In this document: positions 1 through 64,000 of the stretch, in pieces | Layout: each line of letters starts with the position of its first letter | Numbering within the stretch: position 1 is the first letter of the stretch | Source: Myxococcales bacterium UBA1238 | GTDB lineage: Bacteria > Myxococcota_A > Bradymonadia > UBA7976 > UBA1532 | Assembly: GCA_002309015.1 (NCBI GenBank) | Contig: DBWM01000012.1 | Location: 16,638 to 80,637, forward strand | Length of the DNA: 64,000 bases | Direction: 5' to 3' | Program-made: the position numbers and the translations under genes | The notes under the pieces: model-generated | What the model was told of the DNA's origin: nothing | Seen by the model: the letters and a program-made list of their open reading frames with translations, nothing else | Databases searched by the model: none

Positions 1-187
1 AACTCTCCATTAGTGGGGTAAAAATTTGGCGCAACCTGCGCTTACCAAAAGCCGTCAAATCCTCTTCGAGCATTTCCAAGAAAACGGCGTGGATGCTATA
101 CACCGACCCCAAACGGTGATCCACCCTTTTCTGCTACGGGAAGGATTTTTCACAAAAAAACGCCGCCCACTATACACGAAAACGAAA

Positions 188-433
188 CTAAAAGGGAGTT
201 TTTTTCACACTCGCTTTGATTAAATCAATAAGATTTTTTTGGGGCATCAACTCCTGAAAGCGCAGCTCAGAGCGCATAATTACGTAATAAACCTCAGGTT
301 TTTGGAGCTGACCTTCCACTTTTTGCGTCTCGAGCTCGATCACCTTGCCCTTGGGGCGAGCCTCCGCATTCCAGGGCCAGCAAAGCATCAAAACCGCGCA
401 TAACCGTATAAAACTGTTCACCTTTTTCATCAT
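188..433 (-). CDS. small secreted protein in the GltF position of module A
   Basis: 81 aa from ATG 433, with AGGA about 8 nt upstream. The longer ORF to 574 would overlap the upstream TPR gene. Signal-like N-terminus MMKKVNSFIRLCAVLMLCWPWNAEA. The C-terminal QKNLIDLIKAS resembles RENFTPEMLKSA of the 45103..45378 protein. Lies 25 nt after the TPR lipoprotein gene. Confidence 0.55.
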   Translation of the reverse strand: MMKKVNSFIRLCAVLMLCWPWNAEARPKGKVIELETQKVEGQLQKPEVYYVIMRSELRFQELMPQKNLIDLIKASVKKTPF

Positions 434-458
434 TACGCAGTCCTTTCCCGAGCGATGT

Positions 459-2009
459 TCACGGCGTTTCTTCAGGCACCGACAGCAAATCCACATCTTC
501 GAACGGATCGAAATGCTCTCCTTCCGCAGGCACCGCGTCAACGCCAGATGGTGCATCGGAAGGCTTTTCCTCATCCTGTGCGCCTGCTGAAATCGGGATC
601 AAATCATCAAAATTGAGCTCATCCATTTCAGGCGCCTCGTTTGAGTTCTTCCCCGGATTTCCGGCCTCAGGCTTCAGCGGTCCTTCAGCCGACTCCCCTT
701 CACTCAGGGTTTTTCCTTCGGGATTTTCGGTCAAAGGCTGCGAAACAGAATCTGAATTTTCTGTTTCACCCTGTTCCTCCGAACGCTCAGCGGGCACCAA
801 ATTCTCAGGCTTCTTGGGCTGATTCTTGAGCTGCTCTGCCTTTTTTTCCGCCGCCACCAGTTTTTTTTGAGCCCCTGCAAGGTATTTTTCAACCTGAGGA
901 GGCGCATTTTGGGTTTCCGACAGATAATGGTTAAACCCTTCGATGGCCAGTTTTAAACGTTCCACGTCGCTTAAATGAGGCAGCTGCGCATCCAGATAAA
1001 GCACCGCCAGGTTGTAATCCGCCTCAGCGCCCAAAGCAGAACCGAGCGATTTTGCATGTAAAAATGCTTCTTCCGACTCCTTATACTTCCCTTGAGCTTT
1101 TAGGCAATTTCCCAAATTCACCCAGGCTTCAAACAAGGTTGGCCAACGCGCCAATGCTTCTCTGAAACGAACCTCGGCATCCGTATCATCACCCAATTTG
1201 TGATATAACAGCCCAAGTTCATTCAGGATTTCAGGCTGAGCCCCCAGCGGAAACGCGACGGCCTGCTCAAACATCGCGAGCGCCGTCGATTCTTTGCCCA
1301 ACTCCAGCTCTGCCAATCCTTTTCTTCCCAAGGCTTCAGGATTCTCACTATCCAGCGCGAGCACATCTTCAGCAGCCTGCCGGCTCATCTCAAACTTGCC
1401 CTGTTCATAAAACGCGGCCGACAAATTCAAATGCGCGCCCAGATTGCGCTCATCTTTTCGCAGAATTTGCTTGCTGTCGCCCACCACCTCAGCCGCATGG
1501 CCAGATTCATATAAAAGCACCGCATTGCGCGCATTGCGCAAATCGAGATCCTCCGGATCCTGCGCCAGGCAAGACTCCGCAAAACGCCGCGCTGCCTCAA
1601 ATCCCTCCTGGCGCATGATCAAAGAGGCGTTGGCCATCACCGCAGGTCCAAAATCCGGCCGCACCGACAAAGCCGCTTCATAGGACTTCCGCGCAGCCTC
1701 CCAATGCCCCGCCTGCTCCTCTAAAAGCCCCAAATTATAATGCGATTCCGACAAGCGCGATTCCATTTCCAGCGATTCGCGAAAATGAGCGGCCGCCGAA
1801 TCGAGAGCCCCCTTTTGAACCTCGTCGAGCCCCTGCGCGAGCAAGGCCACCGCCTGCTGATTCAGCGGCCCGCCCTCCAGCGTTTTCGCTTCCATCACGG
1901 GAATCGGCGTCAATTCATCTTCCGCAACCGGCTCAAAGAGCAAGTTTTCCTGCTGCGCGCCGCACCCCCAAAAAGCCATCCACAAAATCGACCAGGCCCA
2001 GATCTTCAT
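459..2009 (-). CDS. TPR-repeat lipoprotein with acidic disordered tail (GltE/AglT-like, module A)
   Basis: 516-aa ORF. Lipobox-like MKIWAWSILWMAFWGC. Repeated TPR-type helices (AxxxYxxAL, NLG patterns). Long Glu/Pro/Ser-rich C-terminus. Its ATG overlaps the upstream stop as ATGA (2006..2009). Confidence 0.85.
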   Translation of the reverse strand: MKIWAWSILWMAFWGCGAQQENLLFEPVAEDELTPIPVMEAKTLEGGPLNQQAVALLAQGLDEVQKGALDSAAAHFRESLEMESRLSESHYNLGLLEEQAGHWEAARKSYEAALSVRPDFGPAVMANASLIMRQEGFEAARRFAESCLAQDPEDLDLRNARNAVLLYESGHAAEVVGDSKQILRKDERNLGAHLNLSAAFYEQGKFEMSRQAAEDVLALDSENPEALGRKGLAELELGKESTALAMFEQAVAFPLGAQPEILNELGLLYHKLGDDTDAEVRFREALARWPTLFEAWVNLGNCLKAQGKYKESEEAFLHAKSLGSALGAEADYNLAVLYLDAQLPHLSDVERLKLAIEGFNHYLSETQNAPPQVEKYLAGAQKKLVAAEKKAEQLKNQPKKPENLVPAERSEEQGETENSDSVSQPLTENPEGKTLSEGESAEGPLKPEAGNPGKNSNEAPEMDELNFDDLIPISAGAQDEEKPSDAPSGVDAVPAEGEHFDPFEDVDLLSVPEETP

Positions 2010-5000
2010 GGCGTCCCTCCTTGCTCCGAAGGCGCCGGACGCCCATCGGCAGAGGCCTCTTGCTCAGCAGAATCTCCTTTGTTTTTGGCCGGTTGCAGCT
2101 CAGCATCCGGCGATGCAGATTCCGACGCCGGCGTTGTTGATTCAGGCCCTTCCGCTGCAGATTGAGCCTCTTCAGCTGCAGAATCCTCTGCATCGGCTCC
2201 ATCGTCCTGGTTCAGAGAAGGCTTTATAAAATAAGCGCCGGCCAGCAAACGCTTGGTCGCAAGCGAATGCTCCTCTACAAACACGGGATAAGTTTTTGAA
2301 TCATATTTATTAAGCGCTTCAAGACTGCGCTTCGTCCATTCGTCCCGAATCCTGGCTTTGCTCGCCAGCTGGAGCACCTCGCGATAATGCTTTTGAGCCT
2401 CATCTTCGAGCGGGATGGCCACTTCTTCCAGCTGGCTGCGATACATATCCTCCATCTCTTCCGTAAAGCTTGAAGGGATTTCGGCCTCAAAGAGCGCTTC
2501 CGCAAAATACTGATATAAATATCCTTCCCTGTAACCCGCCGCCAGACTCCAGTGAGGACTCAAATAACGCTGTACATCGTGATAGCGCCGAATCAACTCC
2601 GGCATCTGTTTTTGCATCTTTTGCAGCGTGCGCCCCTGATTATCCACAGATCCTGAGAGTTTTGTGCGCGTAAAGGCTTCAAAATCCTTTTCGATTTGAT
2701 CAAAAAGAGCTTCCGCAGCATAAGCCGCAGAGGGTGATCCCAATGGCAAGCCTCGCCGCTGAAATTCATCCAGCAGAAGCTGACGCGTTTGGGCAGCCGC
2801 ACTGAGTCGCTTTGCCTGACGCTGCAATTTCACCGTTCGGGCCAAAACCTCGATATAAAGCGCATTGGGCTCCCGCGCCTGACTGTTCACCGACTGCACC
2901 GTGTTCTTTTTATATCGCTTTAAGAACGTCTCACAAATCCGCAATTCATTAGATAAATCATTTACTTTTCGGTAAACATCTGCACTTCGATAAAATGTTT
3001 CTGCAGTATCCGACCGGGATGGAAAAAGCTCCGCATAGCGCTCGTAATTTGCCGCGGCTCTTCCATATTCCTGATTATATTCAAGATCTTCCGCAGCCCG
3101 ATACAGCGCATCTGCCCTCAGCTGCGAATCCTTGTATTTGTCGACCAGGCTCAGGAAGCTTTTGACCGCCAAATCATAATCATAAAATCGTTCTGCATTG
3201 ACCCCCAGCCGAAACAGCGCTTCCGGCGCCCTCGCGCTGTCGGGATGTTCCGTAAACACGCGCCTGAACATACGGGCGGCCGACTCAAACCGGCGCGTCT
3301 GCTCGTACGCCACGCCCGCATTAAACAGCGCGCGATCCGCATATTTGGTCCCCGGATCCTCCTCCAGGAGCCGCAAATATTCGGCCGCAGCCTCCTCATA
3401 TTTCTCTTCTTTAAAGAGCTTTGAAGCCAGCTTAAAAATCGCGCCCACCTTCAAACCGGCTATCTCGGCCTTAAACTGCTCATCTCCGATGCCCATCTCG
3501 TCCAGCAGGCCGCTCCATTTGCTCATGCCCTCCCAATCCTGGACCAGCCGATAAGTCTCAAAGCCTTCGTTGGCTGCAATGCTCGCCAGCTCATCCGAAG
3601 GCGCTTCGCGAATCATGCGCTCAAACCATTGCCGGGCTTCCGCAAAGTGATGATATGAGAGATACACTTCACCGATTTTAAACATCACAAATACGCGCCT
3701 GCGAGGATCATCGGCGCTGTTCATCTGCGCATCCACATACGCCTGGCGATCGCTCTGAAGTTCTTGCACCAGAACGGGAATCGGTTCTTCAGGTATCTCG
3801 ATGCGCCGCTCTTCACCCTGCCCTTCTTCACCCTCTTCCGACGAAGCGACCTTGACTTCAGGTGCGACCCATGGCTGATCAAAAAAGGTCGGCTTCGAAG
3901 CGAGTAAACCTTTTTGAATCTGTTCCCGAATCAGATTTTCGCGCGCCAGTATCAACGAATACGCGGCATTTTCCCTATATTCATCATGAGTTGCATCATC
4001 TCGTACCAGGGTATACTGCTCTATCGCATCTTCAAAATGGAATGAGTAATAGAGCGTGTCCGCATAGTAAAACCGAAAGTCATAAGCCTGCTTGGCCTGA
4101 GGATAAAACGTTAAAAAATTCTTATAGCTCCGGGCTGCTCTCTCAAAGGCTGCAATGGTCTCTTCCTCTGTCATTTGAGATCGCATGCTCTGTGCCCTCA
4201 GGTGAAGGTAGTTTGCTGCTTCCGCCAAAGCATCTTCCAGTCGATGTTTTGTGCGTGAAATCAAGGCCTTATCACCCGCATTGGCCTTATACCAAGCGCT
4301 GTTTTCGCCATAGAGATCATACAGCCTTTCTTTTTCCTGAATCACATCATCCGTGCGTTGCAAACGGCCATACGCTTCAAACAGTTTAAAGTGAATCTCC
4401 GGATGCCGCGGATGTGTGGGAAAAAGAGCCTGTACATAGCGGATCACATCTATCGATTGCTCATATTTTCCAGTGCTTAACAACACATCAATGAGTCTGA
4501 ATAAGACATCTGTTTCATAGGCATGGCCTGTGTTGATGTATTGTTTTACGCGAGGCAATCCCGCATCCGCATCGGGCAGACCGTCCCCATCCCAATCCTC
4601 CTCCTGAACAGCGATCGCCAGATATTGAATCGCTTCATCGCGCGTTTGCAGGTCCTTACCCGATTTTTCGAGTTCCTCACCATATTGCAGCAAATGATGG
4701 AACCCAGCGATCGCATCGGGATAGCGATCGAGCAAATAATAAGTCCAGGCCAGTTTATAGAGAGCGCTCGAATAGACCGCGCTGTCCTGATATTCGCAGG
4801 CATGCTCGTAGGCAGTCGCAGCTTCCTTGAACTTATTCTCCGCAAAATAATACTCACCGAGTCGCATCCAGGATTCCGAAATATAAGGACTTTCCGGATA
4901 TTTTTCGATGAGGCGGGCAAAGCGGTCTTTCGCTTCCTGTTCGCGCTGCATGATCAGCAGGCAATAGCCGCTCAAATAATAAGCACCATCGTTTTGAGCA

Positions 5001-5560
5001 TATTGGGGCCATTGCCGGATCAAGCGATCAAAGGTCTCAATGGTTTGAGAATAATCCTTAACAATTTCATCGGGTTCTTCATCTTCAGATGCGTTTTCAA
5101 GCATCTTTTCCTGCTGCTCTTTGGCCAGGTTATAGTTGTCTTCAGTTCTGTCGAAATACAGATCAGCCAGGCGAAAGAGCGCATCGGGTGTATAAACATC
5201 TCTATCGGGATAACGCTCAATAAACGCTTCGAAAATTTGAATGGTCTTTTCGCGCTGAACGCGTAACTCGGCTTCCCACAAACGAAATCGTTCTTCTTCC
5301 TTGGCTGCCAGTGTGCGCTGTTTTCTTTGAAAACTGTAATAAACGGTTCGGTTTAACGCCTGTTTAAAATCTGACGTCTCCTGGCGATAGAGCTCCAGTT
5401 CAGCGTTCAAATTCTTCCAGATTTCAGCGGAATGCTTATCAGGAGAGGAATGAGATGCTTCCTCTGCAACCACCGGAGGCGGTTCATCCCCCTCAGCCCA
5501 GGCCTGAGCGAGCGTTTGCCATATCAAGCATAACCCTGCGACTGCAAAGATTTTTTTCAA
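2006..5560 (-). CDS. very large secreted TPR protein (GltD/AgmU-like, module A)
   Basis: 1184-aa ORF. Signal peptide MKKIFAVAGLCLIWQTLAQAWA. TPR-like repeats throughout and an acidic low-complexity tail. TTG start overlaps the upstream stop (TTGA at 5557..5560). Confidence 0.85.
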   Translation of the reverse strand: MKKIFAVAGLCLIWQTLAQAWAEGDEPPPVVAEEASHSSPDKHSAEIWKNLNAELELYRQETSDFKQALNRTVYYSFQRKQRTLAAKEEERFRLWEAELRVQREKTIQIFEAFIERYPDRDVYTPDALFRLADLYFDRTEDNYNLAKEQQEKMLENASEDEEPDEIVKDYSQTIETFDRLIRQWPQYAQNDGAYYLSGYCLLIMQREQEAKDRFARLIEKYPESPYISESWMRLGEYYFAENKFKEAATAYEHACEYQDSAVYSSALYKLAWTYYLLDRYPDAIAGFHHLLQYGEELEKSGKDLQTRDEAIQYLAIAVQEEDWDGDGLPDADAGLPRVKQYINTGHAYETDVLFRLIDVLLSTGKYEQSIDVIRYVQALFPTHPRHPEIHFKLFEAYGRLQRTDDVIQEKERLYDLYGENSAWYKANAGDKALISRTKHRLEDALAEAANYLHLRAQSMRSQMTEEETIAAFERAARSYKNFLTFYPQAKQAYDFRFYYADTLYYSFHFEDAIEQYTLVRDDATHDEYRENAAYSLILARENLIREQIQKGLLASKPTFFDQPWVAPEVKVASSEEGEEGQGEERRIEIPEEPIPVLVQELQSDRQAYVDAQMNSADDPRRRVFVMFKIGEVYLSYHHFAEARQWFERMIREAPSDELASIAANEGFETYRLVQDWEGMSKWSGLLDEMGIGDEQFKAEIAGLKVGAIFKLASKLFKEEKYEEAAAEYLRLLEEDPGTKYADRALFNAGVAYEQTRRFESAARMFRRVFTEHPDSARAPEALFRLGVNAERFYDYDLAVKSFLSLVDKYKDSQLRADALYRAAEDLEYNQEYGRAAANYERYAELFPSRSDTAETFYRSADVYRKVNDLSNELRICETFLKRYKKNTVQSVNSQAREPNALYIEVLARTVKLQRQAKRLSAAAQTRQLLLDEFQRRGLPLGSPSAAYAAEALFDQIEKDFEAFTRTKLSGSVDNQGRTLQKMQKQMPELIRRYHDVQRYLSPHWSLAAGYREGYLYQYFAEALFEAEIPSSFTEEMEDMYRSQLEEVAIPLEDEAQKHYREVLQLASKARIRDEWTKRSLEALNKYDSKTYPVFVEEHSLATKRLLAGAYFIKPSLNQDDGADAEDSAAEEAQSAAEGPESTTPASESASPDAELQPAKNKGDSAEQEASADGRPAPSEQGGTP

Positions 5561-7785
5561 CGCAACTCCTCAAGCGACAAGGCATTATCGGGATCCTGAA
5601 CCCGCATCTGATCGTGAGCCGCACCGTTGCCCTGCAAAGTCTCTTTGCGTTTCCACGCCCCCCAAAGCAAAGTGTAACGCGCCTCCAGAGCAATGTTATC
5701 GAGCAACGCAATCGCATCATTAAAACTGCGATCCGCGCTTTTTGCTTCGAGAGCCAGGACGCGCTCCTGCAAAGCTTTGAGCGCCTTTTTGGAGCGCTCT
5801 GCCGTTTTCCGTTCGCGCGCGATTTCAAGCGCAATCCCGAGCATTCTTGACTCTGCGATCTCAGAAATCTGCTTTAAAATCGAGTAATTGCGCGCATCCA
5901 AGCGGTCAAGTCTGGCCAACCATTCGGGTGCAGGCGCTCCTTGCATCTGGCTCAGCAGGCGCAATTCTGCATTCAAAGCATCCTGATAACGCCGCAACAG
6001 TTTTTCATCCGAGACCGCCACAGAATCTTTCTCACCAAAACTCAGCCTCTGTTCTACAGATTCGGCGCGCAATGTCTTCACTCGCTCCAGCAATTGTTTT
6101 TGCTCCGCAGAGGCCGCTTTCAGTTCGGCCATCCATTGCGACAACGTCTCGCGCGCATTCCCTGTAGCTCCGCGAATGGTCTGCTCCAAAACCGTCAACT
6201 GAGCCTCTAACCCCGTGATTTCACGCTCAATTTCAAAAGCGCTGTCATCAATCTTATTGAGATTCGCTTCCAGCTGCTTTTCGCGCGAACGCCAGAGCTC
6301 AGCGGTTTCAGGGATTTGACTCAGACGGCCATTCAGCTTTTGCCGCTGCGCGATCAGTCGCTCCAACGCCTGAGAATGAAACTCTCTTTCCTGGTTTTCG
6401 ATGAGCATTCGACGCAGCTGCATCGAGCGGATCAACGCTTCCTGGGCATCGACAAAGCCAACGTACAAATCTTCAAAAAAGCGCACCCGGCTGGGGAGTT
6501 GCACCACGCGCTCCAGATGCGAAAGTGCATAATCGGTCCCCACCACTTCGCGCTGAATGACGCCCAATTCATCCTCAAGCTTTTGCAGGCGCTCAAAATC
6601 TTCGTCGGGCTGTATAAAATGGACCACCTGCTCTGGCCGAATGGGCAGGCGCCAGCGATCCGGGCTTTCGTTTTGCCAGGCCCGCTGCCGTTTTTCTTCC
6701 TCAAAAGCCTCAGTCATGCGCTGCAAATAGCCATCAAATTCCTCAGGCAGCGCGCTCATATAGGCTTCCGCCTGCTCCAGATCCGACCGCATAAACAACA
6801 GGCGACCGCGCATCACCCGCAACTCAGGATCGATGTGATCCAACTCCGCGCTGTTCATCCAAATATCGAGTCGAATCAAGGCCTTGGCATAATCGCCTTC
6901 ACGAATCGCGAGCCAGACATGCTCGTATTGCGTCTCATCAAAATGCAGCGAATCGTAGGGAATGGAAGCGTAGGCCTGAACGGATTCCTGAAACCGGTTT
7001 TGCTCATAATAGAGACGCCCCAGAGCGAGATATGCAAGATCCCGGATTTCTTGATCTTCTGGTTTTAAAGCGTCGACTTCCGCGCAATGCTGAAAGCGCT
7101 CCAGCGCCGCTTCCCAATGCTGCTCACAAAGCTCAATGACCCCTAAAAAATAGCGCGCTTTGGCAAAAGTCCTGTGCTCCACCGGAATGGTCGAAAACAG
7201 CGTTCTCGAAACGCCTAACTCCCCATGTTCATAGTAGAATTTGGCAACATCATAGAGCAGCTGAGGGTCCGTTTGGGGGTCAGATAAGAGTTGAGATGAG
7301 CGCTTTAAATGACCCCAGATCGCCTTTTCATCACCATTTTTTAACGAAAGCTCTAAAACGCGAGCTAAAGATTGTTTCTCGTATTCGCCACCCTGTTGCA
7401 GGGCTTTTTCAAAATATTTAAGTGCCGCACCGTAATTCGATACCTGGTAAAGAGATTCTGCCAAATAATATATAGCCTCACTATATCCCTGAAGATGATC
7501 CGCATCCGGTGCTTCCAACGGCCCCAGAAGCGCCATCGCAGCATGCTCATAATCACCTTTCATAAAGGCCAGCTGGCCTTCGGTCAGGCGCTTCACCCAT
7601 GCATTTTTTTGCGCAAAAACGGCGGGATCCAGGCAATGCCGCTCCACTTCCTGCAACAGTTTTTCGATGGCAACGATTTCGGTTTCAAAATGACGCTCCA
7701 CTGTCGAAGGCTCCCCGGCCCAACCCCCGGTCGAACTCAAAAAAAGCCCCCAAAACAGCAGGCAGCGCTCAAGCTTTTTGCTCAC
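5557..7785 (-). CDS. secreted TPR plus coiled-coil protein (GltC-like position, module A)
   Basis: 742-aa ORF. Signal-like MSKKLERCLLFWGLFLSSTGGWA. The TPR N-terminal half shares the motif AYASIPYDS...W...KAL with YYDSIPLDS...W...KAL of the 50002..51561 protein. The C-terminal half is heptad-rich. GTG start overlaps the upstream stop (GTGA at 7782..7785). Confidence 0.8.
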   Translation of the reverse strand: MSKKLERCLLFWGLFLSSTGGWAGEPSTVERHFETEIVAIEKLLQEVERHCLDPAVFAQKNAWVKRLTEGQLAFMKGDYEHAAMALLGPLEAPDADHLQGYSEAIYYLAESLYQVSNYGAALKYFEKALQQGGEYEKQSLARVLELSLKNGDEKAIWGHLKRSSQLLSDPQTDPQLLYDVAKFYYEHGELGVSRTLFSTIPVEHRTFAKARYFLGVIELCEQHWEAALERFQHCAEVDALKPEDQEIRDLAYLALGRLYYEQNRFQESVQAYASIPYDSLHFDETQYEHVWLAIREGDYAKALIRLDIWMNSAELDHIDPELRVMRGRLLFMRSDLEQAEAYMSALPEEFDGYLQRMTEAFEEEKRQRAWQNESPDRWRLPIRPEQVVHFIQPDEDFERLQKLEDELGVIQREVVGTDYALSHLERVVQLPSRVRFFEDLYVGFVDAQEALIRSMQLRRMLIENQEREFHSQALERLIAQRQKLNGRLSQIPETAELWRSREKQLEANLNKIDDSAFEIEREITGLEAQLTVLEQTIRGATGNARETLSQWMAELKAASAEQKQLLERVKTLRAESVEQRLSFGEKDSVAVSDEKLLRRYQDALNAELRLLSQMQGAPAPEWLARLDRLDARNYSILKQISEIAESRMLGIALEIARERKTAERSKKALKALQERVLALEAKSADRSFNDAIALLDNIALEARYTLLWGAWKRKETLQGNGAAHDQMRVQDPDNALSLEELR

Positions 7786-8444
7786 TCAGCGCCCCCCATT
7801 TCTTTCTGAAAGCTCTCAGCGCCAATGTATTTCAGCTCAAAACGCACTTTGGGGCGCTCTTTTAAATCTTTCATCAGGCCGCCCTGATCGAAGCCGATCG
7901 CCCGGATTTCCATATGGCGTCCATCTTCAACGCGAAAATCGTAGGAAGCGACCACGTTGAACACGTAATTCTTTAAATACGAAAACACACCAAAACCGCG
8001 CCCCCGATAAACCAGGCGCACCGAAAGGGTGTAATTTCCGGGCGAAAAATGCCCCATATAGCTTTGGATTTCGTCCTTCTCGCTCAAACGCCCGTCGCGA
8101 TCGTCCAGACTCCAAGGATCCATCTTGGTCAGCGTATGCGTCACGCTCTCGAGGCGAAACACAGCACCGATGTCGTTTACATGCACCACGCGAACATAGG
8201 CCCCCGCCAGATTCCCAGACAAAACCGTACTTTGCAGATAAGCCACGCGCGCTTTTGAACGAAAAACCTGCTCCTTTAAATCGTTGACCTGAGCTTCCAG
8301 CGCATCGATTTGAGCTTTATAAACATCTGGCTGCATGTCCGATTCAGAAACGCCATCGTGCTTTTCTTCCGAAGCCGGTTCTGCCCAAATTGCAAAAGTC
8401 CATAACCATGTAAAAATAAAGCAAAAAAAGCGCATAAACTTCAT
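7782..8444 (-). CDS. secreted coiled-coil plus beta-rich protein of unknown function, first gene of module A
   Basis: Internal ATG at 8444, preceded by GAGAGG, gives 220 aa starting MKFMRFFCFIFTWLWTFAIWA (signal peptide). It continues with the coiled coil YKAQIDALEAQVNDLKEQVFRSKARVAYLQ and then a beta-strand-like region. The 274-aa ORF-track start adds a non-signal leader. Confidence 0.7.
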   Translation of the reverse strand: MKFMRFFCFIFTWLWTFAIWAEPASEEKHDGVSESDMQPDVYKAQIDALEAQVNDLKEQVFRSKARVAYLQSTVLSGNLAGAYVRVVHVNDIGAVFRLESVTHTLTKMDPWSLDDRDGRLSEKDEIQSYMGHFSPGNYTLSVRLVYRGRGFGVFSYLKNYVFNVVASYDFRVEDGRHMEIRAIGFDQGGLMKDLKERPKVRFELKYIGAESFQKEMGGAE

Positions 8445-8459
8445 CCTCTCATTGTTGCA

Positions 8460-8488
8460 CATATAAGTTACAACAAAACGCGCAGCAA
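8460..8488 (-). promoter_or_regulatory. candidate sigma70-type promoter for module A
   Basis: Read on the minus strand: TTGCTG, 17-nt spacer, TATATG. Lies about 15-20 nt upstream of the ATG at 8444, in the 94-nt gap after obg. Confidence 0.25.
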
Positions 8489-8538
8489 AAACGAGCATAC
8501 GCAATTGAGGAGAAAATGGGGGAAGAAAAAGGAAGGAA

Positions 8539-9802
<1,264 letters not shown>

Positions 9803-9824
9803 GTTGTCCTCCGCTCACGCCCAA

Positions 9825-10136
9825 TCAGGCGTTAATCTTGGTGATACGGAGCTCGGTGTAAGCTTGCCGATGCCCCTGGGATTTATGGTACCCGGTGCGC
9901 TTGCGCTTCTTGAAGACAAGAATCTTCTGGGCCCGAGCTTGGCGCACAACGCGCGCCTCCACGGAGGCACCCGCGATCAGAGGGCTGCCAACACGAGCCT
10001 CTCCATCGCCACCCAGGAGCAGGACTTCGTCCAACTTCACAGAGTCGCCCGCCTTAACTTCGAGCTTTTCAACGCGAAGGGCATCTCCCTCCGCGACGCG
10101 GTACTGTTTACCGCCGGTCCTGATAATCGCGTACAT
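9825..10136 (-). CDS. rplU: 50S ribosomal protein L21
   Basis: MYAIIRTGGKQYRV... is a canonical L21 start at the internal ATG 10136; the ORF track extends 9 codons further. Confidence 0.95.
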   Translation of the reverse strand: MYAIIRTGGKQYRVAEGDALRVEKLEVKAGDSVKLDEVLLLGGDGEARVGSPLIAGASVEARVVRQARAQKILVFKKRKRTGYHKSQGHRQAYTELRITKINA

Positions 10137-10212
10137 GACGTGTCCTGCAGGTAAATGAGCCACAAATCTGGCTACTTGAGGGCGAAAACTTTACGTCAGC
10201 CCTCAAAAATTG

Positions 10213-11250
10213 TCAAACGCTTTGTGAATGCGCCTCGTTCTGAGACAGCAATTTCGCCAAAGAATCGGAATTTAAAGGCTTTAGAACGCCTCGTTCGGTG
10301 ATCAGTGCGGTCACCAGATCGACGGGCGTCACATCGAAAGAGGGGTTTTCAACGCCAACCCCTTCGGGCACAAGGCGACGATCGCCCATATGCGTCACTT
10401 CCAGCGAGGAACGCTGCTCGATCACAATTTGCGCGCCGCTCGGAGTGGAGAGATCGATGGTCGATGTGGGAGCGGCCACATAAAACGGGATACCGAAATG
10501 CCTGCACAGAACGGCAACACCTAACGTCCCGATTTTATTGGCAATATCTCCATTTGCAGCCACTCTGTCGGTTCCCACGATCACTGCATCGATGCGCCCC
10601 TGCGACATCAGGGAAGCGGCCATATTGTCGCAAATCACCTTAACCGGCACACCGTCGTGATGGAGTTCCCAGGCCGTCAGGCGCGCGCCCTGCAAGTAAG
10701 GTCGCGTCTCATCGGCGTAAACCATCGAAAGCCGGCCTTCTCGCCAGGCGCTTCGAATCACGCCGAGCGCCGTCCCGTAACCACCCGTCGCCAGGGCGCC
10801 CGCATTGCAATGGGTGAGCACGCGCGCCGCTTTGGGCAAAAGCTCCGCCCCAAAATCCCCCATCGCTTCGCACATCGCGCGATCTTCACGATGAATCGCC
10901 ATCGCTTCAGCGAGCAAGGCCTGGGGTACATCCGCAGCGGCCGTATCCTTCAGCTTCCGGGACATCCGATCGAGCGCCCAAAACAGATTGACGGCCGTAG
11001 GGCGCGTCCTGGCAAGCCCGGCAACTGCAGCTTCACAATCACAGCCATCCGCAGCCAGCACCATCCCATAAGCCGCAGCGATCCCGATCGCGGGCGCACC
11101 TCTCACCACCATATCCTGGATCGCCTGCGCGACATCCTGCCAGGTCTTGCAAACCATCCAGACTTCGCGTTCAGGCAACTGCCGTTGATCCAGCATATAC
11201 AAGGCGCGCGCCTGTGCATCCCACCTCAAAGGCTCGATTGAAGCGTTCAT
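10213..11250 (-). CDS. mtnA: S-methyl-5-thioribose-1-phosphate isomerase (eIF-2B alpha/beta/delta family)
   Basis: 345 aa. Family motifs [32 protein letters not shown] and [17 protein letters not shown]. Confidence 0.9.
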
Positions 11251-11282
11251 TCCATTGTTCTCGATGCTTAAAAAACGAGGCG

Positions 11283-13079
11283 TTATCGCAGCTGATTCAA
11301 CTTGCGCTGAACCATGCCCGCATATTGACCGTTGGGGTGAGTCTGCAGGTAAGCGTTATAGGCCTTGATGGCCTCGCCCTTATTCCCTGATTTTTCAAGG
11401 GATTCGGCCAGACCATACATGCTTTCGGCGTAACGCGGGTTGGCACCGAGGGATTTTTTAAAGAGCGAGACCGCAGAACCCGCCTGACCTTCATCCAGGG
11501 CACACCAGGCCAATCCCGCCCAGGGTTCAGGACTGGTCGGTTTCTTTTTAGAGGCTGCATCAAAAAACTTGCGTGCCTGCGCGGAGTTCCCGGATGAAAG
11601 CAACTTATGGGCCTTCGACATCAGCTGATCGTAATTGCCGCTGTCTGCGCTCACGTTATCGCCACCCGTTTTTGGAGGCGTCGGAGTTTTAGGCGGAGTC
11701 TGCTTTTCCTCTGGGGCATTGGCCTGATCATTCTTTTGATTTTTCTCGGGCGTGAGCGCGATGTGAGCCAGCAGACGGTTCGCCGGACCGTGATCGGGAT
11801 TGCGCGCCAAAAGCGCCATGATCACCTTGCGGGCTTCATCGTTCTGCTGAGCCTTATAGAACGCTAAAGCCATTAAAAACTGAGCTCTTGGCTGCTTTTG
11901 AGTTGCGGGAGAGAGCGCGCTTAAACGCTCAGCCATCGACTTTACATTGCCATTTTGCAGATGCATCTCCATCGCACCGCGCACCAGAGACACATCGATC
12001 GCCGCAGCGCCCGCTTCTTCAGCAGCATTCAAATAATCCTCAGCTCGCTTCACATCCCCTTTAACGCGGTACAGATCGGCATAATTGATCAGCAAGGAAG
12101 CATCACGACTTCCCAGCACACCTTCTGCATCTTTAAGAGATTTCGTTGCGTTTTCAAGGAGTTGCGTTGCATCCTGGCTTTCAAGTTTTTTATATTCAGC
12201 TTCACAAATCGCAGCGCGCGCAAGGCCCACATAAGCGTTGCCAATGGCCGATCCATCGCAGCCTTCGCGCGTATTGAGCGCTTCCTGATAGAATTTTTGG
12301 GCCTGCGAAAAACCTCCCTGAGTGTCGCGGCCCATCTCTTCGCGAGCGCGATTGCAGGCATCCAAAAATTGCTCCGAGCAAGGAAGTGCCTTTGCCACCG
12401 GAGGGGTGGGTTGTGATGCGGCCTCAGACATTTTGTAATAAGTCCAGCCTGCCCATCCCGCACAGCCAGCCGCAATGACAAACAGAGCCGCCATAACACC
12501 CGTACGCCAGCCTCCAGAACCCTGCGTTGCCTGAGCTTGTGGCTGCTGTCGGGCCATCTCGGCAAAGCTCTCCCCAAAACTGAGATTCGCAGAAGAGGCC
12601 AGAGCGGGATTAAATCCCGTATTTTGAATCATGGGCGGAATGGCATTGCGCTTGCTGTCGTCAAAACGACTTTCGCTCGATCCAAACGCAGAGGATCGCG
12701 TCGAAATGGACCCCACACCGCCGCCATCCGATGCATTAAAAAACTGCGCAAATTCGGTCAGCGTGCCCAAAGGCTGCCAGTTTTCACCATCGCGTGAGAG
12801 TTCGTCGACGCGCGTCACCTTTCCCTGAGCGATCCAGGTGGGCAACATCGACAAATCCTGCATTTCAAACAATTCGCCCGCGCGCGTGCGGATCATCCAT
12901 ATCCCCGCCCGCATGTTCATGCTCATCCCGATGGCAGGCGGTATAGGCGGCATCGCCCGGGGCTTGGACACGCGAAACAAATGATTGCAATGCGTGCACT
13001 TAACCGTGATCCCCGATTCCGAGACTTTGGCATCGTCGAATTCGTATTCCGTGCCACAATTTTCGCACCTGACGTCCAT
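11283..13079 (-). CDS. zinc-ribbon + GYF-like + TM + periplasmic TPR protein (GltJ-like N-terminal module)
   Basis: 598 aa. N-terminal MJ0042-type CxxC...CxxC ribbon ([37 protein letters not shown]). GYF_2-like segment [55 protein letters not shown]. One TM ([21 protein letters not shown]). Then multiple TPR units and a Pro/Lys-rich linker. Confidence 0.85.
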
Positions 13080-13081
13080 TT

Positions 13082-14158
13082 TTATTCATTCCCCCGAATT
13101 CGCTTATAACGCACCAAAGCTTTCTCTGCTTCATCGCTTCGATTCTCTAGACAGTAGGCCTTCATTAAGTAATAATACTTAGTTGCACTCTCATCTGCTT
13201 GAAGCCCCTCGAAACATCCCGACACTTCTGTCGCCCCGCCATTTAATTTCTTTATGCAGTTTTGCAGCTCTTTAGAAATCGGCCGGGGCTCCTTCGGAAC
13301 AATGACCTGACACGCAGGTAAACGCATCCACCCTACAGTCATCGCAGCTGACACGATACCCACGGCTAAAAACGCCACCACGCCAATCGCCAGCAAAACC
13401 GAACCAAATCCCAAGGTCTGCCTTGAAATCTGAGTTTTTTTACTGGAAAGTTCCGTCCTGACTCCACGTTGCCGGGATCCAGACAGCACGCGCGAAGGCA
13501 TCGCTGAAGATCGCTCAGCAGACTTCTGATCACCCAATCGCCCGTAAATCTCAGGATAGCGATCGAGCTTTGCAAAAGGACCATCACCCTGAGCGATTTC
13601 GATGGAAGCTAAATCCGGACGTCCCTTGAGCATGGCCACCAGCGCATCGATCGTCGCCAAATCATAGACGACCCCGCGCTCACTTCTGAGCCGCCAGCCG
13701 TTCGCGCTTTGCATCAGCGAAGCGGGAGAAGCGACCACTTTTGTGGCCTCACTGCCCACATGAAACTGCTCGTCTGAATCAGGTAACTCATCGAAAGCAA
13801 AGCGAAAAGCGCCCGATTGATGGAGAGCGTTCGCTTCTTGTGCCGCCTGCAGATACGGCGCATCCTGAGCGGGCGATTGCAACAATGCATCCAGCCCCGC
13901 CTGCGGCATCGGATCCAGCTGAGCAGGACGATAAGCGCGATTGTTTTGGGGCTGAGGCGCAAAGGGATACCCGCCCGTGCCCATGGGTGGCATGAGATTT
14001 ACGGTTGCCGCCCCCGACACCATCGTTTCATCTTCGTCGGCCGAAGAGGCATAAAACGGCCGCCCACAAGCAAAACAAACGACCGTTGCCTGCCCGGATT
14101 CCGGCAAATCAACTTCGTTGATCGCCCCACAATGTCGACAATTTACACGCATCATCAT
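13082..14158 (-). CDS. zinc-ribbon + GYF-like + TM + short Cys-containing periplasmic domain protein (tandem paralog-like)
   Basis: Ribbon MRVNCRHCGAINEVDLPESGQATVVCFACGRPFY, then a Pro/Gln-rich linker. GYF-like WRLRSERGVVYDLATIDALVAMLKGRPDLASIEIAQGDGPFAKLDRYPEI. TM LGFGSVLLAIGVVAFLAVGIVSAAM. About 90-aa C-terminal domain with 4 Cys. The start is one of three consecutive ATGs (14158, 14155, 14152); the track start at 14173 is TTG. Stop lies 2 nt before the next gene. Confidence 0.8.
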   Translation of the reverse strand: MMMRVNCRHCGAINEVDLPESGQATVVCFACGRPFYASSADEDETMVSGAATVNLMPPMGTGGYPFAPQPQNNRAYRPAQLDPMPQAGLDALLQSPAQDAPYLQAAQEANALHQSGAFRFAFDELPDSDEQFHVGSEATKVVASPASLMQSANGWRLRSERGVVYDLATIDALVAMLKGRPDLASIEIAQGDGPFAKLDRYPEIYGRLGDQKSAERSSAMPSRVLSGSRQRGVRTELSSKKTQISRQTLGFGSVLLAIGVVAFLAVGIVSAAMTVGWMRLPACQVIVPKEPRPISKELQNCIKKLNGGATEVSGCFEGLQADESATKYYYLMKAYCLENRSDEAEKALVRYKRIRGNE

Positions 14159-14213
14159 GGCTTCATGCCACAAGAAAAAGTTCTACGCCAGAACGCGCCC
14201 ATTTTCATTCCAC

Positions 14214-16571
14214 TCATCCATCGATCAAGGACAAATAACGCCTTAAAATGGTTTGCTCAACCCCATTAAAAAATCGCACGGCCACATGCGCTGTGCAACT
14301 GTCGCCGCCCGCAATGGAAGTGACCTCGCCTTCCCCAAACTGCACATGAAACACGCGGGCTCCAGGCTGCCATCCCGAAGGCGCTTTTTTTTGAACCTGC
14401 AGAACTTCCGCCTCAAATCCCATTTCGACCGGCTGCGCATCCGCATAGAGCGCCTCATCCGACCAGGGCAAGGGTTCAAAATTCTCCTCCGGACGATCGC
14501 TTAACTGAGACTCAACATCCCGATTTTGAACGGCATTTTGCACTTTCCATTCTGCATCCCAGTCGTCATCGCGCCGTTTGGGCTCCAGCGCAACCCTCGT
14601 TTCTGCAGTCTTTGATTTTTGATGCAAAACCGCCAGGCGACCCAGCTCTGCCGACTGGAGGATGACCTCTTCGGGCAGCTCAAACAAAAAACGACTCGGC
14701 TCGCATTTTCGTTGTTCCCCAAAGGTTTGCCGTTTTTGAGCCCAGGTGAGCAGCAGGCGCTGGCGGGCGCGCGTCATGGCCACATAGCAAAGCCGCCGCT
14801 CTTCCTCGATTTGACCATCCTTGAGCGCGCGCGCGCTGGGAAAGAGGCCGTCCTCCATGCCCACAACAAAAACCACTGAAAATTCGAGGCCTTTGGCTGC
14901 ATGGATGGTCATCATCGAGACCGCTCCACCGCTCGTTTCGGCCACATCCGCCTCGCCGATGAGCTTTACGCGCTCCAAAAAATCATCGAGCGTCGCGCCC
15001 GGATTTTCCTCAACAAAAGTCTCGATATAGGTCAGCAGACGCTTGATGTTTTCAGCGTTTTGACGTTCTTCCTCATCGGATTCCAAAAGCCCCTGCTCGT
15101 CGAGCAAATCCGCCGCCTGAAACAGCTTGTGAGCGCGCTCGTGCAAGGGGCCTTCCTGCGGATAACTCTCCAGAATCTTTAAGAAATCTCCGATTCCTGA
15201 CTGGGCTTTGCGCTGCAGTCCTTTCACGCTCGATTGCGCCGCTTCGTATAAGCTCACCCCCGCTTCCATCGCAGCCTTCGACAGGCGCTCGAGAGATTTG
15301 GCCCCAACGCCCCGGGAGCGGCTCTTTAATGCACGCAAAAAAGCGATGTCGTCTCTGTGGTTATGCGCCAGACGCAAATAAGCGATCGCATCCTGAACGC
15401 AGGCGCGCTCAAAGAAGGAACGCCCTCGGACCACCACATAGCGCAGTCCCAGGCAATTGAGCGCCTGCTCGAAATCGAGGGTTAAATGGTTTGCGCGCAC
15501 GAGGATCGCCACATCGCCCAACGCGTAACCCTCGTCGGCACAAAGGGATTGAATTCTTTCCGCCACCCAGAACGCTTCATGCCGCCCATCCCTGCAGGCC
15601 TGCAGCTCCACCTGCATCCCTTCGCCCAAAAGCGACCATAAATCCTTGCCCAGCCGCTGATGATTCTGAGCGATCACGCTGTTGGCCGCCGTTAAAATAT
15701 GGCCCACGCTGCGATAATTCTGCTCCATCCGAAGCACGCGAGCCCCCGGATAGGCATCAGGAAACGTAATGATATTGCCGACTTCCGCGCCTCTCCAGCC
15801 GTAAATCGACTGATCGTCGTCGCCCACCACCAAAAGATCGCTCCCCACGGGCGCCAGGCATTTGAGCCAGCGGTATTGCGCCGCATTGGTATCCTGGAAC
15901 TCGTCCACGCAAATGCGCGGCCAGCGATGCTGAAACTGCACGCAAAGCGACTCATCCGACGACAAAAGCAAGCCCGGGCGCAGAATTAAGTCCCCGAAAT
16001 CAAAGGCATCTGCGCGCTGCAGGGCCTCTTCGTAAAGGCGACCCACCTGGCGCATATCGAGCGGCATATCGCTCGGAGGCAACGACGCTTCTTCCGCCTC
16101 GCGCCCCGCATTTTTGGCCAAATCGATGGCCCGCTCGATCGCTTTGACGATCACCGCCGAATGAGGCGCACCGCAAGCCTGCAGAGTGGCGCGCAACACC
16201 GCCTGCTGATCTTCTTCGTCGTAAATCGAGAAACGCTCAGTCCGCCCGAAGCGATCCGCAAATTGTCTTAAAAATCGGGCACCTAAGGCGTGAAAGGTAG
16301 AAACGATGAGCCCCTGCATCGCGTCTTCATCGAGCAGATCCTCGATTCGCGAGCGCATTTCCCGGGCCGCGCGATTGGTAAAGGTAACCGCCACGATCGA
16401 GTGAGCGTCCACGCCCGTAGCGATCATGCGCGCGATCCGCCGCGTCACCACCCGGGTTTTCCCGCTGCCCGCGCCCGCCAAAAGCAGCAGAGGCCCCCCT
16501 TCGTACAGCACGGCCTCCCGCTGCACTTCGTTCAGATCTGTTAATAATTTCGATAAGTTACCCGGTTTCAT
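14214..16571 (-). CDS. UvrD/PcrA/Rep-family ATP-dependent DNA helicase
   Basis: LNEVQREAVLYEGGPLLLLAGAGSGKTRV (Walker A), DEFQDTN and VTFTNRAAREM motifs, plus a C-terminal Tudor-like FHVQFGEGEV. The ATG at 16571 overlaps the glmS stop as ATGA, so the 46-codon upstream extension in the track is unlikely. Confidence 0.9.
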   Translation of the reverse strand: MKPGNLSKLLTDLNEVQREAVLYEGGPLLLLAGAGSGKTRVVTRRIARMIATGVDAHSIVAVTFTNRAAREMRSRIEDLLDEDAMQGLIVSTFHALGARFLRQFADRFGRTERFSIYDEEDQQAVLRATLQACGAPHSAVIVKAIERAIDLAKNAGREAEEASLPPSDMPLDMRQVGRLYEEALQRADAFDFGDLILRPGLLLSSDESLCVQFQHRWPRICVDEFQDTNAAQYRWLKCLAPVGSDLLVVGDDDQSIYGWRGAEVGNIITFPDAYPGARVLRMEQNYRSVGHILTAANSVIAQNHQRLGKDLWSLLGEGMQVELQACRDGRHEAFWVAERIQSLCADEGYALGDVAILVRANHLTLDFEQALNCLGLRYVVVRGRSFFERACVQDAIAYLRLAHNHRDDIAFLRALKSRSRGVGAKSLERLSKAAMEAGVSLYEAAQSSVKGLQRKAQSGIGDFLKILESYPQEGPLHERAHKLFQAADLLDEQGLLESDEEERQNAENIKRLLTYIETFVEENPGATLDDFLERVKLIGEADVAETSGGAVSMMTIHAAKGLEFSVVFVVGMEDGLFPSARALKDGQIEEERRLCYVAMTRARQRLLLTWAQKRQTFGEQRKCEPSRFLFELPEEVILQSAELGRLAVLHQKSKTAETRVALEPKRRDDDWDAEWKVQNAVQNRDVESQLSDRPEENFEPLPWSDEALYADAQPVEMGFEAEVLQVQKKAPSGWQPGARVFHVQFGEGEVTSIAGGDSCTAHVAVRFFNGVEQTILRRYLSLIDG

Positions 16572-18397
16572 TCGACCGTCACGCTCTTGGCCAGATTGCG
16601 CGGCTGATCCACATCGGTCCCCTTTAAGTCGGCCATGTAATAGGCCAGAAGCTGCAGCGGGATGGTGCAGAGGATCGGCATCAGCGACTCGTCCAGCTCC
16701 GGCACCCACAACACATCCTGGGTAAACTGGGCGATCTGTTCGTCCCCTTCGCTGGCCACCGCGATCACCCTTCCGCCGCGCGCGCGCACTTCTTCAAGAT
16801 TTGAAAAGGTTTTTTCGTAATGGGTGCCGTGGGGCGTCAGCACCAAAACCGGCATCGCCTCATCGATCAGCGCAATGGGCCCATGCTTCATTTCACCTGC
16901 GGCGTAGCCTTCGGCGTGAATGTACGAGATCTCTTTGAGCTTGAGCGCGCCTTCCAAAGCGATCGGTTGGTACACGCCTCTTCCCAAAAATAAAAAGTCA
17001 CGGCAATTCAAATATTTACGTGCAATCTTTTCGACATTGGGCGCGCATCCCAAAAGCTGCTCCACCAATGCGGGCAGCTGCAGCAGGTTTTGCAAAGCGG
17101 TCCGCGCCTCATCGGCCGAGATCGTCTGACGCGCACGTCCCAGGCGCAAAGCGAGCAGGCGCAGCGCAATCAGCTGTGTGACAAAGGCTTTTGTAGAGGC
17201 CACCCCGATTTCGGGCCCGGCCAGCGTGTAAATCACGTGATCGGAATCGCGGGCGATGCTGCTGTCGACCACGTTGCAGATGGAAAGGGTTTCGGCTCCC
17301 CGATCGCGCGCTTCCCGCAAGGCTGCGTGGGTGTCGGCCGTCTCGCCCGACTGGCTGATGGCAATGAAGAGCGTGCGATCGCTGATGATCGGGTTTCGAT
17401 AACGAAATTCGCTTGCGACATCTACAGTTACAGGAATTCTTGTGGTCTGCTCGATCCAATAGCGACCCAAAAGCCCCGCATGCCAGGCGGTACCGCAGGC
17501 CGAAATCACGATGCGATCGAACGTCCGAATCCGCTCATCGGTCAGCTGCACCTGATTGAACAGCACATCGCCGCGCTCCAGCGACAACCGGCCGCGCAGG
17601 GTATCGGCCATGGCCCTCGGCTGCTCAAAAATCTCTTTAAGCATGAAATGCTTAAAACCGCCCTTTTCGGCCTGAGCGGGCGTCCAATCGATGCGCTTGG
17701 GGCGGCGCTCGACGGGATTTCCTTCCAAGTCCGTGATTTTTAATGAGTTTTTGGTAACAACAGCAAGTTCGCCTTCGTGCAAAAAAACCACATCGCGGGT
17801 ATGGCGAATGATGGCGGGCACGTCGCTGGCGATCAGCATCTCGTCCTGACCGATGCCCACCACGAGGGGACTGGCGTTTTTAGCGGCGACCAGGCGATCG
17901 GGTTCGGTGGTTGAAAACACGACGAGCGCGTAACTGCCCTCAACCACTTGCAAAACCTGACGCACGGCGAGCTCCAGCGAACAACCCGCTTCCACCTTTT
18001 CGCGAATAAAATGGCTGAAGATTTCGGTATCGGTTTCGCTTTGGAAAACGTGACCGCGCGCTTGAAGTTCGGCCCGAAGCGCCAGGTGATTTTCGACGAT
18101 GCCGTTGTGAACGACCGTAATGGGACCCGCCATATGCGGATGCGCGTTCTTTTCGGAAGGCGCGCCGTGGGTGGCCCATCGCGTATGCCCAAGTCCGACC
18201 TTGCCGTGCAGAGGGGAGGCGGCCAAAAGCGCTGCTAAATTGCGCAGTTTGCCCACCGAACGCAGCATATGCGTCTCCTGCCCGTCAAAAACCGCCAGGC
18301 CCGCCGAATCGTAACCGCGATATTCCAGATGCTCGAGACCGCTCATCAACAGCGAAGCGCATTCCTGATCGCCCACATACCCAACGATGCCACACAT
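16568..18397 (-). CDS. glmS: glutamine--fructose-6-phosphate aminotransferase
   Basis: MCGIVGYVG N-terminal nucleophile, two SIS domains, C-terminal ...KSVTVE; 609 aa. Confidence 0.97.
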   Translation of the reverse strand: MCGIVGYVGDQECASLLMSGLEHLEYRGYDSAGLAVFDGQETHMLRSVGKLRNLAALLAASPLHGKVGLGHTRWATHGAPSEKNAHPHMAGPITVVHNGIVENHLALRAELQARGHVFQSETDTEIFSHFIREKVEAGCSLELAVRQVLQVVEGSYALVVFSTTEPDRLVAAKNASPLVVGIGQDEMLIASDVPAIIRHTRDVVFLHEGELAVVTKNSLKITDLEGNPVERRPKRIDWTPAQAEKGGFKHFMLKEIFEQPRAMADTLRGRLSLERGDVLFNQVQLTDERIRTFDRIVISACGTAWHAGLLGRYWIEQTTRIPVTVDVASEFRYRNPIISDRTLFIAISQSGETADTHAALREARDRGAETLSICNVVDSSIARDSDHVIYTLAGPEIGVASTKAFVTQLIALRLLALRLGRARQTISADEARTALQNLLQLPALVEQLLGCAPNVEKIARKYLNCRDFLFLGRGVYQPIALEGALKLKEISYIHAEGYAAGEMKHGPIALIDEAMPVLVLTPHGTHYEKTFSNLEEVRARGGRVIAVASEGDEQIAQFTQDVLWVPELDESLMPILCTIPLQLLAYYMADLKGTDVDQPRNLAKSVTVE

Positions 18398-18427
18398 ATT
18401 TTCTCCAATAGAATTAATGGGTTAAAC

Positions 18428-19810
18428 TTACTTTTTATGGCGTGCGACCCAGCCTTCAAGGTTCTTTTGAGGCGTTCTGCTGATGGCCAATGCGCCTGCG
18501 GGCACGAGACCGGTCACAGTGGTGCCAGCGCCCACATATGCGCCTTCTTCAACGCAAACGGGCGCAACCAGCTGGGAATCCGAGCCGATGAACACATCTG
18601 CGCCGATGCGTGTGGGATGCTTGTTGTGGCCGTCGTAGTTGCAGGTGATCGTGCCCGCCCCGATGTTGCACCGGGGACCGACTTCGGCATCGCCTAAATA
18701 GCTTAAATGTCCCGCTTTTACGCCCTCAAAGAGATGGCTCTTCTTGGTCTCCACAAAGTTGCCCACGCGCACATCGCGCTCAAAAACGGTGCCCGGACGC
18801 AGGCGCGCAAAAGGCCCCACCTGGCATTCCGGGCCAATCTGAGCGCCTTCAATATGGGAATAGGGTTTAATGTAAGTCCCCTCATCCAAAGAGGAATCGA
18901 TGATGATGGCGCCCTGGCCGATCACGCAGCCGCGGCCCAGATGGGTCTGCCCCCGAAGCGAGACGTCGGGTTCCAGGAGGCAGTCGCTCCCGGCGGTCAC
19001 CTGCGCTTCCACATACAGACGATCGGGATCGATCATCGTAACGCCCTGACGCATCAACGCTTTTTTGAGCCGCTGCTGCATGCGCTTTTCGGCCTTCGCC
19101 AAATCGATGCGATCGTTGATGCCTTCGAGCTCTTCGGCCGCCTCACCTTCGAGGAGATGCGCGCAAACCTTGCGATGCTCTGCCCGGGCTGCAGCCACCA
19201 GGTCGGTCAGGTAATATTCGCCCTGGGCGTTGTTCCTTGAAAACCGCTTGAGAGCGGCAAACAAAAAGCGGGCATTTACGCGATAAATGCCTGAATTTAC
19301 ATCACAAATTTTGAGTTCTTCGCTGGTGCAGTCGCGCGCTTCCACGATTTTTTGAAGTCCGTCCGCATCGCAAACCAGACGCCCGTAAGCGCCGCCCGAC
19401 GAAAGCCGCATGCCCATCACGCCCAAATCCGCATCCCCGCAGGCAGCATCAAAGGCTTCGAGGGTCTCCGCCGTTAAACCGGGCACGTCGCCCGACAAAA
19501 TAAAAACGTCGCCCTCAAAATCGCGCAAAGCCTCTTCAGCGCAGCTCACCGCATGGGCGGTCCCCAGTTGCTCGGCCTGAAAAGCGTATACGAGGGGCGC
19601 AGTTGGGAAAGTTTGATCTAAAAACTCTTCTACTTTTTCATGCTGATGACCCAGCACCAAAACCACCCGCTCCGCAGAGAGCAAGAGCGCCGTCCGGACA
19701 CACCAGCCGATCAGGGGAAATCCCGCAACCTTGTGTAAAACCTTGACTTTTTCGGATTTCATGCGGGTTCCCATGCCCGCTGCCATAATCACAACCGCTC
19801 TGGCTCGCAT
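18428..19810 (-). CDS. glmU: bifunctional UDP-GlcNAc pyrophosphorylase / GlcN-1-P acetyltransferase
   Basis: MRARAVVIMAAGMGTRMKS nucleotidyltransferase motif from ATG 19810, with C-terminal left-handed beta-helix hexapeptide repeats. Confidence 0.93.
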   Translation of the reverse strand: MRARAVVIMAAGMGTRMKSEKVKVLHKVAGFPLIGWCVRTALLLSAERVVLVLGHQHEKVEEFLDQTFPTAPLVYAFQAEQLGTAHAVSCAEEALRDFEGDVFILSGDVPGLTAETLEAFDAACGDADLGVMGMRLSSGGAYGRLVCDADGLQKIVEARDCTSEELKICDVNSGIYRVNARFLFAALKRFSRNNAQGEYYLTDLVAAARAEHRKVCAHLLEGEAAEELEGINDRIDLAKAEKRMQQRLKKALMRQGVTMIDPDRLYVEAQVTAGSDCLLEPDVSLRGQTHLGRGCVIGQGAIIIDSSLDEGTYIKPYSHIEGAQIGPECQVGPFARLRPGTVFERDVRVGNFVETKKSHLFEGVKAGHLSYLGDAEVGPRCNIGAGTITCNYDGHNKHPTRIGADVFIGSDSQLVAPVCVEEGAYVGAGTTVTGLVPAGALAISRTPQKNLEGWVARHKK

Positions 19811-20017
19811 CGTTTCATCCCTTTCACTGGGCGCTCGCCTACAAGTTTTTGAAAAGTGGTGAGCATAGCGCACAGAAGGCAAGCTTTTAATATCAAAATC
19901 GAATATCCTTACGGAGCTCTTTGTTGGACCTCACAGGACCGCAGATTTGGACCTTGTAGAGACTTGAAAGCGCGCAGCAAAGCGCAAAAGAGCGGACGCA
20001 TCATTCGGAGATTTTCA

Positions 20018-21088
20018 ATGATTTTGCACAAGGAACTCCTTGACGTCTCAAAGCGCAAGGCGAAGCCGGCCGAAAACGAACTCGCCTTTGGCCGCTTCTT
20101 TATGGATCACATGCTTTTGATGGACTACACGCCCGAGGTTCAGGCCTGGCACAACGCGCGCATCGTACCTTACGCGCCCTTCGCCATGAGCCCCGCATCG
20201 CTCGTTTTGCACTATGGGCAGGAAGTCTTCGAGGGCATGAAGGCATATCGGAGAAAAGACCATAAAATCGGGCTGTTCCGACCCCAGGACAACATCAGCA
20301 GACTCAACGATTCCTGCCGCCGGCTCTGCATTCCCGAACTACCGGCGGACGACGTTTTTGAAGCGCTCTGCGAGCTCATCCGCATCGATCAGGACTGGAT
20401 CCCCAAAGGTGACGGCACCAGCCTTTACATTCGCCCCACCGTGATCGCCAGCGAAGCGAGCCTGGGCGTCAAAGTCTCGTCGAGCTATACTTTTTTTGTG
20501 ATCGCAGGCCCCGTGGGCGCCTATTATGCAGAGGGCGTAAACCCCATCAAAATCTGGGTCGAAGAGACCTATGTGCGCGCCGCAGAAGGCGGTTTGGGCG
20601 AAGCCAAGACGATGGCCAACTATGCCGCCAGCATGCTCGCCACCAAACGCGCCAAGGAACGCGGGTTTACGCAGGTGCTCTGGCTCGACGCGCGCGACCG
20701 CCGCTACGTTGAAGAAGTGGGCACTATGAATATGTTCTTCAAAATCGCAGGCGAAGTGATCACCGCCCCGTTGGACGGCACCATTTTGCCGGGCGTCACC
20801 CGCCGATCGGTCATTCAGCTCTGCAAGGACATGCAAATTCCCGTTTCGGAACGCCGCATCAGCATCGACGAGGTGATCGAAGCGCAGCAGAACGGCACCC
20901 TTGAAGAAGCCTTTGGCACGGGCACCGCCGCCGTGATCAGCCCCGTGGGCGAGCTCTTCTACCGCGATCACGCCTACCGCGTTGGAAACGGCCAAACCGG
21001 CGAAATCTCAAAGAAAATGTACGATGAGCTGACCGGTATTCAAACGGGTGCCCGCCCCGATCCGCACCATTGGACCATCACCTTGTAA
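20018..21088 (+). CDS. ilvE: branched-chain amino acid aminotransferase
   Basis: 356 aa from ATG 20018 with GGAG upstream. Class IV aminotransferase pattern (FGRFFMDHML, YGQEVFEGMKAYR, GEAKTMANYA, GTGTAAVISPV). Confidence 0.92.
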   Translation: MILHKELLDVSKRKAKPAENELAFGRFFMDHMLLMDYTPEVQAWHNARIVPYAPFAMSPASLVLHYGQEVFEGMKAYRRKDHKIGLFRPQDNISRLNDSCRRLCIPELPADDVFEALCELIRIDQDWIPKGDGTSLYIRPTVIASEASLGVKVSSSYTFFVIAGPVGAYYAEGVNPIKIWVEETYVRAAEGGLGEAKTMANYAASMLATKRAKERGFTQVLWLDARDRRYVEEVGTMNMFFKIAGEVITAPLDGTILPGVTRRSVIQLCKDMQIPVSERRISIDEVIEAQQNGTLEEAFGTGTAAVISPVGELFYRDHAYRVGNGQTGEISKKMYDELTGIQTGARPDPHHWTITL

Positions 21089-21090
21089 CA

Positions 21091-21121
21091 GCGCTGCGCG
21101 CCTCACACGCAGCGCCTTTTT
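21091..21121 (+). terminator. intrinsic terminator after ilvE
   Basis: GCGCTGCG, 9-nt loop, CGCAGCGC, followed by CTTTTT. Confidence 0.7.
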
Positions 21122-21133
21122 GAGATTCAAACG

Positions 21134-21835
21134 ATGAAGGCTGAAATCATTCGCTCGCTGGAACGGTACCGCATTGCCCAGATGGCGCATCCCTCAGACC
21201 GCAAAGAGCTCGAGGAATCGACCATTATCTCGTTGATTTTTAACGACAATCTGCTTGAAGGCCAAAACTACCCCATCCCCAACATCAAGCGCGCCTTCAC
21301 CTGCGATCTGCAGACCGTCGAACCCTACCTGGTGCCCGATTTTAAGCGCATCCGCTCCTACCGCGCGCTCATCGAATGGATGCAGCAGGAAGCCCGCCGG
21401 GGTATCAAATCCCTCAATCTTGAGAATTTAAAATACATTCACCAGGCCATCCTTTCGGAAAACCGGGAAGAAGGCGACTCCTTTCGCACCAATTCGCCCG
21501 TCCACCGCGATTACGCCCAGGCGATCTGCGGGCATGAACAGGTGCCGAATCTGCTGAAGAAATTCTTTGAGGAGATCGCTTCGGAATTTGAAGAAGCGAC
21601 AGATTTGGTGGCTTACTGCGCGCAAAAACACCATCAGCTCATGTATATCTACCCCTTTAAACTGAATCCGGGATCCACAGCGCGCCTCTTTACCAACCTC
21701 ATGTTCTTGTCGCAGGGCTACCCGCCGCTGATTCTTTCGGGTTTGCAGCGCAGCGAATATTACGAAGCGCTCTGCCAAAGCGATGCGACCGCGCTGACAG
21801 AGCTCTTTTACGAGGCTTTTCAAAAGAACATGTAG
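21134..21835 (+). CDS. Fic/DOC-fold protein with degenerate active-site motif
   Basis: 233 aa. The segment HHQLMYIYPFKLNPGSTARLFTNLMFLSQGYPPLIL aligns to the Fic core HPFx(D/E)GNGRxxR followed by GYPP, but reads YPFKLNPGSTAR (21650..21685). Confidence 0.65.
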   Translation: MKAEIIRSLERYRIAQMAHPSDRKELEESTIISLIFNDNLLEGQNYPIPNIKRAFTCDLQTVEPYLVPDFKRIRSYRALIEWMQQEARRGIKSLNLENLKYIHQAILSENREEGDSFRTNSPVHRDYAQAICGHEQVPNLLKKFFEEIASEFEEATDLVAYCAQKHHQLMYIYPFKLNPGSTARLFTNLMFLSQGYPPLILSGLQRSEYYEALCQSDATALTELFYEAFQKNM

Positions 21836-22001
21836 GTTCTTAAGGGTATTTTAGGGAATGGATGGATGTGATGGAGCACCGTTTGAGCTGGAGGCTTCTT
21901 CACATTGTGGGTCGATGCTGATTTGATCGATCGCGTTCGCAAAAAGATACGGGAAATCCGCTTGCGGACAGGTTTGATTGAACCCCATACATGCCTTCTC
22001 A

Positions 22002-22027
22002 CATCCCGGCCGCTTAGAGCCGGGATG
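22002..22027. other. perfect 9-bp inverted repeat (hairpin) in gene-free spacer
   Basis: CATCCCGGC, 8-nt loop, GCCGGGATG. There is no flanking T-run, so it is not a classical terminator. Confidence 0.5.
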
Positions 22028-22230
22028 CTCGCTCGGGGTCACGGACAGTCATGAACCCGCCTCCAGTCTCTCTCGTGTGAATGATTCCTCGAAGCGTCCA
22101 GAATCCAGGATCTTTTTTGGGCACAAATCTTCTTCGTTTCGCTCGTCAGGGGACTGGATCCGGTGTGATCGGGTTTGGGAAGCAGAATTGAGTGGGTATC
22201 TTGTGGATCCAATAAGGATTCAGCGGTTGG

Positions 22231-22398
22231 CCATCGGATGGATCGCCCAGAGATGGAAGATGATGCGCTCAACCATCGGATGAATTCCGGTTTCAGGTGC
22301 AATCCAGGCAAAATTCATTCGATAGATCGCGAACTCCTTCGGAAGAAATCCCTAATCCATCGGATGGTTCACGCTTCAGCTTCTCTGCATACCCTCAA
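22231..22398. repeat. four 42-bp phased repeat units headed by CCATCGGATG
   Basis: Exact CCATCGGATG at 22231, 22273 and 22357. A degenerate copy TCATTCGATAGATCGCG at 22315 compares with CCATCGGATGGATCGCC at 22231. Unit starts are exactly 42 nt apart. Confidence 0.75.
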
Positions 22399-22418
22399 CG
22401 ATTGAATGAATGGAGAGC

Positions 22419-23369
22419 TCAGTTTTCGAGATGGGCGACCTGGGAGCTCTCCTCATCCTGCTTGCTTGGAGCTTTAAACCCCTGGGCGACCACGAACAGC
22501 TCTACGCTTTCGCTGCGGGTACCTTTGGGTTTGATGCGGCGCAAGGAGGCGAAGAAGCCTTTGATTTCGTCAACAAAATCGTTGAGTTCGCTGCCTTCGA
22601 AGATCTTGCAGACGAAGGCTCCGCCGGGACGCAAAACGGTTTGGGCCACCGAAAAAGCGCGACGGCAGAGTTCAACGGAGCGCATGTGATCCGTAAAGCG
22701 ATCGCCGCAGGTGTTGGGGGCCATGTCGCTCATCACCACGTCGAAAGCCTGCCCCACGGGCGCCTGCAGATCCTCGGGCGAAGTCTGAAAGATGTCGCCC
22801 TGTAAAACCGTGATATTCTGGGCATTTACAGGTTTTATGGGCTTCAGGTCGATGCCGACCACATGGCCTTTGGGGCCTACCTTTTTAGAGGTATATTGCA
22901 TCCAGGATCCGGGCGAACAGCCTAAATCCAAAATTTTGGCCCCCGCGTGGATGAGCCTGGCTTTTTGATCGATCTCTTCGAGCTTATAAATGCTGCGCGC
23001 GTGGTAGCCTTCTTCTTTGGCTTTGCGCGCATAATGATCTTGTGTTCTTCCTGGCATGGCCTCCATTTGCTCCATTTCTTTTGCAATTTCAAGATCTTCT
23101 GCAGTTTTAAGCTGCACGGGAAGACCAGCCCAGTCCGAATCATCGCCCACCAAAAGCTGACGGCGACGCTGCAATTCCGCCAAACGCCGCTCGCGACCGG
23201 GTAAAACGGGCCCGTGAAGGCTCTCCAGAAGATCGCCAGGACGCGCATCCGGTGGCAAATCTGACAGCTCCACTTCATAGTTCTCGCCCTCCTCGTCGAT
23301 GAGCACCGCATAGGGTTCCTCTACGCGATCAAAACTGAAGAAAAACAATAAGATAGAGATTGCAAACAT
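22419..23369 (-). CDS. rlmE: 23S rRNA 2'-O-methyltransferase RlmE/FtsJ with about 100-aa N-terminal DUF3006-like extension
   Basis: Core YARKAKEEGYHARSIYKLEEIDQK, LDLGCSPGSWMQY, DVVMSDMAPNTCG and KIFEGSE. N-terminal FDRVEEPYAVLIDEEGENYEVELSDLPPDARPGDLL resembles DUF3006. Its ATG shares one nucleotide with the upstream stop (TGATG). An internal ATG at 23075 would give a canonical-length RlmE. Confidence 0.85.
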   Translation of the reverse strand: MFAISILLFFFSFDRVEEPYAVLIDEEGENYEVELSDLPPDARPGDLLESLHGPVLPGRERRLAELQRRRQLLVGDDSDWAGLPVQLKTAEDLEIAKEMEQMEAMPGRTQDHYARKAKEEGYHARSIYKLEEIDQKARLIHAGAKILDLGCSPGSWMQYTSKKVGPKGHVVGIDLKPIKPVNAQNITVLQGDIFQTSPEDLQAPVGQAFDVVMSDMAPNTCGDRFTDHMRSVELCRRAFSVAQTVLRPGGAFVCKIFEGSELNDFVDEIKGFFASLRRIKPKGTRSESVELFVVAQGFKAPSKQDEESSQVAHLEN

Positions 23370-23713
23370 CAGGGGATCTCCTTTTCGATCAGGTTCATGG
23401 TGTCGGAATCGACAAAGTTGATGTGGGTGACCGAAACGCCGATGAGCTTGCCCCAGTGAAAGAGCAGGCGCGCCGTTTCCCGTTCATCTGCGGTCACTTC
23501 CATGCCCGGTCTCAGGGATGACACCCCAAATGATTTTGATTCGAGCTCCATCATGGCCACGAGCAGCGACCCCAGGGGCAACTCGCTGGTTAAGCGAAAC
23601 TGACGCCCCAGCTCGCAACGCGGTAACTCCCCTTGTCCCAATGCAAAAATCCCTGTCGTGCCCGCTTCAATCCCAAGCTCGCAAAACTTCTCCAATATGC
23701 ACTGCGTCCTCAT
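23369..23713 (-). CDS. hypothetical 114-aa cytoplasmic protein (possible Roadblock/LC7-like alpha/beta fold, weak)
   Basis: ATG 23713 is preceded by AGGAG at 6-nt spacing. The longer track ORF (to 23773) would contain the sigma54-type promoter. No recognisable catalytic motif. Confidence 0.6.
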   Translation of the reverse strand: MRTQCILEKFCELGIEAGTTGIFALGQGELPRCELGRQFRLTSELPLGSLLVAMMELESKSFGVSSLRPGMEVTADERETARLLFHWGKLIGVSVTHINFVDSDTMNLIEKEIP

Positions 23714-23751
23714 CGAAAACTCCTGCATGGTGAATGGACGCAATCCTATAC

Positions 23752-23767
23752 TGCACAAAGCGTGCCA
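23752..23767 (-). promoter_or_regulatory. sigma54 (-24/-12) promoter upstream of the 114-aa gene and rlmE
   Basis: The minus strand reads TGGCACGCTTTGTGCA, with GG and GC at the canonical spacing. It shares TTGGCACGCTT exactly with the pilin promoter at 34968..34984. Lies about 40 nt upstream of ATG 23713. Confidence 0.6.
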
Positions 23768-23816
23768 AATCATAAGTCATTGATTTTAAAGAAGATTCCT
23801 TAATTTGACGGCAGAT

Positions 23817-23857
23817 AAAAAGCGTTCACAGCGTCCAGACTGTCCAGAATCTGAACG
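23817..23857 (-). terminator. candidate intrinsic terminator after the receiver-like gene
   Basis: Minus strand: CGTTCA(G), loop containing the GTCTGGAC/TCTGGAC direct repeat, (CTG)TGAACG, then CTTTTTAT. Confidence 0.4.
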
Positions 23858-23886
23858 TTTTGGGGCGCCGGTTGTTTGAGCGATTT

Positions 23887-24315
23887 TTAATTGAGGGGAG
23901 CGTAGAGATGAGGCAGGAGGGTGGCTACCAGCCAATATTGGACGAAGATTTTAATCGATTCGAGGCAGGGTTCAGGATCGGCCGGGAAGACCGCGTAGCC
24001 CGCAGCGCCATACATGTAACTCCCCGTACATAAACAGGGATCGGATGCGCCCTGGGTCACCACTACGCGGGGAATCGGCTGCCACACGTCAGACTGCATC
24101 AGGAATTTTAAGATCTGCCCCGAAGACTTCCAGGCCAAATCGGAATCCAGAATGAGCAGGCTCGGCAACAAACCACCCGACGGCATTTCGAAGGCGCGCA
24201 GAGAAAACGCCTGCTCGCAATCGATGCGTTCACAAAGCGTTTCGGGCACCTGAGCCATCTCGCGTTCGAGGGTGGAAAGCAGTTCGCTTTCGCCCAAAAG
24301 CCAGATTTTTTGCAT
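23887..24315 (-). CDS. single-domain response-regulator receiver-like protein with degenerate phospho-pocket
   Basis: 142 aa with a CheY-like pattern. KIWLLGESE stands in place of the DD pair. LLILDSDL keeps the Asp and VVVTQG keeps the Thr. GYAVFPADP stands in place of the conserved Lys-Pro. C-terminal FVQYWL..LLP tail. The start lies 4 nt after the pilin stop. Confidence 0.65.
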   Translation of the reverse strand: MQKIWLLGESELLSTLEREMAQVPETLCERIDCEQAFSLRAFEMPSGGLLPSLLILDSDLAWKSSGQILKFLMQSDVWQPIPRVVVTQGASDPCLCTGSYMYGAAGYAVFPADPEPCLESIKIFVQYWLVATLLPHLYAPLN

Positions 24316-24319
24316 CGCG

Positions 24320-24934
24320 TCACTCGAGCGGATTAATGCGGTAAACGGCAGCGCCCCCGATCACTTCGTTTTCGTTGCTCACTCCGCCCACGCGTTCAAA
24401 TGTGGAGTAAGAATCGTTGCAATTGAGGTTGCCCATGGCGCGCGCGGTAAACCTTGCACCGCTTTCGAGGCCGGGTCCGACGCCTTTGGTCTCATATTCA
24501 TACCAATAATAATGGTATTCGTTGATCGAGAAGTTGAGCGCCTGCCACATGTCGGCGTTCCAGCGGGCGGTCCAGTCCTGAGGCGCTGTGGGGGATCCGG
24601 CGGGCGGACATTTATCGCCCGTCAGGCCGCAGCAGGGGTTGGTTCCGGGCACCGGGCCCACCGCGTATTCTCCGAGTCCGGGGAACCTTGGTTCGATACC
24701 GCGACCAAAGCGGTCGGAATAGCCCGCGTTGTAGTAAACCACGCTGCCATCGAAGAGTTTGCGCAAATTGAGCACAGCTTCGGTCGTTTTGGCGCGACGG
24801 ACATATTTAATGAATGCCGGGATGGCTGCCGATGCGAGGATGCTTAAAATCGTGACCACGATCATCAGCTCGATCAGCGTAAATCCCTTTGTGGCCCTGC
24901 TTTTTGAACATAAGCTTTGCTTTTGATGTTTCAT
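24320..24934 (-). CDS. type IV pilin (PilA paralog)
   Basis: Class III signal ...[38 protein letters not shown] from ATG 24934. Colinear with the 35603 pilin through the C-terminus (W.ALNF, KGVG, FTARA.G.L.CN, FERV, GGA..Y..N.LE). Confidence 0.88.
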   Translation of the reverse strand: MKHQKQSLCSKSRATKGFTLIELMIVVTILSILASAAIPAFIKYVRRAKTTEAVLNLRKLFDGSVVYYNAGYSDRFGRGIEPRFPGLGEYAVGPVPGTNPCCGLTGDKCPPAGSPTAPQDWTARWNADMWQALNFSINEYHYYWYEYETKGVGPGLESGARFTARAMGNLNCNDSYSTFERVGGVSNENEVIGGAAVYRINPLE

Positions 24935-24996
24935 TGCATGCCGCCGTATTTTGTAACCCATTTTTTCTAGAGTAACAGGGAAGCGCGCGATCTGCA

Positions 24997-25002
24997 ATTA
25001 TA
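24997..25002 (-). promoter_or_regulatory. possible -10 box (TATAAT) for the orphan pilin operon
   Basis: Perfect TATAAT on the minus strand about 60 nt upstream of ATG 24934. No convincing -35 element. Confidence 0.25.
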
Positions 25003-25007
25003 ACCAT

Positions 25008-25041
25008 AAAAAAAGGCCAGCACTGAGGCTGGCCTTTTTTT
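25008..25041 (-). terminator. bidirectional-looking intrinsic terminator after the OMP gene
   Basis: AAAAAAA, GGCCAGC, ACTGAG, GCTGGCC, TTTTTTT. Confidence 0.8.
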
Positions 25042-25060
25042 AAGCAACTGGATTCGGAAA

Positions 25061-25615
25061 TTACAACCAGTAAGTCATACCGAAGCCGGTGCCAATATCG
25101 AAGATGGAGAAGTAGTTGCCTTCGCCCTTGCTCGTATGCCCAAGCGCTTCACCTTCCTTGGGAATCATGTGGATGCCGATACCGGTTTCCAGATGGAAGG
25201 AAACGTTCTTGGTGGGGAAGTAGTAAATGCGGACGGGGATGTCGATATCGAGCTCGGTCGCGCCGTCGGGATCCTGACCGCCCTTCTCCTTGTGAGGCTT
25301 TGTCATACCGACATCGAGGCGAGCGCCGACGGTGAACGCCGCTTCATTGGAACGCATCGCGTCAAAGAAGAAGCCCAGACCAAAACCGATGTTGTGGCCC
25401 ATGCCGTCGTTGTCTTTGGGGGAGTCGAAAGACATGCCGATCATGCCTTCGAGGCGCATGTTCTTGGCAACGCCGTAACCGATGGTGAGACCATTCAGGC
25501 CGCTGATGGTATCAGCATAACCAAGTCCCAGCTTACCAGTGGTGGGAAGCTCGGCGTTAGCGGCGGAGATGCAGGCGAACAAAGCGACGAGAGAGAACAA
25601 ACCAGCTTTCTTCAT
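25061..25615 (-). CDS. small outer-membrane beta-barrel protein
   Basis: Signal peptide MKKAGLFSLVALFACISAANA. Alternating hydrophobic beta-strand pattern, Gly/aromatic-rich, C-terminal GFGMTYWL. Confidence 0.75.
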   Translation of the reverse strand: MKKAGLFSLVALFACISAANAELPTTGKLGLGYADTISGLNGLTIGYGVAKNMRLEGMIGMSFDSPKDNDGMGHNIGFGLGFFFDAMRSNEAAFTVGARLDVGMTKPHKEKGGQDPDGATELDIDIPVRIYYFPTKNVSFHLETGIGIHMIPKEGEALGHTSKGEGNYFSIFDIGTGFGMTYWL

Positions 25616-25808
25616 AAAAAAGCTCCTACGTTAGGGCCCAATCAACTGGGCACGTTAGAAAGAACAACCAAACGAGTGGCAGTTTAACAAGCCTTATGGG
25701 GTTGTAAAGTTAAAAAGTCGACAAGAATGCGTCTTTTTCGTGACCGTTTTTTTCTTTTTAAAGCCGTTCTATGCTTTTTGCACTTAAAAACAGCCTCTTT
25801 TGAAACAC

Positions 25809-26774
25809 ATGAGAATCATCCAATCCTACAAGGAAGCCTCCATTTTTTGCAAAATCACCCGAGGATCCGCCATCGCCATCGGGACTTTTGACGGCATCCA
25901 TTGCGGACATCGCGCAGTGTTACAAAATGCTCTTTGGGCCCAAAAAGAGGGGCTCTGCCCGCTGGTCTTCACCTTTCACCCCCACCCAGTTCGACTTTTG
26001 GCCCCAGAACTCGCGCCGCCCTCGATTTGCAGCCTCGAAGACAAACGCCATTTGCTCGCAGGGATGGGGTTTGAATCTCTTTTGGAGCAGCAGCTCGACC
26101 GCGCGTTTTTAAGCATGGAACCTGTTGATTTTATTCATAAAGTTCTCATAGACGCGCTGCATGCAAAGCGCATTTTTGTGGGCTACGACTTCAGCTTTGG
26201 CGCAAAGCGCAAGGGCGATCCTCAGCTTTTAAAGGCGGTGGCCGAAACATTGGGGGCGCAGGTGCAGGTGATCCCGCCACAGGCCGTGGGCAACGGGCTC
26301 GTGGTTTCGAGCACCAAGATTCGCGCGTTTTTGCATGAAGGGCGCGTCGATGCGGCGGCGTTGGCGCTGGGACGATTGTATCACATTGTCGGACGCGTGA
26401 TTCCGGGGGAACAGCGCGGGCGGACGCTCGGATTTCCAACGGCTAACCTTGCGACTTTAAACGAGATCATTCCACCATTGGGTACCTATACTACCTGGGT
26501 GCTTTGCGATGCGCTGGGACCGATCGCCCAGCCGGCCATCACCAACATTGGGCAAAATCCCACGTTTCACAGCGATCGCGATTTGCATATTGAAACCCAT
26601 ATTCTGGGCAAATGCCCTGATCTTTACGGGCAGGAGATGCGGCTGTTTTTTGCGCAGCGCCTTCGGGACGAATGCCGGTTTGAAAACGCCGATGCGCTCG
26701 TGCAGCAGATTCACCGCGACGTGGAGCGCGCCAAAGAGCTCCTTTTGCATCAGACGCCGCCGGTTTGGGGTTGA
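25809..26774 (+). CDS. ribF: bifunctional riboflavin kinase / FAD synthetase
   Basis: AIGTFDGIHCGHRAVL, SSTKIR and GRTLGFPTANL motifs. ATG at 25809; the track uses TTG 25800. Confidence 0.92.
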   Translation: MRIIQSYKEASIFCKITRGSAIAIGTFDGIHCGHRAVLQNALWAQKEGLCPLVFTFHPHPVRLLAPELAPPSICSLEDKRHLLAGMGFESLLEQQLDRAFLSMEPVDFIHKVLIDALHAKRIFVGYDFSFGAKRKGDPQLLKAVAETLGAQVQVIPPQAVGNGLVVSSTKIRAFLHEGRVDAAALALGRLYHIVGRVIPGEQRGRTLGFPTANLATLNEIIPPLGTYTTWVLCDALGPIAQPAITNIGQNPTFHSDRDLHIETHILGKCPDLYGQEMRLFFAQRLRDECRFENADALVQQIHRDVERAKELLLHQTPPVWG

Positions 26775-26777
26775 ATC

Positions 26778-27614
26778 ATGCTTCGCGCAGGATTGATCGG
26801 TCAGAACATCGCTCGCAGCCTCTCGCCCATCCTGCACAGCGCGGCGGCAAAATCGATTGGTATGACAGCGGATTACGCTCTTTTTGACCTGCCGACCGAA
26901 CGACTTGAAGGCTGGCTTGCCCAAGAGGCGCAGACGCTCGACGGCTTTAACGTGACTGCGCCTTACAAGGTGGCGGTCTTTGAGCAGCTTTCTCACGAAA
27001 ATCCCCGTTTTTACACAGAGTTGGATGCGACAGCGCTCAAAGCCGGGGCGGTCAATACGGTCAAAATCGAGCCAGGGCCAAAGCTTGTGGGCTACAACAC
27101 CGATCTCGAAGGCGTGCGGGCGGCGATCGATGTCCTGGAGCCTCTTTCGGGATCGCATGCGGTGCTGCTCGGAGCGGGCGGCGCTGCGCGGGCGGTTTTG
27201 GCGGCTTTGGTGGAACGCGATCTTCAGGTGACGGTTTTGGCGCGAAACCGCGATGCAGCCGAGCAGCTTGCGGCTTTGCATGACGGTGTAACTCACGAAA
27301 ATCTTTCACAATTTCAACAAGTTGCAAAAGACGCAGCGATCGTCATCAATGGTCTGCCTCCTGCCGCAGACGGATTTTTTGAAACGCTCTCGTTTTTGCC
27401 TGCCGACGCTTGCTGCCTCGATTTGGGTTACGGATCGCGTCCCTTTTTAAAGAGGGCTCAGATGCGCGGGCTCAGGTGCGAGGACGGGCTTCGGTTTTTA
27501 TGGGCGCAGGGCATCGCGTCTTTTTTGATTTGGACGGGGCAACCCCCAAATCGGGACGCCGTTTGGAAAGCATTGCAGGAAGCCCAACTGCGCGCCTTGC
27601 AGGCTACAAGCTGA
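26778..27614 (+). CDS. aroE: shikimate dehydrogenase
   Basis: LIGQNIARSLSPILH, FNVTAPYK, GYNTDLEG and LLGAGGAARAV. Confidence 0.9.
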   Translation: MLRAGLIGQNIARSLSPILHSAAAKSIGMTADYALFDLPTERLEGWLAQEAQTLDGFNVTAPYKVAVFEQLSHENPRFYTELDATALKAGAVNTVKIEPGPKLVGYNTDLEGVRAAIDVLEPLSGSHAVLLGAGGAARAVLAALVERDLQVTVLARNRDAAEQLAALHDGVTHENLSQFQQVAKDAAIVINGLPPAADGFFETLSFLPADACCLDLGYGSRPFLKRAQMRGLRCEDGLRFLWAQGIASFLIWTGQPPNRDAVWKALQEAQLRALQATS

Positions 27615-27622
27615 AAAAGGGA

Positions 27623-27652
27623 TTGACAGTTTGAAAGATCTCTCCCTAATGC
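27623..27652 (+). promoter_or_regulatory. possible sigma70-type promoter ahead of pilB
   Basis: Perfect TTGACA at 27623..27628, but the only -10 candidates are weak (CCTAAT or TAATGC). Confidence 0.25.
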
Positions 27653-27694
27653 TCTTTTTTTGGCGCCAAAACCGCGCGAACGTGAGGGGATTTT

Positions 27695-29392
27695 ATGGCC
27701 GAACAACTGGGTGAGTTGCTGGTCCGCGAGAACTTGATTTCGCTCAGTCAGCTCAAGCAAGCACAGGATTCACAACGCAAAACGGGCGATCGACTGGCTT
27801 ATACGCTCACCAAAATGGGCATGGTGGGCGAACGCGATCTGACCAAGTTTTTGTCGAAACATTACGGCGTCCCTTCGATCAACCTCGACGACTACCACAT
27901 CGACGACGAGATCATTCAGCTGATCCCCAAGGAGCTGGCGTATCAGCATCAGGTGGTGCCGATTAACCGCCTGGGCTCGTCGCTCGTGGTCGCCATGAGC
28001 GATCCGTCCAACCTGCACGCCATCGACGACATCAAATTCCACACCAACTACAAAATTGAGGTCGTCGTCGCAGCCGAAGAATCGATCCGCCGCTGCATCG
28101 AGCATTACTACAACCCGCAGGACAACCAGTACGAGCAGATCCTCGACGATATCGATGCCGAAGAAGTCGAGGTGGCAGAAAGCGAATCAGAAGAGGACAT
28201 CGTCGATCTCGAGCGCTCGAGCGAGGATGCCCCGGTGGTGCGGCTGGTCAACCTGATCCTCGTGGACGCGATCAAAAAGAACGCCTCCGATATTCACATC
28301 GAGCCTTACGAAAAATCGTTCCGCGTCCGCTACCGCATCGACGGTATTTTATACGAGGTGATGACGCCGCCGTTAAAGCTCAAGAACGCGATCACGAGCC
28401 GTATCAAGATCATGGCGAGCCTCGACATCGCCGAGCGCCGTCTGCCGCAGGATGGTCGTATCAAGATCAAGATGGGCGGCGGCAAGGAGATGGACTTCCG
28501 CGTCAGCGTGCTGCCCTGCCTGTTCGGCGAAAAGGTGGTTTTGCGTTTGCTCGATAAGGGCAACCTGCAGCTCGATATGACCAAGCTCGGATTTGAACCG
28601 GCGCAGCTGCAAATCTTTAAAGACGCGATCCACAAGCCTTACGGCATGGTGCTGGTAACGGGCCCCACCGGTTCGGGCAAGACGACCACGCTCTATTCGG
28701 CGCTCTCGGAACTCAACAAGACCACCGACAACATTTCGACGGCGGAGGATCCGGTCGAGTTCAACCTGGCGGGCATCAACCAGGTGCAAATGCACGATGC
28801 GATCGGGCTCAACTTTGCGGCGGCGCTGCGTTCCTTCCTGCGGCAGGACCCCGACATCATCATGGTGGGCGAGATCCGCGACTACGAAACCGCCGAAATA
28901 GCCGTCAAATCCGCATTGACCGGCCACATGGTGCTCTCGACGCTGCACACCAACGACGCGCCTTCATCGATCCACCGTCTGCTCAACATGGGTATCGAGC
29001 CCTTCCTGCTCACCGCTTCGGTCAACGCGATCATGGCCCAGCGTCTGGCGCGCCGCATCTGCAAAGACTGCAAGGAGCCGATCAAGGTGGATCCGCAGCA
29101 GCTCATCAGCCTGGGCATGAGCCCCGAAGACGCCGAAAAAGCGCAAATCATGCACGGCGCCGGCTGCAAGACCTGCAACAACACCGGATTCAAGGGCCGC
29201 GTCGCACTTTACGAAGTGATGCCGATGCTCGATGAACTCAAAGATTTGGTCATCCAGGGGGCCTCTTCCGTTGAACTCAAGCGCGAAGCGATGCGCCTGG
29301 GCATGAAGACCCTGCGACAATCCGCCCTCACCAAACTGGCCGAGGGTACCACCACCATTTCCGAGGTCGTCCGATCCTCGGCTGCCGATTAA
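27695..29392 (+). CDS. pilB: type IV pilus extension ATPase PilB
   Basis: GspII_E N-domain (LGELLVRENLISLSQLKQAQ), Walker A GPTGSGKTTT and a tetracysteine motif CKDC...CKTC; 565 aa. Confidence 0.95.
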   Translation: MAEQLGELLVRENLISLSQLKQAQDSQRKTGDRLAYTLTKMGMVGERDLTKFLSKHYGVPSINLDDYHIDDEIIQLIPKELAYQHQVVPINRLGSSLVVAMSDPSNLHAIDDIKFHTNYKIEVVVAAEESIRRCIEHYYNPQDNQYEQILDDIDAEEVEVAESESEEDIVDLERSSEDAPVVRLVNLILVDAIKKNASDIHIEPYEKSFRVRYRIDGILYEVMTPPLKLKNAITSRIKIMASLDIAERRLPQDGRIKIKMGGGKEMDFRVSVLPCLFGEKVVLRLLDKGNLQLDMTKLGFEPAQLQIFKDAIHKPYGMVLVTGPTGSGKTTTLYSALSELNKTTDNISTAEDPVEFNLAGINQVQMHDAIGLNFAAALRSFLRQDPDIIMVGEIRDYETAEIAVKSALTGHMVLSTLHTNDAPSSIHRLLNMGIEPFLLTASVNAIMAQRLARRICKDCKEPIKVDPQQLISLGMSPEDAEKAQIMHGAGCKTCNNTGFKGRVALYEVMPMLDELKDLVIQGASSVELKREAMRLGMKTLRQSALTKLAEGTTTISEVVRSSAAD

Positions 29393-29418
29393 CCGAGCAA
29401 AACTGAACCGAGCAAAAT

Positions 29419-30486
29419 ATGGCCAGCTTGCATCAACTGTTGACCCTGATGGTCGAAAAAGGCGCCTCCGATCTCCACATCACCACCGGATCGCCGCCGC
29501 AATTGCGCATCGACGGGCATCTGATCCCCACAAAAACGCCGCCGCTCTCACGCGAGGAGACACAAATCCTGTGCTACTCGATTCTGACCGAATCGCAGCG
29601 CCACAAGTTTGAGCAGCAAAACGAGCTCGATTTGAGCTTTGGCGTAAAGGGGCTCTGCCGGTTCCGCGCCAACATCTTCGTGCAGCGCGGCGCGGTTTCG
29701 GGCGCCTTCCGCGTGATCCCCACCAAGATTCACTCGTTTAAGGAACTGGGCCTGCCCTCGACCGTAGAAGAGCTGACGACCAAGCATAACGGGCTCATTT
29801 TGGTGACGGGGCCTACGGGCTCGGGCAAATCGACGACGCTCGCTTCGATGGTCGACAAGATCAACACCGAGCAGCATTATCACATTCTCACCATTGAAGA
29901 TCCCATCGAATACCTCCACCCGCACAAGAACTGCATCGTCAACCAGCGCGAGGTGGGCTCGGACACGATGGACTTTAAAAACGCGCTCCGTTACGTGCTG
30001 CGCCAGGATCCAGATGTGGTGCTCATCGGCGAGATGCGCGACCTGGAGACCGTCGAAGCCGCCCTGCAGATCAGCGAAACCGGCCACCTTTGCATGGGCA
30101 CGCTCCACACCAACTCCGCCGTGCAGTCGATCACCCGTATCATCGATATGTTCCCGCCCCACCAGCAGGGTCAGGTGCGCGCGCAGCTGAGCTTTGTGCT
30201 CGAAGGCGTCGTGAGCCAGCAGCTGATCCCGCGCATCAACGGCGGCCGTTCGCTCGCGTGCGAGATCATGGTCCCCACCGCCGCCATCCGAAACCTGATC
30301 CGCGAAGACAAGCTGCACCAGATTTACAGCCAGATGCAGGTGGGCCAGACGCGCTACGGCATGCAGACTATGAATCAGTCGCTGCTCATGCTCCTGCAAG
30401 GTGGCGAAATCTCGCTCGAAACCGCCCTCGCGCGATCCAACGACGCGGAAGAACTCAAAAACATGATTCAGCAGGCATCCCGCTAA
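29419..30486 (+). CDS. pilT: type IV pilus retraction ATPase PilT
   Basis: 355 aa. GASDLHI, GPTGSGKSTT, GTLHTNSA, and AIRNLIREDK, which resembles the conserved PilT AIRNLIRE motif. Confidence 0.95.
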   Translation: MASLHQLLTLMVEKGASDLHITTGSPPQLRIDGHLIPTKTPPLSREETQILCYSILTESQRHKFEQQNELDLSFGVKGLCRFRANIFVQRGAVSGAFRVIPTKIHSFKELGLPSTVEELTTKHNGLILVTGPTGSGKSTTLASMVDKINTEQHYHILTIEDPIEYLHPHKNCIVNQREVGSDTMDFKNALRYVLRQDPDVVLIGEMRDLETVEAALQISETGHLCMGTLHTNSAVQSITRIIDMFPPHQQGQVRAQLSFVLEGVVSQQLIPRINGGRSLACEIMVPTAAIRNLIREDKLHQIYSQMQVGQTRYGMQTMNQSLLMLLQGGEISLETALARSNDAEELKNMIQQASR

Positions 30487-30642
30487 AAACCGAATCCTCT
30501 CCCCCGAAACCGCGCATTCTCCCTCCTTTTGAGTTCAAAGAGCCTCCCATTCCCTAAAAATGCCATTCTCCCGGCATAAAAGTTTCGCGCAGCTCAACTT
30601 GCCGTTAAGATCCCCCCAATTTTTCAAAAAAGGGAACAGCCG

Positions 30643-31854
30643 ATGGCCGATTGGATGTGGGAAGGCAGAACGCGTACCGGTGAAGCGCGCAAAGGGGTGA
30701 TGGATGCGGAGACGGAGGAGGAAGTTCAGCAGCGCCTGCGCCAGCAAAACATCATTCCCGACAAGATTCAGAAGAAGGCGAAAGGATTTACGATTTCGCT
30801 GCCGGGGATGGGCGGAAGCGTCAAATCGCAGGAGCTCGTCATCTTTGTGCGCCAGTTTGCCACCATGATCGACGCCGGTTTGCCGCTGGTGCAATGCCTC
30901 GACATCCTCGCCTCGCAGGAAGAGAACAAATACTTCCAAAAGATTTTGTACGAGGTGAAACAAAACGTCGAAGGCGGCTCCACCTTTGCCGACGCCCTGC
31001 GCAAATACCCCAAGGTATTCGATACGCTGTTTGTAAACCTGATCGCCGCAGGCGAAATCGGCGGTATCCTCGACACCATCCTGAACCGACTCGCCTCTTA
31101 CATCGAGCGCAACGTCAAAATCGTACGCCAGGTGAAAGGCGCCATGACCTACCCCATCGCCATCCTGGTGATCTGCGTTTTGATCACCTCCGGCTTGCTC
31201 AAATGGGTGGTCCCCACCTTCGCTTCGATGTTCCAGGACATGGGCGGCGATATGCCCGCGCTCACCGCTTACGTGATCAAAACCTCGGAATGGTTCCAAG
31301 AATACTTTTTATATGTTTTTGGAATCATCGTCGCACTACTCATCATTTTTATCAAAACCATCCGCACCGAAAAGGGGCGCCGCGCCTTCGACAAAATCCT
31401 GCTCAAATCGCCGCTCATCGGCAACGTGCTGCGCAAAAGCGCCGTGGCCAAGTTTACGCGTACCTTTGGCACCATGATCTCCTCGGGCGTGCCGATTTTG
31501 GACGGCCTCGACATCGTCGCCAAAGCCGCCGGCAACTACGTGATCCAGGATGCGATTTTATATGCGCGCACCAAGGTCTCCGAAGGCAGCAACCTGGCGC
31601 CCCCGCTCGAAGAGACCGGCGTTTTCCCGGGCATGGTGATGCAGATGATCGCCGTGGGCGAAAGCACCGGCGCCATGGACGTGATGCTTCAAAAGATTGC
31701 CGATTTTTATGAAGAGGAAGCGGAGCTCGCCATCGCGAGCATGACCAAGATGATGGAGCCCCTGATGATGGTGTTCATCGGCGGCATCGCGGGAACCATC
31801 GTAATTTCAATGTATTTGCCCATTTTCTCGATGGCTGGCAACGTCCAGACCTGA
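30643..31854 (+). CDS. pilC: type IV pilus platform protein PilC (GspF family)
   Basis: 403 aa with two GspF repeats (FTRQFATMIDAGLPL-like FVRQFATMIDAGLPLVQCL and FTRTFGTMISSGVPILDGL) and 3 TM segments. Confidence 0.95.
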   Translation: MADWMWEGRTRTGEARKGVMDAETEEEVQQRLRQQNIIPDKIQKKAKGFTISLPGMGGSVKSQELVIFVRQFATMIDAGLPLVQCLDILASQEENKYFQKILYEVKQNVEGGSTFADALRKYPKVFDTLFVNLIAAGEIGGILDTILNRLASYIERNVKIVRQVKGAMTYPIAILVICVLITSGLLKWVVPTFASMFQDMGGDMPALTAYVIKTSEWFQEYFLYVFGIIVALLIIFIKTIRTEKGRRAFDKILLKSPLIGNVLRKSAVAKFTRTFGTMISSGVPILDGLDIVAKAAGNYVIQDAILYARTKVSEGSNLAPPLEETGVFPGMVMQMIAVGESTGAMDVMLQKIADFYEEEAELAIASMTKMMEPLMMVFIGGIAGTIVISMYLPIFSMAGNVQT

Positions 31855-31866
31855 TGGAATGCGCGC

Positions 31867-33465
31867 ATGTCGCAGAATGCAGCCCTCAATTTAGGCCGCC
31901 TGATCCGCCTGATGGCGGTGCGCGTCGCGCTGATCACCCTCCTTTTAGGCTCAACGCTGCTGTTTGATGTTTTTGGCCGGGAGCCGCTGAACGCCCACAC
32001 CCAGTTCCCGATTCTCTTTTTAATCATCGGTACTTACGTTTTAACGCTGATTCACGCGTTTTTGCTGCACCGCTTTCCACTGCGGCTCCGTTTTTTGGCG
32101 GCGTTGCAGATCCTTGGGGATTTGGTGCTCTCAGCGGCGGTCATCTACATCACGGGCGGAGCCGAGAGCCCCTATTTATTTTTATGGGCACTCACGGTGC
32201 TCTCTGCGAGCCTGCTCTTTGGACGCAGAGGAGGTCTCTCTATCGCTTTTTTAGCGATCCTGCTGCTCATCCTGCTTACCGTTCAGCGCATCATCGCCTG
32301 GAACGCATTGCCGGCTCCAAGCATCGAGATCTTACGGCGACTGCTGGTCAACGCGATCACCCATATGACGGCGATCCTGCTCATCGGCCTGCTTTCAGGC
32401 TATCTGAGCGATCAGCTGCGCGCCACAAACCAGCAACTGCGCTTTGCAAACCGCGATCTGGCCCAGTTAGAGGCTTTAAACCAACAGATCCTCACATCCA
32501 TTCGCAGCGGGCTATTAAGCTATCGCAGCGATTTTACAGTCCTTTTTGCAAATCCAGCCGCATTGCAGCTGCTCGGGCTCACCCTTCAGGAGCTCACGGC
32601 CGAACCGATCATCAAGCGGTTTCCCAAGCTGGAACATGCAGAGACTACAGACTGGGAGGAATCTTATCCCACGCCCGACGGGGAGCGCATTTTACAATTC
32701 AGCCTTTCGCCGCTCGATGCGCCCGATGCACCGGGAGGTTGGATCCTGAGCCTCCACGATCAAACGCGCCTGCGTCAAATGGAGCAACAGGCCGAGCGCA
32801 GTTCGAGGCTCGCCGCCATCGGCAAGATGGCCGCAGGGATCGCCCACGAGATCCGCAATCCCTTAGCCGCCATCAGCGGCAGCATTCAAATGCTGAACGA
32901 TCTCGCAGCCCCCGATTCGCTCGAACTCAAACTGAGCGGCATCATTCACCGCGAAGCGGAGCGCTTAAACCATCTGGTCACCGATTTTTTGCGCCTCGCC
33001 CGCCCTGCGCCTCCCCAAAAAGCGCGCTTTAACGCCCGCATCTGGCTCGAAGAGATCGCCTCTTTATTTAAATCCGAAGCGAACGGCATCACATTCACGC
33101 TCGATTGCCCGGGAGATGCGATGGTCGAAGCCGACGGCGAACAGCTGAGGCAGGTGATCTGGAACCTGCTCAAAAACGCAGCCGAGGCGCGCGCAACCCA
33201 AATCACCTTAAAATGCGAGGCGTTACCCCACGAGGCGCGCCTTTGCTTCACCGACGACGGATCCGGCATTCCGCCCGACATCCAAAAGAAAATCTTCGAT
33301 CCCTTTTACACCACAAAAGACACGGGCAGCGGCCTCGGTTTGGCGGTCGTTCACCGCATTGTGGAGGAGCATGGCGGTCAAATCGAGCTGCAATCAATGC
33401 CCCACCACACGCAGTTTACGGTGCATTTACCCATTTCCCCTATCGCCCCAAAGGAGCCAGCATGA
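31867..33465 (+). CDS. pilS: polytopic sensor histidine kinase PilS
   Basis: About 6 N-terminal TM helices, a PAS-like segment, H-box HEIRNPLAAISGS, N box NLLKNAAEA and G box DDGSGI...GSGLGL. Confidence 0.85.
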   Translation: MSQNAALNLGRLIRLMAVRVALITLLLGSTLLFDVFGREPLNAHTQFPILFLIIGTYVLTLIHAFLLHRFPLRLRFLAALQILGDLVLSAAVIYITGGAESPYLFLWALTVLSASLLFGRRGGLSIAFLAILLLILLTVQRIIAWNALPAPSIEILRRLLVNAITHMTAILLIGLLSGYLSDQLRATNQQLRFANRDLAQLEALNQQILTSIRSGLLSYRSDFTVLFANPAALQLLGLTLQELTAEPIIKRFPKLEHAETTDWEESYPTPDGERILQFSLSPLDAPDAPGGWILSLHDQTRLRQMEQQAERSSRLAAIGKMAAGIAHEIRNPLAAISGSIQMLNDLAAPDSLELKLSGIIHREAERLNHLVTDFLRLARPAPPQKARFNARIWLEEIASLFKSEANGITFTLDCPGDAMVEADGEQLRQVIWNLLKNAAEARATQITLKCEALPHEARLCFTDDGSGIPPDIQKKIFDPFYTTKDTGSGLGLAVVHRIVEEHGGQIELQSMPHHTQFTVHLPISPIAPKEPA

Positions 33466-34862
33466 GCCGCATTCTGGTCATCGACGACGAGCTTTCGATG
33501 CGAGAAATGCTCGAAATCTTTTTTGAACGCGAAGGTCACCAGGTCACTTGCGTCTCGGACGGCCAGCAGGGCATTGCCGCACTGCAGGAAGCTTGCTTCG
33601 ACATGGTGATCACCGATTTGCGAATGCCCAACTGCGGCGGCATGCAGGTGCTCGAATATTGTCAGGAAAATTACCCCGACGTGCCCGTGATCGTAATGAC
33701 CGCCTTTGCGAGCACCGACACCGCCATCACCGCCATGAAGCTCGGCGCCTGCGATTACTTCACAAAACCCTTTAAACTCGACCAGGTGCGCACGGTCATC
33801 GACGACGCTCTGGAACGCCGCAAGATCGTGCTCGAAAGCCGCGCCGCGCGAACCAGCCTCTCCGCCGATCCCTCCGGGCATATCGTGGGCCAAAGCCCCG
33901 CCATGCTCGCGCTCTTCAACATGATCGCCCGCATCGCCAAAACCCGCACCAGCATTTTGATTCTAGGCGAAAGCGGTACCGGAAAAGAGCTCATCGCCCG
34001 CGCCATCCACGCCCAAAGCGACCGAAAAGAAAAGGGATTTTACGTAGTCAACTGCGGTGCCATTCCCGAAAACCTGATCGAAAGCGAGCTCTTTGGTCAC
34101 AAAAAAGGCAGCTTCACCGGCGCCCTTTCGGATCACGTGGGGCTCTTTCAGGCAGCCGACGGCGGTACCCTGTTTTTGGATGAAGTCAGCGAGCTGCCGC
34201 TCTCGATGCAGGTCAAACTCCTCCGCGCCCTGCAGGAACGCAAGATCAAGCCCATCGGCGAAACCCGCGAGCTGCCCGTCAACGTGCGCGTGATCAGCGC
34301 CACCAACCGCGATCTCGAAGCCGAGGTCAAAGCGGGCCGATTCCGCGAGGATCTGTATTACCGCTTAAACGTGATCGCCCTCGAATTGCCACCCCTGCGC
34401 GATCGCCCGGCCGACATTCCCCTTTTGGCGCAACATTTTCTGAAGCGCTTTGCCGCCGACTACCAGAAGCCGGTGACCGATTTTGAGCCCTCGGCCCTCC
34501 ATGCGCTCAGGCGCTACGCGTTCCCGGGCAACGTGCGCGAACTGCAGAATCTTGTGGAGCGGGCGGTCGCCCTCGAAGAGGGACAAAAATTGTCCCTAAA
34601 GAGTTTTCCAAAGTCAATTCAAGAAATTGCGCGTCCCATCACGACATCGCTGCCGCCATTGCCCATCATCGAATGGAATCAGAGCGAGACGGGCTTAAAC
34701 CTCGAAGAGGCGGTCGATGCGGTGGAACGCCGCTTAATTTCACAGGCGCTGGAGCAAACCGAAGGCAAAAAGAAAGCCGCCGCACGCCTTTTGGGCATCA
34801 CGTTCCGTTCGCTCCGCTATCGCCTTCAAAAACTCGACATCAAGGCAGACGATGAAGAATAG
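33462..34862 (+). CDS. pilR: sigma54-dependent response regulator PilR (NtrC family)
   Basis: ATG 33462 overlaps the pilS stop (ATGA). [10 protein letters not shown] receiver, AAA+ [14 protein letters not shown] (GAFTGA-type sigma54 contact loop) and a C-terminal HTH. The track extension from 33105 overlaps pilS in another frame. Confidence 0.93.
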
Positions 34863-34900
34863 CCCATCCACAAACAGCACCGCTAATGGTGCCAAAATTT

Positions 34901-34911
34901 GTCACTGTGAC
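34901..34911 (+). promoter_or_regulatory. candidate enhancer (UAS) palindrome for the sigma54 activator
   Basis: Perfect palindrome GTCAC-T-GTGAC with a third GGTCAC half-site at 34918..34923, about 60-70 nt upstream of the -24 element. Confidence 0.35.
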
Positions 34912-34968
34912 GCAAAGGGTCACCCCCAGACCGAGTCCAAAATCCGCACGACATCATGGACTCAAAGT

Positions 34969-34984
34969 TGGCACGCTTCTTGCA
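34969..34984 (+). promoter_or_regulatory. sigma54 (-24/-12) promoter of the pilin genes
   Basis: TGGCACGCTTCTTGCA is an exact fit to TGGCAC-N5-TTGCA, about 33 nt upstream of ATG 35017. Confidence 0.85.
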
Positions 34985-35016
34985 TTAAGGATAGGCGTGT
35001 AGCGAAAGGATACTCA

Positions 35017-35523
35017 ATGACGCGAAACGCGCGAGCGCAGCAAAGGGGCATGACGCTCATCGAACTGATGATCGTCGTCGTGATCCTGAGCGTGCTCTCA
35101 CTGGTCGCCATGAGCGCTTACGAGCGTTACATCTATTCCGCACGCAATGCCGAAGCGGTTCAAATGCTCGGCGCCGTGCGGGTCGCTCAGGAAACGTACT
35201 TTGAATCCTTTGGCCAATATTGCGGCAGCAGTACGGTCGCAGTCTGGCCCACATCGGTGCCCTTTTCGGTCAAGCTTCCCTGGGATACGCCTCCCGAAGG
35301 CAACGCCTGGCGCGATTTGGGCTTAAAGACGCCGGGACAAGTCTGGTTCCAGTACCAGCTTTCCGCAGGCGCCAAAAACGGCAGCTCGTCCATCTTTTTA
35401 GACACGACGAAACCGTGGTTCTGGGCGCGCGCAGTCGGCGATTTTGACGGCAACGGCGCTCAATCGACGTTTGAAATCACCTCGCAAAGCGACGAGGTCT
35501 ACAGTTACAACCGAAATCGTTAG
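35017..35523 (+). CDS. type IV pilin-like protein (minor or alternative pilin, Met at +1)
   Basis: 168 aa from ATG 35017 with AAGGA upstream. Prepilin signal [38 protein letters not shown]. Confidence 0.8.
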   Translation: MTRNARAQQRGMTLIELMIVVVILSVLSLVAMSAYERYIYSARNAEAVQMLGAVRVAQETYFESFGQYCGSSTVAVWPTSVPFSVKLPWDTPPEGNAWRDLGLKTPGQVWFQYQLSAGAKNGSSSIFLDTTKPWFWARAVGDFDGNGAQSTFEITSQSDEVYSYNRNR

Positions 35524-35602
35524 GTTTCACTTTTTTTTCAGAGCCGTAGGGCTCAATTTCTAAAACCGACCGTTAAGGTCACAAACATTTGGAGTTTTTA
35601 CC

Positions 35603-36172
35603 ATGCGTAAGACCAACAAAAAGCCCTCCGGCTTCACCCTGATCGAGCTCATGATCGTCGTCGCCATCATCGGCATCCTGGCCGCCGTCGCCATCCCGGC
35701 CTTCATGAAGTACATCCGCCGCTCCAAGACCACCGAAGCGACCATGAACATCCGCAAGATGTTCGACAGCTCCGTGACATATTTCTCGGATGAGCACAGC
35801 GATCGCAGCGGAAACGCAATCGATCGCCAATTCCCCAAGACTCAGGCTAGAACACCTGGTAATCCTTCAGACTCAGATATGATGTGCCCCGGTGGTAGCT
35901 CCAGGAAATATACTCCTGAGAAGACCGGAAAAGATAGCATTTGGGCTACCGAAACTTGGAATGCCTTGAACTTTGCCATCGACGATCCTTTCTACTATGC
36001 ATATAGCTATGATAGCAAAGGCGTTGGCCACAATTCTCAATTCACCGCCCGTGCAGAAGGCGACCTCGACTGCAATGAGACTTTGTCTCTCTTCGAGCGC
36101 GTTGCTACCGTTGACGATCGTAACAACGTCGTCGGTGGTGCGGGCCTCTACATTGCCAACGAACTCGAGTAA
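35603..36172 (+). CDS. pilA: major type IV pilin PilA
   Basis: [46 protein letters not shown] with GGAG RBS. Sits at the pilA position after pilS-pilR. The C-terminal half has lower G+C than the N-terminal helix region. Confidence 0.9.
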
Positions 36173-36214
36173 TCCCCTCTTTTCTCTTCCAATTTCCTCT
36201 ATTCCATCCCCTCT

Positions 36215-37396
36215 ATGAAATTGAATGCATCGGACCGCGCGATGTCGCGCGGCTTCGCTGATCATGCCCCCCTTTTCTATACGATTGCCGCTTCAGCACT
36301 CGTTTTAGTCACAATACTACAATACCTTATCATCATGGCATCGGCCATTGCGGCAAAAGAATTGCCCGACAACGCCGAATACCAAATTGCAGACTGGTTA
36401 ATTAATTACCAAGGCGGTTTTGTACGCAGGGGATTCATAGGCCAGCTGCTGTATTTCATTTCCGACAGTCCATCTGTCACTATGTATATCACGCTCTCTC
36501 TGCAAGCAGGAATTCTCATTGTGGCCACAACCCTCACAATGCGTCTCTTCTTAAAAACACAGCGTGAGCTTACCTGGTGTATTTTCCTCTTCTCGCCTCT
36601 ATTCTTTATCGAATTCCAATTTTTAAATGAATATGGCTCTTTCTTTAAAGAAATTATCGTTTACTTAGCGCTTCCGCTCTATCTTTTAGGATTGCATAAC
36701 AATCAGCGTTGGCAACGCATCCTCGCTATGATGATCTATACAGTGGGGGCTTTCTCACATGAGCTCATCTCGCTCTGCATCATCTTTTTTGTTTGGCCCA
36801 TTTGGCAAGCCATTCGTGAACAAAATCGGCGCGATTTATGGCCTGAGCTCATTCCCCTGGTGCTCATCGCTGGGATTTCAGCCATAACCGCATTTTTATT
36901 CAATGGAAATCCAGAGATTTCAAAAGGCATCTGCCAATCACTGATCATTAAAGGTTTCGATCCCATGATCTGTGAATGTGGATCCATTGGATGGATCAGC
37001 AGCGATATCAACGGAACCCTCGCATGGAGCAACATATTAAAAGATGGTGGCTACGTCATCTGGCCTTATGTGGGGGAAGCTGTTGTGGGTTCTATCCCTT
37101 TCTTTGCCATTAAGGATCTGAAACGCCATCTTATCTGGCTGATATTAGGGCTCATCGCGTTCGCACCTCTTTTTATTCTGGCATACGACTATGGTCGATG
37201 GATGAGCTTGTTTTTCACTTTGAGCGCAATCAACTTCTTCTATATCTCAATCCACAAGGATTTCGCACTTCGCAAGATCTCGCTGATTCCCATCCTGCTC
37301 TATTGCTGCTGCTGGAGCGTAACCCATTTTCTGGCACATACCTTTAACTTCGGATTGCTGAATCCGATTGCTTTATACTTGTTTCAAAACATGTAA
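36215..37396 (+). CDS. polytopic inner-membrane protein (about 9-10 TM), candidate GT-C/Wzy-like pilin-modifying enzyme
   Basis: 393 aa, highly hydrophobic, lying in low-GC DNA directly after pilA. No soluble domain. The functional call is positional inference only. Confidence 0.6.
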   Translation: MKLNASDRAMSRGFADHAPLFYTIAASALVLVTILQYLIIMASAIAAKELPDNAEYQIADWLINYQGGFVRRGFIGQLLYFISDSPSVTMYITLSLQAGILIVATTLTMRLFLKTQRELTWCIFLFSPLFFIEFQFLNEYGSFFKEIIVYLALPLYLLGLHNNQRWQRILAMMIYTVGAFSHELISLCIIFFVWPIWQAIREQNRRDLWPELIPLVLIAGISAITAFLFNGNPEISKGICQSLIIKGFDPMICECGSIGWISSDINGTLAWSNILKDGGYVIWPYVGEAVVGSIPFFAIKDLKRHLIWLILGLIAFAPLFILAYDYGRWMSLFFTLSAINFFYISIHKDFALRKISLIPILLYCCCWSVTHFLAHTFNFGLLNPIALYLFQNM

Positions 37397-37730
37397 CATC
37401 CCCAGACTCTGTTATCTAAATCCAACGATATTCACCCTAAAGATTAGCCATAAGTACGAAATAGCAGACAATCATTTGCCAATCACTTGGCACCGCGCAG
37501 CAATCACAAAAGATTCCTTCACATACACCATCGTTCCAGCTGCAATCCATTGCAATAGCGCAATATCCACATAGATTATTCTCAAAATCAAACCAGATTC
37601 AAACTTATTCATCCGATATCGCGCAATAATTATTTATAATTAAAGCACAGTCTCAATCACCCGTGTTCAAATCCGATTGATTAAGCGCACACTCATCATC
37701 GTTCACGCAGTTATTCTATTGAATTCAAAA

Positions 37731-39851
37731 TCACTCATCATAGCGTATTACCCCACTCGTTTCTTCTATATATTGTTCAATCACGTCATCAAGCAAATCG
37801 CTGCGGATGATTCCATATAAGTTCGAACTATCATCGGTATCCAATTGATAAGTCAAACTTTTGCCAAAGCTTGCGCGATCAATCACGAGCTTATGAACAC
37901 CATCAAATGCAGCAATGCGATCAATAGCAAGAGGTTTATCCACAGATATTAAGACTGCTTCAGAAATAAGCGAACGTTTCTTCGGCATCATTTGTAAAGG
38001 AATCGCATCAATATTGGCTGGACACTCAATCCCAAACCAATGGAGAATCGTCGGAAACAAATCGATCAGACTTACAAGTTCACTTGCTTCTTCTGCAGGC
38101 AAATCATGCGATTTCACGATCAAAGGAATCCGAATCTGTTCTTCTGAAACATCTGTTCCATGATAATGCCATGCTTTACCAAAATGTTCGCCATGATCTG
38201 CTGCAACCACGATTTTTAAATGTTCATAGTTTTCCAATCTTTCCAACTCATTCAAAAAACGATTGATTTGCATATCCGCATAGAGAAGTGCATGATCATA
38301 TTGATCCATAAGACTTTTACCAAACTGCTCCACATCTTTGCGAATAACATTTGGCCAATGAGGTCCTGAAAGATGAATCCATAGAAAAAACCTTTGACTT
38401 TGAGGATGCTTTGATAACTGCGCGATCGCTCTGTCAATGGTTTCCGCATCTCCACGCGACGATTTCACTCGATCATATTGACTAAATCCTTTGTTATAAC
38501 CGAATCGGGGATCAAACAATTCACCTTCAGAATCATCCAAAACAGCGATCGTATAAACGCTGTTGTTTCTCAATATCTCTGTTCAAACAGGTCTCGAATC
38601 ATCAGCAGGAATTTCTGCCATATGAATCACATGTACTTTTGAATTTGCATTCACTTCTTCTTCTGTAAGAAGCTCGTATTGATCCGTTTCATATAATTTT
38701 TTCCACAGAATCCTTCTTGGGTAAATTCCGCGCAATAGGGACGGAATCGCGAGGGAGGTCATCGCGCCACTCGTGTATGCCCGCTTATATACTCTCGCAT
38801 TTTGGGCAAACCGTTTGAGATTGGGCGTGGTCTCGCGGTCGTAGCCGTAGACGCTCATGTGATCGGGCCTTGTGGCGTCGATGGTGATCAGAACGACGCT
38901 GGTTTGATCGGCATCCTCTGCGGGTGAGAGCGAAATCGGTGCTTTGGCTGCGGGTTTGGGAACGTAGTCGCCGCGAATGCAGTTGTTGTCTACACCGTCG
39001 TTTGGGATTTCGCGCGCTCTCGGATGAATGGCGGCGTTAAAAGGCGCGCAGTCGCCGCCACCCCAGAGGCTTGAGGCACCGTCAAAGTCGAAGTCGGTCG
39101 AAATGCGCACGGATTGAAGCAGACTCGATGGCAAGGGCGCCTGAATCAGCGACCATAAGGCGCCCTGGTGAGAAGCTGTGCAGAGCCATGCGGAGACTAA
39201 AATCCCGCCTGAAATCAGGCCCGTGCAAATGCGGCCGTATCGCAAACGGAAGTGCGGGCATAAGAGCACGAATCCCGAACAACCGACCGCAAGTCCCAGG
39301 GTTCTGAGCAGCAAATGGACATCCAAATAGAGACCGACCAAAAGATGGGCGTCCAGATAAAACGCAATCCCAGCCGATGCGATCAGCAACGCGCCAAAAA
39401 TCAGCCGCAATGGGCGACGATGCCCGAGTAACCCCATCGGCTTTGTTTGGGTTGGCTGCAGGAGCGCACCCCATGCAGCGATCAGAATCGCGAGCAACAG
39501 ACAGCCCAGCGCCGCCTTTTGCGCCAGTGCAAATTGTTTATCCCCTAAATGACCTGTAATATTTAAAGAGGTAAATATCCAACTCGCAGCAATGGCACCG
39601 GGTAAAATCCAAAACGTGCGTACGAGCAGCGAAGATTTTGAAGCCGCGCGAAGTCCGCAGCATAAGCCCCCAATCAGAAGCCCAATCGCTCCGCCCCCCA
39701 CGAGTCCCAGACCACAGCCCGCAACCGTTGCGCGAATCCCTGCGGATACCACCAAGAGCTCGATCACACAGATGAGAGCCCCCCACAATGCGCCCCAAAA
39801 CACAAAGGGCCCCACCGTAAACCCACGGGATTCTTCCTGCGTTTTCAACAT
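37731..39851 (-). pseudogene. membrane-anchored sulfatase/alkaline-phosphatase-superfamily gene split by one in-frame TGA
   Basis: ORFs 38583..39851 and 37731..38573 are in the same frame, separated only by TGA (38583..38585) and 3 codons. Joined, they are colinear with the intact paralog 57845..60037: multi-TM N-terminus, GGDC...NGVDNNC motif, IDATRPDHMSVYGY, then ...AADHGEHFG. Confidence 0.75.
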
Positions 39852-39904
39852 AGATCGCCCCTACCCCCGCCATCAGCGCGGCATGACGTTTAAAATGGAG
39901 TGGA

Positions 39905-39936
39905 TAAAAAAAGAAAAAGCGCGAAGGGCCCGCGCT
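39905..39936 (-). terminator. intrinsic terminator after the DUF1844 gene
   Basis: Minus strand: AAGCGCG, GGCCCTT, CGCGCTT, followed by TTTTCTTTTTTT. Confidence 0.7.
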
Positions 39937-40338
39937 TTATTTGTGAAGGCGCGCATATTGCACGCGCAGATCGTAAAGGACGGTGTCGAGCAGACGCGTT
40001 TCGGTCTCGTTCAAATTGCCCCGGGTCTTATCCTTCAGCATCGCCAGCGTATCGATCACCTGCGCGGCGGATTCAAAATCAGTAGGCCCCGTCTCACCGT
40101 CCTCTTCGAGCAAACCCAAATGATAGAGCGCAGTTGCATTGAGCGAGAGGACGTGAGTCGAAAAGGTCATCTCCTGCAAAGCCTGATCGGCTAAGCGATC
40201 CTTTTGTTTTTGCGCTTCAGCCTTTTTCTTTGCGGCCGAATCCTCGGGGTTTGGCGCATCTTCGCCGGGCGGATCTACGGAACGCGGCTCGATGGTCGTC
40301 GAACCGTCGGGACTAATTTTGAAAATGCGATCGGTCAT
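39937..40338 (-). CDS. DUF1844-like protein
   Basis: 133 aa. TFSTHVLSLNATALYHLGL...AAQVIDTLAMLKDKTRGNL..ETRLLDTVLYDLRVQY matches my recollection of the DUF1844 pattern. Confidence 0.6.
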   Translation of the reverse strand: MTDRIFKISPDGSTTIEPRSVDPPGEDAPNPEDSAAKKKAEAQKQKDRLADQALQEMTFSTHVLSLNATALYHLGLLEEDGETGPTDFESAAQVIDTLAMLKDKTRGNLNETETRLLDTVLYDLRVQYARLHK

Positions 40339-40340
40339 TT

Positions 40341-40508
40341 TCAGTTCAACTTATCGCGGTTGCGAACGCGCTCGGCATGGAGCTGAATGCTTTTCTTTTC
40401 GTCGTCTTCAAGTTTGGCTAAATGCTCGCGAATCTGGTCATCGGTGAGCAACCCCTTTTTTTTATGACGCTCGATCAAACGCTTGTCGAAGAGCAAATCG
40501 TCCTTCAT
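40341..40508 (-). CDS. small conserved-looking basic protein (55 aa)
   Basis: MKDDLLFDKRLIERHKKKGLLTDDQIREHLAKLEDDEKKSIQLHAERVRNRDKLN from ATG 40508; ends 2 nt before the DUF1844 gene. The longer track ORF has no support. Confidence 0.5.
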   Translation of the reverse strand: MKDDLLFDKRLIERHKKKGLLTDDQIREHLAKLEDDEKKSIQLHAERVRNRDKLN

Positions 40509-40613
40509 GATGCAACCCCTAAAATGATGTATGACGGGTAAAAAGCGGCTGATTTTGAACAAAAAACGCCGCAACGTCAAGACTGGATTGAGGCTGGTCG
40601 CGCCGCACGGGAG

Positions 40614-41702
40614 GTGAAAATGGGGACGATTTTGTGGATCTTGGCTGCGTTTGCCGCGCTGATGGCGCTCTATTGGCTGGCCTACTGGACCGCGCTTCGC
40701 CGCATTCACCCGCATTTGCCCCCCGACGAGCGCTTTTTTGTGGAAACCCCCGATGGCTGGCGACTCGAACTCGACCTCGTACGATCCACCGCCGGGACTT
40801 CGCGCGCAAGCGTCCTCTGCCTGCCCGGACTCGCCTGCAATGCCGTCATTTTTGACCTCGTGGGTGAACGCAGTCTGGCCCGATTCCTCGCATCCAAAGG
40901 CTACGACGTATGGCTTTTAAACTGCAGGGGCGCGGGCCGAAGTGACCATGCCGACAACAAAAAGCGTTTATTTACCTACGCTTTGGAAGAATACGCCTTT
41001 ATGGACGCCTGCGCCGCAGCCCGGTTCGTGCGCGAGAAAACCGGAAAGCCTCTGTATCTTTTGGGCCATTCCATGGGCGGACTCATCGCTGAACTGACCG
41101 CTCAAAAATTGACCGCGAACGAAATCGCCGGGATCATCTGCGTCGCCTCGCCCTTCGATTTCTCACCCCACCAGGCCTCCCTCGGGCCCTATTACCGGCT
41201 GCTCAAATTCGTAGTTTCTCACCGGATCAACGCGCCGCTCGGTCCGCTATCGCGCCTGTTTGGCCCCTTTTACGCGCCCTTCTGGCCGGGATCCCTCATC
41301 GTTTACAACCGGGCCGTCGAATCCTGGGCGATGCGCCGCATGCTGACCGACACGGTTGAAACGCCCACGCCCAAAATGTTTGGAGAATTTTACGACGCGA
41401 TCTCGCAGAAAACGTCACTCGCCGCATTTTTGGCCGAGCCGCTCCATTTTTCGCAGCCGGTGTTCGCGCTTTGGGGCGATTTCGATCGCCTCGCGCCCAA
41501 AGACTCGGTGTTTCCGCTCCAGGCCTCGCTGCCTCAGATCGAATTCGCCGGAGTCGGACCCTTTGGGCATATCGATATTTTAGTGGGTAAAAATGCGCCG
41601 TCCGCCATCTATCCGCTCATCGCCGACTGGTTGAACCGTCAGACTTCGACCGAAAGCGCGCCCGCAACGCCTGAAGTCGCAACAGAGGAAGCCCTTTCAT
41701 GA
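40614..41702 (+). CDS. membrane-anchored alpha/beta-fold hydrolase
   Basis: N-terminal TM ILWILAAFAALMALYWLAYW, nucleophile elbow GHSMGG and a late His (GPFGHIDIL). Confidence 0.8.
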   Translation: MKMGTILWILAAFAALMALYWLAYWTALRRIHPHLPPDERFFVETPDGWRLELDLVRSTAGTSRASVLCLPGLACNAVIFDLVGERSLARFLASKGYDVWLLNCRGAGRSDHADNKKRLFTYALEEYAFMDACAAARFVREKTGKPLYLLGHSMGGLIAELTAQKLTANEIAGIICVASPFDFSPHQASLGPYYRLLKFVVSHRINAPLGPLSRLFGPFYAPFWPGSLIVYNRAVESWAMRRMLTDTVETPTPKMFGEFYDAISQKTSLAAFLAEPLHFSQPVFALWGDFDRLAPKDSVFPLQASLPQIEFAGVGPFGHIDILVGKNAPSAIYPLIADWLNRQTSTESAPATPEVATEEALS

Positions 41703-42745
41703 TCACGCAAAACCGCCCGCTTTCTGAATGCTGTACCTTCGAGATCGGTGGAAACGCCGCTTATTTTGCAGAACCTCAGTCCATCGACGATGCGCGATCC
41801 TGTATCTCCTGGGCGCACGCTCACGATCTCCCGCTGCTCTTTTTAGGTCACGGCAGCAACTGCCTCTTTGCCGATCGCGGCGTTCAGGGAGTCGTGCTTT
41901 CAACCGCCCAAATGCGCGGCCTCAAACTGCAATCCCAGGATGAAACTTCCGCCATCGTCACAGTGAATGCCGGCGAACCCTTCGATGAGTTCGTGCAATG
42001 GGCGGTTGCAAAGGGGTTTCAGGGGGTCGAATGCCTCTCGGGGATCCCCGGATCGGTGGGCGCTGCAGCCGTACAAAACATCGGCGCCTACGGGCAAGAG
42101 ATAGCCGACTGCCTGCGATCGGTCACATTGCTCCTTCCCAACGGAGAGATCGAAGAGCGCAGCAACATCGATTGCGCCTTCGGATATCGGCAGAGCTGCT
42201 TCAAACAACATCCCGGTCCCCTCATCTGCGCCCTCACCTTTCACCTCACTCCCGGCGGATCCTGCCATCTTCGCCATGGAGAACTCTGCGACCACATTCA
42301 GGATCCGCGCGACTTACAGGCGATCCGCGATGCAGTCCTCGAAATTCGCAGGCGCAAATCCCTCTGTACAAACATGAACGACGGCAATCACCGCTGCGCA
42401 GGCTCGTTCTTTACGAATCCGATCGTCTCTCGCGAAGCGGCAGAACGCCTGCTGCAAATGGATGAATCGATGCCGCAATACCCCACAGAAGGAGGCGTAA
42501 AGCTCTCCGCCGCCTGGCTCATCGATCATGCAGGATTCCATAAAGGCTACGCCCAGGGTGCAGTCGGGCTCTCTACAAAGCATACCCTCGCGATCATCAA
42601 TCGCGGAGGCGCAAAAGCCTCAGACGTGCTCGCATTTGCTGCTCTGATTCAACGCGGCGTCAAAGATACATTCGGTGTCACCCTCATTCCCGAAGTCAAC
42701 TTCATCGGCTTCACCCCCGAAGAGCGCGCCTCCATCGGGCTCTGA
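41699..42745 (+). CDS. murB: UDP-N-acetylenolpyruvoylglucosamine reductase
   Basis: FAD-binding PCMH pattern (FEIGGNAAYF, LGHGSNCLFAD, GIPGSVGAAAVQNIGAYG) and C-terminal MurB domain (GSFFTNP). Start overlaps the upstream stop (ATGA). Confidence 0.9.
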   Translation: MITQNRPLSECCTFEIGGNAAYFAEPQSIDDARSCISWAHAHDLPLLFLGHGSNCLFADRGVQGVVLSTAQMRGLKLQSQDETSAIVTVNAGEPFDEFVQWAVAKGFQGVECLSGIPGSVGAAAVQNIGAYGQEIADCLRSVTLLLPNGEIEERSNIDCAFGYRQSCFKQHPGPLICALTFHLTPGGSCHLRHGELCDHIQDPRDLQAIRDAVLEIRRRKSLCTNMNDGNHRCAGSFFTNPIVSREAAERLLQMDESMPQYPTEGGVKLSAAWLIDHAGFHKGYAQGAVGLSTKHTLAIINRGGAKASDVLAFAALIQRGVKDTFGVTLIPEVNFIGFTPEERASIGL

Positions 42746-43149
42746 GCGACCCTCTCCTCTCATCCCCACCCCTGCAACTCTCATTCAGCAGCCTCATATA
42801 CTCTACCCTTCTTTTGCAGACGCGCATAATGGGGTGTTCATTTCCTATTCATATCCTTGCGCCATTGCAATGCCGTGAATCAGACTCCAAACCATCGTTT
42901 TGCTTGCGCGCAATGCTGTGAATCATGATCTTACATCTTCAGATCCGCTCTGAAATGCGTTGCTCGTTAACCACGTTCCATCAAATGCATCTCTGCACGA
43001 ACGGTATTTTTAAATGTAAGCAGTCCATTTCAAACTGCAGCAGACGCAGTGATCATCGATCAACCGACGTTGCAGATGCGAAATACGATGAATTCAAATG
43101 GAACGGCTTTGATTGCAGATAGCGAGGAGGGTTCTTAGACTTCAGGCAC

Positions 43150-43171
43150 AAAAAAAGCCCCATTGCGGGGC
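43150..43171 (-). terminator. intrinsic terminator closing module B
   Basis: Minus strand: GCCCC, GCAAT, GGGGC, followed by TTTTTTT. Lies 22 nt after the stop at 43193. Confidence 0.75.
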
Positions 43172-43192
43172 TTTAATTCAGATCGTGAGATC

Positions 43193-45025
43193 TTATTCCG
43201 CCGTGAAGGTGAAGGGGTAGTTGACGGTCACGCTGCCGCCACCCTTGGGCTCGGGGAACTGCCAGGATTTGACCTGGGTACGCAAGCATTGTTCCACGTT
43301 GGCGTTCTTCATGGTGGATTCGGGGATTTCTACGCGGAGCACCTTACCGTTGGGACCGATGGTGAACTTGACGACGATCTTACCGGCCAGGTCGCGCTTT
43401 TGTTGCAACTCTTTGTTGTAGCAGTTACGCGTTGCGTTGGCGTGCTTCTGAACCACACGACGAATCTGATCGGGTGACAACGACCCCTGGACGGTGGGTT
43501 TACCGGGCACAAATTTGGGACCGCTGCCGGTTTTATGCTTGAGCTGTGTGTTTCCGTATCCCGTTCCGGTTCCCGATCCGCCGCGTCCGTGCGTACCGAT
43601 GGCACCGATACCGATGGAGTTGGTCCCCAAACCGCCTCCACCAAAGCCGGATCCCGCCATGCCGAGTCCGCCAAAGCCGCCGGATTCTCCGATTTGATTG
43701 CCAAACATGTTGCCGAATGCGTTGACGGCGTCGGAGCCGATGGTACGGTCACCGCTGCCCCAAATCGCCGAAAGCTGACCTTCGATGTTGGCCACAGCCG
43801 CGCTCGCCGATGCGATGGCGGCGGTCTTCATCTGCTGCTTGGCGAATTGGATCTCCTGGTTGTTGGCCGGGCCGGCAATACCTGCGCGCTTTCCGGTATC
43901 GGGCGCATCCTTTTTGCCCATCTTCCCTTCTTCACCTTTGGCCGCCGCCGCGACCTCCGGTTCGGGTTCTTTTTCAAGCTCATTCAGCAAATCGGTGAGT
44001 TTCTGACTCTTTTCGCGCAGCTCCTCTTCGGGAATCACCAGGAATTCCACGAAGCGGTCGTTCAGATTGAACCCATCGATCTTCAGGCTGTCCGCTTCTT
44101 TGGGCACGCTGAGCACGATGCCGAAAAACAGCGCGTGCATCAGGATCGCGATGCAGAGATATTTGAAGAAGGTCAGATCGAGGCTCTTTAAAAAGCTCGT
44201 CTGCCCCATCGGAGGCGGAGGCGGCACCGAGTTGACGAGCAGCGTGATGTTCCCAAAATGCAGACGGCAACGCGTGTTCGGCAGCATCTTGAGGGTACGG
44301 GAACCATTACGGGATTCCCCCATCCGACCGCTCGAACGCAATTCGTCGATGGTCTCCACCTTGCCGTCGCTCATCACCTCGCCCGCGATCTTATCGGGCA
44401 CGTGAACCGCCATCTGGCGGCCATCGGTTACGGCAAGCGTAAAAGGTGTTTGCGGCAAAAAAGACGCATCGATGAACTGATCGATCTGCTTGGCCAGCTT
44501 TTTGCCCTGAGAAGTCTTCATTAACTGCTCAGGCACTTCGCCCACCACAAAATCATGTGCAGACGAATAATGCTGCACGTCGAGCACCGTCGATTCCCAC
44601 AGCGTTAAAATCTCAAGCGTTCGCGCATTGGGATTTCTGGGATCGACCTCCTCGTCGAACAGCGGCGCATTGACCGTCTTTCGCTCATTCGGCGATTTCT
44701 TGCGTCCAGGTTGTCCGGCAATCGTCATCACCACCTTGACGTTACCGAACGCCAGCTGATCGCCCGACTTGATGGCCCGCTTTGAGGTGACCCGCTCGCC
44801 GTTCACGAACGTACCACCCGCGCTCCCTAAATCGACCAACAAAACCGTACGCTCATCCTGCACTTCGATCATCGCGTGGACGCGCGCGACGCTCTCATCG
44901 TCGAGCCGCAAGTGCGAGGTGGTGAGCTTACCGATCTTGATCGTCTTCTCGGCCAGAACTTCAGTTCGCTGAAGCTGACCCCCCTGATAAATTTCAAATT
45001 TGATCGGAGTCTTCGCGCTGTCCAT
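43193..45025 (-). CDS. FHA + TM + Gly-rich linker + TonB_C protein (GltG/PglI-like)
   Basis: ATG 45025 with GGGAGA RBS. FHA core IKIGKLTTSHLRLDDESVARVHAMIEV...LLVDLGSAGGTFVNGERV. TM FFKYLCIAILMHALFFGIVLSV. Charged coil, then a Gly-rich tract GGFGGLGMAGSGFGGGGLG. C-terminal TonB-type VVKFTIGPNGKVLRVEI...VTVNYPFTF. Confidence 0.85.
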   Translation of the reverse strand: MDSAKTPIKFEIYQGGQLQRTEVLAEKTIKIGKLTTSHLRLDDESVARVHAMIEVQDERTVLLVDLGSAGGTFVNGERVTSKRAIKSGDQLAFGNVKVVMTIAGQPGRKKSPNERKTVNAPLFDEEVDPRNPNARTLEILTLWESTVLDVQHYSSAHDFVVGEVPEQLMKTSQGKKLAKQIDQFIDASFLPQTPFTLAVTDGRQMAVHVPDKIAGEVMSDGKVETIDELRSSGRMGESRNGSRTLKMLPNTRCRLHFGNITLLVNSVPPPPPMGQTSFLKSLDLTFFKYLCIAILMHALFFGIVLSVPKEADSLKIDGFNLNDRFVEFLVIPEEELREKSQKLTDLLNELEKEPEPEVAAAAKGEEGKMGKKDAPDTGKRAGIAGPANNQEIQFAKQQMKTAAIASASAAVANIEGQLSAIWGSGDRTIGSDAVNAFGNMFGNQIGESGGFGGLGMAGSGFGGGGLGTNSIGIGAIGTHGRGGSGTGTGYGNTQLKHKTGSGPKFVPGKPTVQGSLSPDQIRRVVQKHANATRNCYNKELQQKRDLAGKIVVKFTIGPNGKVLRVEIPESTMKNANVEQCLRTQVKSWQFPEPKGGGSVTVNYPFTFTAE

Positions 45026-45102
45026 GTCATCTCCCTGCCGAGCAGCACAGGCTTTTGAGGCTCGAAGCAAAGCCGCTCAGTTGCCCGGGCGGCTGTCACA
45101 AA

Positions 45103-45378
45103 TCAAATATCTTGAGCTGATTTCAACATCTCGGGAGTAAAGTTTTCCCGAATGTGAATCAGACTTGAGTACGTATGTCCCCGGTGCCCCGTCAGGTGAT
45201 CGCCATCCGGACGCATGATTTCGCCGTTCAGCTCATCACCGTCCATGTTCATTTCCTGATTTGCCTGATAGCAAATATTGGGATCATTGGGATCCGGGAA
45301 CGTCCCTTCAGGGCAAGCCGCCCATCCAACAACAGGAGTTACCACAAAAGCTAACATCAAGGCCCATTTATTCATCAT
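45103..45378 (-). CDS. small secreted protein (GltF position, module B)
   Basis: About 90 aa. GGAGG lies 3-6 nt before the tandem ATGs (45378, 45375). Signal MNKWALMLAFVVTPVVGWAAC (possible lipobox). C-terminal IRENFTPEMLKSAQ motif shared with the 188..433 protein. Confidence 0.65.
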   Translation of the reverse strand: MMNKWALMLAFVVTPVVGWAACPEGTFPDPNDPNICYQANQEMNMDGDELNGEIMRPDGDHLTGHRGHTYSSLIHIRENFTPEMLKSAQDI

Positions 45379-45500
45379 CAACCTCCGTGCAACGTCGTTA
45401 CAGTATCATCGACCTTCGCAAGCTGTCCAGCGGTCGATTGAAGCCATCCTTCAGGCCCCAAAATCTGCTTTTACCTCTCGCATCGAGGAGCAAAAAACTT

Positions 45501-46823
45501 TTATTCTGAGCCAGCTTCCGCGCCACCGGATTCCGCGCCACCGGATTCCGCACCACCAGACGGATTCGAGGCCGCTTCAGCTTCCATTTGCTTGCGCATC
45601 GCCTCGTCGTCCGCGAGATCCTGAATCATGTAACCGCACATTTCGATGCGCTCACGCAACATCTTTTTCATGCTCGAATCGCTGGTGAGGGTCTGCGCCT
45701 TTTTATAAAGATCCATCGCTTCCTGAGGCTTACTCAAAAAATCCTGATACAGCAAGCCCAGGTTGAAATTCGCCGCAAAATGTTGTGGATCTTTTGCGAG
45801 GACCGCTTTGTAACCGCTCTCCGCTTCAGGATAATTCTCCATCGCGCGCGCCGTCACGGCCTTCGAGAGCATCGCGTCCAGATTCTCGGGCTCCACCTTC
45901 AGCGCAGTTTCGAAGGCGTTGTAGGCAAACTCGTAATCGCGGTGACCGTAAGCGAGCGACCCCGCATTCAAAAGCGCCGGAACGTAGTTGGGATCAGCCT
46001 CGATCGCCTTGCTAAACTCTTGAAATGCAAACGAAAATTGTTCCTGAGCCAAAAAGACCAGGCCGTGCATATTGTGCAGCGAAGCGAGCGAGTTATCGAA
46101 CGAAAGCCCCGATCGGCAGACCATCTCCGCCAGATCGTAGCGCTTCATGTCGTAATAGATTTTGGCCAAAACCTCGTACGCCTGAGCGTTCTGGCTGTCG
46201 CCGGTCAACGCCTTGCGCACCTTTTCAACCGCCGAGGGGTAATCCTTCTGAGCGCGCGCAAACAGCGCCTGATTCAGGTTGGCAGCGCCCGATAACGGCT
46301 GAACCTGCAAGGCTTTTTCAAAATATTTTTTAGCCTCGGCCTCATTGCCTTCCGCAAGGTAATGCGCACCGATCGCCGCCAGACCGTCACCGAACTCTTT
46401 GCCCTTCTCGGACGATTTTTCAAAATACTCGGCAGCGTCCTTCCATTTGCCCGCAGAAGCGCTCAAAATCCCCAGATTATACCAAGCCTCACCTACCTCG
46501 GGATTCTCTTTGACGATCGCCTTCAGGATAGACGCCGCATCCTCATCGCGACCTTCCTTATGGGCCGTCATCGCCGCTCTGAATTGCGTATGCAGGCCCG
46601 CTTCTTCCTTCGACATCGCGTTGAGGGCGGAATCCGTGGAAGGCGCGGTGGAACCCACCGAAACAGCTGGGTTTTCGGTGCCGTCCTCAGGCGGTGTCAC
46701 GGTCGTTTGAGCACCACCGCAGGCGTTCAGGCTAAGGGCTGCAAGCGTCCCCAAAGAAACGCGGCCAGCTGCAAATTTCACGCTCTGTAGCCATCGATTC
46801 TGGTGAAAATGCATCGCGATCAC
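45501..46823 (-). CDS. TPR-repeat lipoprotein with acidic repeat tail (GltE/AglT-like, module B)
   Basis: 440 aa. Lipobox LSLNAC. About 8 TPR units. C-terminal GGAESGGAESGGAEAGSE. GTG start overlaps the upstream stop (GTGA); the alternative is ATG 46814. Confidence 0.85.
   Translation of the reverse strand: MIAMHFHQNRWLQSVKFAAGRVSLGTLAALSLNACGGAQTTVTPPEDGTENPAVSVGSTAPSTDSALNAMSKEEAGLHTQFRAAMTAHKEGRDEDAASILKAIVKENPEVGEAWYNLGILSASAGKWKDAAEYFEKSSEKGKEFGDGLAAIGAHYLAEGNEAEAKKYFEKALQVQPLSGAANLNQALFARAQKDYPSAVEKVRKALTGDSQNAQAYEVLAKIYYDMKRYDLAEMVCRSGLSFDNSLASLHNMHGLVFLAQEQFSFAFQEFSKAIEADPNYVPALLNAGSLAYGHRDYEFAYNAFETALKVEPENLDAMLSKAVTARAMENYPEAESGYKAVLAKDPQHFAANFNLGLLYQDFLSKPQEAMDLYKKAQTLTSDSSMKKMLRERIEMCGYMIQDLADDEAMRKQMEAEAASNPSGGAESGGAESGGAEAGSE
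45516..45560. repeat. 3 x 15-bp tandem repeat inside the gltE-like 3' end
   Basis: TTCCGCGCCACCGGA twice, then TTCCGCACCACCAGA. Encodes the SGGAE repeats. Confidence 0.9.
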
Positions 46824-49800
46824 TCCGCTGCTTCCTGAGTCACAGCCGCTTCATCGATGGGCAGCGCCGCGATATACGGACGCGTGACCCGATCGGGGCT
46901 AAAGTGAACCGGTTTGGTAAGGATATCGGGGCTGTATCGGTAAACTTCGGGCTTTAACTGCGCCAACTCTTTGCCGGCAATTTCGGACCATTTGTTGGCC
47001 CATTTTTGCTGGCGCGCAATATCAAGGCAGTTCTCATAGCCGTTAATGGCCAAAGTCGTAGGCTGCTCCGCAAGCTTGACCATCTCGTTCTTAAAGGCCT
47101 CAGCCGCTTCTTCAAACTGGCTGAATTCCCTGGGGGCCTCAAGGTTATAAATATCCTGCGCGATTTGCTGCTGCATCTGACCGATGCGCACAGAAGCCGC
47201 CATCGACCAGTTGATGGCACCGATTTCGAGCACTTCGCGATACATCACGTCCACCGCGTTGGCCGCCTTGTTGCGGTTCACGATGCCTTCCTGCATGTCC
47301 TTGATGTATTTTTCAAGCCCTCTAACCTTGGGTAATTTAAGCGGATTTCTTCTAAACGCCTCGTAAGCGATTTCGGCTTGCTTAAACCGGGCTTCCGAGA
47401 TCGCCTCGCGTCCGCGCTTACCCAGCTTTTGTCGCTCATCGTTGTTGAGGCTCTTATAATAGTTATAAGCCGCATCGTATTGTTCACGAGACGCTTTTTC
47501 GTTCTTTGGACCGCCGCGCTGATGGAAGGCGTTGCCGTAATGCGCATAAACGGCAAGCACCAGATCGGGGGTTGCATATTTCTTATATTTGCGCAGGAAT
47601 TCCGCATAGTGATCGCAGGCCTGGTACCATTTCTCCTGGAGCTCCATGACCTGCCCGATGTTGAAATGCGCTTCAGCCGCCTTGGCTTTATCGGAGCCTA
47701 CCAAAGAGATGTAAGCCCGCGAATCTTCAATGGCTTTTGCGTATTGACCGAGTCCCTTGCGGAAGCCGGCCGCGCGCTCCAGCGCCTTCTGCGCCTCCTC
47801 TTTATCGGGGAAGTTGGCCGCATACACTTCATAGGCCTCGGAAGCCTCGGAGTAAGTCGCCAAATCCTCTTTATTTGCGGCAATCTGGAACAACGCCTTC
47901 GGCACCAGTTCCGAACCCGATACCTCCTGGATCATCTCCATGCGGACGGCGATCGCGCGATCGATGTTGCGCATGCGCTCGTAGTTGGCCGCCGAGTTGT
48001 AATAGGCTTTATCTACGAATTCCGAGTTCTTAAAATGATGCGCATATCGATAGTAACAACGCGCAGCTTCCAGGTAATCGTGACGCCCTTCAAAGGCACC
48101 GCAGCGCTTGAAGTTGGCCTGACGCTTGTAACTGTTCAATTCCTTATTGAATTGCGCATCGCGCGACGGCGTGTAGATGGGCAGGAACGTCTCGACCTGG
48201 GCGTTGAAGCTGTCGTAATCCTTGGTCAGGTTATACGTATCGAGCAACAGGTTTGCGGCAAACACAGCCTGGGCGTGATTGGGATGCTTTTCCGAGATTT
48301 CCTTGAAGATCGGGATCGCTTTATCAAAATGGTTATTATCGTAATAAAGCTTGGCAACGGAGTACTTAATCTCGATCAGATCGTCACCGTCCGGCACATA
48401 TTGCGAGTAAACTTCCGTGGCCTCAATATAACTCTTTTGAACTTCAGACAGTTCCTTCGGCTCGGGAATCGTCGCTTCCGCACCTTCTGAAAGCAGGCCG
48501 TCGTCCTTCTTGTCATCCTTCTTTTTGCCGCCCTTCTTCTTGTCCTTTTGAGCCGCCGCGATCTCCGCATTTTGCTGATCGATCAGGATGTTCTGATACG
48601 ACGTCACCATGTTGTAAGCCGCTTCCTTCTTGGTCTCCTCATCGGGATCCGATTTCAGAACACGGCCATAGGTTTGAGCTGCAAGTTCCCATCGCTCTAA
48701 GCGAAATGCCAGGTTTGCAGTGTTATACAGCGCGATCGCCAGATGGGGGCTGTCGGGGAAGATGTCGAGGTAATCCACGTAAAGATCGAGCGCGTTCTGG
48801 TACTCTTTTTTGCTCTTATTCTTCTCGGCCAGCGCGTACTGCTCTTCAGCCATCTTGCGCACCAGCGACTCGATCACCTCTTGATCCTGCGACACCTGAG
48901 CAGGCGTAGCGTCGGGCAATTCCTTTGCGGTTCGCCAAAGCTTGGCCAGCTCCTTCACGTCGTTGACCGCCAGAGACTGCTGACCGATCGTGGTGGAATT
49001 CGACACGATCTTAATCTGGAAGGTCATCGCCTTATAGGTGTTGGGATAGAGCTTAATGAGCTCGCGGTACATCGCATTCGATTGCGCAAGTTGGCCGGTA
49101 TCAATGTATTTTATCGCCAGCTGTTCAGAAAGCGCTAAATAATCGTTGGGCGCAATCGACTTAAAAAACGCGATGGTCTTTGCGGGATTGTTGTTGTCGG
49201 TGTTGACGTAAACGGTCACCAAATCGCGCGTCGCTTCCTTCTTGCGGGTCAGGCGCGCTTTGCCGCCCTGGGAATTCAGCTTGTTGGCGTGATTGATCAC
49301 CTCGACGAAGGTGTCGAGCGCATCCTGATATTGACCTTTGTTATAATAACACCAGCCCAGCTTGTGCAGAGCCAGGTTATAAAGATCAGACTCGCGGTAG
49401 TCGGTGGTCACCTTGCGATAAAACACCGTCGCGTTGGGAATATCGCCCGCATCAAAATAAATCTCACCCAGGTTATAGAGCGCATCGGGGATATGCGGGG
49501 AATCCGGGTGATTCTGAATCAGGAAAACATAGAATTTCTGCGCATTTTCGGTCTCGCCCTTTTGCTGGTAATCGAAACCGAGGGCGAACAAAACGCGGTC
49601 TATATTTTCATAGTTTGGATATTGCTGCGCAATATAGCGGTAAATTTCCTGAGATTTTGCGCCATCCGTCTTTTTGATCTGCTCCAGGCGCGCGTTGTAG
49701 CGCTCTTCGCATTTGGCCAGCGCAGCGTCGTCATCCATGGAGCGCTCAAGACAGGCCGTATGCTCATCGCTCGCCTTGATTTCTTCATTCTCAGCGCGCT

Positions 49801-50014
49801 TTGCATAAAGCTCCGACAAACGGAAATAGAGCTCAGGCTTCTTGGGATCCGTTTCGGGCGTCATCTGGATCAGGCGTTGAAGGCCGTTAAAGACCTCCTC
49901 ATTTTTCTGCTCAAGCTGAGCGCTCTGCTGAGCATTCGCCGCCCCACAAAAAACTGCAGATGCGAAAACCGCGCGCATTACGCCGCGCCATGCACCCCTT
50001 CTCATCGACCGCAC
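46820..50014 (-). CDS. very large secreted TPR protein (GltD/AgmU-like, module B)
   Basis: 1064-aa ORF. Signal ...MRAVFASAVFCGAANA. TPR-like repeats throughout, plus a Lys-rich insert KDKKKGGKKKDDKKDD. The in-frame ATG at 50005 forms an ATGA overlap with the upstream stop and may be the true start. Confidence 0.85.
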   Translation of the reverse strand: MRSMRRGAWRGVMRAVFASAVFCGAANAQQSAQLEQKNEEVFNGLQRLIQMTPETDPKKPELYFRLSELYAKRAENEEIKASDEHTACLERSMDDDAALAKCEERYNARLEQIKKTDGAKSQEIYRYIAQQYPNYENIDRVLFALGFDYQQKGETENAQKFYVFLIQNHPDSPHIPDALYNLGEIYFDAGDIPNATVFYRKVTTDYRESDLYNLALHKLGWCYYNKGQYQDALDTFVEVINHANKLNSQGGKARLTRKKEATRDLVTVYVNTDNNNPAKTIAFFKSIAPNDYLALSEQLAIKYIDTGQLAQSNAMYRELIKLYPNTYKAMTFQIKIVSNSTTIGQQSLAVNDVKELAKLWRTAKELPDATPAQVSQDQEVIESLVRKMAEEQYALAEKNKSKKEYQNALDLYVDYLDIFPDSPHLAIALYNTANLAFRLERWELAAQTYGRVLKSDPDEETKKEAAYNMVTSYQNILIDQQNAEIAAAQKDKKKGGKKKDDKKDDGLLSEGAEATIPEPKELSEVQKSYIEATEVYSQYVPDGDDLIEIKYSVAKLYYDNNHFDKAIPIFKEISEKHPNHAQAVFAANLLLDTYNLTKDYDSFNAQVETFLPIYTPSRDAQFNKELNSYKRQANFKRCGAFEGRHDYLEAARCYYRYAHHFKNSEFVDKAYYNSAANYERMRNIDRAIAVRMEMIQEVSGSELVPKALFQIAANKEDLATYSEASEAYEVYAANFPDKEEAQKALERAAGFRKGLGQYAKAIEDSRAYISLVGSDKAKAAEAHFNIGQVMELQEKWYQACDHYAEFLRKYKKYATPDLVLAVYAHYGNAFHQRGGPKNEKASREQYDAAYNYYKSLNNDERQKLGKRGREAISEARFKQAEIAYEAFRRNPLKLPKVRGLEKYIKDMQEGIVNRNKAANAVDVMYREVLEIGAINWSMAASVRIGQMQQQIAQDIYNLEAPREFSQFEEAAEAFKNEMVKLAEQPTTLAINGYENCLDIARQQKWANKWSEIAGKELAQLKPEVYRYSPDILTKPVHFSPDRVTRPYIAALPIDEAAVTQEAAE

Positions 50015-51561
50015 TCCGATTTGATCGTGTAAAGGTAATAGCCCAGTTCATCGCGCCAGAATTCGCCGGTAAAGGGCCAATAAATATGCTCATCGTCCGT
50101 TGCATAGACCGGTCCGGACGAAGTGGAATGGTTGATAAATCCAGCTGCGCGCATCGGATTTTCGAGATTGACCGCTTCCGCCGTCAGAATTTCGATCTCG
50201 ATCTTTTGCGCCTGGCTGAGCAAATCGTTCAGTTCGTTTACGACGCCCTGAAGCTGCTGCTGGGTCAGACGGCCCGCTTCGGCCACACCGTAGGAGCGCA
50301 CGAACTCGGTATCCGACAAAATCTCTTCTGCCAGCTGACTCTTGGACCAGGAAGACTTGGAGCTCGTGATCAGATCCTTTTCGCGATCGAGCTCGCGCAT
50401 ATAGGCGTTCAGCCGCTTCAGGGATTTATCCTGGAAGGCGGCGTTGAGGATCTGCTGCACGCGCGGCGAAATCGCCTCACCGGAATCCTGCATCTTGTTG
50501 AGATAGTTGTAGAGCTCGACGGGATCCTCGTAACTGGCGATGTAGCCTTGAATTTCGTCGCGCAGAGGCTCGTAGGTGGCACGGAATTCGTTCAAAGCAT
50601 CGCGCGCTTTTTCGTAATTGCAGTTCGAGAAGAAAATCACCGCCTTCAAAATGCCCGCTTCAGGCACATATTCATCGGTAAAGAACGACGAACCGAGGGT
50701 CAGCAGGTTGCCGAGCGCCTTCTCGTGGTTGTTCATGCGGAAGAAGGTCCAGCTCGCCTCAAAGAGCGCGTCGAGCCAGAGCGGGCTGTCGAGTGGAATC
50801 GAGTCGTAATACTGCACCGCCTGCGGGAATGCGTTCATGCCGTAGTAAATACGGGCGATCGACAAAGTGGCTAACTGGCTGAAATACTTCATATCTTCGG
50901 TCAGTTGCGAGCTTCCCTTGGCGGCTTCAATCAGCTGCTTGAACACCGCGATCGACGGCTGAGGATAGCCCTGGCGCATCAGGGTCATCCCTTCAAGGAA
51001 TTTGGCCTTTGGGAAGTAACGGCTGCCCGCATCCACCTGACGCAGGAATTCGATCGAATGGGGCAAATCGCCTTGCTGGTAGTGATATTGCCCGATCAGG
51101 AACGCGAGCTCAGAACGGAAATCCGCCGGACAATCGTCGGGACGATATTTCACGATCTTTTCGAGCATCGTCGAGTCGCCCGAAATCTTTCGCGACAGGT
51201 AATAGAGCCACTTACAGGTTGCGCGATAATAGCGATGCTCCGGCCCCGCCTCGACCACGCGCCCGAAATACGTCATTGAAGCCTGATAAAGCCCCAGACG
51301 GTAAAGGGTTTTGCCCAACGAATATTCGGACTTCTGCTCCGCTGGCGACACCGCGATTTCGTTACGAGTCACAATCTTGTGCAAGATCAAGCTCGCTCTC
51401 AAAAAGTCTTTGCGCTTGTAAGCGCGCTGCGCTTCGTTGAGATCTTGCTTGGTGGCTTTCTCTGCATCGACATCGATCGGCGCAAAATCGAAATCTTGGG
51501 CAGAAGCACAGAGAGGCGCTAACGTTAGAATCGACAAAAGAAAACGGCGAAGAAAGGGCAT
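50002..51561 (-). CDS. secreted TPR protein (GltC-like position, module B)
   Basis: ATG 51561 with GGAGGGG RBS gives 519 aa starting MPFLRRFLLSILTLAPLCASA. Shares motif blocks with the 5557..7785 protein. The 132-codon upstream extension in the track lacks a signal peptide and an RBS. Confidence 0.8.
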   Translation of the reverse strand: MPFLRRFLLSILTLAPLCASAQDFDFAPIDVDAEKATKQDLNEAQRAYKRKDFLRASLILHKIVTRNEIAVSPAEQKSEYSLGKTLYRLGLYQASMTYFGRVVEAGPEHRYYRATCKWLYYLSRKISGDSTMLEKIVKYRPDDCPADFRSELAFLIGQYHYQQGDLPHSIEFLRQVDAGSRYFPKAKFLEGMTLMRQGYPQPSIAVFKQLIEAAKGSSQLTEDMKYFSQLATLSIARIYYGMNAFPQAVQYYDSIPLDSPLWLDALFEASWTFFRMNNHEKALGNLLTLGSSFFTDEYVPEAGILKAVIFFSNCNYEKARDALNEFRATYEPLRDEIQGYIASYEDPVELYNYLNKMQDSGEAISPRVQQILNAAFQDKSLKRLNAYMRELDREKDLITSSKSSWSKSQLAEEILSDTEFVRSYGVAEAGRLTQQQLQGVVNELNDLLSQAQKIEIEILTAEAVNLENPMRAAGFINHSTSSGPVYATDDEHIYWPFTGEFWRDELGYYLYTIKSECGR

Positions 51562-51754
51562 ATTCCCCTCCAAGGCGAATTGTGAGAGCCGTTCAAAAGG
51601 TACCCCCAAAATGAGAAGTTTCGTATACCTTTGCCATCCGCAGAACGCAAACCAAATCAGGCACAAAAGCGGATGAACGCATCTCTTGCTCAAATGGCGC
51701 CAACCGCGTAAGGTAAATCGATTGTTTGAACTGCGCTCGCTGCTGGAGGCAACC

Positions 51755-52174
51755 ATGCGTCTCTTTTTTGCTGTCACAACCGCTCCCGCAACCCTCGCCA
51801 CCGCATTTTTCGGGCTCGTTTTAAGCGTTGCCGGTTGCGACACTGGTTTTGGCCAACCCTGCAATATTCCTGAAAATATTTCGCTTTGCGAAGGCACCAA
51901 GACCGATGTTGAAGATGGAGGCGTCATGACCGAAACGAGTGCCTCATGCGCCATCAACCAATACGCACGCTGCGAAACAAAAATCTGCCTGACCTATAAA
52001 GGCTCAGACGCTTTTTGCAGCATCGCCTGCATCAACGACGACGATTGCCCAGGAAAAGCCCTGTGCAAGCCGATCATCGGTGGAGACGACAACAGCGGCA
52101 TCAACCCCTGCGAGCCTTCTGACGCCGGCTTCACGCCCGAATGCTACTGCGTCAAAGCGAGCGCGCTTCAATAA
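51755..52174 (+). CDS. Cys-rich lipoprotein
   Basis: ATG 51755 with GGAGG. Lipobox LSVAGC. 12 further Cys in about 110 mature residues (for example CINDDDCPGKALC). Divergent from module B. Confidence 0.7.
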   Translation: MRLFFAVTTAPATLATAFFGLVLSVAGCDTGFGQPCNIPENISLCEGTKTDVEDGGVMTETSASCAINQYARCETKICLTYKGSDAFCSIACINDDDCPGKALCKPIIGGDDNSGINPCEPSDAGFTPECYCVKASALQ

Positions 52175-52180
52175 CCTGCC

Positions 52181-52555
52181 CTAAAACGCCTCATCCGGCA
52201 CAAACGCGTTCTCGACATATTCCAAAGCAGGCGGCGAGCACGCAAAATTGACCGCCGCCGCATCAAACCGTAAGTCTCCGTTTTCCCACGGGAATTTCTC
52301 TAAATACCTGATAGCTGCGCGGGCAACCAAACGCTGTTTTCTGGCCGTAATGGTCCAGAGCGCGGACTTCAAAAACGGCGTCGAAACGGAGCGCACCTCT
52401 ACAAAAATCCGAAGCGTCCCCCGATGCGCCACCAAATCGATCTCGCCGCCCTGGCAGACCCAGTTGCGCGTCTCGATCACAAACCCCTGCGACTCCAGGT
52501 AGCGGGCCACAAAATCTTCACCCGCCCGGCCGAGCGCCAGCCTCGAACTCGTCAT
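52181..52555 (-). CDS. yraN: YraN-family (UPF0102) endonuclease-like protein
   Basis: [35 protein letters not shown]...IFVEVRS. Confidence 0.88.
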
Positions 52556-53229
52556 GTTTTATTTAACTCTGCGGATTTAAAGGCAAAACTCTTTCTATGT
52601 TCCGGGCAGGGCCCCAGTTTTTCCAAAGCGATGCGATGCTGCAGCGTGCCGTAGCCTTTATGTTGCGCGAATCCATACCCCGGATAGCGTTTATCGAGCG
52701 CGATCATGCGGCAGTCCCGCGAAACTTTGGCCAGAATGCTCGCTGAAGCGATCGCCAGACTGCGGTGATCGCCTCCCACAAGCGCCCGCTGCTCGCCCAG
52801 ATAGTGAGGCAACTTGAGCTTGCCGTCGACCAGAAGCAAATCCGCCTTGCGCCCCAGACGCTTTTCCACCTGCAGAATCGCCGCCCGCATCGCTTCAAAG
52901 GTGGCCGCCAGAATGTTGATTTCATCGATTCTGGAAGCTTCAACTCTCGCAATGCCAAAGGCTTTTACGGATCGCACAATTTGATGGGCGAGCTGCCTGC
53001 GCTTGAAATCCGTCAGCTTTTTGCTGTCGTCGACCCCATCGGGCAAGCCTTCGCCGAGCACCACCGCCGCCGCAACCACAGGCCCCGCCAATGGTCCCCG
53101 CCCCACTTCGTCCACACCGATCACCGTCGAATAGCCGTTTTCGCGCGCCCAGCGATCCACCGCGCCGATGGGCCCGGAAGAAGGCGGATCAGCATCTGGA
53201 AGCAAAGCGCTCAGGGAAAGCTGCTGCAT
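52552..53229 (-). CDS. rnhB: ribonuclease HII
   Basis: [26 protein letters not shown], and ASILAK, the conserved active-site-region SIxAK pattern. Confidence 0.93.
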
Positions 53230-53273
53230 GGGGTAACCTGTTGAAAATCAAACTTTTTACAAAACCCGCATAT

Positions 53274-53305
53274 AAAAAAAGCCTACTCCGCAAGGCGAAG
53301 TAGGC
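53274..53305 (-). terminator. intrinsic terminator after rplS
   Basis: Minus strand: GCCTACT, 11-nt loop, AGTAGGC, followed by TTTTTTTATAT. Confidence 0.75.
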
Positions 53306-53339
53306 TTTGAGCGAAAATCCAAATGACGCGACGCCAAAA

Positions 53340-53690
53340 TTAGCGGCGCTGTCCGCGATCGCGAATACGAGCGGCCTTACCGGCGCGGGCGCGCAGGAAG
53401 TAGATGCGGCCCTGACGCACGCGACCTTCGCGCACAACCTCGATCTTTTCGATGGTGGGGCTGTAAAGCGGGAAAATACGCTCGACGCCGATACCGTAGC
53501 TGATCTTGCGGACGGTAAAGGTGGAGCGCAAAGTCGCATTGTGACGGCGCAGGCAAACACCTTCAAAGGCCTGAATACGGGTCTTTTCACCTTCGCGAAT
53601 GCGGACGTGGACCCGGACCGTATCGCCAGCGCGGAACTTGGGCATATCGCCCTTCAAAAATGGTTTCTCAACAGCGCAGAGGGCGTTCAT
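53340..53690 (-). CDS. rplS: 50S ribosomal protein L19
   Basis: [31 protein letters not shown]...[21 protein letters not shown]. Confidence 0.96.
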
Positions 53691-54439
53691 TTTTCGTTCT
53701 CCTCGGTCTCGCCCGACTTCAGTTCGAGCACGTACCGCTGCTCATCAGCAGTCAACTCTGCTGACTCTAAAAGATCCGGCCGAAACTCAGCCGTACGGCG
53801 CAACGACTCACGGCGTCGCCACGCTTCAATGCGAGCGTGATGCCCGCTTAACAAAACTTCAGGAATGCTTTCCCCTCGCCACTCCGCCGGACGAGTGTAT
53901 TGGGGGTATTCGAGCAGACCCGCTGAACCAAAGGATTCATTGACAGGCGATTCTGCGTTTCCCAGGACACCCGGAACCAGCCGCAGCGTCGCATCCAAAA
54001 CGCATAAGGCAGCTAACTCACCGCCCGACAAGACATAATCGCCTATGGAGATGACGTCGTCCACGTACCGTTGAATCACGCGCTCATCGATGCCTTCATA
54101 GCGGCCACAAAGCAACGCCACATTCGACATCTTTGAAAACGCTTCCGCATCCCGCTGGCGAAAAGGTCTGCCATGCGGCGCCAGAAGCACTTTGCGATCC
54201 ATCGGTCCGAGCGATTCAAAAGCGAGCGCGATGGGCTCCGGTTTCATCACCATGCCCGCGCCGCCTCCAAAAGGCACGTCATCTACGGTTCGGTGTCGAT
54301 CGAATGTAAAATCCCGGATATCAACGGTTTTTACATTCACCAACTCTGCTCGGATTGCGCGTCCGATCACTCCATCTCGAACATAGCTCAAGATCATCTC
54401 TGGAAAGAGCGTCAATACAGTGAACGAAACCGCGCACAT
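53687..54439 (-). CDS. trmD: tRNA (guanine37-N1)-methyltransferase
   Basis: [33 protein letters not shown] and GDYVLSGGE. Confidence 0.95.
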
Positions 54440-54448
54440 TTCAAAGAA

Positions 54449-55033
54449 CTAATCTTGAAGCAAACCTTCAAGATCGACCAGCGTTAAAACCCGCGCATTT
54501 AAATCGCATTCGACGATAAATTCTCGACGCGCAGGCACCAAGCGCTCTTCTTTACCCGTCTGGACGACCAAATATTGATTGCCCGCCGCCTCGCAAACAT
54601 CGATCAGCCGACCCATGTTTTCGCGCGAAGGCGTGCGCACTTGGCATCCGATTAAATCCACCAGGTAAAGCTCGCCTTCTTGCAAAGGCTCGAACGCTTC
54701 ACGCTTTTCAAACCACGTCAATCCGCAAAGAGCAGCCGCTTGATCGCGATCATCAATCCCGTCCAAGCTGATCAACCACCCTTTGGGGTCGCGCCGCGCT
54801 GACCGTACGCAATAAGCGCGCAATCCAGAAACCTGAGCAGAGCCCTCGCCATTTTCGGAACCCACCCAGATTTCGCGATTTTCACACAGCAAACGACCAG
54901 CCCCATTGTGAGGCCAAAAACGCAATTCACCCTGCACGCCGTGAGGTCGACCGATCTTCCCCATGGCGATCAAAGTTTTTGCGTCTTGCCCCAAATCCTG
55001 GATTGCTGCGGAGGCATCCATATCAATCGACAA
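54449..55033 (-). CDS. rimM: 16S rRNA processing protein RimM
   Basis: GKIGRPHGVQGELRF, a PRC-barrel C-terminus, and the expected position between the KH gene and trmD. The start may be ATG 55021. Confidence 0.88.
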   Translation of the reverse strand: MSIDMDASAAIQDLGQDAKTLIAMGKIGRPHGVQGELRFWPHNGAGRLLCENREIWVGSENGEGSAQVSGLRAYCVRSARRDPKGWLISLDGIDDRDQAAALCGLTWFEKREAFEPLQEGELYLVDLIGCQVRTPSRENMGRLIDVCEAAGNQYLVVQTGKEERLVPARREFIVECDLNARVLTLVDLEGLLQD

Positions 55034-55244
55034 CTTCGAGCGCTACCCTTGGCCCGGGAGCCGCTTCTAAAATCGTCTCAATGGCGCGGATCGTGCGACC
55101 TTGCCGCCCAATCACGCAACCCCGATCGGCCTCAGCGACGGACAATCGCAACACAGGCTCCCCACGGCGATCTCCAAGCGTCACCTCGACCGCATCAGGT
55201 TCCGAGACGATCGCCCGCACGATATAAGCGAGGAGCTCTTCCAC
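55023..55244 (-). CDS. KH-domain RNA-binding protein (YlqC-like)
   Basis: 73 aa with VIGRQGRTIRAIETIL (GxxG KH loop); conserved position after rpsP. Confidence 0.85.
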   Translation of the reverse strand: MEELLAYIVRAIVSEPDAVEVTLGDRRGEPVLRLSVAEADRGCVIGRQGRTIRAIETILEAAPGPRVALEVVD

Positions 55245-55248
55245 AGCA

Positions 55249-55506
55249 TCAACCTGCGACGACGGCTTCGCGCTTCTGGCGACGAATTAAGCTGGCGACC
55301 GTATCGGAAGGCTTGGCACCGACGGAAAGCCAGTAATTCAGGCGCTCATCGTTAAACTTGATCATGGACGGCTTGGTCATCGGATCGTACAGACCGACCT
55401 GCTCCAAAAAGCGTCCGTTGCGAGGGGCACGTTCATCGGCAGCGACCACCCGGTAGAAGGGGCGCTTTTTAGCACCGAAACGCTGCATCCTAATTTTGAC
55501 GGCCAT
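55249..55506 (-). CDS. rpsP: 30S ribosomal protein S16
   Basis: MAVKIRMQRFGAKKRPFYRVVAAD... from ATG 55506. Confidence 0.95.
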   Translation of the reverse strand: MAVKIRMQRFGAKKRPFYRVVAADERAPRNGRFLEQVGLYDPMTKPSMIKFNDERLNYWLSVGAKPSDTVASLIRRQKREAVVAG

Positions 55507-55625
55507 AAAACCGCACTCCTTAAAAAGAAACACAAATCATCTGGCGAGTGGCCAGATCCAAAAACTGGGGCAAACTAGTGGCAGATGCTTTAAAAGTCAA
55601 CTCCTATCCGCAAAAAGTCTGCCGT

Positions 55626-57695
55626 TCAGCGATCATCCAGCATGTAATTGCGCAAAGTGCGCAACGTGATCGGACAATCTTCGGTCACCTCGTGAAACTG
55701 CGTGCCGTCCTCGCCCTGATTCCAGAGGCGCAGCTGACGGCTGCCCAGACCGCGCAGGCCCCATTGTCCAAACCGCGCCGCCACCTGATTGCCCGACATG
55801 GCGCTTCGTGGATGTGCAGGAATCGGCTGTCCCATCATCAGGGCGTGCGCCAGATCGATGCCCGGCCAGCTCTCGGGAACCTCAACGCCCGATAGCTGCA
55901 ACACCAGACGGGGCACATCCTCCAGCCCCCCGCCGCGCAAAACATGCGATTTTGAAGGCGATTTCCATTTTGGAATCCAGACAACGAGGGGCACCTGAAG
56001 CAACTCGGGCAACAGCGCATGTCCATCGCCCGCAGCGCCATGTTTACCGAGCTCCGCCCCCACCGACCCCACCACGATCACCACAGTATCGTCGAGCAGC
56101 TGATGCGTTTCGAGCAGCCCAAAGAGTTGTCCAACCCAATAATCTGCAACGGAAACCTGCGCATCGTAAGCCGCAAGCTGAGCGCGCTTTTTCTCGTCCG
56201 AAACCGATTTGTCACCCAGATGCTGAGGCCAGTAAACCTGCTCGTACAATGGCCAGTAACCGTTGTTTTCGGTGACAGGTACGAGCGGATCATCAGTGGC
56301 CAGATAAAGAAAAAACGGTTGTTTTCCGCGCACATCGAGCCAATCATCGAGCTCACTCAAAAGGATCGAGGTTTCGGGCAGTTCGCCCATCTGACGCAAA
56401 TCGAGCCGCGTTTTAAAATCGTCGATGAGCGCCTGCGGCACATCGTCTGAAGCGCTCACGATCCCCGTAATGCGCCCCGAATCCTGCATCACGTGAGCCA
56501 AATGGGGACCGTCCCGTTCCGGCGCAAGAAGATGCCGATGCCCTTCCTCAGCCGAAACGCCCCCAGACCACATATCGACCGCCGCTGCGCCTTCCGCCGC
56601 AATCAAATCCAGATTGGGCGTCAGCGCATGCTCGCCCGAACGCCAAAGCCCCACGCGATCGCTCCGCAAGCCGTCCACCGCCCACACGATCGCGTTTTTG
56701 GCCACAGGGATCTCAAAAGCGGTCACCCCCGGCATCCAAATCTGAGGCTCGATCCAGGCCGCCCGCCCCACCGCTCCGTTGGCTCCCCGGGTTTCCAGAT
56801 TCAGGCGCACGGGACGTCCGGCGTAAGCATCCAAATCGATCTCGATCTCAGCCAGATCGCCCAGCGACACAGTTTTGGAAGCCATCTCGCGCTGCGATGC
56901 GCCATCCTCATCCAAGGTTACCAAAAACAACACAGGATCCCCCGAATGCAGCGCCAGCTTTGTGCGGAACACGCTTCCGGGAGGCGGCACCAGATAATAA
57001 GACCAGCTGGTCGGCGGCCCCGCAAAGAGCGCCGGTTTCGCTTCGCCTGCGCAATCAAACGTCCCCACCCATTGCATCGGCAAATCGGGCAAATCGCCGG
57101 GCAGCAGATGGGGCAGAAGGCGCAATCCCGAGAGCGCCGCCGAGGTGCGCACATTGCCCTTCAATCGCGAAAAACGGAACCAGAATCGGATGTTATGCTC
57201 TCCCGGCGTCAGCCCTCCTTCGGGCAGGGGAATGCGGAAGACCTGTCCATTTTGCGGGACCGCCACAGTAGTTAAGGGTGTTTCATCCAAAAAGATACTC
57301 ACACGCTGCCCCTGGGCGATGGGCTTCAGCCAAAGCTCCAGAATGCGAAGCTTCGGCCCCTCCTGCCCCACCGGAAAAAACAAGCTGCCACCGATGGAAT
57401 CGAGCCAGGAAGCCGAGCGATCGTTCAACATTTTCGGCGCCCGCCAGGGACTTCGTCCCGCCGATTGCGCTTTCGTCCAGCCCGGAGCCCCCGGATCGAG
57501 GATCGGTCCTAACCGGCCCACATGCGCCTGATCGGAATCCTGCACCAAATCGAGATAAATTTGCGTCAGAGGCCCTCGCTTTGCGGGCGGCAAACCGGCA
57601 TCGACCGAAGGCAGAAAAGGCTCCTCCGGCTCCTCCCGGCAGGCCCAAAGGAGACCCATTATCCCCAAAAAGATCGCCCAAATGCGCAACTTCAT
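55626..57695 (-). CDS. lipoprotein with C-terminal sulfatase/alkaline-phosphatase-superfamily domain
   Basis: ATG 57695 gives MKLRIWAIFLGIMGLLWAC (lipobox). A beta-rich N-terminal half, then VWAVDGLRSDRVGLW...TPNLD and later GSVGAELGKHG segments typical of the family. Confidence 0.7.
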   Translation of the reverse strand: MKLRIWAIFLGIMGLLWACREEPEEPFLPSVDAGLPPAKRGPLTQIYLDLVQDSDQAHVGRLGPILDPGAPGWTKAQSAGRSPWRAPKMLNDRSASWLDSIGGSLFFPVGQEGPKLRILELWLKPIAQGQRVSIFLDETPLTTVAVPQNGQVFRIPLPEGGLTPGEHNIRFWFRFSRLKGNVRTSAALSGLRLLPHLLPGDLPDLPMQWVGTFDCAGEAKPALFAGPPTSWSYYLVPPPGSVFRTKLALHSGDPVLFLVTLDEDGASQREMASKTVSLGDLAEIEIDLDAYAGRPVRLNLETRGANGAVGRAAWIEPQIWMPGVTAFEIPVAKNAIVWAVDGLRSDRVGLWRSGEHALTPNLDLIAAEGAAAVDMWSGGVSAEEGHRHLLAPERDGPHLAHVMQDSGRITGIVSASDDVPQALIDDFKTRLDLRQMGELPETSILLSELDDWLDVRGKQPFFLYLATDDPLVPVTENNGYWPLYEQVYWPQHLGDKSVSDEKKRAQLAAYDAQVSVADYWVGQLFGLLETHQLLDDTVVIVVGSVGAELGKHGAAGDGHALLPELLQVPLVVWIPKWKSPSKSHVLRGGGLEDVPRLVLQLSGVEVPESWPGIDLAHALMMGQPIPAHPRSAMSGNQVAARFGQWGLRGLGSRQLRLWNQGEDGTQFHEVTEDCPITLRTLRNYMLDDR

Positions 57696-57844
57696 GCCAT
57701 TCCTGTTCCTGTGCAAAGCCCGCGCATCCTGCCTGCGGACGGCTTTCGGGTCAATGACTCCCCATATCGCAGGACAGGATTGACATTTTTATTGGGACTG
57801 CATAAGCCGCCTGCGTTTCCAAAGCTTGCTTTCACGGAGTCTTT

Positions 57845-60037
57845 ATGACCGAAAACACACCGAAGCTAACACCAACTCCATGCCTGCTGGCGGGGCTCCT
57901 CGCTTTTTTGGTGGTGGGCATCATCGAAGCGCTCACCATGCTTTCCGGTTCGCTTTTTGAAGCCGGCGTGGGCGAAGGCCTGCTCACCCTCTTTTACATC
58001 ATCGCTTTCGACTGCCTGGTGGGGCTCATTGTGGGCCTCGGCCTGGCGCTGATCATGCCCTCGGTTGCCGATATTCTCAAGCCGCGCAACTCATTAAAAT
58101 CTCACATCTTTTCAAATGATGCAGCCTTGTTGCAGGACACTGCGGCCTGGATGACTGCGGGGCTTTTGGCGTTGCTGCCCATCGCGCTTTCGGCGTTCGC
58201 GGGCGGTCATCTGGCGCACGGCTTTAACCAGCTGCGACTGGTGGGCCCCTTCGTGGCGCTCGCTGCCCTTGCGGGATCCGTTGCGGCGCTGTTTTTGCTC
58301 TGCCCTCTTCAGCGGTTTTCGCGCTTCGTCTGGCGTAAGCTCGCACCCCGTGGGCGATTGATCTTTCCTGCCCCCATCTGGCCCGTGCTCGCAGTCGTCC
58401 TGGTCGTGCTGGCCATCCTCTTCTATTTGACGCGGCTCGATCTCGGCTCGATGAAGCTCGGCGGTTATATTGCGCTGGTGCTGGGGCTCTGTTTTGCATT
58501 GATTTTACTGTGGTTCCACGCTTTGCCTCTCCTGCGCCTGAAGGGCATTGCGGCGGTGATTTCGGTCATCGGGATTGCCGGTTTTCTGCTGGCCACCTTC
58601 AGGCTCGATCAGGCGACGATGGCTCAGCGCGTGTTGCCCAAAGACGCCCATCTTGCGCGCGAAGCCCTGCAACTCGGCCGTAAACTGCTCGATCGCGACG
58701 GCGACGGATACGCCTATTACCTGGCGGGCGGCGACTGCGACGATGAAGACGCCGACGTGCATCCCGGAGCCAAAGACATTCCCGGAAACGGCATCGACGA
58801 AAACTGCCAGGGCGGCGATGCGCCTTTGCCCGAACCCGACCCTGTTGTTGAAGAAAAGCCAGACCCCGTTGTCGAAGCGCCCGTCGAAGAAAAGCCCAAG
58901 CCGCGCTACAACGTGGTCCATATCGTCGTCGACACGCTGCGCTACGATCACATGAGTCTCTTCGGCTACGAGCGCAAGACCACACCCAACATCGACGCCT
59001 GGTCCAAGGACGCGATCATCTTCGACCGCGTTTACGCCCAGGCCCCCAACACGCCGCGCTCCTTCCCCTCGTTCTTCACGGGCCGCTACCCCTCGCGCAT
59101 CAAATGGATCAAGCGATTTGAGCGCTTCAGCGGCATTCAGCCCGAAAGCGAGACCGTCTTCGAACTGTTCCACGACGCCGGCTGGCGCACCGAGGCCCAG
59201 ACCGCCCACTGGTATTTTGAAAAAGCCAAAAACATTAAGGATGGCGTCGAATTATGGGACAACACCGGCTTCTTGAGCATCAGCGAGAGCAACACGCAAA
59301 TCGTGGCCCACGAGTTAACCCCTCGCGTCACCAAGCGCCTCGACGAACTCGCCAAGTTGCCCGACGGACAGCCTTTTTACCTGTTCGCCCATTATTTTGA
59401 GCCCCACGGCAAATACATGAACCACAAGAATGTAAAGGTTTGGGGCGACAAACTGATGGATAAATACGACAGCGAAATTTACTACGTCGACCATTACCTG
59501 CAGCCGGTCTTCGACAAGCTCCGCGAGCTCAACCTTTATGAAAACACCATCGTCGTGCTCATGGCCGATCACGGTGAAGCCTTTAAGGAACACGGCTTTT
59601 TGTTCCACGGCCGCAATGTTTACGAAGAAGAGCTGCGCGTTCCGCTGCTGATCCGCTTCCCCGGACAAGCCTCAAGGCATGTGACCGAAACCGTTGGATT
59701 AATTGATCTTTTGCCCACTTTTGCCGAATTGTTCGGCTTCAAGGCGGCGCAGGCTCAGGGCAAGAGCTTTTTGCCTTTGCTGACGGGTGAGGGCAGCTAC
59801 GAGGAAAGGCCCATTTACTTGGAGCAGCTCTCCTATCCAGGCTACGAAAAGGATGTATTCGGCGTCGTCTTCAAGCATCAGAAGGCAGCGCGCCATGTGA
59901 CCGATAACATCGACGAGTTTTACGACCTGGACAAAGACCCCCACGAAAAGGATAACCTGCTGCTCAAAGATCCCAATGCGGGCAAGGAGTTACGCAAACT
60001 TTTGATGCAGTTTATGGATGGCGATCCCGGTGAGTGA
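57845..60037 (+). CDS. polytopic membrane protein with MopE-type Cys motif and periplasmic sulfatase-family domain (LtaS/EptA-like architecture)
   Basis: 730 aa. About 8 TM helices. DRDGDGYAYYLAGGDCDDEDADVHPGAKDIPGNGIDENCQGG. VVDTLRYDHMSLFGYERKTTPNID, APNTPRSFPSFFTG and MADHGEAFKEHG. Confidence 0.8.
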   Translation: MTENTPKLTPTPCLLAGLLAFLVVGIIEALTMLSGSLFEAGVGEGLLTLFYIIAFDCLVGLIVGLGLALIMPSVADILKPRNSLKSHIFSNDAALLQDTAAWMTAGLLALLPIALSAFAGGHLAHGFNQLRLVGPFVALAALAGSVAALFLLCPLQRFSRFVWRKLAPRGRLIFPAPIWPVLAVVLVVLAILFYLTRLDLGSMKLGGYIALVLGLCFALILLWFHALPLLRLKGIAAVISVIGIAGFLLATFRLDQATMAQRVLPKDAHLAREALQLGRKLLDRDGDGYAYYLAGGDCDDEDADVHPGAKDIPGNGIDENCQGGDAPLPEPDPVVEEKPDPVVEAPVEEKPKPRYNVVHIVVDTLRYDHMSLFGYERKTTPNIDAWSKDAIIFDRVYAQAPNTPRSFPSFFTGRYPSRIKWIKRFERFSGIQPESETVFELFHDAGWRTEAQTAHWYFEKAKNIKDGVELWDNTGFLSISESNTQIVAHELTPRVTKRLDELAKLPDGQPFYLFAHYFEPHGKYMNHKNVKVWGDKLMDKYDSEIYYVDHYLQPVFDKLRELNLYENTIVVLMADHGEAFKEHGFLFHGRNVYEEELRVPLLIRFPGQASRHVTETVGLIDLLPTFAELFGFKAAQAQGKSFLPLLTGEGSYEERPIYLEQLSYPGYEKDVFGVVFKHQKAARHVTDNIDEFYDLDKDPHEKDNLLLKDPNAGKELRKLLMQFMDGDPGE

Positions 60038-60755
60038 TCCCAAACTTTTGCGCCTGTTGCGCGCGCTGCTGCTTGCGGCGGATCACCCGCTGACGGCGGC
60101 GATGGTGGTCGATTTGGTGCAAAGCGCCGTAGATGAAGAGGAATGGGACGCGCCCACCGATGAAGCGACCGTGGAAGCGGCGTTTTTGGAGCTCCAGCAG
60201 ACCCTTGGCGATGACTTTGGCATCGACGTGGTGCAGGTGGGCGGCGGATGGCGGTTTCGCACTTCGGGCAGCCTCGGATTTATGGTGAGGCGCCTGTGGC
60301 CCGATCGCGCCATTCGCCTGAGCCGTGCGGCATTGGAGGCCCTTTCGGTGGTCGCTTACCGGCAGCCCTGCACGCGCACCGACGTGGAAGATGTGCGCGG
60401 TGTGGATTGCGGCGGCGTGCTTCGAAGCCTGCTCGAGCGCAAGATGATCAAGGTGGTGGGGCGAAAAGAGGATGTGGGCCACCCGCTGCTCTATGCGACC
60501 ACGCCCGAATTCCTGGAAGTCTTCTCGCTGCCCGATTTATCCGCCCTGCCCAGACTGCGCGATCTGGAAAGCCTGCGCGATGAAGAAAACGCGCGCGAAA
60601 AGGGCTTCCATATTTTGCGGGAAACACCGCAGGAACCACCTAAAGAAGCGCCCAAAGAGACGGCAGAGCCCGCATTGAATGAAGCGCCAGAAGAGCCCGC
60701 AGAAACAACGCAACCTACCGAAAATGCAGAAGAAACGTCGCAGGCCGAATCCTAG
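60018..60755 (+). CDS. scpB: segregation and condensation protein B
   Basis: LEALSVVAYRQPCTRTDVEDVRGVDCGGVLRSLLERKMIKVVGRKEDVGHPLLYATTPEFLEVFSL. The start (ATG 60018 or GTG 60030) overlaps the end of the sulfatase gene. Confidence 0.9.
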   Translation: MAIPVSDPKLLRLLRALLLAADHPLTAAMVVDLVQSAVDEEEWDAPTDEATVEAAFLELQQTLGDDFGIDVVQVGGGWRFRTSGSLGFMVRRLWPDRAIRLSRAALEALSVVAYRQPCTRTDVEDVRGVDCGGVLRSLLERKMIKVVGRKEDVGHPLLYATTPEFLEVFSLPDLSALPRLRDLESLRDEENAREKGFHILRETPQEPPKEAPKETAEPALNEAPEEPAETTQPTENAEETSQAES

Positions 60756-61559
60756 TCACTCGCTCAGCATCCCCGCCGCCTGCTCGCCTTTTTCGGCGAT
60801 CCCGTCCACACGCGCTTCCACATGAATGGTCCCTAACCGCTCGATTTGATTGGTTAAAATCAGTTTTAAGCGGCTCATTTCGAGCACGGCCAAAAAGCTG
60901 GTCACATGCTCTTCGCGATAGCGCAGGGTGGAGCAGAGCGCTCCAAAGGTGGTCTGCGGGCAAACCGACAAGTCGTCGGCGATCTGCGCGATGCGCTCAC
61001 CGATGCTGATGCGTTCCACGTAAATATCGTGAGGAGCTAAATATTTGGACTTCGCGACCAGGCTCCGGAAAGCCTCGCCCAGGCGAAACACATCCTGGTT
61101 GCAGAGTTCGCCGCTCTCCTCTTCGTCGGGCGGCCGATCGAGCCCCGGCGGGCGCATAAAATATTCCCAGCTCTCGCGCAGTTTGGATCCGAGTTCCTGC
61201 GCCACTTCTTTAAAGCGTTGATATTCCAGCAGCTGGCGCACCAGGCGCTCGCGCGGATCCTCTTCGGGCTCAGCCTCCCCTTCGGCTTCCTGAGGTTCTT
61301 CGGGCAGCAGCATGCGGCTCTTAATGTGAATTAAGGTCGCCAGCATCAACAGGAATTCGCTCGCAGGCTCGATCTCGAGCGTCTGCTCCATCAGCTCGAG
61401 CATCTCGAGGTAGGAGGCGGTCAGATGGGCGATGGGGATATTGAAGATGTCGAGTTCGTCGCGCTGAATCAGGTGAAGCAGGAGATCGAGCGGGCCTTCA
61501 AAATCGGGCAGGTGAATGCCAAAGCGGTCATCCACATACTGAGGCTCCGCTTCGCTCAC
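60756..61559 (-). CDS. scpA: segregation and condensation protein A
   Basis: FEGPLDLLLHLIQRDELDIFNIPIAHLTASYLEML plus the C-terminal winged-helix region. Start overlaps the upstream stop (ATGA). Confidence 0.9.
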   Translation of the reverse strand: MSEAEPQYVDDRFGIHLPDFEGPLDLLLHLIQRDELDIFNIPIAHLTASYLEMLELMEQTLEIEPASEFLLMLATLIHIKSRMLLPEEPQEAEGEAEPEEDPRERLVRQLLEYQRFKEVAQELGSKLRESWEYFMRPPGLDRPPDEEESGELCNQDVFRLGEAFRSLVAKSKYLAPHDIYVERISIGERIAQIADDLSVCPQTTFGALCSTLRYREEHVTSFLAVLEMSRLKLILTNQIERLGTIHVEARVDGIAEKGEQAAGMLSE

Positions 61560-62227
61560 ATGATCACCATAACGGCGAGGGCTTCAAACCCCCGTTTGAC
61601 AAGGAAAACCAGCGGCGAGAGCAGGCGTCCGCCCGCATAAAAAATGACCAGCATCATCATCAGCTGATGCTGTGCGACGAAGGCGAAATATTTGTCGCAG
61701 CTGCTCGGCAGAATCGACTGCAATACGCTGAAACCGTCCAGGGGCGGAACGGGTAACAGGTTGAAAAAACAGAGAAAAATATTGGCCAGCACCAAAGTGC
61801 CCGCCAGGCTTTCCAGAGCTTGCCAGACCGGCGAAGATGAACCGATGCGAATCAGAAAGACGAATAAAAACGAGGAGATAAACGCCAGCAACAGATTCGA
61901 GAGCGGACCGGCAGCGGTGATCAGCAGATTGGCCGTGCGCAGCTTCCATTTGCGATCGACCCGCGACAGGTTGACCGGCGTCGAAGCCCAGCCAAACAAG
62001 AAGCCCGTCAGCGCCCCCAGAATCGGCATCACCAGAGCGCCCATAGGATGCGCGCGCATGATCACGAGAGGATTCAGCGTCACGCGCCCGTAAGATGCAG
62101 GCGTAGGATCCCCCAAACGATCGGCCACAAAAGCATGCGCAAATTCGTGCACCGTAAGCGAAATCACGATCGCCGCAAAACTCACCAACGCGGTTCGCAA
62201 ATCAAACACCAACAACTCCTTCAGCAA
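61556..62227 (-). CDS. site-2 protease (M50) family membrane metalloprotease
   Basis: HEFAHAF (HExxH) in TM1 and the NLLPVPPLDG motif; 223 aa, polytopic. Confidence 0.88.
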   Translation of the reverse strand: MLKELLVFDLRTALVSFAAIVISLTVHEFAHAFVADRLGDPTPASYGRVTLNPLVIMRAHPMGALVMPILGALTGFLFGWASTPVNLSRVDRKWKLRTANLLITAAGPLSNLLLAFISSFLFVFLIRIGSSSPVWQALESLAGTLVLANIFLCFFNLLPVPPLDGFSVLQSILPSSCDKYFAFVAQHQLMMMLVIFYAGGRLLSPLVFLVKRGFEALAVMVIM

Positions 62228-62379
62228 AGCGGCCTAATATAGGAGAACCCCCCCTCGATGCAAGATTCCCGTAAGATTTCGCGGGGAAAGACGATTTTAT
62301 ATCCGCAGCAAACCTTGCTTGTGGCGCTCCGCATCGCTTGCGCGTATATTCGGCAGCTTCTTTTTTGGGATGGGACTGA

Positions 62380-62997
62380 ATGTCTGGACCTCGAAAATAT
62401 ATCGCTGTTGCGGGCAACATTGGCGCCGGCAAGTCGACTTTGGTCGATTTTTTGCGTTATCGTTTTGACTTGACGCCCTTTCACGAGCCCAACGACGAAA
62501 ATCCTTTTATTCAGGCATTTTACGCCGACATGAAGCGCTGGTCTTTTCACAGCCAGATGTTTTTTTTGACACATAAATTCAGGCTGCACCAGGAGCTTTC
62601 AGACTCGCCGGACGCCGTCGTTCAGGACCGCACCATCTACGAAGATGCCGAAATCTTTGCCAAAAACCTGCACCGCTGCGGCTATATGACCGACGACGAA
62701 TTTGCGCTCTACAACGCGCTTTACAACGCCATCGTCAAAACCCTGCGGCCACCGGATTTGATGATTTATCTGCGCGCATCGGTGCGCACGGTCCGAAACC
62801 GCATCCGCCACCGGGGTCGCCCCGAAGAGCAGGATATGCCGCTCGCTTACGTGCGCCGCCTGCACGAGCTTTACGAGGAATGGTTCGCGCATTACGACCG
62901 CTCGCCCACCCTCGTCTTGCAAGTGGATCGCCTCGACTACATTCAGGATTTGGTGGATCGCCTGGATGTGATCCAGACGATCGAAAAATACCTATAA
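62380..62997 (+). CDS. deoxynucleoside kinase
   Basis: P-loop GNIGAGKST, FHEP..NPF...FY and DRTIYED (DRS/ERS-like) motifs; 205 aa. Confidence 0.88.
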   Translation: MSGPRKYIAVAGNIGAGKSTLVDFLRYRFDLTPFHEPNDENPFIQAFYADMKRWSFHSQMFFLTHKFRLHQELSDSPDAVVQDRTIYEDAEIFAKNLHRCGYMTDDEFALYNALYNAIVKTLRPPDLMIYLRASVRTVRNRIRHRGRPEEQDMPLAYVRRLHELYEEWFAHYDRSPTLVLQVDRLDYIQDLVDRLDVIQTIEKYL

Positions 62998-63007
62998 AAA
63001 CAGCGAA

Positions 63008-63976
63008 TTATGCAACAACAGCCGAGGCCTGCTGCACCGACTGGATCACGAGCCAGGTGATGTAACCCACGTATCCGGCGAGCAGGATCACGCCTTCCAC
63101 GCGCGAGATTTTGTGACCGGTGCGCATCATCGGCCAGAGGATCACCGTAAACCCGCACATCACCGCCAAATCGATCCATTGCCCCGTCGCATCGACCTTC
63201 ATGGGCGAGATCGTCGAGGCGGCGCCCATCACGCAAGTCAGGTTGAAATAGTTGCTGCCCACCACATTGCCGATGGCGAGGGCGGAATGGCCCTTAAAGG
63301 CGCTCACGGCGCTGGTCGCAAGCTCGGGCAAAGAGGTCCCCACCGCAACGATCGTCAGCCCGATCACGCGTTCAGAAATCCCCAATGCTTTCGCAACGTT
63401 ACTGCCACCGTTGACCATCAGCTGCGCGCCGCCCACCAGGCCTGCAATGCCCACCACGAGCAAAAGCAGGATCTTCCACAAAGGCAGCTCGGCCTCCGAC
63501 TCCTCCTCGGCCTCTTCTTCCTCTTTTTTGGGCGGATTCAGGAAGGAACGCACGGTGAAAAAGATGGCGCCCGCGAGCAAAATCGCGCCCTCGTAGCGCT
63601 CGACCACGCCGTCGGTCAAAAAGAAGACGCCGAGACCGGTCACCAGGGTCAGAAGCGGCAGCTCGCGTTTGAGCAGCGCGGGATCGCGCACGAGGATGGG
63701 ACAGATGGTCGCCGAGAGGCCGAGGACGAGCCCCACATTAGCGACATTGCTGCCCACAACATTGCCGACACCGATCTCCGCATTGCCGCGAATCGAAGCG
63801 AGCAACGAGACCACAAATTCGGGCAGACTCGTGCCGTAAGCGACCACCACCAGCCCGATCACCAGCATCGGCACGCCGAGCTTTCGCGCCAGGCCCACGG
63901 CCCCATCGACGAGCCAGTCAGCCCCCAGCACCAGGATCACCATTCCGCCAATTAATGCCAATAAATCTAACCACAT
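63008..63976 (-). CDS. Ca2+/Na+ antiporter (CaCA/YrbG family)
   Basis: Two alpha-repeats with GTSLPE (YGTSLPEFVVSL and VGTSLPELATSA), about 10 TM, acidic central loop. Confidence 0.9.
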   Translation of the reverse strand: MWLDLLALIGGMVILVLGADWLVDGAVGLARKLGVPMLVIGLVVVAYGTSLPEFVVSLLASIRGNAEIGVGNVVGSNVANVGLVLGLSATICPILVRDPALLKRELPLLTLVTGLGVFFLTDGVVERYEGAILLAGAIFFTVRSFLNPPKKEEEEAEEESEAELPLWKILLLLVVGIAGLVGGAQLMVNGGSNVAKALGISERVIGLTIVAVGTSLPELATSAVSAFKGHSALAIGNVVGSNYFNLTCVMGAASTISPMKVDATGQWIDLAVMCGFTVILWPMMRTGHKISRVEGVILLAGYVGYITWLVIQSVQQASAVVA

Positions 63977-64000
63977 CGCTGATCCTCATTCCGTTTGAAC

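Follow-up and report, generated by a model that had tools for sequence, protein, structure and literature searches.

Gene content and layout of module A

Close to its left end, the window (the whole 64,000-nt stretch of DNA analysed) carries five co-directional minus-strand open reading frames (ORFs), referred to here as module A (A0 to A4), all of which are present at the positions given in the earlier note. The array and its immediate flanks are as follows.

8539..9528, minus strand: obg (Pfam GTP1_OBG), conserved upstream neighbour, context outside the machine
8445..8538, minus strand: obg-A0 spacer, 94 nt, in which no promoter or terminator consensus was found
7782..8444, minus strand: A0, secreted protein, first gene of the module (ORF; signal peptide, long alpha-helix, beta-sandwich domain)
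5557..7785, minus strand: A1, GltC-like periplasmic TPR protein, 742 aa, with signal peptide (NCBIfam GltC, BLASTP)
2006..5560, minus strand: A2, GltD-like giant TPR protein, 1184 aa (signal peptide, acidic disordered tail; BLASTP against B2)
459..2009, minus strand: A3, GltE-like TPR lipoprotein, 516 aa, with an acidic tail of ~120 aa (NCBIfam GltE, BLASTP)
188..433, minus strand: A4, GltF-like small secreted protein, 81 aa (C-terminal motifs in common with B4/GltF)
1..187, minus strand: spacer between A4 and a motor gene (gene calls on a longer contig)

The three large junctions, described previously as 4-nt stop/start overlaps, read exactly so in the sequence: GTGA at 7782-7785 between A0 and A1 (GAG-TGA/GTG-AGC), TTGA at 5557-5560 between A1 and A2 (CGT-TGA/TTG-AAA), and ATGA at 2006-2009 between A2 and A3 (CCA-TGA/ATG-AAG). 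The placement of the array 94 nt after obg, within a co-directional run of about 20 kb, likewise holds: obg terminates at 8539, A0 begins at 8444, and the minus-strand gene run spans 188 to 19882, including glmU, glmS, a pcrA/uvrD-type helicase gene, mtnA, rplU, rpmA and obg. The candidate promoter that had been proposed at 8460-8488 was not recovered by a consensus scan of the obg-A0 spacer, and a search for a terminator-like site after obg found none. A terminator-like hairpin is located at 41-29, in the spacer between A4 and a MotA/TolQ-like gene whose ATG falls 5 nt past the left end of the window (position 12014 of the longer contig, L001).

The proteins of module A

As had been recognized, a secreted protein combining a helix and a beta-sandwich heads the module, but the length of 220 aa first given to it is probably slightly too great; the public gene model starts 9 nt further in, at ATG 8435 (217 aa), which is better spaced from the GAGAGG ribosome-binding site and is likely the true start. 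None of the 57 A0 homologues carries a Pfam domain. The AlphaFold2 model of A0 (mean pLDDT of 81) consists of a helix (residues 36-73) and a beta-sandwich (79-204), and a Foldseek search with this model against the PDB returned nothing at E<1e-3.

In A1, the N-terminal ~400 aa are homologous to GltC, while the C-terminal ~340 aa are unlike either B1 or GltC. The protein scores 65 bits on the NCBIfam GltC model (NF033756, cut-off 450 bits), matching only profile positions 112-380 of 622; since this match covers the N-terminal TPR part only, the C-terminal region of GltC, modelled as contacting the porins, has no counterpart in A1. By eye, the C-terminal ~340 aa of A1 are heptad-rich and coiled-coil-like. 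A2, the presumed central periplasmic scaffold, contains TPR_6/YbgF-type repeats, and no GltD model was among the NCBIfam matches of either A2 or B2. A3 reaches 58 bits on the GltE model (NF033758, cut-off 225) over profile positions 72-400 of 411, and obtains a slightly better score from the PrsT TPR model; its lipobox-like site reads FWGC, that of its orthologue at locus L005 VAAC. A4, which is conserved in 54 related loci, obtains 16.7 bits on the CglF/GltF model (NF033764, cut-off 90), a model that is matched by 4 of 6 A4 orthologues.

Relationship between module A and module B

The same window contains a further Glt-like module, module B, which served as comparator.

43193..51564, minus strand: module B (NCBIfam Glt models; Pfam FHA and TonB_C)
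50002..51564, minus strand: GltC (B1), NCBIfam GltC 393 bits
46820..50014, minus strand: GltD (B2), BLASTP with A2
45501..46823, minus strand: GltE (B3), NCBIfam GltE 120 bits
45103..45381, minus strand: GltF (B4), CglF/GltF 47 bits
43193..45070, minus strand: GltG, with FHA and TonB_C domains, NCBIfam GltG 364 bits

The proposal that module A is a paralogous Glt-like module repeating the C-D-E-F order of module B was borne out by pairwise BLASTP, the D and C pairs being far more alike than generic TPR proteins. A2 and B2 align colinearly over ~1000 aa (23% identity, E 2e-44), and A1 and B1 over ~400 aa (23%, E 9e-22) that include the SIPxDS...W...KAL block; the A3/B3 match is weaker (25% over 257 aa, E 2e-10). 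No BLAST match was found between A4 and B4, which nevertheless do have in common the C-terminal motif that had been noticed in these small secreted proteins, G-x-[IV]-x-[KR]-P-[ED] ... [KR]-x-[SN]-F-x-P-x-[IM]-[IL]-K-[ST], and the A4 family aligned to B4 by hhalign with an E value of 4.4e-4. The two modules are thus homologous, though distantly, and for the F pair this is apparent at the motif and profile level only. On the NCBIfam GltC/GltE/GltF/GltG models, module B scores 393/120/47/364 bits, against 65/58/17/140 bits for module A.

The locus beyond the left end of the window

A Logan contig (SRR5324856_82, here L001) matches the window identically over the compared segments (window positions 1-500, corresponding to L001 11510-12009, and a second 1-kb stretch) and continues leftwards past the window end. 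Its gene order is C-D-E-F-MotA/TolQ-ExbD-ExbD-G, followed by genes for a small secreted protein, a candidate barrel, an OPX protein, a Wzc-type PCP and a glycosyltransferase. The gene adjoining A4 is therefore not the G-like gene expected at the window end but a MotA/TolQ/ExbB-family motor gene of AglR type (Pfam MotA_ExbB, 87 bits), and after it come two ExbD/TolR genes (Pfam ExbD in both), so that the left neighbour does not speak against a Glt-like module, as a non-Glt-like gene there would have done. Of the two ExbD/TolR-like proteins, one retains the transmembrane Asp and the other has Asn at this place, a dichotomy also seen in L020, the one other locus aligned.

The suggestion that a leftward extension might reveal FHA/TonB_C and barrel genes held in part: a TonB_C gene of GltG-like type and a barrel candidate are present, the N-terminal FHA domain is not. 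The G-like protein is laid out as an inner-membrane protein with an FHA-like cytoplasmic domain, one transmembrane helix, a low-complexity linker and an AgmX/PglI TonB-like C-terminal domain (105 bits on the AgmX/PglI model, cut-off 40); it scores 140 bits on GltG (NF033760, cut-off 650; profile positions 224-648). Pfam FHA gave no match in it, and the N-terminal FHA domain is also absent from five orthologues. Between this gene and the candidate barrel gene lies A9, a small secreted protein with two cysteines. The candidate outer-membrane beta-barrel (445 aa), whose gene abuts that of the OPX protein, has a signal-peptide-like N-terminus and a Tyr at its end; it gives weak EpsL/BBP2_2 matches and is 21% identical (E 2e-8) to what Archangium encodes in the place of WzpB, but a profile search of PDB sequences gave no match, nor was there a family match. 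The OPX protein is short (200 aa), comprises the Poly_export, SLBB and SLBB_2 domains only and, as in class 3, is without the outer-membrane-spanning Wza_C helix; M. xanthus WzaB (PDB 9N9A; PMC12819527) matches it at 169 bits with 50% identity across 164 aa, and E. coli Wza at ~61 bits. The Wzc-type PCP carries a tyrosine kinase as a fusion and ends in a Tyr-rich tail, the PCP-2A layout that has been reported for WzcB (PMC7310880). Homologues of GltA, B, H, K, I, J and CglB were found neither among the genes of the 30-kb contig nor in the window near module A, and no TolB or Pal domain occurs among the genes of the locus.

Correspondence with the G4 cluster of Myxococcus

Luciano et al. 2011 (PMC3169522) described in M. 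xanthus a glt-like cluster, 'G4', with MXAN_1922 as its gltD homologue, which sits between mglBA (MXAN_1925/1926) and wzpB/wzaB (MXAN_1916/1915). The locus compared was that of Archangium minus (L019), whose order, with unnamed genes given by protein length, is mglB-mglA-252-788-1097-434-89-453-cNMP-188-423-OPX. By tblastn, eight proteins match this locus in order: A0 (37% identity, to the 252-aa gene after mglA), C (26% over 585 aa, to the 788-aa TPR protein), D (33%, E 3e-157), E (29%, to the 434-aa TPR protein), F (43%, to the 89-aa gene), G (35%, E 2e-67), the barrel (21%) and OPX (47%). A ninth, A9, aligns with the 188-aa gene in multiple alignment only. The position of the D homologue can be equated with that of MXAN_1922, because the gene count from mglA (MXAN_1925, PMC4316618) to wzaB (MXAN_1915; PMC9603273) fits. 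A2 is predicted to group with MXAN_1922 from the synteny and from its identity to the Myxococcus/Archangium homologues, which is 33-34% as against 23% to B2.

By these sequence criteria, module A is an orthologue of the Myxococcus G4 cluster. All nine matching proteins, from A0 to OPX, are colinear in the two loci, and in both the G protein is without an N-terminal FHA domain. The differences are that three motor genes, absent from the Archangium locus, lie here between F and G; that rplU-rpmA-obg precede module A where mglBA do so in Archangium; that the genes next after the cluster here are those of a Wzc-type PCP and a glycosyltransferase; and that Archangium has an extra cNMP-binding gene. 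Since module A is colinear with the Archangium G4 locus, the A/B split would predate the divergence of these Myxococcota lineages. The earlier comparison of the A/B pair with the Glt/Nfs duplication is accordingly replaced: on sequence grounds, module B is the Glt/Nfs-type copy and module A, with its much lower Glt scores, an anciently diverged G4-type copy.

Conservation of the gene order in related loci

We compiled related loci from species-representative genomes, picked by similarity to A2 or A5; given this choice, the conservation that the census shows is that of this subfamily only. Nearly all of them have the order A0-C-D-E-F-(motor)-G-(A9)-barrel-OPX, which is kept in about 60 species-level genomes, and the fixed order of the module's proteins, with its continuation beyond the window counted in, extends over about 60-70 genomes. 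C-D-E-F-motor-G was found in 56 of 63 related loci, and the motor genes are missing from seven. In 57 of 61 loci an OPX gene follows the G-like gene at a distance of no more than 5 kb, four having none nearby. The A0-to-OPX block holds in 57/61 loci down to ~25-35% protein identity, while its outer flanks change (obg or mglBA upstream; Wzc, HSP70, Wzy or inositol phosphatase downstream). The position after rplU-rpmA-obg is no peculiarity of this window: among the 16 related loci with sufficient upstream sequence, 14 keep the rplU-rpmA-obg neighbourhood, with obg immediately upstream of A0.

Comparison with known envelope machines

All seven gene types of the 'core complex' of Luciano et al. 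2011 (gltC, gltD, gltE and gltG with aglR, aglQ and aglS in one locus; PMC3169522) are united here in one co-directional locus, which differs in also having A0, A9, the barrel/OPX pair and an F-like gene, a type that these authors class as a later, delta-proteobacterial addition. With the Agl-Glt machinery of M. xanthus (clusters G1/G2/M1), the locus has in common the motor type, the TonB-like transducer, the TPR scaffold proteins, including a GltD-type giant (A2), and the small F protein, whose motifs are C-terminal, where the AlphaFold model of Agl-Glt, which gives roles for GltC, D, E, F and G, puts the GltF elements binding GltC and GltG (PMC11761067). It differs in that GltA, B, H, K, I, J and CglB are absent, the C-like protein resembles GltC in the N-terminal TPR part only, the G-like protein is without the N-terminal FHA domain, which binds GltI, and the GltC, GltE, GltF and GltG equivalog scores all fall under their cut-offs. 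The contiguous nfsA-H set, with A, B and H barrels, is not found here either; the homologues in this locus are limited to the C to G types, A0 being a helix plus beta-sandwich and no barrel, and the G-like protein being without FHA.

Agl-Nfs transports the Exo polymer (Wartel et al. 2013, PMC3858216) and so offers a precedent for a polysaccharide cargo. In Agl-Nfs with the Exo (MASC) pathway, a Glt-like complex is functionally tied to a Wzx/Wzy-type pathway that has a short OPX protein and a barrel; the present locus likewise joins a Glt-like complex to a short OPX protein and a candidate barrel. In M. xanthus, however, nfs and exo are separate loci and Nfs borrows AglRQS, whereas here all three sets of genes (Glt-like, motor and export) form one unbroken stretch, and the OPX is of WzaB, not WzaS, type. 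The class-3 OPX/Wzp translocon WzaB-WzpB, whose barrel is an 18-stranded PgaA-like porin, shares the short OPX, a barrel-sized gene immediately upstream and a PCP-2A-type Wzc downstream, but the barrel candidate here shows only weak similarity (21%) to the product of the Archangium gene in the place of WzpB; the adjacent glt-like genes go unmentioned in the reports on WzaB-WzpB (PMC9603273, PMC12819527). Tol-Pal/TonB-ExbBD systems share the MotA/TolQ/ExbB channel, the ExbD/TolR partners, a TonB_C-like transducer and YbgF/CpoB-like TPR units; they differ in TolB, Pal and a TonB-dependent receptor, absent from this locus, which has instead two unlike ExbD-like subunits and giant TPR scaffolds.

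Proposed function and alternatives

By homology, window positions 188-8444 encode the periplasmic components, A0 and the GltC-, GltD-, GltE- and GltF-like proteins, of a G4-type Agl/Glt-like core complex. We favour, with a probability of about 0.6, the reading that the locus as a whole specifies a G4-type, Tol/TonB-like, proton-motive-force-driven trans-envelope complex probably coupled to polysaccharide export; the adjoining proton-driven motor and polysaccharide export pore hint that a secreted sugar polymer is handled, rather than motility powered. By analogy with Tol/TonB and the modelled Agl-Glt, the flow of protons through the motor would be used to do conformational work on the transducer, the GltG-like protein, whose periplasmic domain may dock onto the GltD-like TPR pillar. 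The GltE-like and GltF-like proteins would brace this pillar, and the GltC-like protein would connect it to an outer-membrane partner, here most likely the adjacent barrel/OPX export pore. Such a machine may assist, position or move secreted polysaccharide, in the way that Agl-Nfs acts on the Exo polymer of the spore coat. Against such a coupling it may be remarked that seven related loci are without motor genes and four without a nearby OPX, that the C-like protein has no equivalent of the C-terminal part of GltC, that the barrel candidate has neither a family nor a PDB sequence match, and that the conserved adjacency may be historical rather than functional; the M. xanthus mutants described below also count against it.

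It is possible, though on balance unlikely, that the G4-type complex is a Tol/TonB-like machine unrelated to its export neighbours, with a role for example in envelope integrity, protein or lipid transport, or development, the OPX/barrel adjacency being inherited gene order. The repeated YbgF/CpoB-type TPR units of the D-like protein and the 4/61 loci with no nearby OPX gene would suit this, as would the suggestion of Wartel et al. that other systems of the Agl-Glt/Nfs-like kind may carry proteins or lipids. In M. xanthus, moreover, a polar insertion in MXAN_1922 caused no appreciable gliding or twitching defect (PMC3169522), while in BPS-minus mutants, wzaB included, swarm spreading is severely compromised (PMC7310880); as the MXAN_1922 mutant is without the BPS-minus defects, BPS export under laboratory conditions can probably do without G4. 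Yet the A0-OPX block persists at ~25-35% protein identity while both flanks change, the wzaB-type gene of Myxococcus/Archangium stays at G4 with the rest of the BPS cluster ~1 Mb away (PMC7310880), and the locus has no TolB or Pal gene, all of which tell against this alternative.

A second gliding-motility or Nfs-type sporulation machine, arisen by a Glt/Nfs-like duplication, would also account for the C-D-E-F order shared with module B and nfsC-F, for the homology of every part to Glt components and for the attached Agl-type motor. We regard it as improbable, for the NCBIfam Glt equivalog scores lie far under the cut-offs and under those of module B, the lack of GltA, B, H, K, I, J and CglB homologues in the 30-kb contig and of an N-terminal FHA domain in the G-like protein tells against it, and disruption of the gltD homologue in the orthologous G4 cluster left motility unaffected (PMC3169522). 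The idea that there is no real module, the A/B likeness being the generic TPR similarity of unrelated periplasmic proteins, could draw on the modest A3/B3 match, the slightly better score of A3 on PrsT and the want of a BLAST match for A4/B4. It was rejected as wholly implausible in view of the colinear, full-length D/D alignment, the AgmX/PglI C-terminal domain of the G-like protein, which scores above its cut-off, the colinearity with Archangium, and the fixed order of the proteins in the census.

Module A and its relation to module B

The earlier note had described the genes at window 188-8444 (module A) as a second copy of the Glt-like gene set lying at 43193-51564 (module B). Its five minus-strand open reading frames were all recovered from the sequence, as follows:

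7782-8444, minus strand: A0, ORF for a secreted protein
5557-7785, minus strand: A1, GltC-like, 742 aa
2006-5560, minus strand: A2, GltD-like, 1184 aa
459-2009, minus strand: A3, GltE-like, 516 aa
188-433, minus strand: A4, GltF-like, 81 aa

At the three large junctions, start and stop overlap as GTGA, TTGA and ATGA, and 94 nt separate the obg stop from the A0 start, within a co-directional run of about 20 kb on the minus strand that extends to 19882 and carries glmU, glmS, a PcrA/UvrD-type helicase gene, an unidentified gene, a gene for an MJ0042 zinc-finger/TPR protein, mtnA, rplU, rpmA and obg. The candidate promoter proposed at 8460-8488 fell below the threshold of a consensus scan, which also gave no terminator-like site 3' of obg, and an Rfam search of the whole window returned no RNA family. 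The zinc-finger/TPR protein (598 aa; 11283-13079, minus strand), encoded five genes upstream of A0 and separated from it by mtnA, rplU, rpmA and obg, has an N-terminal MJ0042-type zinc finger and C-terminal TPR repeats; GltJ, too, opens with a zinc-finger domain. The run is headed by glmS and glmU (UDP-GlcNAc synthesis; 16568-19882, minus strand) and ends in the Glt-like/export locus; these two genes near a polysaccharide export cluster are probably housekeeping.

The leading gene had been read as encoding a 220-aa secreted coiled-coil/beta protein. The predicted structure (pLDDT 81) bears this out, with a signal peptide, a long helix and a beta-sandwich; the length is more likely 217 aa, since the public gene model has this size and a GAGAGG lies 9 nt upstream of the ATG at 8435, which is therefore the likelier start. 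A0 belongs to no Pfam or NCBIfam family and has no match among PDB sequences, while Foldseek returned generic beta-sandwich matches alone (E>2e-3, TM<0.5). A GltA/B-like barrel was considered for A0 and ruled out, the predicted model being a helix plus a beta-sandwich.

On the NCBIfam models, module B scores 393 bits for GltC, 120 for GltE, 47 for CglF/GltF and 364 for GltG, and it carries Pfam FHA and TonB_C domains; judged by these profiles, it is clearly of the Glt type. On the same models, module A reaches 65 bits for GltC (N-terminal part only), 58 for GltE and 17 for GltF. Pairwise alignment of the two sets gave the values below.

Pairwise comparison of the module A and module B proteins (B1 to B4, the GltC, GltD, GltE and GltF proteins of module B)
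A2/B2: 23% identity, colinear over about 1000 aa, E 2e-44
A1/B1: 23% identity, N-terminal ~400 aa, E 9e-22
A3/B3: 25% identity, 257 aa, E 2e-10
A4/B4: no BLAST match

The SIPxDS...W...KAL block noticed earlier in both modules lies inside the A1/B1 alignment. The shared C-terminal motif claimed for the small proteins escaped BLAST; nevertheless, two C-terminal motifs align A4 orthologues with B4, hhalign gives E 4.4e-4, and the GltF model is matched by four of six A4 orthologues. The resemblance between the modules is real, and the C and D proteins are more alike than random TPR proteins, well past generic TPR similarity.

The locus to the left of the window

The exact A3 protein is present on six public contigs. 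The datasets containing it number at least five independent ones (three Logan runs, one ENA assembly and NCBI GCA_016648615.1), so that the organism has been sampled repeatedly. One of the contigs, Logan SRR5324856_82 (L001; 30.9 kb), continues past the left end of the window and is identical to it over the compared segments (window 1-500 and another stretch of 1 kb); a base at window position x is found at 12010 - x on L001. Beyond A4, and after a spacer of 191 nt to the motor gene, L001 carries:

12014-12676: MotA/TolQ/ExbB-family protein (Pfam, 87 bits)
12717-13295: ExbD/TolR-like protein (Pfam ExbD)
13306-13899: second ExbD/TolR-like protein (Pfam ExbD)
14033-15427: GltG-like protein, 464 aa (GltG model, 140 bits, profile 224-648)
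15485-16015: secreted protein A9, 176 aa, with two invariant cysteines
16079-17416: candidate outer-membrane barrel, 445 aa, with weak EpsL/BBP2 matches and a Tyr at its end
17416-18018: polysaccharide export (OPX) protein, 200 aa, with Poly_export and SLBB domains only
17990-18979, opposite strand: NTP_transf_5 protein (Pfam)
19040-21322: Wzc-type co-polymerase (PCP) with fused kinase and Tyr-rich tail (NCBIfam, Pfam)
from 21341: glycosyltransferase (Pfam)

The G-like gene that had been expected at the window's left end is thus present, displaced behind a motor cassette; its product has an AgmX/PglI C-terminal domain (105 bits, cut-off 40) and is devoid of the N-terminal FHA domain that had been anticipated. 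For the beta-barrel gene also sought there, the 16079-17416 gene is a candidate, whose profile search against PDB sequences returned no match. The opposite-strand nucleotidyltransferase gene, which overlaps the end of the OPX gene, is kept in many related loci.

The two ExbD-like subunits differ at the transmembrane proton-binding position, one having PIMN (Asn) and the other SLMD (Asp), and the same split occurs in the one other locus aligned, that of a Bradymonadales MAG (L020). This pattern of residues suggests that the plug is a heterodimer of which only one subunit can be protonated. In a search for orthology to the M2 or AglRQS motors of M. xanthus, by MotA-like homologue search and alignment-based genome scan, the best matches were only Bradymonadia-type and Myxococcota loci. 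Module B (43193-51957, minus strand) is a bare gltC-D-E-F-G set flanked by RNase HII and a YraN-like ORF (assigned by eye only) on one side and by murB on the other, motor genes and GltA/B/H-type barrel genes being absent from these flanks. No further MotA or ExbD paralogue was detectable in the window with the module A motor proteins as queries; by analogy with AglRQS, which serves Glt and Nfs in M. xanthus, the motor beside module A might serve both modules.

Module A as the probable counterpart of the Myxococcus G4 cluster

Homologues of A2 in Myxococcus, Archangium and Persicimonas are 33-34% identical to it, and thus closer than B2. In Archangium minus, the gene order is mglB, mglA, 252, 788 (TPR), 1097 (D), 434 (TPR), 89 and 453 aa, a cNMP-binding gene, and 188, 423 and 204 aa (OPX), the 453-aa protein being GltG-like and again without an N-terminal FHA domain. 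By tblastn, eight proteins of the module A locus are colinear with this locus, with identities of 37% for A0, 26% for C, 33% for D (E 3e-157), 29% for E, 43% for F, 35% for G (E 2e-67), 21% for the barrel and 47% for OPX; A9 is a ninth counterpart, aligning with the 188-aa gene product in a multiple alignment only. In M. xanthus, MXAN_1925 and MXAN_1926 are MglA and MglB (PMC4316618), and MXAN_1916 and MXAN_1915 are WzpB and WzaB (PMC9603273, PMC12819527); the gene count between these markers puts the D homologue at MXAN_1922, which Luciano et al. named as the gltD homologue of their "G4" cluster (PMC3169522). Given this position and the colinearity with Archangium, module A is, with a probability of roughly 0.85 to 0.9, the orthologue of G4, a G4-type core complex. 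Module A with its attached motor fits the definition of a core complex by the same authors (gltC, D, E and G plus aglR, Q and S in one locus; PMC3169522). The reading of module A as a Glt-like paralogue of module B is therefore partly supported: the homology holds, and module A is of the anciently diverged G4 type, not a recent duplicate.

Glt-like core complexes are widespread, and only two derivatives have a known function, gliding (Glt) and spore-coat assembly (Nfs). Luciano et al. reported the functions of G4, G5 and M2 as unknown, a polar insertion in MXAN_1922 leaving motility unaffected (PMC3169522), and the G4 type has been without an assigned function since its naming in 2011. On the above identification, module A is another member of this already known, functionally uncharacterised kind.

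Conservation of the arrangement

Module proteins were compared by tblastn with 97 loci from species-representative genomes and assemblies; as these are relatives found with A2 or the MotA-like motor protein (A5), conservation was measured inside this subfamily only. Almost throughout, the genes follow the order A0-C-D-E-F-(MotA-ExbD-ExbD)-G-(A9)-barrel-OPX. Of the 61 non-redundant loci that extend at least 4 kb past the G-like gene, 57 have an OPX gene within 5 kb; the motor lies between E/F and G in 56 of 63 loci (absent in 7), and obg is directly upstream of A0 in 14/16. Median identities were 25% for C, 33% for D, 32% for E, 40% for F, 63% for the MotA-like protein, 35% for G and 47% for OPX. 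Pfam-annotated example loci agree on the arrangement while their outer flanks vary, and the cultured Lujinxingia vulgaris TMQ2 has it as well. Those relatives that carry a label are MAGs of Bradymonadia, Myxococcales or Myxococcota. The organism itself is without a close representative, its closest species-representative relative having a D-like protein only about 45-52% identical and the best D-like match standing at 52%.

The 14 of 16 loci with sufficient upstream sequence place the module directly after mtnA-rplU-rpmA-obg (window 8539-10163; L005-L018, L021, L022, L032), whereas in Archangium, and by inference in Myxococcus, it follows mglB-mglA; a small GTPase is the upstream neighbour in both settings. 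In one Myxococcales MAG (L022, 10001-14134), the D-like and E-like proteins are apparently fused (1377 aa), and this locus has no motor genes.

A possible link to polysaccharide export

At 50% identity over 164 aa (169 bits), the OPX protein matches M. xanthus WzaB, whose crystal structure is PDB 9N9A (PMC12819527); against E. coli Wza it scores about 61 bits. Islam et al. applied the term "orphan-like" to the wza gene mxan_1915, which lies 1 Mb away from the BPS cluster, and described WzcB as a PCP with fused kinase (PMC7310880), an architecture shared by the PCP in L001. The adjacent glt-like genes are unmentioned in that work and in the OPX papers. Neither MXAN_1917-1921, 1923 and 1924, nor a link of G4 to BPS, nor the conserved linkage of G4-type genes to WzaB-type export genes was found in the literature searched, the coverage of which was incomplete. 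The locus unites G4-type genes, their own motor and a complete-looking outer-membrane export set, an arrangement kept in about 60 Myxococcota genomes.

Homology, gene order and its conservation are the demonstrated part; the force path we infer from Tol/TonB biology, the AglR-GltG interaction (PMC3169522) and the AlphaFold model of Agl-Glt (PMC11761067). Proton flow through a MotA/TolQ-type pentamer and the ExbD-like heterodimer would act on the GltG-like transducer, whose TonB-like C-terminal domain and linker would dock on the GltD-like pillar, to which the GltE-like lipoprotein would be bound. The GltF-like peptide would bridge the GltG domain and a crevice of the GltC-like protein; the motifs common to A4 and B4 sit at the C-terminal end, and it is the C-terminal end of GltF that touches both in the Agl-Glt model (PMC11761067). 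The GltC-like protein would then tie the assembly to an outer-membrane partner. Unlike in Agl-Glt, the GltC region modelled as binding the GltA/B porins has no counterpart in A1, where the NCBIfam GltC match ends at profile position 380/622 and the C-terminal ~340 aa appear heptad-rich by eye. Glt porins are absent from the locus; its conserved neighbours, the barrel and OPX proteins, are the most evident candidate partners.

A precedent for such a link exists in Agl-Nfs, which acts on the Exo polymer (PMC3858216) and by analogy makes a connection between a Tol/TonB-like motor and class-3 OPX secretion plausible. A wider proposal, which we rate as less likely than not, is that G4-type complexes in general serve polysaccharide secretion of the WzaB/WzpB type (class-3 OPX plus porin) as dedicated partners driven by proton-motive force; coupling of module A itself to polysaccharide is slightly more probable, though still tentative. 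Motor, TonB-like GltG homologue and TPR scaffold would be physically coupled to OPX/porin, and the machine would gate, energise, position or move the exported polymer. Against this, gliding and twitching were normal in the MXAN_1922 polar mutant (PMC3169522), whereas BPS-minus strains are severely compromised in swarm spreading (PMC7310880); under laboratory conditions, BPS export can therefore probably proceed without G4, whose role in export, if any, would be modulatory, conditional or downstream of secretion. The four loci that lack a nearby OPX gene and the seven that lack a motor also speak against the link, as does the weak barrel assignment (21% identity to the Archangium gene, with the PDB profile search negative). 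Were the wider proposal true, the G4 cluster, uncharacterised since 2011, would gain a function, and the Bradymonadia-type locus, in which Glt-like, motor, porin, OPX, Wzc and glycosyltransferase genes adjoin one another, would be that machine in its undivided form. Coupling of a Tol/TonB-like motor to class-3 OPX secretion is testable in existing genetic systems. Should the export link be wrong, it would still stand that the two modules of the window differ in kind, B being of the Glt/Nfs type and A of the G4 type, with no recent duplication.

Other features of the window

A gene with a MopE motif and a sulfatase domain appears split into two adjacent same-strand ORFs at 37731-39851 (minus strand), of 422 aa (N-terminal part of the sulfatase profile) and 280 aa (C-terminal part); it could be frameshifted, a pseudogene or the product of faulty assembly. 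There is an intact MopE-sulfatase paralogue at 57845-60037 (plus strand) and another sulfatase-domain gene at 55626-57716 (minus strand); a similar gene adjoins the G4-type locus in L020. At 35603-37396 (plus strand), GC content dips to 0.435, compared with about 0.55 elsewhere, over a pilin-like protein (189 aa, N-terminal methylation motif) and a 393-aa ORF without a Pfam match; this stretch may be recently acquired DNA. Finally, a Fic/DOC-domain protein of 233 aa is encoded at 21134-21835 (plus strand).

Follow-up and report, generated by a model that had tools for sequence, protein, structure and literature searches.

To our knowledge, GltJ is the only zinc ribbon-linker-GYF switch that is understood mechanistically. 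GltJ (AgmX, MXAN_4862) of Myxococcus xanthus begins with an MJ0042-type zinc ribbon, a disordered linker and a bacterial GYF fold that lacks the G-Y-F residues, and continues through a further linker and a single transmembrane (TM) helix into a periplasmic protein-binding domain of the TonB_C/AgmX-PglI type. Structures are available for the ribbon (PDB 7zok, given as 7Z0K in PMC11135422) and for the GYF domain (7z3c). Each part has its own ligand, with MglA-GTP bound by the linker and not by the zinc ribbon, the proline-rich sequence of AglZ by the GYF domain and MglB by the ribbon (PMC11135422).

GltJ belongs to a wider class. According to the main text of Attia et al. 2024 (PMC11135422), a zinc ribbon adjoins the GYF domain in some 44% of bacterial GYF proteins; it stands at the N-terminal side chiefly in myxobacteria and planctomycetes and is followed by a membrane-associated module. 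The same text reports that outside the Myxococcales such proteins are uncorrelated with MglA or AglZ, and proposes zinc ribbon-linker-GYF proteins as versatile switch modules found in conserved operons. Two further systems bear on the locus described here. ZitP of Caulobacter crescentus (2nb9) is a bitopic membrane protein whose N-terminal zinc ribbon has the same fold, with a periplasmic DUF3426 domain and no GYF domain. GltC, GltD and GltE of the Agl-Glt machine carry periplasmic TPR repeats and signal peptides (PMC3169522), and GltE is a lipoprotein according to its NCBIfam model.

In the window, by which we mean the whole 64,000-nucleotide stretch of DNA analysed, two adjacent minus-strand genes, here called A and B, encode membrane proteins that share the GltJ layout up to the membrane and end in TPR domains. 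Their features are as follows.

13082 to 14158, minus strand: gene A, a 358-aa bitopic membrane protein (zinc ribbon, linker, GYF fold, TM helix, short TPR domain)
14045 to 14158, minus strand: A zinc ribbon, residues 1-38, CxxC...CxxC, from the structural model and BLASTP against the B ribbon
13703 to 14044, minus strand: A linker, residues 39-152, predicted disordered, with short motifs conserved in the family
13508 to 13702, minus strand: A GYF-fold domain, residues 153-217, GWRLRSERGVVYDL..., from AlphaFold, Foldseek and hhalign
13331 to 13414, minus strand: A TM helix, residues ~249-276, single, hydropathy maximum 2.7, helix 251-275 in the model
13085 to 13330, minus strand: A periplasmic domain, residues 277-358, short, two predicted TPR-like hairpins, from model and Foldseek
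11283 to 13079, minus strand: gene B, a 598-aa bitopic membrane protein (zinc ribbon, linker, GYF fold, linker, TM helix, large TPR domain)
12966 to 13079, minus strand: B zinc ribbon, residues 1-38, MJ0042-type, PF13717 and TIGR02098 above cutoff
12732 to 12905, minus strand: B GYF-fold domain, residues 59-116, ...WQPLG...FF, from model and Foldseek
12438 to 12512, minus strand: B TM helix, residues ~190-214, single, from hydropathy and alignment with the TM regions of B homologues at loci L004 and L009
11286 to 12437, minus strand: B periplasmic TPR domain, residues 215-598, two blocks, from Pfam TPR families and PDB TPR matches

The first-pass annotation had described two adjacent genes 2 nt apart with the same order of elements; the coordinates and spacing are exact, and the layout is confirmed in both proteins. 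The TAA stop of A is followed after 2 nt by the ATG of B, a GGGGGA precedes that ATG by about 12 nt, and the two genes are probably co-translated. The open reading frame of A can be extended from a TTG to 14173, whereas the family alignment points to the third ATG, at 14152, as a possible true start; an identical copy of the protein is present on two public contigs. The pair lies downstream of glmU-glmS-uvrD, between uvrD and mtnA-rplU-rpmA-obg. A scan for promoters and terminators found fewer sites than in shuffled controls and did not mark an operon boundary on either side of the pair. The neighbouring genes have housekeeping roles and offer no hint of what the pair does.

The zinc ribbon of B is recognised directly by PF13717 (53.5 bits, cutoff 30.3) and by TIGR02098, MJ0042_CXXC (36.4 bits, cutoff 20.9). 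A B-family profile searched against the PDB found the GltJ ribbon 7zok as its best sequence match (E=4.4e-5) and ZitP 2nb9 at E=9.7e-4, and in Foldseek, where the E-values for all matches of A and B exceeded 0.001, the ZitP zinc finger was the top match of this ribbon (probability 1.00, 31% identity). The ribbon of A gave no HMM match at threshold in the Pfam/NCBIfam scan. Its assignment comes instead from the CxxC pairs at residues 7-10 and 28-31, from pairwise BLASTP to the B ribbon (E=0.001, 41% identity), from an AlphaFold model of four strands at pLDDT 91-94, and from its relatives, in which C28 and C31 are at least 90% conserved in the family alignment and weak Zn_ribbon_4 matches occur in 8 of 23 A-family members. 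A profile check of the ribbons, as the first-pass annotation had envisaged it, therefore succeeds above cutoffs for B and falls short for A.

The segment described as GYF_2-like behaves differently. Pfam GYF_2 (PF14237) matched neither protein even at E<=1, the family was absent among the 25 families listed for the A-family scan, and a PDB sequence search with two GYF-region profiles recovered no GYF entry. In the B family, GYF_2 was the sole non-zinc-ribbon family among the 25 listed, with sub-threshold matches in 23 of 69 members (best 1.4e-4). Since a direct GYF_2 HMM match is lacking, the claim rests on fold and family-level evidence. Structure prediction modelled a zinc ribbon in A and GYF topology in both proteins, with the four-stranded sheet and two helices of the fold and Foldseek TM scores of 0.5-0.6. 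The A domain, its family's most conserved block, is modelled at pLDDT ~94 as beta-beta-alpha-beta-beta-alpha and has the GIGYF1 GYF domain 7ruq as its top match (probability 0.99, TM 0.59). That of B (pLDDT ~80, within an overall model of moderate confidence at pLDDT 72) matches Smy2, GIGYF1/2 and the GltJ GYF domain at probabilities of 0.91-0.99, the comparison with GltJ 7z3c giving probability 0.98 and TM 0.50. Profile-profile alignment of the two domains with each other (hhalign, 81.6% probability, E=1.1e-5, 53 columns) suggests that they are homologous. The GYF assignment thus holds in the predicted structures at the fold level only and, as in GltJ, without the G-Y-F residues.

Beyond the membrane the two proteins diverge in size. 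The large periplasmic TPR domain attributed to one protein is clear in B, which scores above cutoff for TPR_19 (75 bits), TPR_16 (60), TPR_14 (58) and TPR_2 (52); its two blocks are joined by a Pro/Thr/Lys-rich spacer at residues ~445-480. The C-terminal block has a weak match to the GltE model (27.5 bits, cutoff 225). Like GltC, GltD and GltE, B carries periplasmic TPR repeats, but it is anchored in the membrane and bears a cytoplasmic module, whereas the NCBIfam model names GltE a lipoprotein. The A domain had been described as Cys-containing and TPR-hairpin-like. Its two hairpins are well modelled (pLDDT 93-98, Foldseek TM 0.76 to the consensus TPR 2avp) and weak TPR_19 matches occur in 19 of 23 family members, so that the TPR assignment is supported by predicted fold and by weak family matches, not by a threshold HMM. 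Its four cysteines, by contrast, are lineage-specific, in columns not conserved across the family, and conserved disulfides were accordingly rejected.

Both genes belong to families. A word-indexed homologue search with full-length A found only A, whereas an exhaustive HMMER search recovered 36 representative clusters with the same layout; a profile search with the N-terminal module of B found more than 200 relatives. These numbers show that the architecture is not due to chance. The relatives of the B module come from metagenome-assembled genomes (MAGs) labelled Myxococcaceae, Anaeromyxobacteraceae, Polyangia, Haliangium, Sorangium and Myxococcota. As the profile matches listed were all of 242 aa or less, many of the named ones labelled partial, full-length B architectures were read from genome loci. 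A search with the A-family GYF-region alignment yielded 13 such loci, in Myxococcota and unclassified MAGs that include Bradymonadia- and Nannocystaceae-labelled ones, and a B-type gene stands immediately downstream of A in every one of them; at L001 the end of one gene overlaps the other by 4 nt. The conserved order is uvrD-A-B-(gatAB)-mtnA-rplU-rpmA-obg. Full-length homologues of B at L004 (E=5e-58) and L009 (E=6e-52) are homologous through the TPR domain. In Myxococcia-type loci, B adjoins ftsK, ahead of the gat genes, rplU, rpmA and obg, and there is no A gene. L014 and L015, long-read metagenome loci full of frameshifts, were used for gene order only, although a C-terminal TPR fragment resembling that of B is visible in L014. 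Their constant adjacency suggests that A and B act as a pair.

On NF033761, the GltJ model with a cutoff of 450 bits, B scores 22.1 bits and A has no match, while sub-threshold matches are found in all 69 B-family N-termini (best 3.3e-10) and in 1 of 23 A-family members (E=0.13). Neither protein matched TonB_C (PF03544) or AgmX-PglI (NF033768) at E<=1, in a scan in which the GltG of the window scored 117.9 bits on NF033768 as a positive control. Judged by these comparisons, the N-terminus of B is a paralogue of the GltJ N-terminal module, and neither A nor B is a GltJ orthologue, because TonB_C is absent, the GltJ score is 22 against 450 bits and the genes lie outside the glt cluster. The genes differ from gltJ in their setting, which in M. 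xanthus is the glt G1 cluster beside gltI and here the interval between uvrD and mtnA, neither in nor adjoining a glt cluster and conserved in related loci, and also in occurring as a tandem pair. What survives of the proposed GltJ-type cytoplasmic module is therefore the zinc ribbon-linker-GYF-TM layout, together with the closeness of the B ribbon to 7zok, without GltJ orthology.

The first-pass annotation had further read the locus as suggesting a modular re-wiring, with TonB_C sitting on an FHA protein. The protein in question, at 43193-45070, scores 363.9 bits on the GltG model NF033760 (E=1.7e-108), below the 650-bit cutoff, and M. xanthus GltG itself carries FHA plus TonB_C (PMC3169522 Table 1; PMC11761067). 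It is a standard GltG in which nothing has been swapped, and the re-wiring argument fails for this reason. The proposed test of the zinc ribbon against MglA was also misdirected, since in GltJ it is the linker that binds MglA-GTP (PMC11135422).

Nor is the class undescribed. A and B fall within the class defined by Attia et al., having an N-terminal zinc ribbon, a flexible linker, a GYF domain at the fold level and a membrane module, and they share with that class an enrichment in myxobacteria. The TPR-bearing family, its spread across the Myxococcota and the tandem partner A do not appear in the main text of PMC11135422, and our literature searches found no named M. xanthus orthologue.

We consider it reasonably probable that A and B are a conserved, Myxococcota-type pair of inner-membrane proteins with cytoplasmic N-termini that work as a transmembrane adaptor or switch. 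To the observed gene pair, domain architecture, conservation and synteny we add by inference the N-in topology, the formation of a hetero-complex and the switch behaviour itself. In this model, each protein would present to the cytoplasm a zinc ribbon of the MJ0042/ZitP/GltJ type and a GYF domain of the bacterial type, joined by an intrinsically disordered linker, and a second linker and one TM helix would lead to a periplasmic TPR domain, which is ~80 aa long in A and ~380 aa long in B. The ancestral, phylum-wide gene would be B, with A a fast-evolving partner that is present in some lineages only and there always immediately precedes it. Cytoplasmic partners may be bound by the GYF domains and by the short motifs conserved in the linkers, the zinc ribbon may fold back on the linker or recruit a regulator as in GltJ, and the TPR domains could hold a periplasmic partner, or possibly each other.

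The linkers bear on this model differently. That of A has pLDDT <50 at residues 46-81, 95-100 and 116-150 in the AlphaFold model and carries LDALLQSP, FRFAFDEL and EATKVVASP, corresponding to DLSAIL, FxFG and ESTRVV in the family consensus. Conserved motifs inside disorder would, by analogy, follow the same logic as the linker motif of GltJ (PMC11135422). The linker of B lacks conservation and spans ~20 aa where that of GltJ spans 95 aa, which makes a GltJ-like linker competition doubtful for B.

Among the alternatives to an adaptor or switch of this general kind, the one that fares best, though we think it unlikely, is that both proteins are switches of the GltJ type, which would respond to MglA-GTP by gating the assembly of a Glt-like gliding machine and would be coupled through their own TPR domains, rather than a TonB_C domain, to GltC/D/E-like periplasmic TPR proteins. 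The N-terminus of B is the closest relative of the GltJ ribbon in PDB and NCBIfam, and the window holds two Glt-like clusters. A candidate machine is the paralogous module at 459-8606, downstream of obg; the canonical cluster, at 43193-51957, has its own GltG, which speaks against the model. The paralogous module consists of an uncharacterised 250-aa protein plus GltC-like, GltD-like and GltE-like proteins; it has no GltG/GltJ-type anchor in the window, and no FHA/TonB_C gene appears through window position 1. Its first gene lies 6-9 kb from A in 7 of the 13 related loci, and at L004 the copies of this gene and of the next, GltC-like one align well to those of the window. Against a gliding switch, there are always four to six housekeeping genes (mtnA, gatAB, rplU, rpmA, obg) between the pair and the module, and L014, of Myxococcia type, keeps B ahead of gatB-rplU-rpmA-obg with no TPR module after obg. 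Both proteins also lack the TonB_C or AgmX/PglI C-terminal domain, and the window ORFs examined yielded no MglA, MglB or AglZ; the missing correlation of zinc ribbon-GYF proteins with MglA outside the Myxococcales, as given in the main text of Attia et al. (PMC11135422), points the same way. A narrower proposal, that A and B supply the inner-membrane anchor and switch which the module downstream of obg lacks, strikes us as very doubtful.

An envelope or division regulator, with TPR domains that would hold a divisome component or a peptidoglycan enzyme and a zinc ribbon-GYF part that would link this to a cytoplasmic cue, seems to us quite improbable. LpoP, ActH and CpoB are TPR proteins that bind peptidoglycan enzymes or divisome components; the TPR domains of LpoP and ActH are among the Foldseek matches of A, and B has weak matches to CpoB/YbgF, LapB and BepA. 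B is also divergent beside ftsK in Anaeromyxobacteraceae and other Myxococcia-type loci, and glmU-glmS-uvrD lie upstream of it in the window. Such TPR similarity is generic, though, with no specific family matched, and adjacency to housekeeping genes is weak evidence. A ZitP-like polarity factor, its ribbon docking on a polar organiser while the rest positions type IV pili or another envelope machine, is highly improbable, for although 2nb9 leads the Foldseek matches of B and is also one of its profile matches, and a pilB-pilT-pilC-pilS-pilR-pilA cluster lies at ~27.7-36.2 kb in the window, ZitP has no GYF domain, DUF3426 matched neither A nor B in Pfam/NCBIfam, the ZitP partner PopZ is absent from Myxococcus (PMC11135422), and the pil cluster, at a distance of 13 kb, does not keep company with the pair in related loci.

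If A and B did anchor the obg-linked module, TPR-to-TPR contacts would replace the contact between TonB_C and GltD, a heterodimeric zinc ribbon-GYF switch would take the place of GltJ, and the Myxococcota would possess a distinct and ancient type of Glt-like envelope machine. Should the pair serve this nearby module, it would also help to explain the role of the ancestral "core complex", a question that dates from Luciano et al. 2011.

For the adaptor or switch that we favour, the significance lies in B. The authors of the GltJ study propose, in the main text, that modules of this kind serve generally in signalling across the membrane, with other ligands (PMC11135422), and B offers a concrete second phylum-wide family, present also in genetically tractable Myxococcus-type genomes, whose periplasmic output differs and which in some lineages has a partner of its own. 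Its ligands, once found, would test the logic of the zinc ribbon, linker and GYF switch beyond gliding, and could reveal a new link between envelope and cytoplasm in myxobacteria.

The genes that we call A and B are neighbours, and each encodes a zinc ribbon (ZnR), a linker, a GYF-fold domain, a TM helix and a TPR domain.

13082-14158, minus strand: ORF A, 358 aa
11283-13079, minus strand: ORF B, 598 aa

Two bases separate the TAA stop of A from the ATG of B, and this spacing, with a purine-rich GGGGGA about 12 nt 5' of the ATG, fits translational coupling. Genes for a UvrD/PcrA-type helicase, GlmS and GlmU lie upstream on the same strand and those for MtnA (IF-2B family), L21, L27 and Obg downstream, and a consensus scan for promoters and terminators revealed none that sets the pair apart. 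A gene for a Fic/DOC-domain protein (38 bits; 21134-21835, plus strand) is divergent from glmU and adjoins one for a class IV aminotransferase.

Residues 1-38 of B match both Pfam Zn_ribbon_4 (53.5 bits; cutoff 30.3) and TIGR02098 MJ0042_CXXC (36.4 bits; cutoff 20.9), a single hydrophobic segment spans residues ~190-214, and many TPR families exceed threshold in the C-terminal ~380 residues. The Pfam search gave no GYF_2 match in B itself. A three-sequence profile retrieved more than 200 relatives of the B N-terminus, among which the block after the ribbon is strongly conserved (W-x-V-R...F-x-E-L-T-T-L-Q-K-W-I-V-E-R-K-V...G-E-x-W-K-R-L-G...E-L-x-x-F-F). When 69 B-family proteins were scanned, 23 matched GYF_2 below threshold (best 1.4e-4), and this was the sole non-zinc-ribbon family among the 25 listed. 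An AlphaFold model of residues 1-120, built on these 69 sequences (mean pLDDT 71.6), predicts a four-stranded ribbon and, past a disordered segment (41-57), a domain of beta-beta-alpha-beta-beta-alpha topology (61-116). Foldseek against the PDB placed the ZitP zinc finger first, followed by the GYF domains of Smy2, GIGYF1/2 and GltJ (7z3c, probability 0.98, TM 0.50), with the GltJ ZnR (7zok) next in line; every E-value was above 0.001. By sequence, the best PDB match of the B family profile was the GltJ ZnR (E=4.4e-5), with ZitP next.

For A, no Pfam or NCBIfam family matched at threshold and a word-indexed homologue search returned nothing beyond A itself; an exhaustive HMMER search defined a family of 36 representative clusters (231-567 aa, mostly ~340-460 aa). 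Its alignment starts with an N-terminal C-x-x-C...C-x-x-C motif. The linker that follows is long and variable and carries three short conserved motifs; beyond it come a block of high conservation (GWRVRSERGxVYELMTVDAVVAWLEGK...ARGxGxF...PE), another linker, the TM segment and, at the C-terminus, a YTAA...DPRVxRYLALALH...EA..AL.EYRR motif. In an AlphaFold model built on 23 sequences, residues 1-38 (ribbon), 155-217 (middle domain), 251-275 (TM helix) and 296-357 (C-terminal domain of four helices) have pLDDT above 90, and the linkers fall below 50. The modelled middle domain has a predicted topology identical to that of its counterpart in B, and its best Foldseek match was the GIGYF1 GYF domain (probability 0.99, TM 0.59); the C-terminus matched TPR proteins, with a TM of 0.76 to consensus TPR. 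Weak Zn_ribbon_4 and TPR_19 matches were seen in 8 and 19, respectively, of 23 family members. The linker motifs between ZnR and GYF (DLSAIL, FxFG and ESTRVV; residues 39-152, window 13703-14044) are conserved amid disorder, and by analogy with the GltJ linker motif they are candidate docking sites.

The two proteins also resemble one another: their ribbons align (E=0.001), as do their middle domains in a profile-profile comparison (81.6% probability, E=1.1e-5). Together with the domain evidence, this places in both proteins every element that the first-pass annotation had named, as judged from HMMs, models, Foldseek and family alignments. In the HMM searches the zinc ribbon of B was above cutoff, the A ribbon gave no threshold match and GYF_2 gave none in either protein. 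The GYF assignments in A and B, and the ribbon and TPR of A, are based instead on fold and family-level evidence. The four cysteines of the periplasmic domain of A, which the first-pass annotation had described as Cys-containing, are not conserved in the family alignment. The TM segment in both families opens with a G-[FWLM]-x-x-G-V-like motif (A ~247-256, B ~187-196), seen as LGFGSVL in A, GGWRTGV in B and RGFVIGV in relatives of B, which may reflect either shared ancestry of the whole genes or a shared helix-packing interface.

A scan with the GYF-like block of A, using one genome per species, returned 13 loci, all in Myxococcota or in unclassified MAGs; the labels are Bradymonadia, Nannocystaceae, "Myxococcales" and "Myxococcota". 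In 11 of these the B N-terminal signature, starting MDV[R/K], is encoded 500-760 nt past the A match; in the other two a B-type ORF starting MNVSCEKCGTDYDL directly follows A. The B-type ORF overlaps A by 4 nt in one locus (L001), and full-length B homologues from L004 and L009 align through the TPR domain (E=5e-58 and 6e-52). Gene order is glmS-uvrD-A-B-(gatA-gatB)-mtnA-...-obg. In L018, a Deltaproteobacteria-labelled MAG, the place of A between uvrD and B is taken by a 391-aa Zn_ribbon_4 protein (6770-7945) with a ZnR, a WKLR...G motif (W-x-LR..G), a TM segment and a helical C-terminus; it scarcely aligns to A of the window, which indicates that A evolves fast. The B N-terminal module extends to MAGs labelled Myxococcaceae, Myxococcus, Aggregicoccus, Anaeromyxobacteraceae, Polyangia, Haliangium and Sorangium. 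One Anaeromyxobacteraceae contig and two long-read contigs have ftsK divergently adjoining B, and all three lack an A gene. On both long-read contigs B is followed by gat genes as well as rplU, and L014, one of the two, runs on through rpmA and obg; the terminal TPR motif of B is still visible in a frame-shifted fragment on a long-read contig. The conserved pair in 13 loci and the occurrence of B without A elsewhere therefore identify B as ancient and phylum-wide and A as a partner confined to some lineages, both retaining their housekeeping neighbourhood.

The M. xanthus gliding protein GltJ, to which the pair had been likened, carries a ZnR (1-42), a 95-residue linker and a GYF domain (138-222); MglA-GTP and the ZnR contest one linker motif, the GYF domain binds a proline-rich sequence of AglZ, and the ZnR once freed helps MglB recruitment (PMC11135422). 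A ZnR adjoins the GYF domain in about 44% of bacterial GYF proteins and is N-terminal chiefly in myxobacteria and planctomycetes; such modules, usually ahead of membrane-associated receptor modules, show no correlation with MglA or AglZ outside Myxococcales and have been proposed as versatile switch modules (PMC11135422). A and B belong with this ZnR-linker-GYF class (PMC11135422), so that the kind of protein they represent is already described in general terms, whereas score, periplasmic domain and genomic location all separate them from GltJ itself. The B linker is short (~20 aa) and not conserved, as opposed to the 95 residues of GltJ, while that of A is long with conserved motifs, as in GltJ, bringing A closer than B to GltJ in switch logic.

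Two Glt-like clusters lie in the window.

43193-51957, minus strand: Glt "core" cluster of GltC (391.6 bits, below the equivalog cutoff of 450), a GltD-like TPR protein (1064 aa), GltE (120 bits, below the equivalog cutoff of 225) and GltG (FHA plus TonB_C / AgmX-PglI C-terminal domain; 363.9 bits, E=1.7e-108, below the equivalog cutoff of 650)
459-8606, minus strand, directly after obg: second, more divergent module of a 274-aa coiled-coil/beta-rich protein (first gene; no Pfam or NCBIfam match), a GltC-like protein (742 aa), a TPR protein (1184 aa) and a GltE-like protein (516 aa)

Within the window, no aglRQS, gltJ or gltI adjoins the core cluster. The proposal that the Glt machinery had been "re-wired" by moving TonB_C to an FHA protein is unfounded, since FHA plus TonB_C is exactly the architecture of M. 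xanthus GltG (PMC3169522 Table 1; PMC11761067), and the A-B pair is not a re-wired Glt switch. No GltG-like anchor was seen in the second module. The signature of its first gene is also present downstream of obg in 7 of the 13 related loci, and in L004 (15676-18705) the first gene shares 50% identity over 163 residues, and the second 29% over 719, with its window counterpart. After the GltE-like gene, an ORF of ~80 aa (window ~225-460, minus strand) with a signal-peptide-like N-terminus (MMKKVNSFIRLCAVLMLCWPWNAEA...) may encode a small secreted component of this module.

The window also holds a type IV pilus cluster (27695-36172, plus strand) that reads, in order, pilB, pilT, pilC, a pilS-like kinase, a sigma-54 pilR-like regulator and, side by side, two pilin genes (34852-35523 and 35603-36172) that carry N-methylation motifs; a further N_methyl protein is encoded at 24320-24997. 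Just past the pilin genes G+C falls to 0.435 (36001-39900; ~0.55 elsewhere), in a stretch that includes a 393-aa polytopic membrane protein (36215-37396; no Pfam match) together with two fragments of the sulfatase superfamily (37731-38573 and 38583-39851), and that may be an acquired islet for pilin or envelope modification.

The A-B pair is real and conserved, and on the best-supported reading the two are bitopic N-in proteins that serve as adaptors or switches. Roles in gliding, in the envelope or division and in polarity or type IV pili rank behind this reading, each of low probability. Gliding is kept alive by a conserved but loose neighbourhood, in which four to six housekeeping genes lie between A-B and a Glt-like module; obg in L014 has no such module after it. 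As adaptors or switches, A and B probably act jointly; their GYF domains, linker motifs and ZnRs would bind cytoplasmic partners and their TPR domains a periplasmic one, and the pair would thus connect the two sides across the membrane.

Follow-up and report, generated by a model that had tools for sequence, protein, structure and literature searches.

A conserved gltC-D-E-F-G-like operon of a Bradymonadia-related lineage, related to the Glt and Nfs trans-envelope machines

The window analysed here, a stretch of 64,000 nucleotides (64 kb) from the uncultured, Bradymonadia-related Myxococcales bacterium UBA1238, carries five co-directional minus-strand genes (51561 to 43193) in the order gltC-D-E-F-G-like, which we refer to as Module B. 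These genes encode an inner-membrane anchor and a periplasmic scaffold and constitute a real, conserved and reduced relative of the known Glt/Nfs system, not a new kind of system. Module B almost certainly belongs to the Glt/Nfs superfamily, in which it stands equally distant from Glt and Nfs in a third lineage typical of Bradymonadia. We further propose, with moderate confidence, that Module B and the lipoprotein gene divergent from it make up the force-transducing middle of a trans-envelope machine of the Agl-Glt/Nfs family, the likeliest output of which would be of the gliding type.

Layout of the operon

An earlier note, made from the DNA letters alone, had described five genes running in one direction from an RBS-backed start at 51561, with two 4-nt overlaps and a terminator close to the end, and this layout was borne out (Table 1). 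GGAGGGG lies just 5' of the gltC-like ATG as its RBS, the gltD-like ATG overlaps the gltC-like stop codon (ATGA), and the gltE-like GTG overlaps the gltD-like stop codon (GTGA). The terminator hairpin is the strongest of the region, where the overall count of terminator-like patterns is no higher than chance, and begins 19 nt past the gltG-like stop. Beyond it lies a convergent murB gene ending at 42745, and the gltG-terminator-murB junction recurs in three independent assemblies. Since no sigma-70 consensus was found in the divergent intergenic region, the placement of the promoter or promoters there is presumptive. In three further assemblies of this organism, independent gene callers gave proteins of 519, 1061, 437/440, 90 and 610 aa. 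The description of the gltD-like product as a giant TPR protein stood, and its length was corrected from 1064 aa, a count from an upstream GTG, to the 1061 aa obtained from the ATG. Homologues of all five proteins are numerous elsewhere in the same gene order (C-D-E-F-G in at least 60 loci), so the order in Module B is far beyond chance.

Table 1. Features of Module B and its divergent neighbour in the window
Feature	Position	Strand	Description
Cys-rich lipoprotein gene (K-like)	51755..52174	+	139 aa; lipobox LSVAGC; divergent from gltC-like; candidate CglC/GltK-like
Divergent intergenic region, K-like gene/gltC-like	51562..51754	.	presumed promoter(s); holds gltC RBS GGAGGGG
gltC-like	50002..51561	-	secreted TPR protein, 519 aa; NCBIfam GltC model, signal peptide, Pfam TPR
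gltD-like	46820..50005	-	giant secreted TPR protein, 1061 aa from ATG; BLASTP to GltD/NfsD
gltE-like	45501..46823	-	TPR lipoprotein, 440 aa, acidic Gly-rich tail; NCBIfam GltE, lipobox LNAC
gltF-like	45103..45375	-	small secreted protein, 90 aa (92 aa from TTG); signal peptide, CglF model
gltG-like	43193..45025	-	610 aa; FHA, second beta domain, TM helix, Gly-rich linker, TonB-C-like domain
Intrinsic terminator, operon end	43154..43174	-	hairpin AAAGCCCCGCAATGGGGCTTT then T-run; 9 pairs

Homology to GltC, GltD, GltE, GltF and GltG

Sequence comparisons confirmed true homology of the Module B proteins to GltC, GltD, GltE, GltF and GltG, as argued by their top NCBIfam hits, their reciprocal best hits and a three-domain model of the GltG-like protein. 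The top NCBIfam families for C, E, F and G were GltC, GltE, CglF (=GltF) and GltG, and all four proteins missed the equivalog cut-offs. As controls, one Glt cluster (L005) scored above the cut-offs for E, F, G and H and another (L052) for C and CglC. The GltC-like protein, whose signal peptide ends at ...CASA/QD, reached 393 bits over residues 22-517 (cut-off 450), compared with 209 bits for M. xanthus NfsC and 538 bits for an Anaeromyxobacteraceae GltC. The GltE-like protein, with a lipobox read from the translation, scored 120 bits over residues 27-416 (cut-off 225; NfsE 123, bona fide GltE 409). The small GltF-like protein matched no Pfam family and gave 47 bits (E 2e-12) with the CglF model (cut-off 90; NfsF 68, bona fide GltF 104); in an alignment, the C-terminal motif RPDG...SSLIxIRENFxPEMLKS was common to it, GltF, NfsF and the Bdellovibrio-type and Bradymonadales homologues.

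A GltD model is absent from NCBIfam, bona fide GltD itself matching YbgF-type TPR only. By BLASTP the GltD-like protein is 26-28% identical to bona fide GltD over ~1000 aa (E 1e-77 and 2e-87), and it also matches NfsD (E 5e-64) and a paralogue encoded in the same window (Module A; E 5e-38). Reciprocal best hits held in both directions for all five components, the partners being bona fide Glt proteins (L005, L044, L052), Bdellovibrio-type proteins and the M. xanthus Nfs proteins (L062, with gene sizes that agree with PMC2875238). The Glt/Nfs-type identity proposed in the earlier note is thus upheld by profile matches, the ~1000-aa GltD alignment and reciprocal hits alike, and the domains it had named were found by Pfam: TPR repeats in C, D and E, and FHA (residues 29-94, E 1e-15) and TonB_C (residues 542-608, E 1e-6) in G.

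The GltG-like protein scored 364 bits with the NCBIfam GltG model (cut-off 650) and passed the model of the AgmX/PglI C-terminal domain (117 bits, cut-off 40). In a profile search of the PDB, the matches were to FHA domains at E 1e-14 and to C-terminal domains of TonB at E 1e-3. Its AlphaFold2 model has confident domains at 1-105, 131-270 and 501-610 and a TM helix at 284-306, and Foldseek retrieved FHA folds with TM scores of 0.8-0.89. This protein resembles the transducers of the TonB-ExbBD and TolA-TolQR systems in its single TM helix, its long flexible periplasmic linker and its TonB-C-like domain, and the TM helix of the GltG-like clade carries a His, as does the SHLS motif of TonB/TolA. 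It differs in having two cytoplasmic FHA-type domains, a linker rich in Gly instead of Pro, and TPR proteins as partners, with no ExbBD/TolQR genes adjacent.

A different characterised system, namely a Tol-Pal accessory set of CpoB/YbgF-like TPR proteins and a TolA/TonB-like protein, is extremely improbable and was effectively refuted, as over their full length the proteins match Glt/Nfs proteins best. The GltD-like protein does exceed the TIGR02795 YbgF cut-off (118 vs 90 bits, in three stretches), and the GltG-like protein does contain a TonB_C domain, but the YbgF matches are repeated TPR units, which bona fide GltD and the Module A paralogue match alike. Moreover, CpoB is a ~260-aa protein encoded in the tolQRAB-pal operon, whereas the TPR protein here has 1061 aa and no tol-pal genes are nearby.

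Orthologous clusters, the divergent lipoprotein gene and selection

As the earlier note had suggested, the D, E and G proteins were placed in a phylogeny (neighbour-joining only; 1953 columns, 100 bootstraps). The window operon fell outside both the Glt and the Nfs clades, in a third lineage, as sister to 14 clusters from Bradymonadia-like MAGs (bootstrap 100), and a split with 100% support parts it from the G1, Nfs and Bdellovibrio-type clusters. In all 14 sisters, gltG is directly followed by a TPR gene (T, ~290 aa) and a GltI-like gene (I, ~4000 aa) that aligns colinearly with bona fide GltI along ~1980 aa (E 6e-110); the full C-D-E-F-G-T-I cluster is also present in Lujinxingia and Persicimonas genomes. 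Upstream, rimM-trmD-rplS-rnhB-yraN and the divergent lipoprotein gene are common to the window and 13 of the 14 sisters. From this phylogeny and flanking synteny, Module B is judged to be the orthologue, at the same chromosomal position, of a K/C-D-E-F-G-T-I cluster of Bradymonadia-related Myxococcota. The cluster, as defined here, had no description in the literature searched.

In the window lineage T and I no longer adjoin gltG; three independent assemblies have the terminator and convergent murB in their place. Identities to the sisters are 55-62% for C and 44-50% for G, and the nearest non-self database homologues of D, from Bradymonadia/Myxococcota MAGs, are 40-42% identical. This divergence is in line with that of the neighbouring housekeeping proteins (TrmD 58-67%, RplS 66-75%).

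The divergent gene encodes a probable CglC/GltK relative, and the product is a candidate outer-membrane lipoprotein. In some 30 related loci, K-like homologues lie directly upstream of gltC-like or of gltA-gltC. A family member in an Anaeromyxobacteraceae glt cluster passed the NCBIfam CglC cut-off (87.6 vs 60 bits), and hhalign matched the profile of the 93-sequence K-like family to that CglC with a probability of 90% (E 2e-6); the NCBIfam CglC model gave no match to the window protein or its 92 library relatives. The statement in the earlier note that gltA, gltB, gltH and gltK are all absent therefore stood for A, B and H and became doubtful for K, this conserved candidate having been missed.

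dN/dS ratios indicate that Module B is under purifying selection. Measured against a relative of 95-99% identity, the ratio is 0.07 for gltC-like (first 282 codons) and 0.25 for the K-like gene (95% identity); the values for yraN and rnhB are 0.12-0.14. These ratios bear on whether the operon is a decaying remnant that has lost T, the GltI-like gene and perhaps more parts and no longer builds a working machine. Alone in its clade, the window operon has neither T nor I past gltG, and its branch is long (0.58 vs about 0.1-0.35 for the sisters). However, all five frames are intact in four assemblies, the stop/start overlaps and RBS are kept, dN/dS is low, the branch length fits housekeeping divergence, and T and I may sit elsewhere in the genome. 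We regard decay as very unlikely.

Comparison with known machines and proposed function

Searches within the 64 kb agreed with the earlier note that no TolQ/TolR-type motor, GltA, GltB, GltH or MglA is encoded there. MotA_ExbB and ExbD domains were found in none of the scanned ORFs, phmmer with E. coli TolQ, TolR and ExbD (approximate query sequences) gave no match, and HMMs built from 20, 13 and 22 sequences found no GltA, GltB or GltH. Matches to GltI, GltJ and T genes were likewise absent from the window.

The M. xanthus Agl-Glt machine is encoded in G1 (gltD-J), G2 (gltK-B-A-C) and M1 (aglRQS). Window and M. xanthus proteins are similar in size (519/673, 1061/1191, 440/471, 90/89 and 610/640 aa for C to G), signal peptides or lipobox match, and G has the same FHA-TM-TonB-C-like layout, second cytoplasmic beta domain included. 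The D-E-F-G order is identical, and the CglC/GltK-like candidate is close by. In contrast, gltC and the K-like gene adjoin gltD-G in the window instead of forming a separate G2 cluster, gltH/I/J do not follow gltG, and gltA/B and aglRQS are absent; all equivalog cut-offs are missed, and G1 lies on the opposite side of the fully supported split.

Bdellovibrio-type clusters (A-C-D-E-F-G-H), of which Bd0828-0838 is a gliding candidate (Luciano et al., 2011, PMC3169522), likewise have contiguous C-D-E-F-G including gltF, which the same authors place among genes confined to the Myxococcales and the Bdellovibrionales. Their C, D and G proteins give higher BLAST scores to the window proteins than M. 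xanthus Glt or Nfs, but a gltA-like barrel gene precedes C, gltH follows G, and they fall in the other major clade. The ancestral core complex (Group B: gltC/D/E/G with aglRQS) of Gammaproteobacteria, Geobacter and Fibrobacter has all four of its glt genes represented in the window. There, aglRQS is in the operon and gltF is absent, whereas the window shows the reverse, and Module B is for this reason not a minimal core. Of the two origins offered by the earlier note, a minimal ancestral core was rejected, since the window has both gltF and the K-like gene and the operon lies inside a clade whose other members have a GltI-like gene; the other, one part of a dispersed machine, was retained, Module B belonging to a machine that is either dispersed or reduced.

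Contiguity of C-D-E-F-G in one operon is also the arrangement of M. xanthus Nfs (nfsA-H), which has the F motif in common and is about as far from the window operon as Glt is. This arrangement, the NfsE- and NfsG-like scores of window E and G on the Glt models, the absence of gliding-specific GltI from the window and the non-motility roles of paralogous clusters (Luciano et al., PMC3169522) would fit a non-gliding use of the same motor-driven scaffold. That use could be Nfs-like, with a surface polymer such as a spore coat or capsule being assembled or directionally transported, or it could be another envelope task, like that of the uncharacterised M. xanthus G4/G5 paralogues or the non-gliding core complex. 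We consider it unlikely, because the operon groups outside Nfs in the tree, its orthologous clusters include a GltI-like gene that Nfs does not have, and window C is much nearer to GltC than NfsC is (393 vs 209 bits). In addition, neither nfsA/B barrel genes upstream nor nfsH downstream adjoin; the operon is flanked by yraN/rnhB and the K-like gene on the upstream side and by murB downstream, and sporulation or polysaccharide-export genes are not among the flanking genes.

The reading that we prefer is a motor-coupled transducer, which by analogy with the M. xanthus machine is probable. The GltG-like protein would span the inner membrane, with its FHA domains in the cytoplasm and its TonB-C-like domain in the periplasm; a proton-driven stator of the TolQR type (AglRQS-like), with its genes at another place in the genome, would engage its TM helix. 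In the periplasm, the long linker and the C-terminal domain of the GltG-like protein would rest on a GltD-like TPR pillar, to which the GltE-like protein would bind; the GltF-like protein would bridge GltG/GltD to the GltC-like protein, and the latter would touch a platform in the outer membrane that would include the CglC/GltK-like lipoprotein. The predicted contacts are taken over from an AlphaFold model of the M. xanthus GltCDEFGJ complex (PMC11761067). Coupling to the motor is inferred by analogy; in M. xanthus, AglR and GltG interact in a two-hybrid assay, and GltD localisation depends on AglQ and GltF/G/H (PMC3169522).

We tentatively take gliding-type surface motility to be the most likely output of this transducer. 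GltI and GltJ are essential for M. xanthus gliding, and the absence from the window of the GltI-like gene that all sister clusters have counts against the gliding reading. So do the lack of AglRQS, GltA/B/H, GltJ and MglA in the 64 kb, the missed equivalog cut-offs and a distance to Glt no smaller than that to Nfs. In its favour, cultured Bradymonadales have been reported to glide (PMC7188933), and the Lujinxingia and Persicimonas genomes have the full cluster. That gliding has been ascribed to type IV pili, which also speaks against a Glt-type reading, as does a pil cluster inside the window.

A more speculative and rather doubtful extension is that the K-C-D-E-F-G-T-I cluster represents a third functional lineage with the unsplit ancestral gliding layout, and the window organism a natural 'minimal' derivative without an adjacent GltI, or without any. 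If this were true, the derivative would reveal which components the machine can do without.

Agl-Glt is the reference system for focal-adhesion gliding in bacteria and may derive from a core of obscure function. With the locus described here, a deep lineage related to Bradymonadia contributes a well-delimited, selectively kept C-D-E-F-G unit. This lineage retains gltC and the K-like gene beside gltD-G; in the window organism the GltI-like gene has been either lost or relocated. The locus should be useful in comparative reconstruction of the Glt machine, and it bears on whether predatory Bradymonadales glide by a Glt-type motor and not by pili alone.

Module B and its family assignment

The five minus-strand ORFs of Module B, the gltC-D-E-F-G-like operon, were confirmed as the earlier note described them, and the products (C, D, E, F and G) bore out the proposed architectures. 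Translations and Pfam gave signal peptides in C, D and F and an FHA-TM-Gly-rich-TonB_C arrangement in G, and a lipobox (LNAC) and an acidic tail were visible in the translation of E. The gltC-like ATG has GGAGGGG in front of it. The gltD-like gene most likely starts at an ATG that overlaps the gltC stop codon as ATGA, giving a protein of 1061 aa, a length that public assemblies of this organism also give; the gltE-like gene starts with a GTG and overlaps the gltD stop codon as GTGA. The region's best hairpin, AAAGCCCCGCAATGGGGCTTT followed by a T-run, lies 3' of the gltG-like stop codon, and murB, convergent with Module B, is the next gene past this terminator. Three independent assemblies (the NCBI MAG GCA_016648615.1 and assemblies from two SRA runs) have an identical gltG-murB junction, which is therefore not a misassembly. 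An Rfam scan of the window gave no match.

Coordinates of the features in the window
Feature	Position	Strand	Remarks
Module A	188..8606	minus	GltC-like 742 aa; TPR protein 1184 aa; GltE-like 516 aa; GltF-like 81 aa
Module A GltF-like ORF	188..433	minus	secreted
Module A giant protein	2006..5560	minus	YbgF/CpoB 153 bits
Zinc-ribbon gene pair	11283..14158	minus	downstream of pcrA/uvrD
Zinc-ribbon/TM protein	13082-14158	minus	358 aa
Beta-barrel-like ORF	25061-25615		184 aa
Type IV pilus cluster	27695..36172	plus	pilB-pilT-pilC-pilS-pilR and two pilin genes including pilA
Low-GC stretch	36-38 kb		0.435, lowest of window
Sulfatase gene	37731..39851	minus	422-aa and 280-aa frames
Module B	43193-51561	minus	gltG-like stop at 43193; gltC-like start at 51561
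gltD-like gene	46820..50005	minus	YbgF/CpoB 118 bits
gltE-like start	46823	minus
K-like lipoprotein gene	51755-52174	divergent from gltC-like	139 aa

Four of the five proteins were nearest to the NCBIfam models of M. xanthus gliding proteins. Two control clusters were scored on the same models: a D-E-F-G-H-I cluster on a 1.5-Mb contig (L005) and the M. xanthus nfsA-H operon (L062), recognised by its gene order and by sizes (294/439/520/.../682) that match those in Table 3 of PMC2875238. The first control passed the equivalog cut-offs, the score thresholds for assigning a same-function family, with its E, F, G and H, and these scores show that the models named CglF and CglE represent GltF and GltH. 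Compared with the Nfs proteins, Module B is thus about as distant from Glt as the Nfs paralogues are, with C closer.

NCBIfam scores in bits
Protein and model	Module B	Nfs (L062)	Control L005	Cut-off
C, GltC	393	209		450
E, GltE	120	123	409	225
F, CglF	47	68	104	90
G, GltG	364	338	702	650
H, CglE			128
G, AgmX/PglI C-terminal domain	117			40 (passed)

D had no Glt match in NCBIfam, which is uninformative because the GltD of control L005 also matches YbgF-type TPR only, that is, NCBIfam lacks a GltD model. Alignments of D to bona fide GltD, at E 1e-77 and 2e-87, and to NfsD, at E 5e-64, ran from end to end. Reciprocal best hits, the check suggested in the earlier note, held for all of the proteins, with Module A, the second paralogous set in the window, always the runner-up. 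A Tol-Pal/CpoB reading of D's YbgF matches was rejected because the score arises through repeated TPR units. Both D and the giant protein of Module A exceed the 90-bit 'equivalog' cut-off for YbgF/CpoB, an excess that could mislead automatic annotation; related database proteins are named 'TolA-binding protein'.

In the AlphaFold2 model, three domains of G are confident: FHA, a second beta domain that directly precedes the TM helix, and a TonB-C-like domain. GltG has been reported to have this layout (PMC11761067). The FHA fold was confirmed both by Foldseek and by a profile search of the PDB, the latter also matching TonB C-terminal domains; the Foldseek table consists mostly of N-terminal FHA matches and gives no separate confirmation of the central domain's fold. 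Together with NCBIfam and the reciprocal best hits, this model shows the Glt/Nfs-type interpretation of the operon to have been essentially right. The TM helix (residues ~284-306) carries a His (ILMHALFF) that is conserved across the window clade and homologues from Bradymonadales but lacking in Myxococcaceae-type GltG/NfsG. This residue is reminiscent of the essential His in the SHLS motif of TonB/TolA.

Relatives and lineage

The source organism is an uncultured member of the Myxococcota, and the nearest database homologues, labelled Bradymonadia, Myxococcales or Myxococcota, are only 40-53% identical. We scanned one genome per species and found 553 GltG-like stretches; the best 80 loci were mapped, and four architectures recurred among them: A-B-C-D-E-F-G-H in Nfs loci of Myxococcaceae and Archangiaceae, D-E-F-G-H-I in the G1 glt cluster, A-C-D-E-F-G(-H) in the Bdellovibrio type and in some MAGs, and C-D-E-F-G-T-I, which includes Lujinxingia and Persicimonas. 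In the last of these T is a TPR protein of ~290 aa and I a protein of ~4000 aa that is colinear with GltI across ~1980 residues (E 6e-110). One Bradymonadia MAG (L003) has an extra GltG-like paralogue with no FHA domain between gltG and T (12018..13478), and in another locus (L012) no C-D-E genes lie upstream of gltF-gltG.

A neighbour-joining tree of concatenated D, E and G (60 loci, 1953 columns) contained a 100%-supported split between the Glt-G1, Nfs, Bdellovibrio and A-C-D-E-F-G types on one side and the C-D-E-F-G(-T-I) types on the other. Module B was sister, with support of 100, to 14 C-D-E-F-G-T-I clusters. Orthology is secure because 13 of these 14 share the upstream block rimM-trmD-rplS-rnhB-yraN with Module B. 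The divergence of the Glt-like proteins, at 35-62% identity, is consistent with the 53-75% identity of the housekeeping proteins that flank them. Module B alone in its clade has nothing after gltG. It represents, in reduced form, a third lineage of the known Glt/Nfs superfamily, the Bradymonadia type. The literature searched treats Bradymonadia motility solely in terms of pili and does not describe the C-D-E-F-G-T-I cluster type.

The divergent lipoprotein gene and the rest of the window

A Cys-rich lipoprotein (lipobox LSVAGC) is encoded divergently 193 bp upstream of the gltC-like gene; a sigma-70 scan of the intergenic region found no promoter. An iterative search found homologues in about 30 loci, spanning several architectures, where they lie directly upstream of either gltC or the gltA-gltC pair. 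One from Anaeromyxobacteraceae passes the CglC (=GltK) equivalog cut-off, and its gene lies upstream of an OMP_myx_plus barrel-domain gene and of a GltC above its own cut-off. The window-clade profile finds 95 library clusters and on its own reaches this CglC only at E 0.05; a 93-member family profile aligned to it by hhalign with 90% probability, and the Cys pattern is conserved in the family. None of the 93 library relatives scanned matched the CglC model. Since direct confirmation failed, the link to CglC depends on one intermediate sequence, the hhalign result, the conserved Cys pattern and the position of the gene, which make the lipoprotein a plausible, somewhat favoured CglC/GltK-like candidate.

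Because Module B comes with this K-like gene and gltF and falls within a group of GltI-bearing clusters, the 'minimal ancestral core' offered as one option in the earlier note fails. That Module B is instead a decaying remnant is very improbable: against a 5.4-kb metagenomic contig of a close relative, covering the K-like gene and the first 282 gltC codons, dN/dS was 0.07 in gltC and 0.25 in the K-like gene, versus 0.12-0.14 in yraN and rnhB, values that argue against decay.

As stated previously, the 64-kb window holds no MotA/ExbB or ExbD domains, OMP_myx_plus barrels, GltH or MglA; GltI and GltJ are likewise absent from it. Pfam and NCBIfam searches of all window ORFs of at least 150 aa, and phmmer with approximate E. 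coli TolQ, TolR and ExbD queries, found no motor of this type. Among 85 loci, only L030, a C-D-E-F-G-only cluster, has TolQ/ExbD-like genes within 10 kb (~17976..19135, ~6 kb downstream of gltG). Neither the 184-aa beta-barrel-like ORF nor the 274-aa ORF upstream of Module A was supported as GltH/A/B by NCBIfam or custom HMMs. The zinc-ribbon/TM protein (N-terminal CxxC...CxxC ribbon, one TM helix) had been a candidate for a GltJ-like ZnR-GYF-TM protein; Pfam and PDB searches yielded nothing past a generic zinc ribbon. For its 598-aa neighbour (Zn_ribbon_4 and TPR) the match to the zinc ribbon of GltJ (7ZOK) was no better than E 0.013, and a GltJ-like role for the adjacent pair is speculative.

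Module A is very divergent. It is preceded by the 274-aa product, a secreted coiled-coil/beta protein of no family, and no GltG-like gene follows it within the window. Its GltF-like ORF, absent from the earlier listing, has the shared VEGxLxKPE motif and is matched by NfsF at E 3e-5. The type IV pilus genes are in a Myxococcus-like order, and their position brings both surface-motility gene sets within 20 kb of each other. The sulfatase gene is split in the window and in two SRA-run assemblies and is one 706-aa gene in the NCBI MAG, a difference due to strain variation, a frameshift or an assembly error; the low-GC stretch adjoins it.

Proposed coupling and output

By homology to M. xanthus, Module B would supply an inner-membrane anchor and a periplasmic TPR scaffold through which a TolQR-type stator would transmit force to an outer-membrane platform. 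In M. xanthus, GltG is an interaction partner of AglR, and the localisation of GltD is dependent on AglQ and GltF/G/H (PMC3169522). In an AlphaFold model of GltC-D-E-F-G-J, GltD is the central pillar, wrapped by the GltG linker, with GltE bound to its C-terminal part and GltF bridging GltG and GltC (PMC11761067). Motor coupling and protein contacts in Module B may be similar by analogy.

The most likely output is gliding-type motility, because the gliding-specific GltI is encoded in orthologous clusters and members of the Bradymonadales in culture are reported to glide (PMC7188933). Module B may instead have a non-motility role, which would be compatible with its having lost the GltI-like gene next to gltG and with its being as far from Nfs as from Glt. 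The operon can serve to reconstruct how the machinery evolved, and it offers a starting point for experimental work on cultured Bradymonadales.
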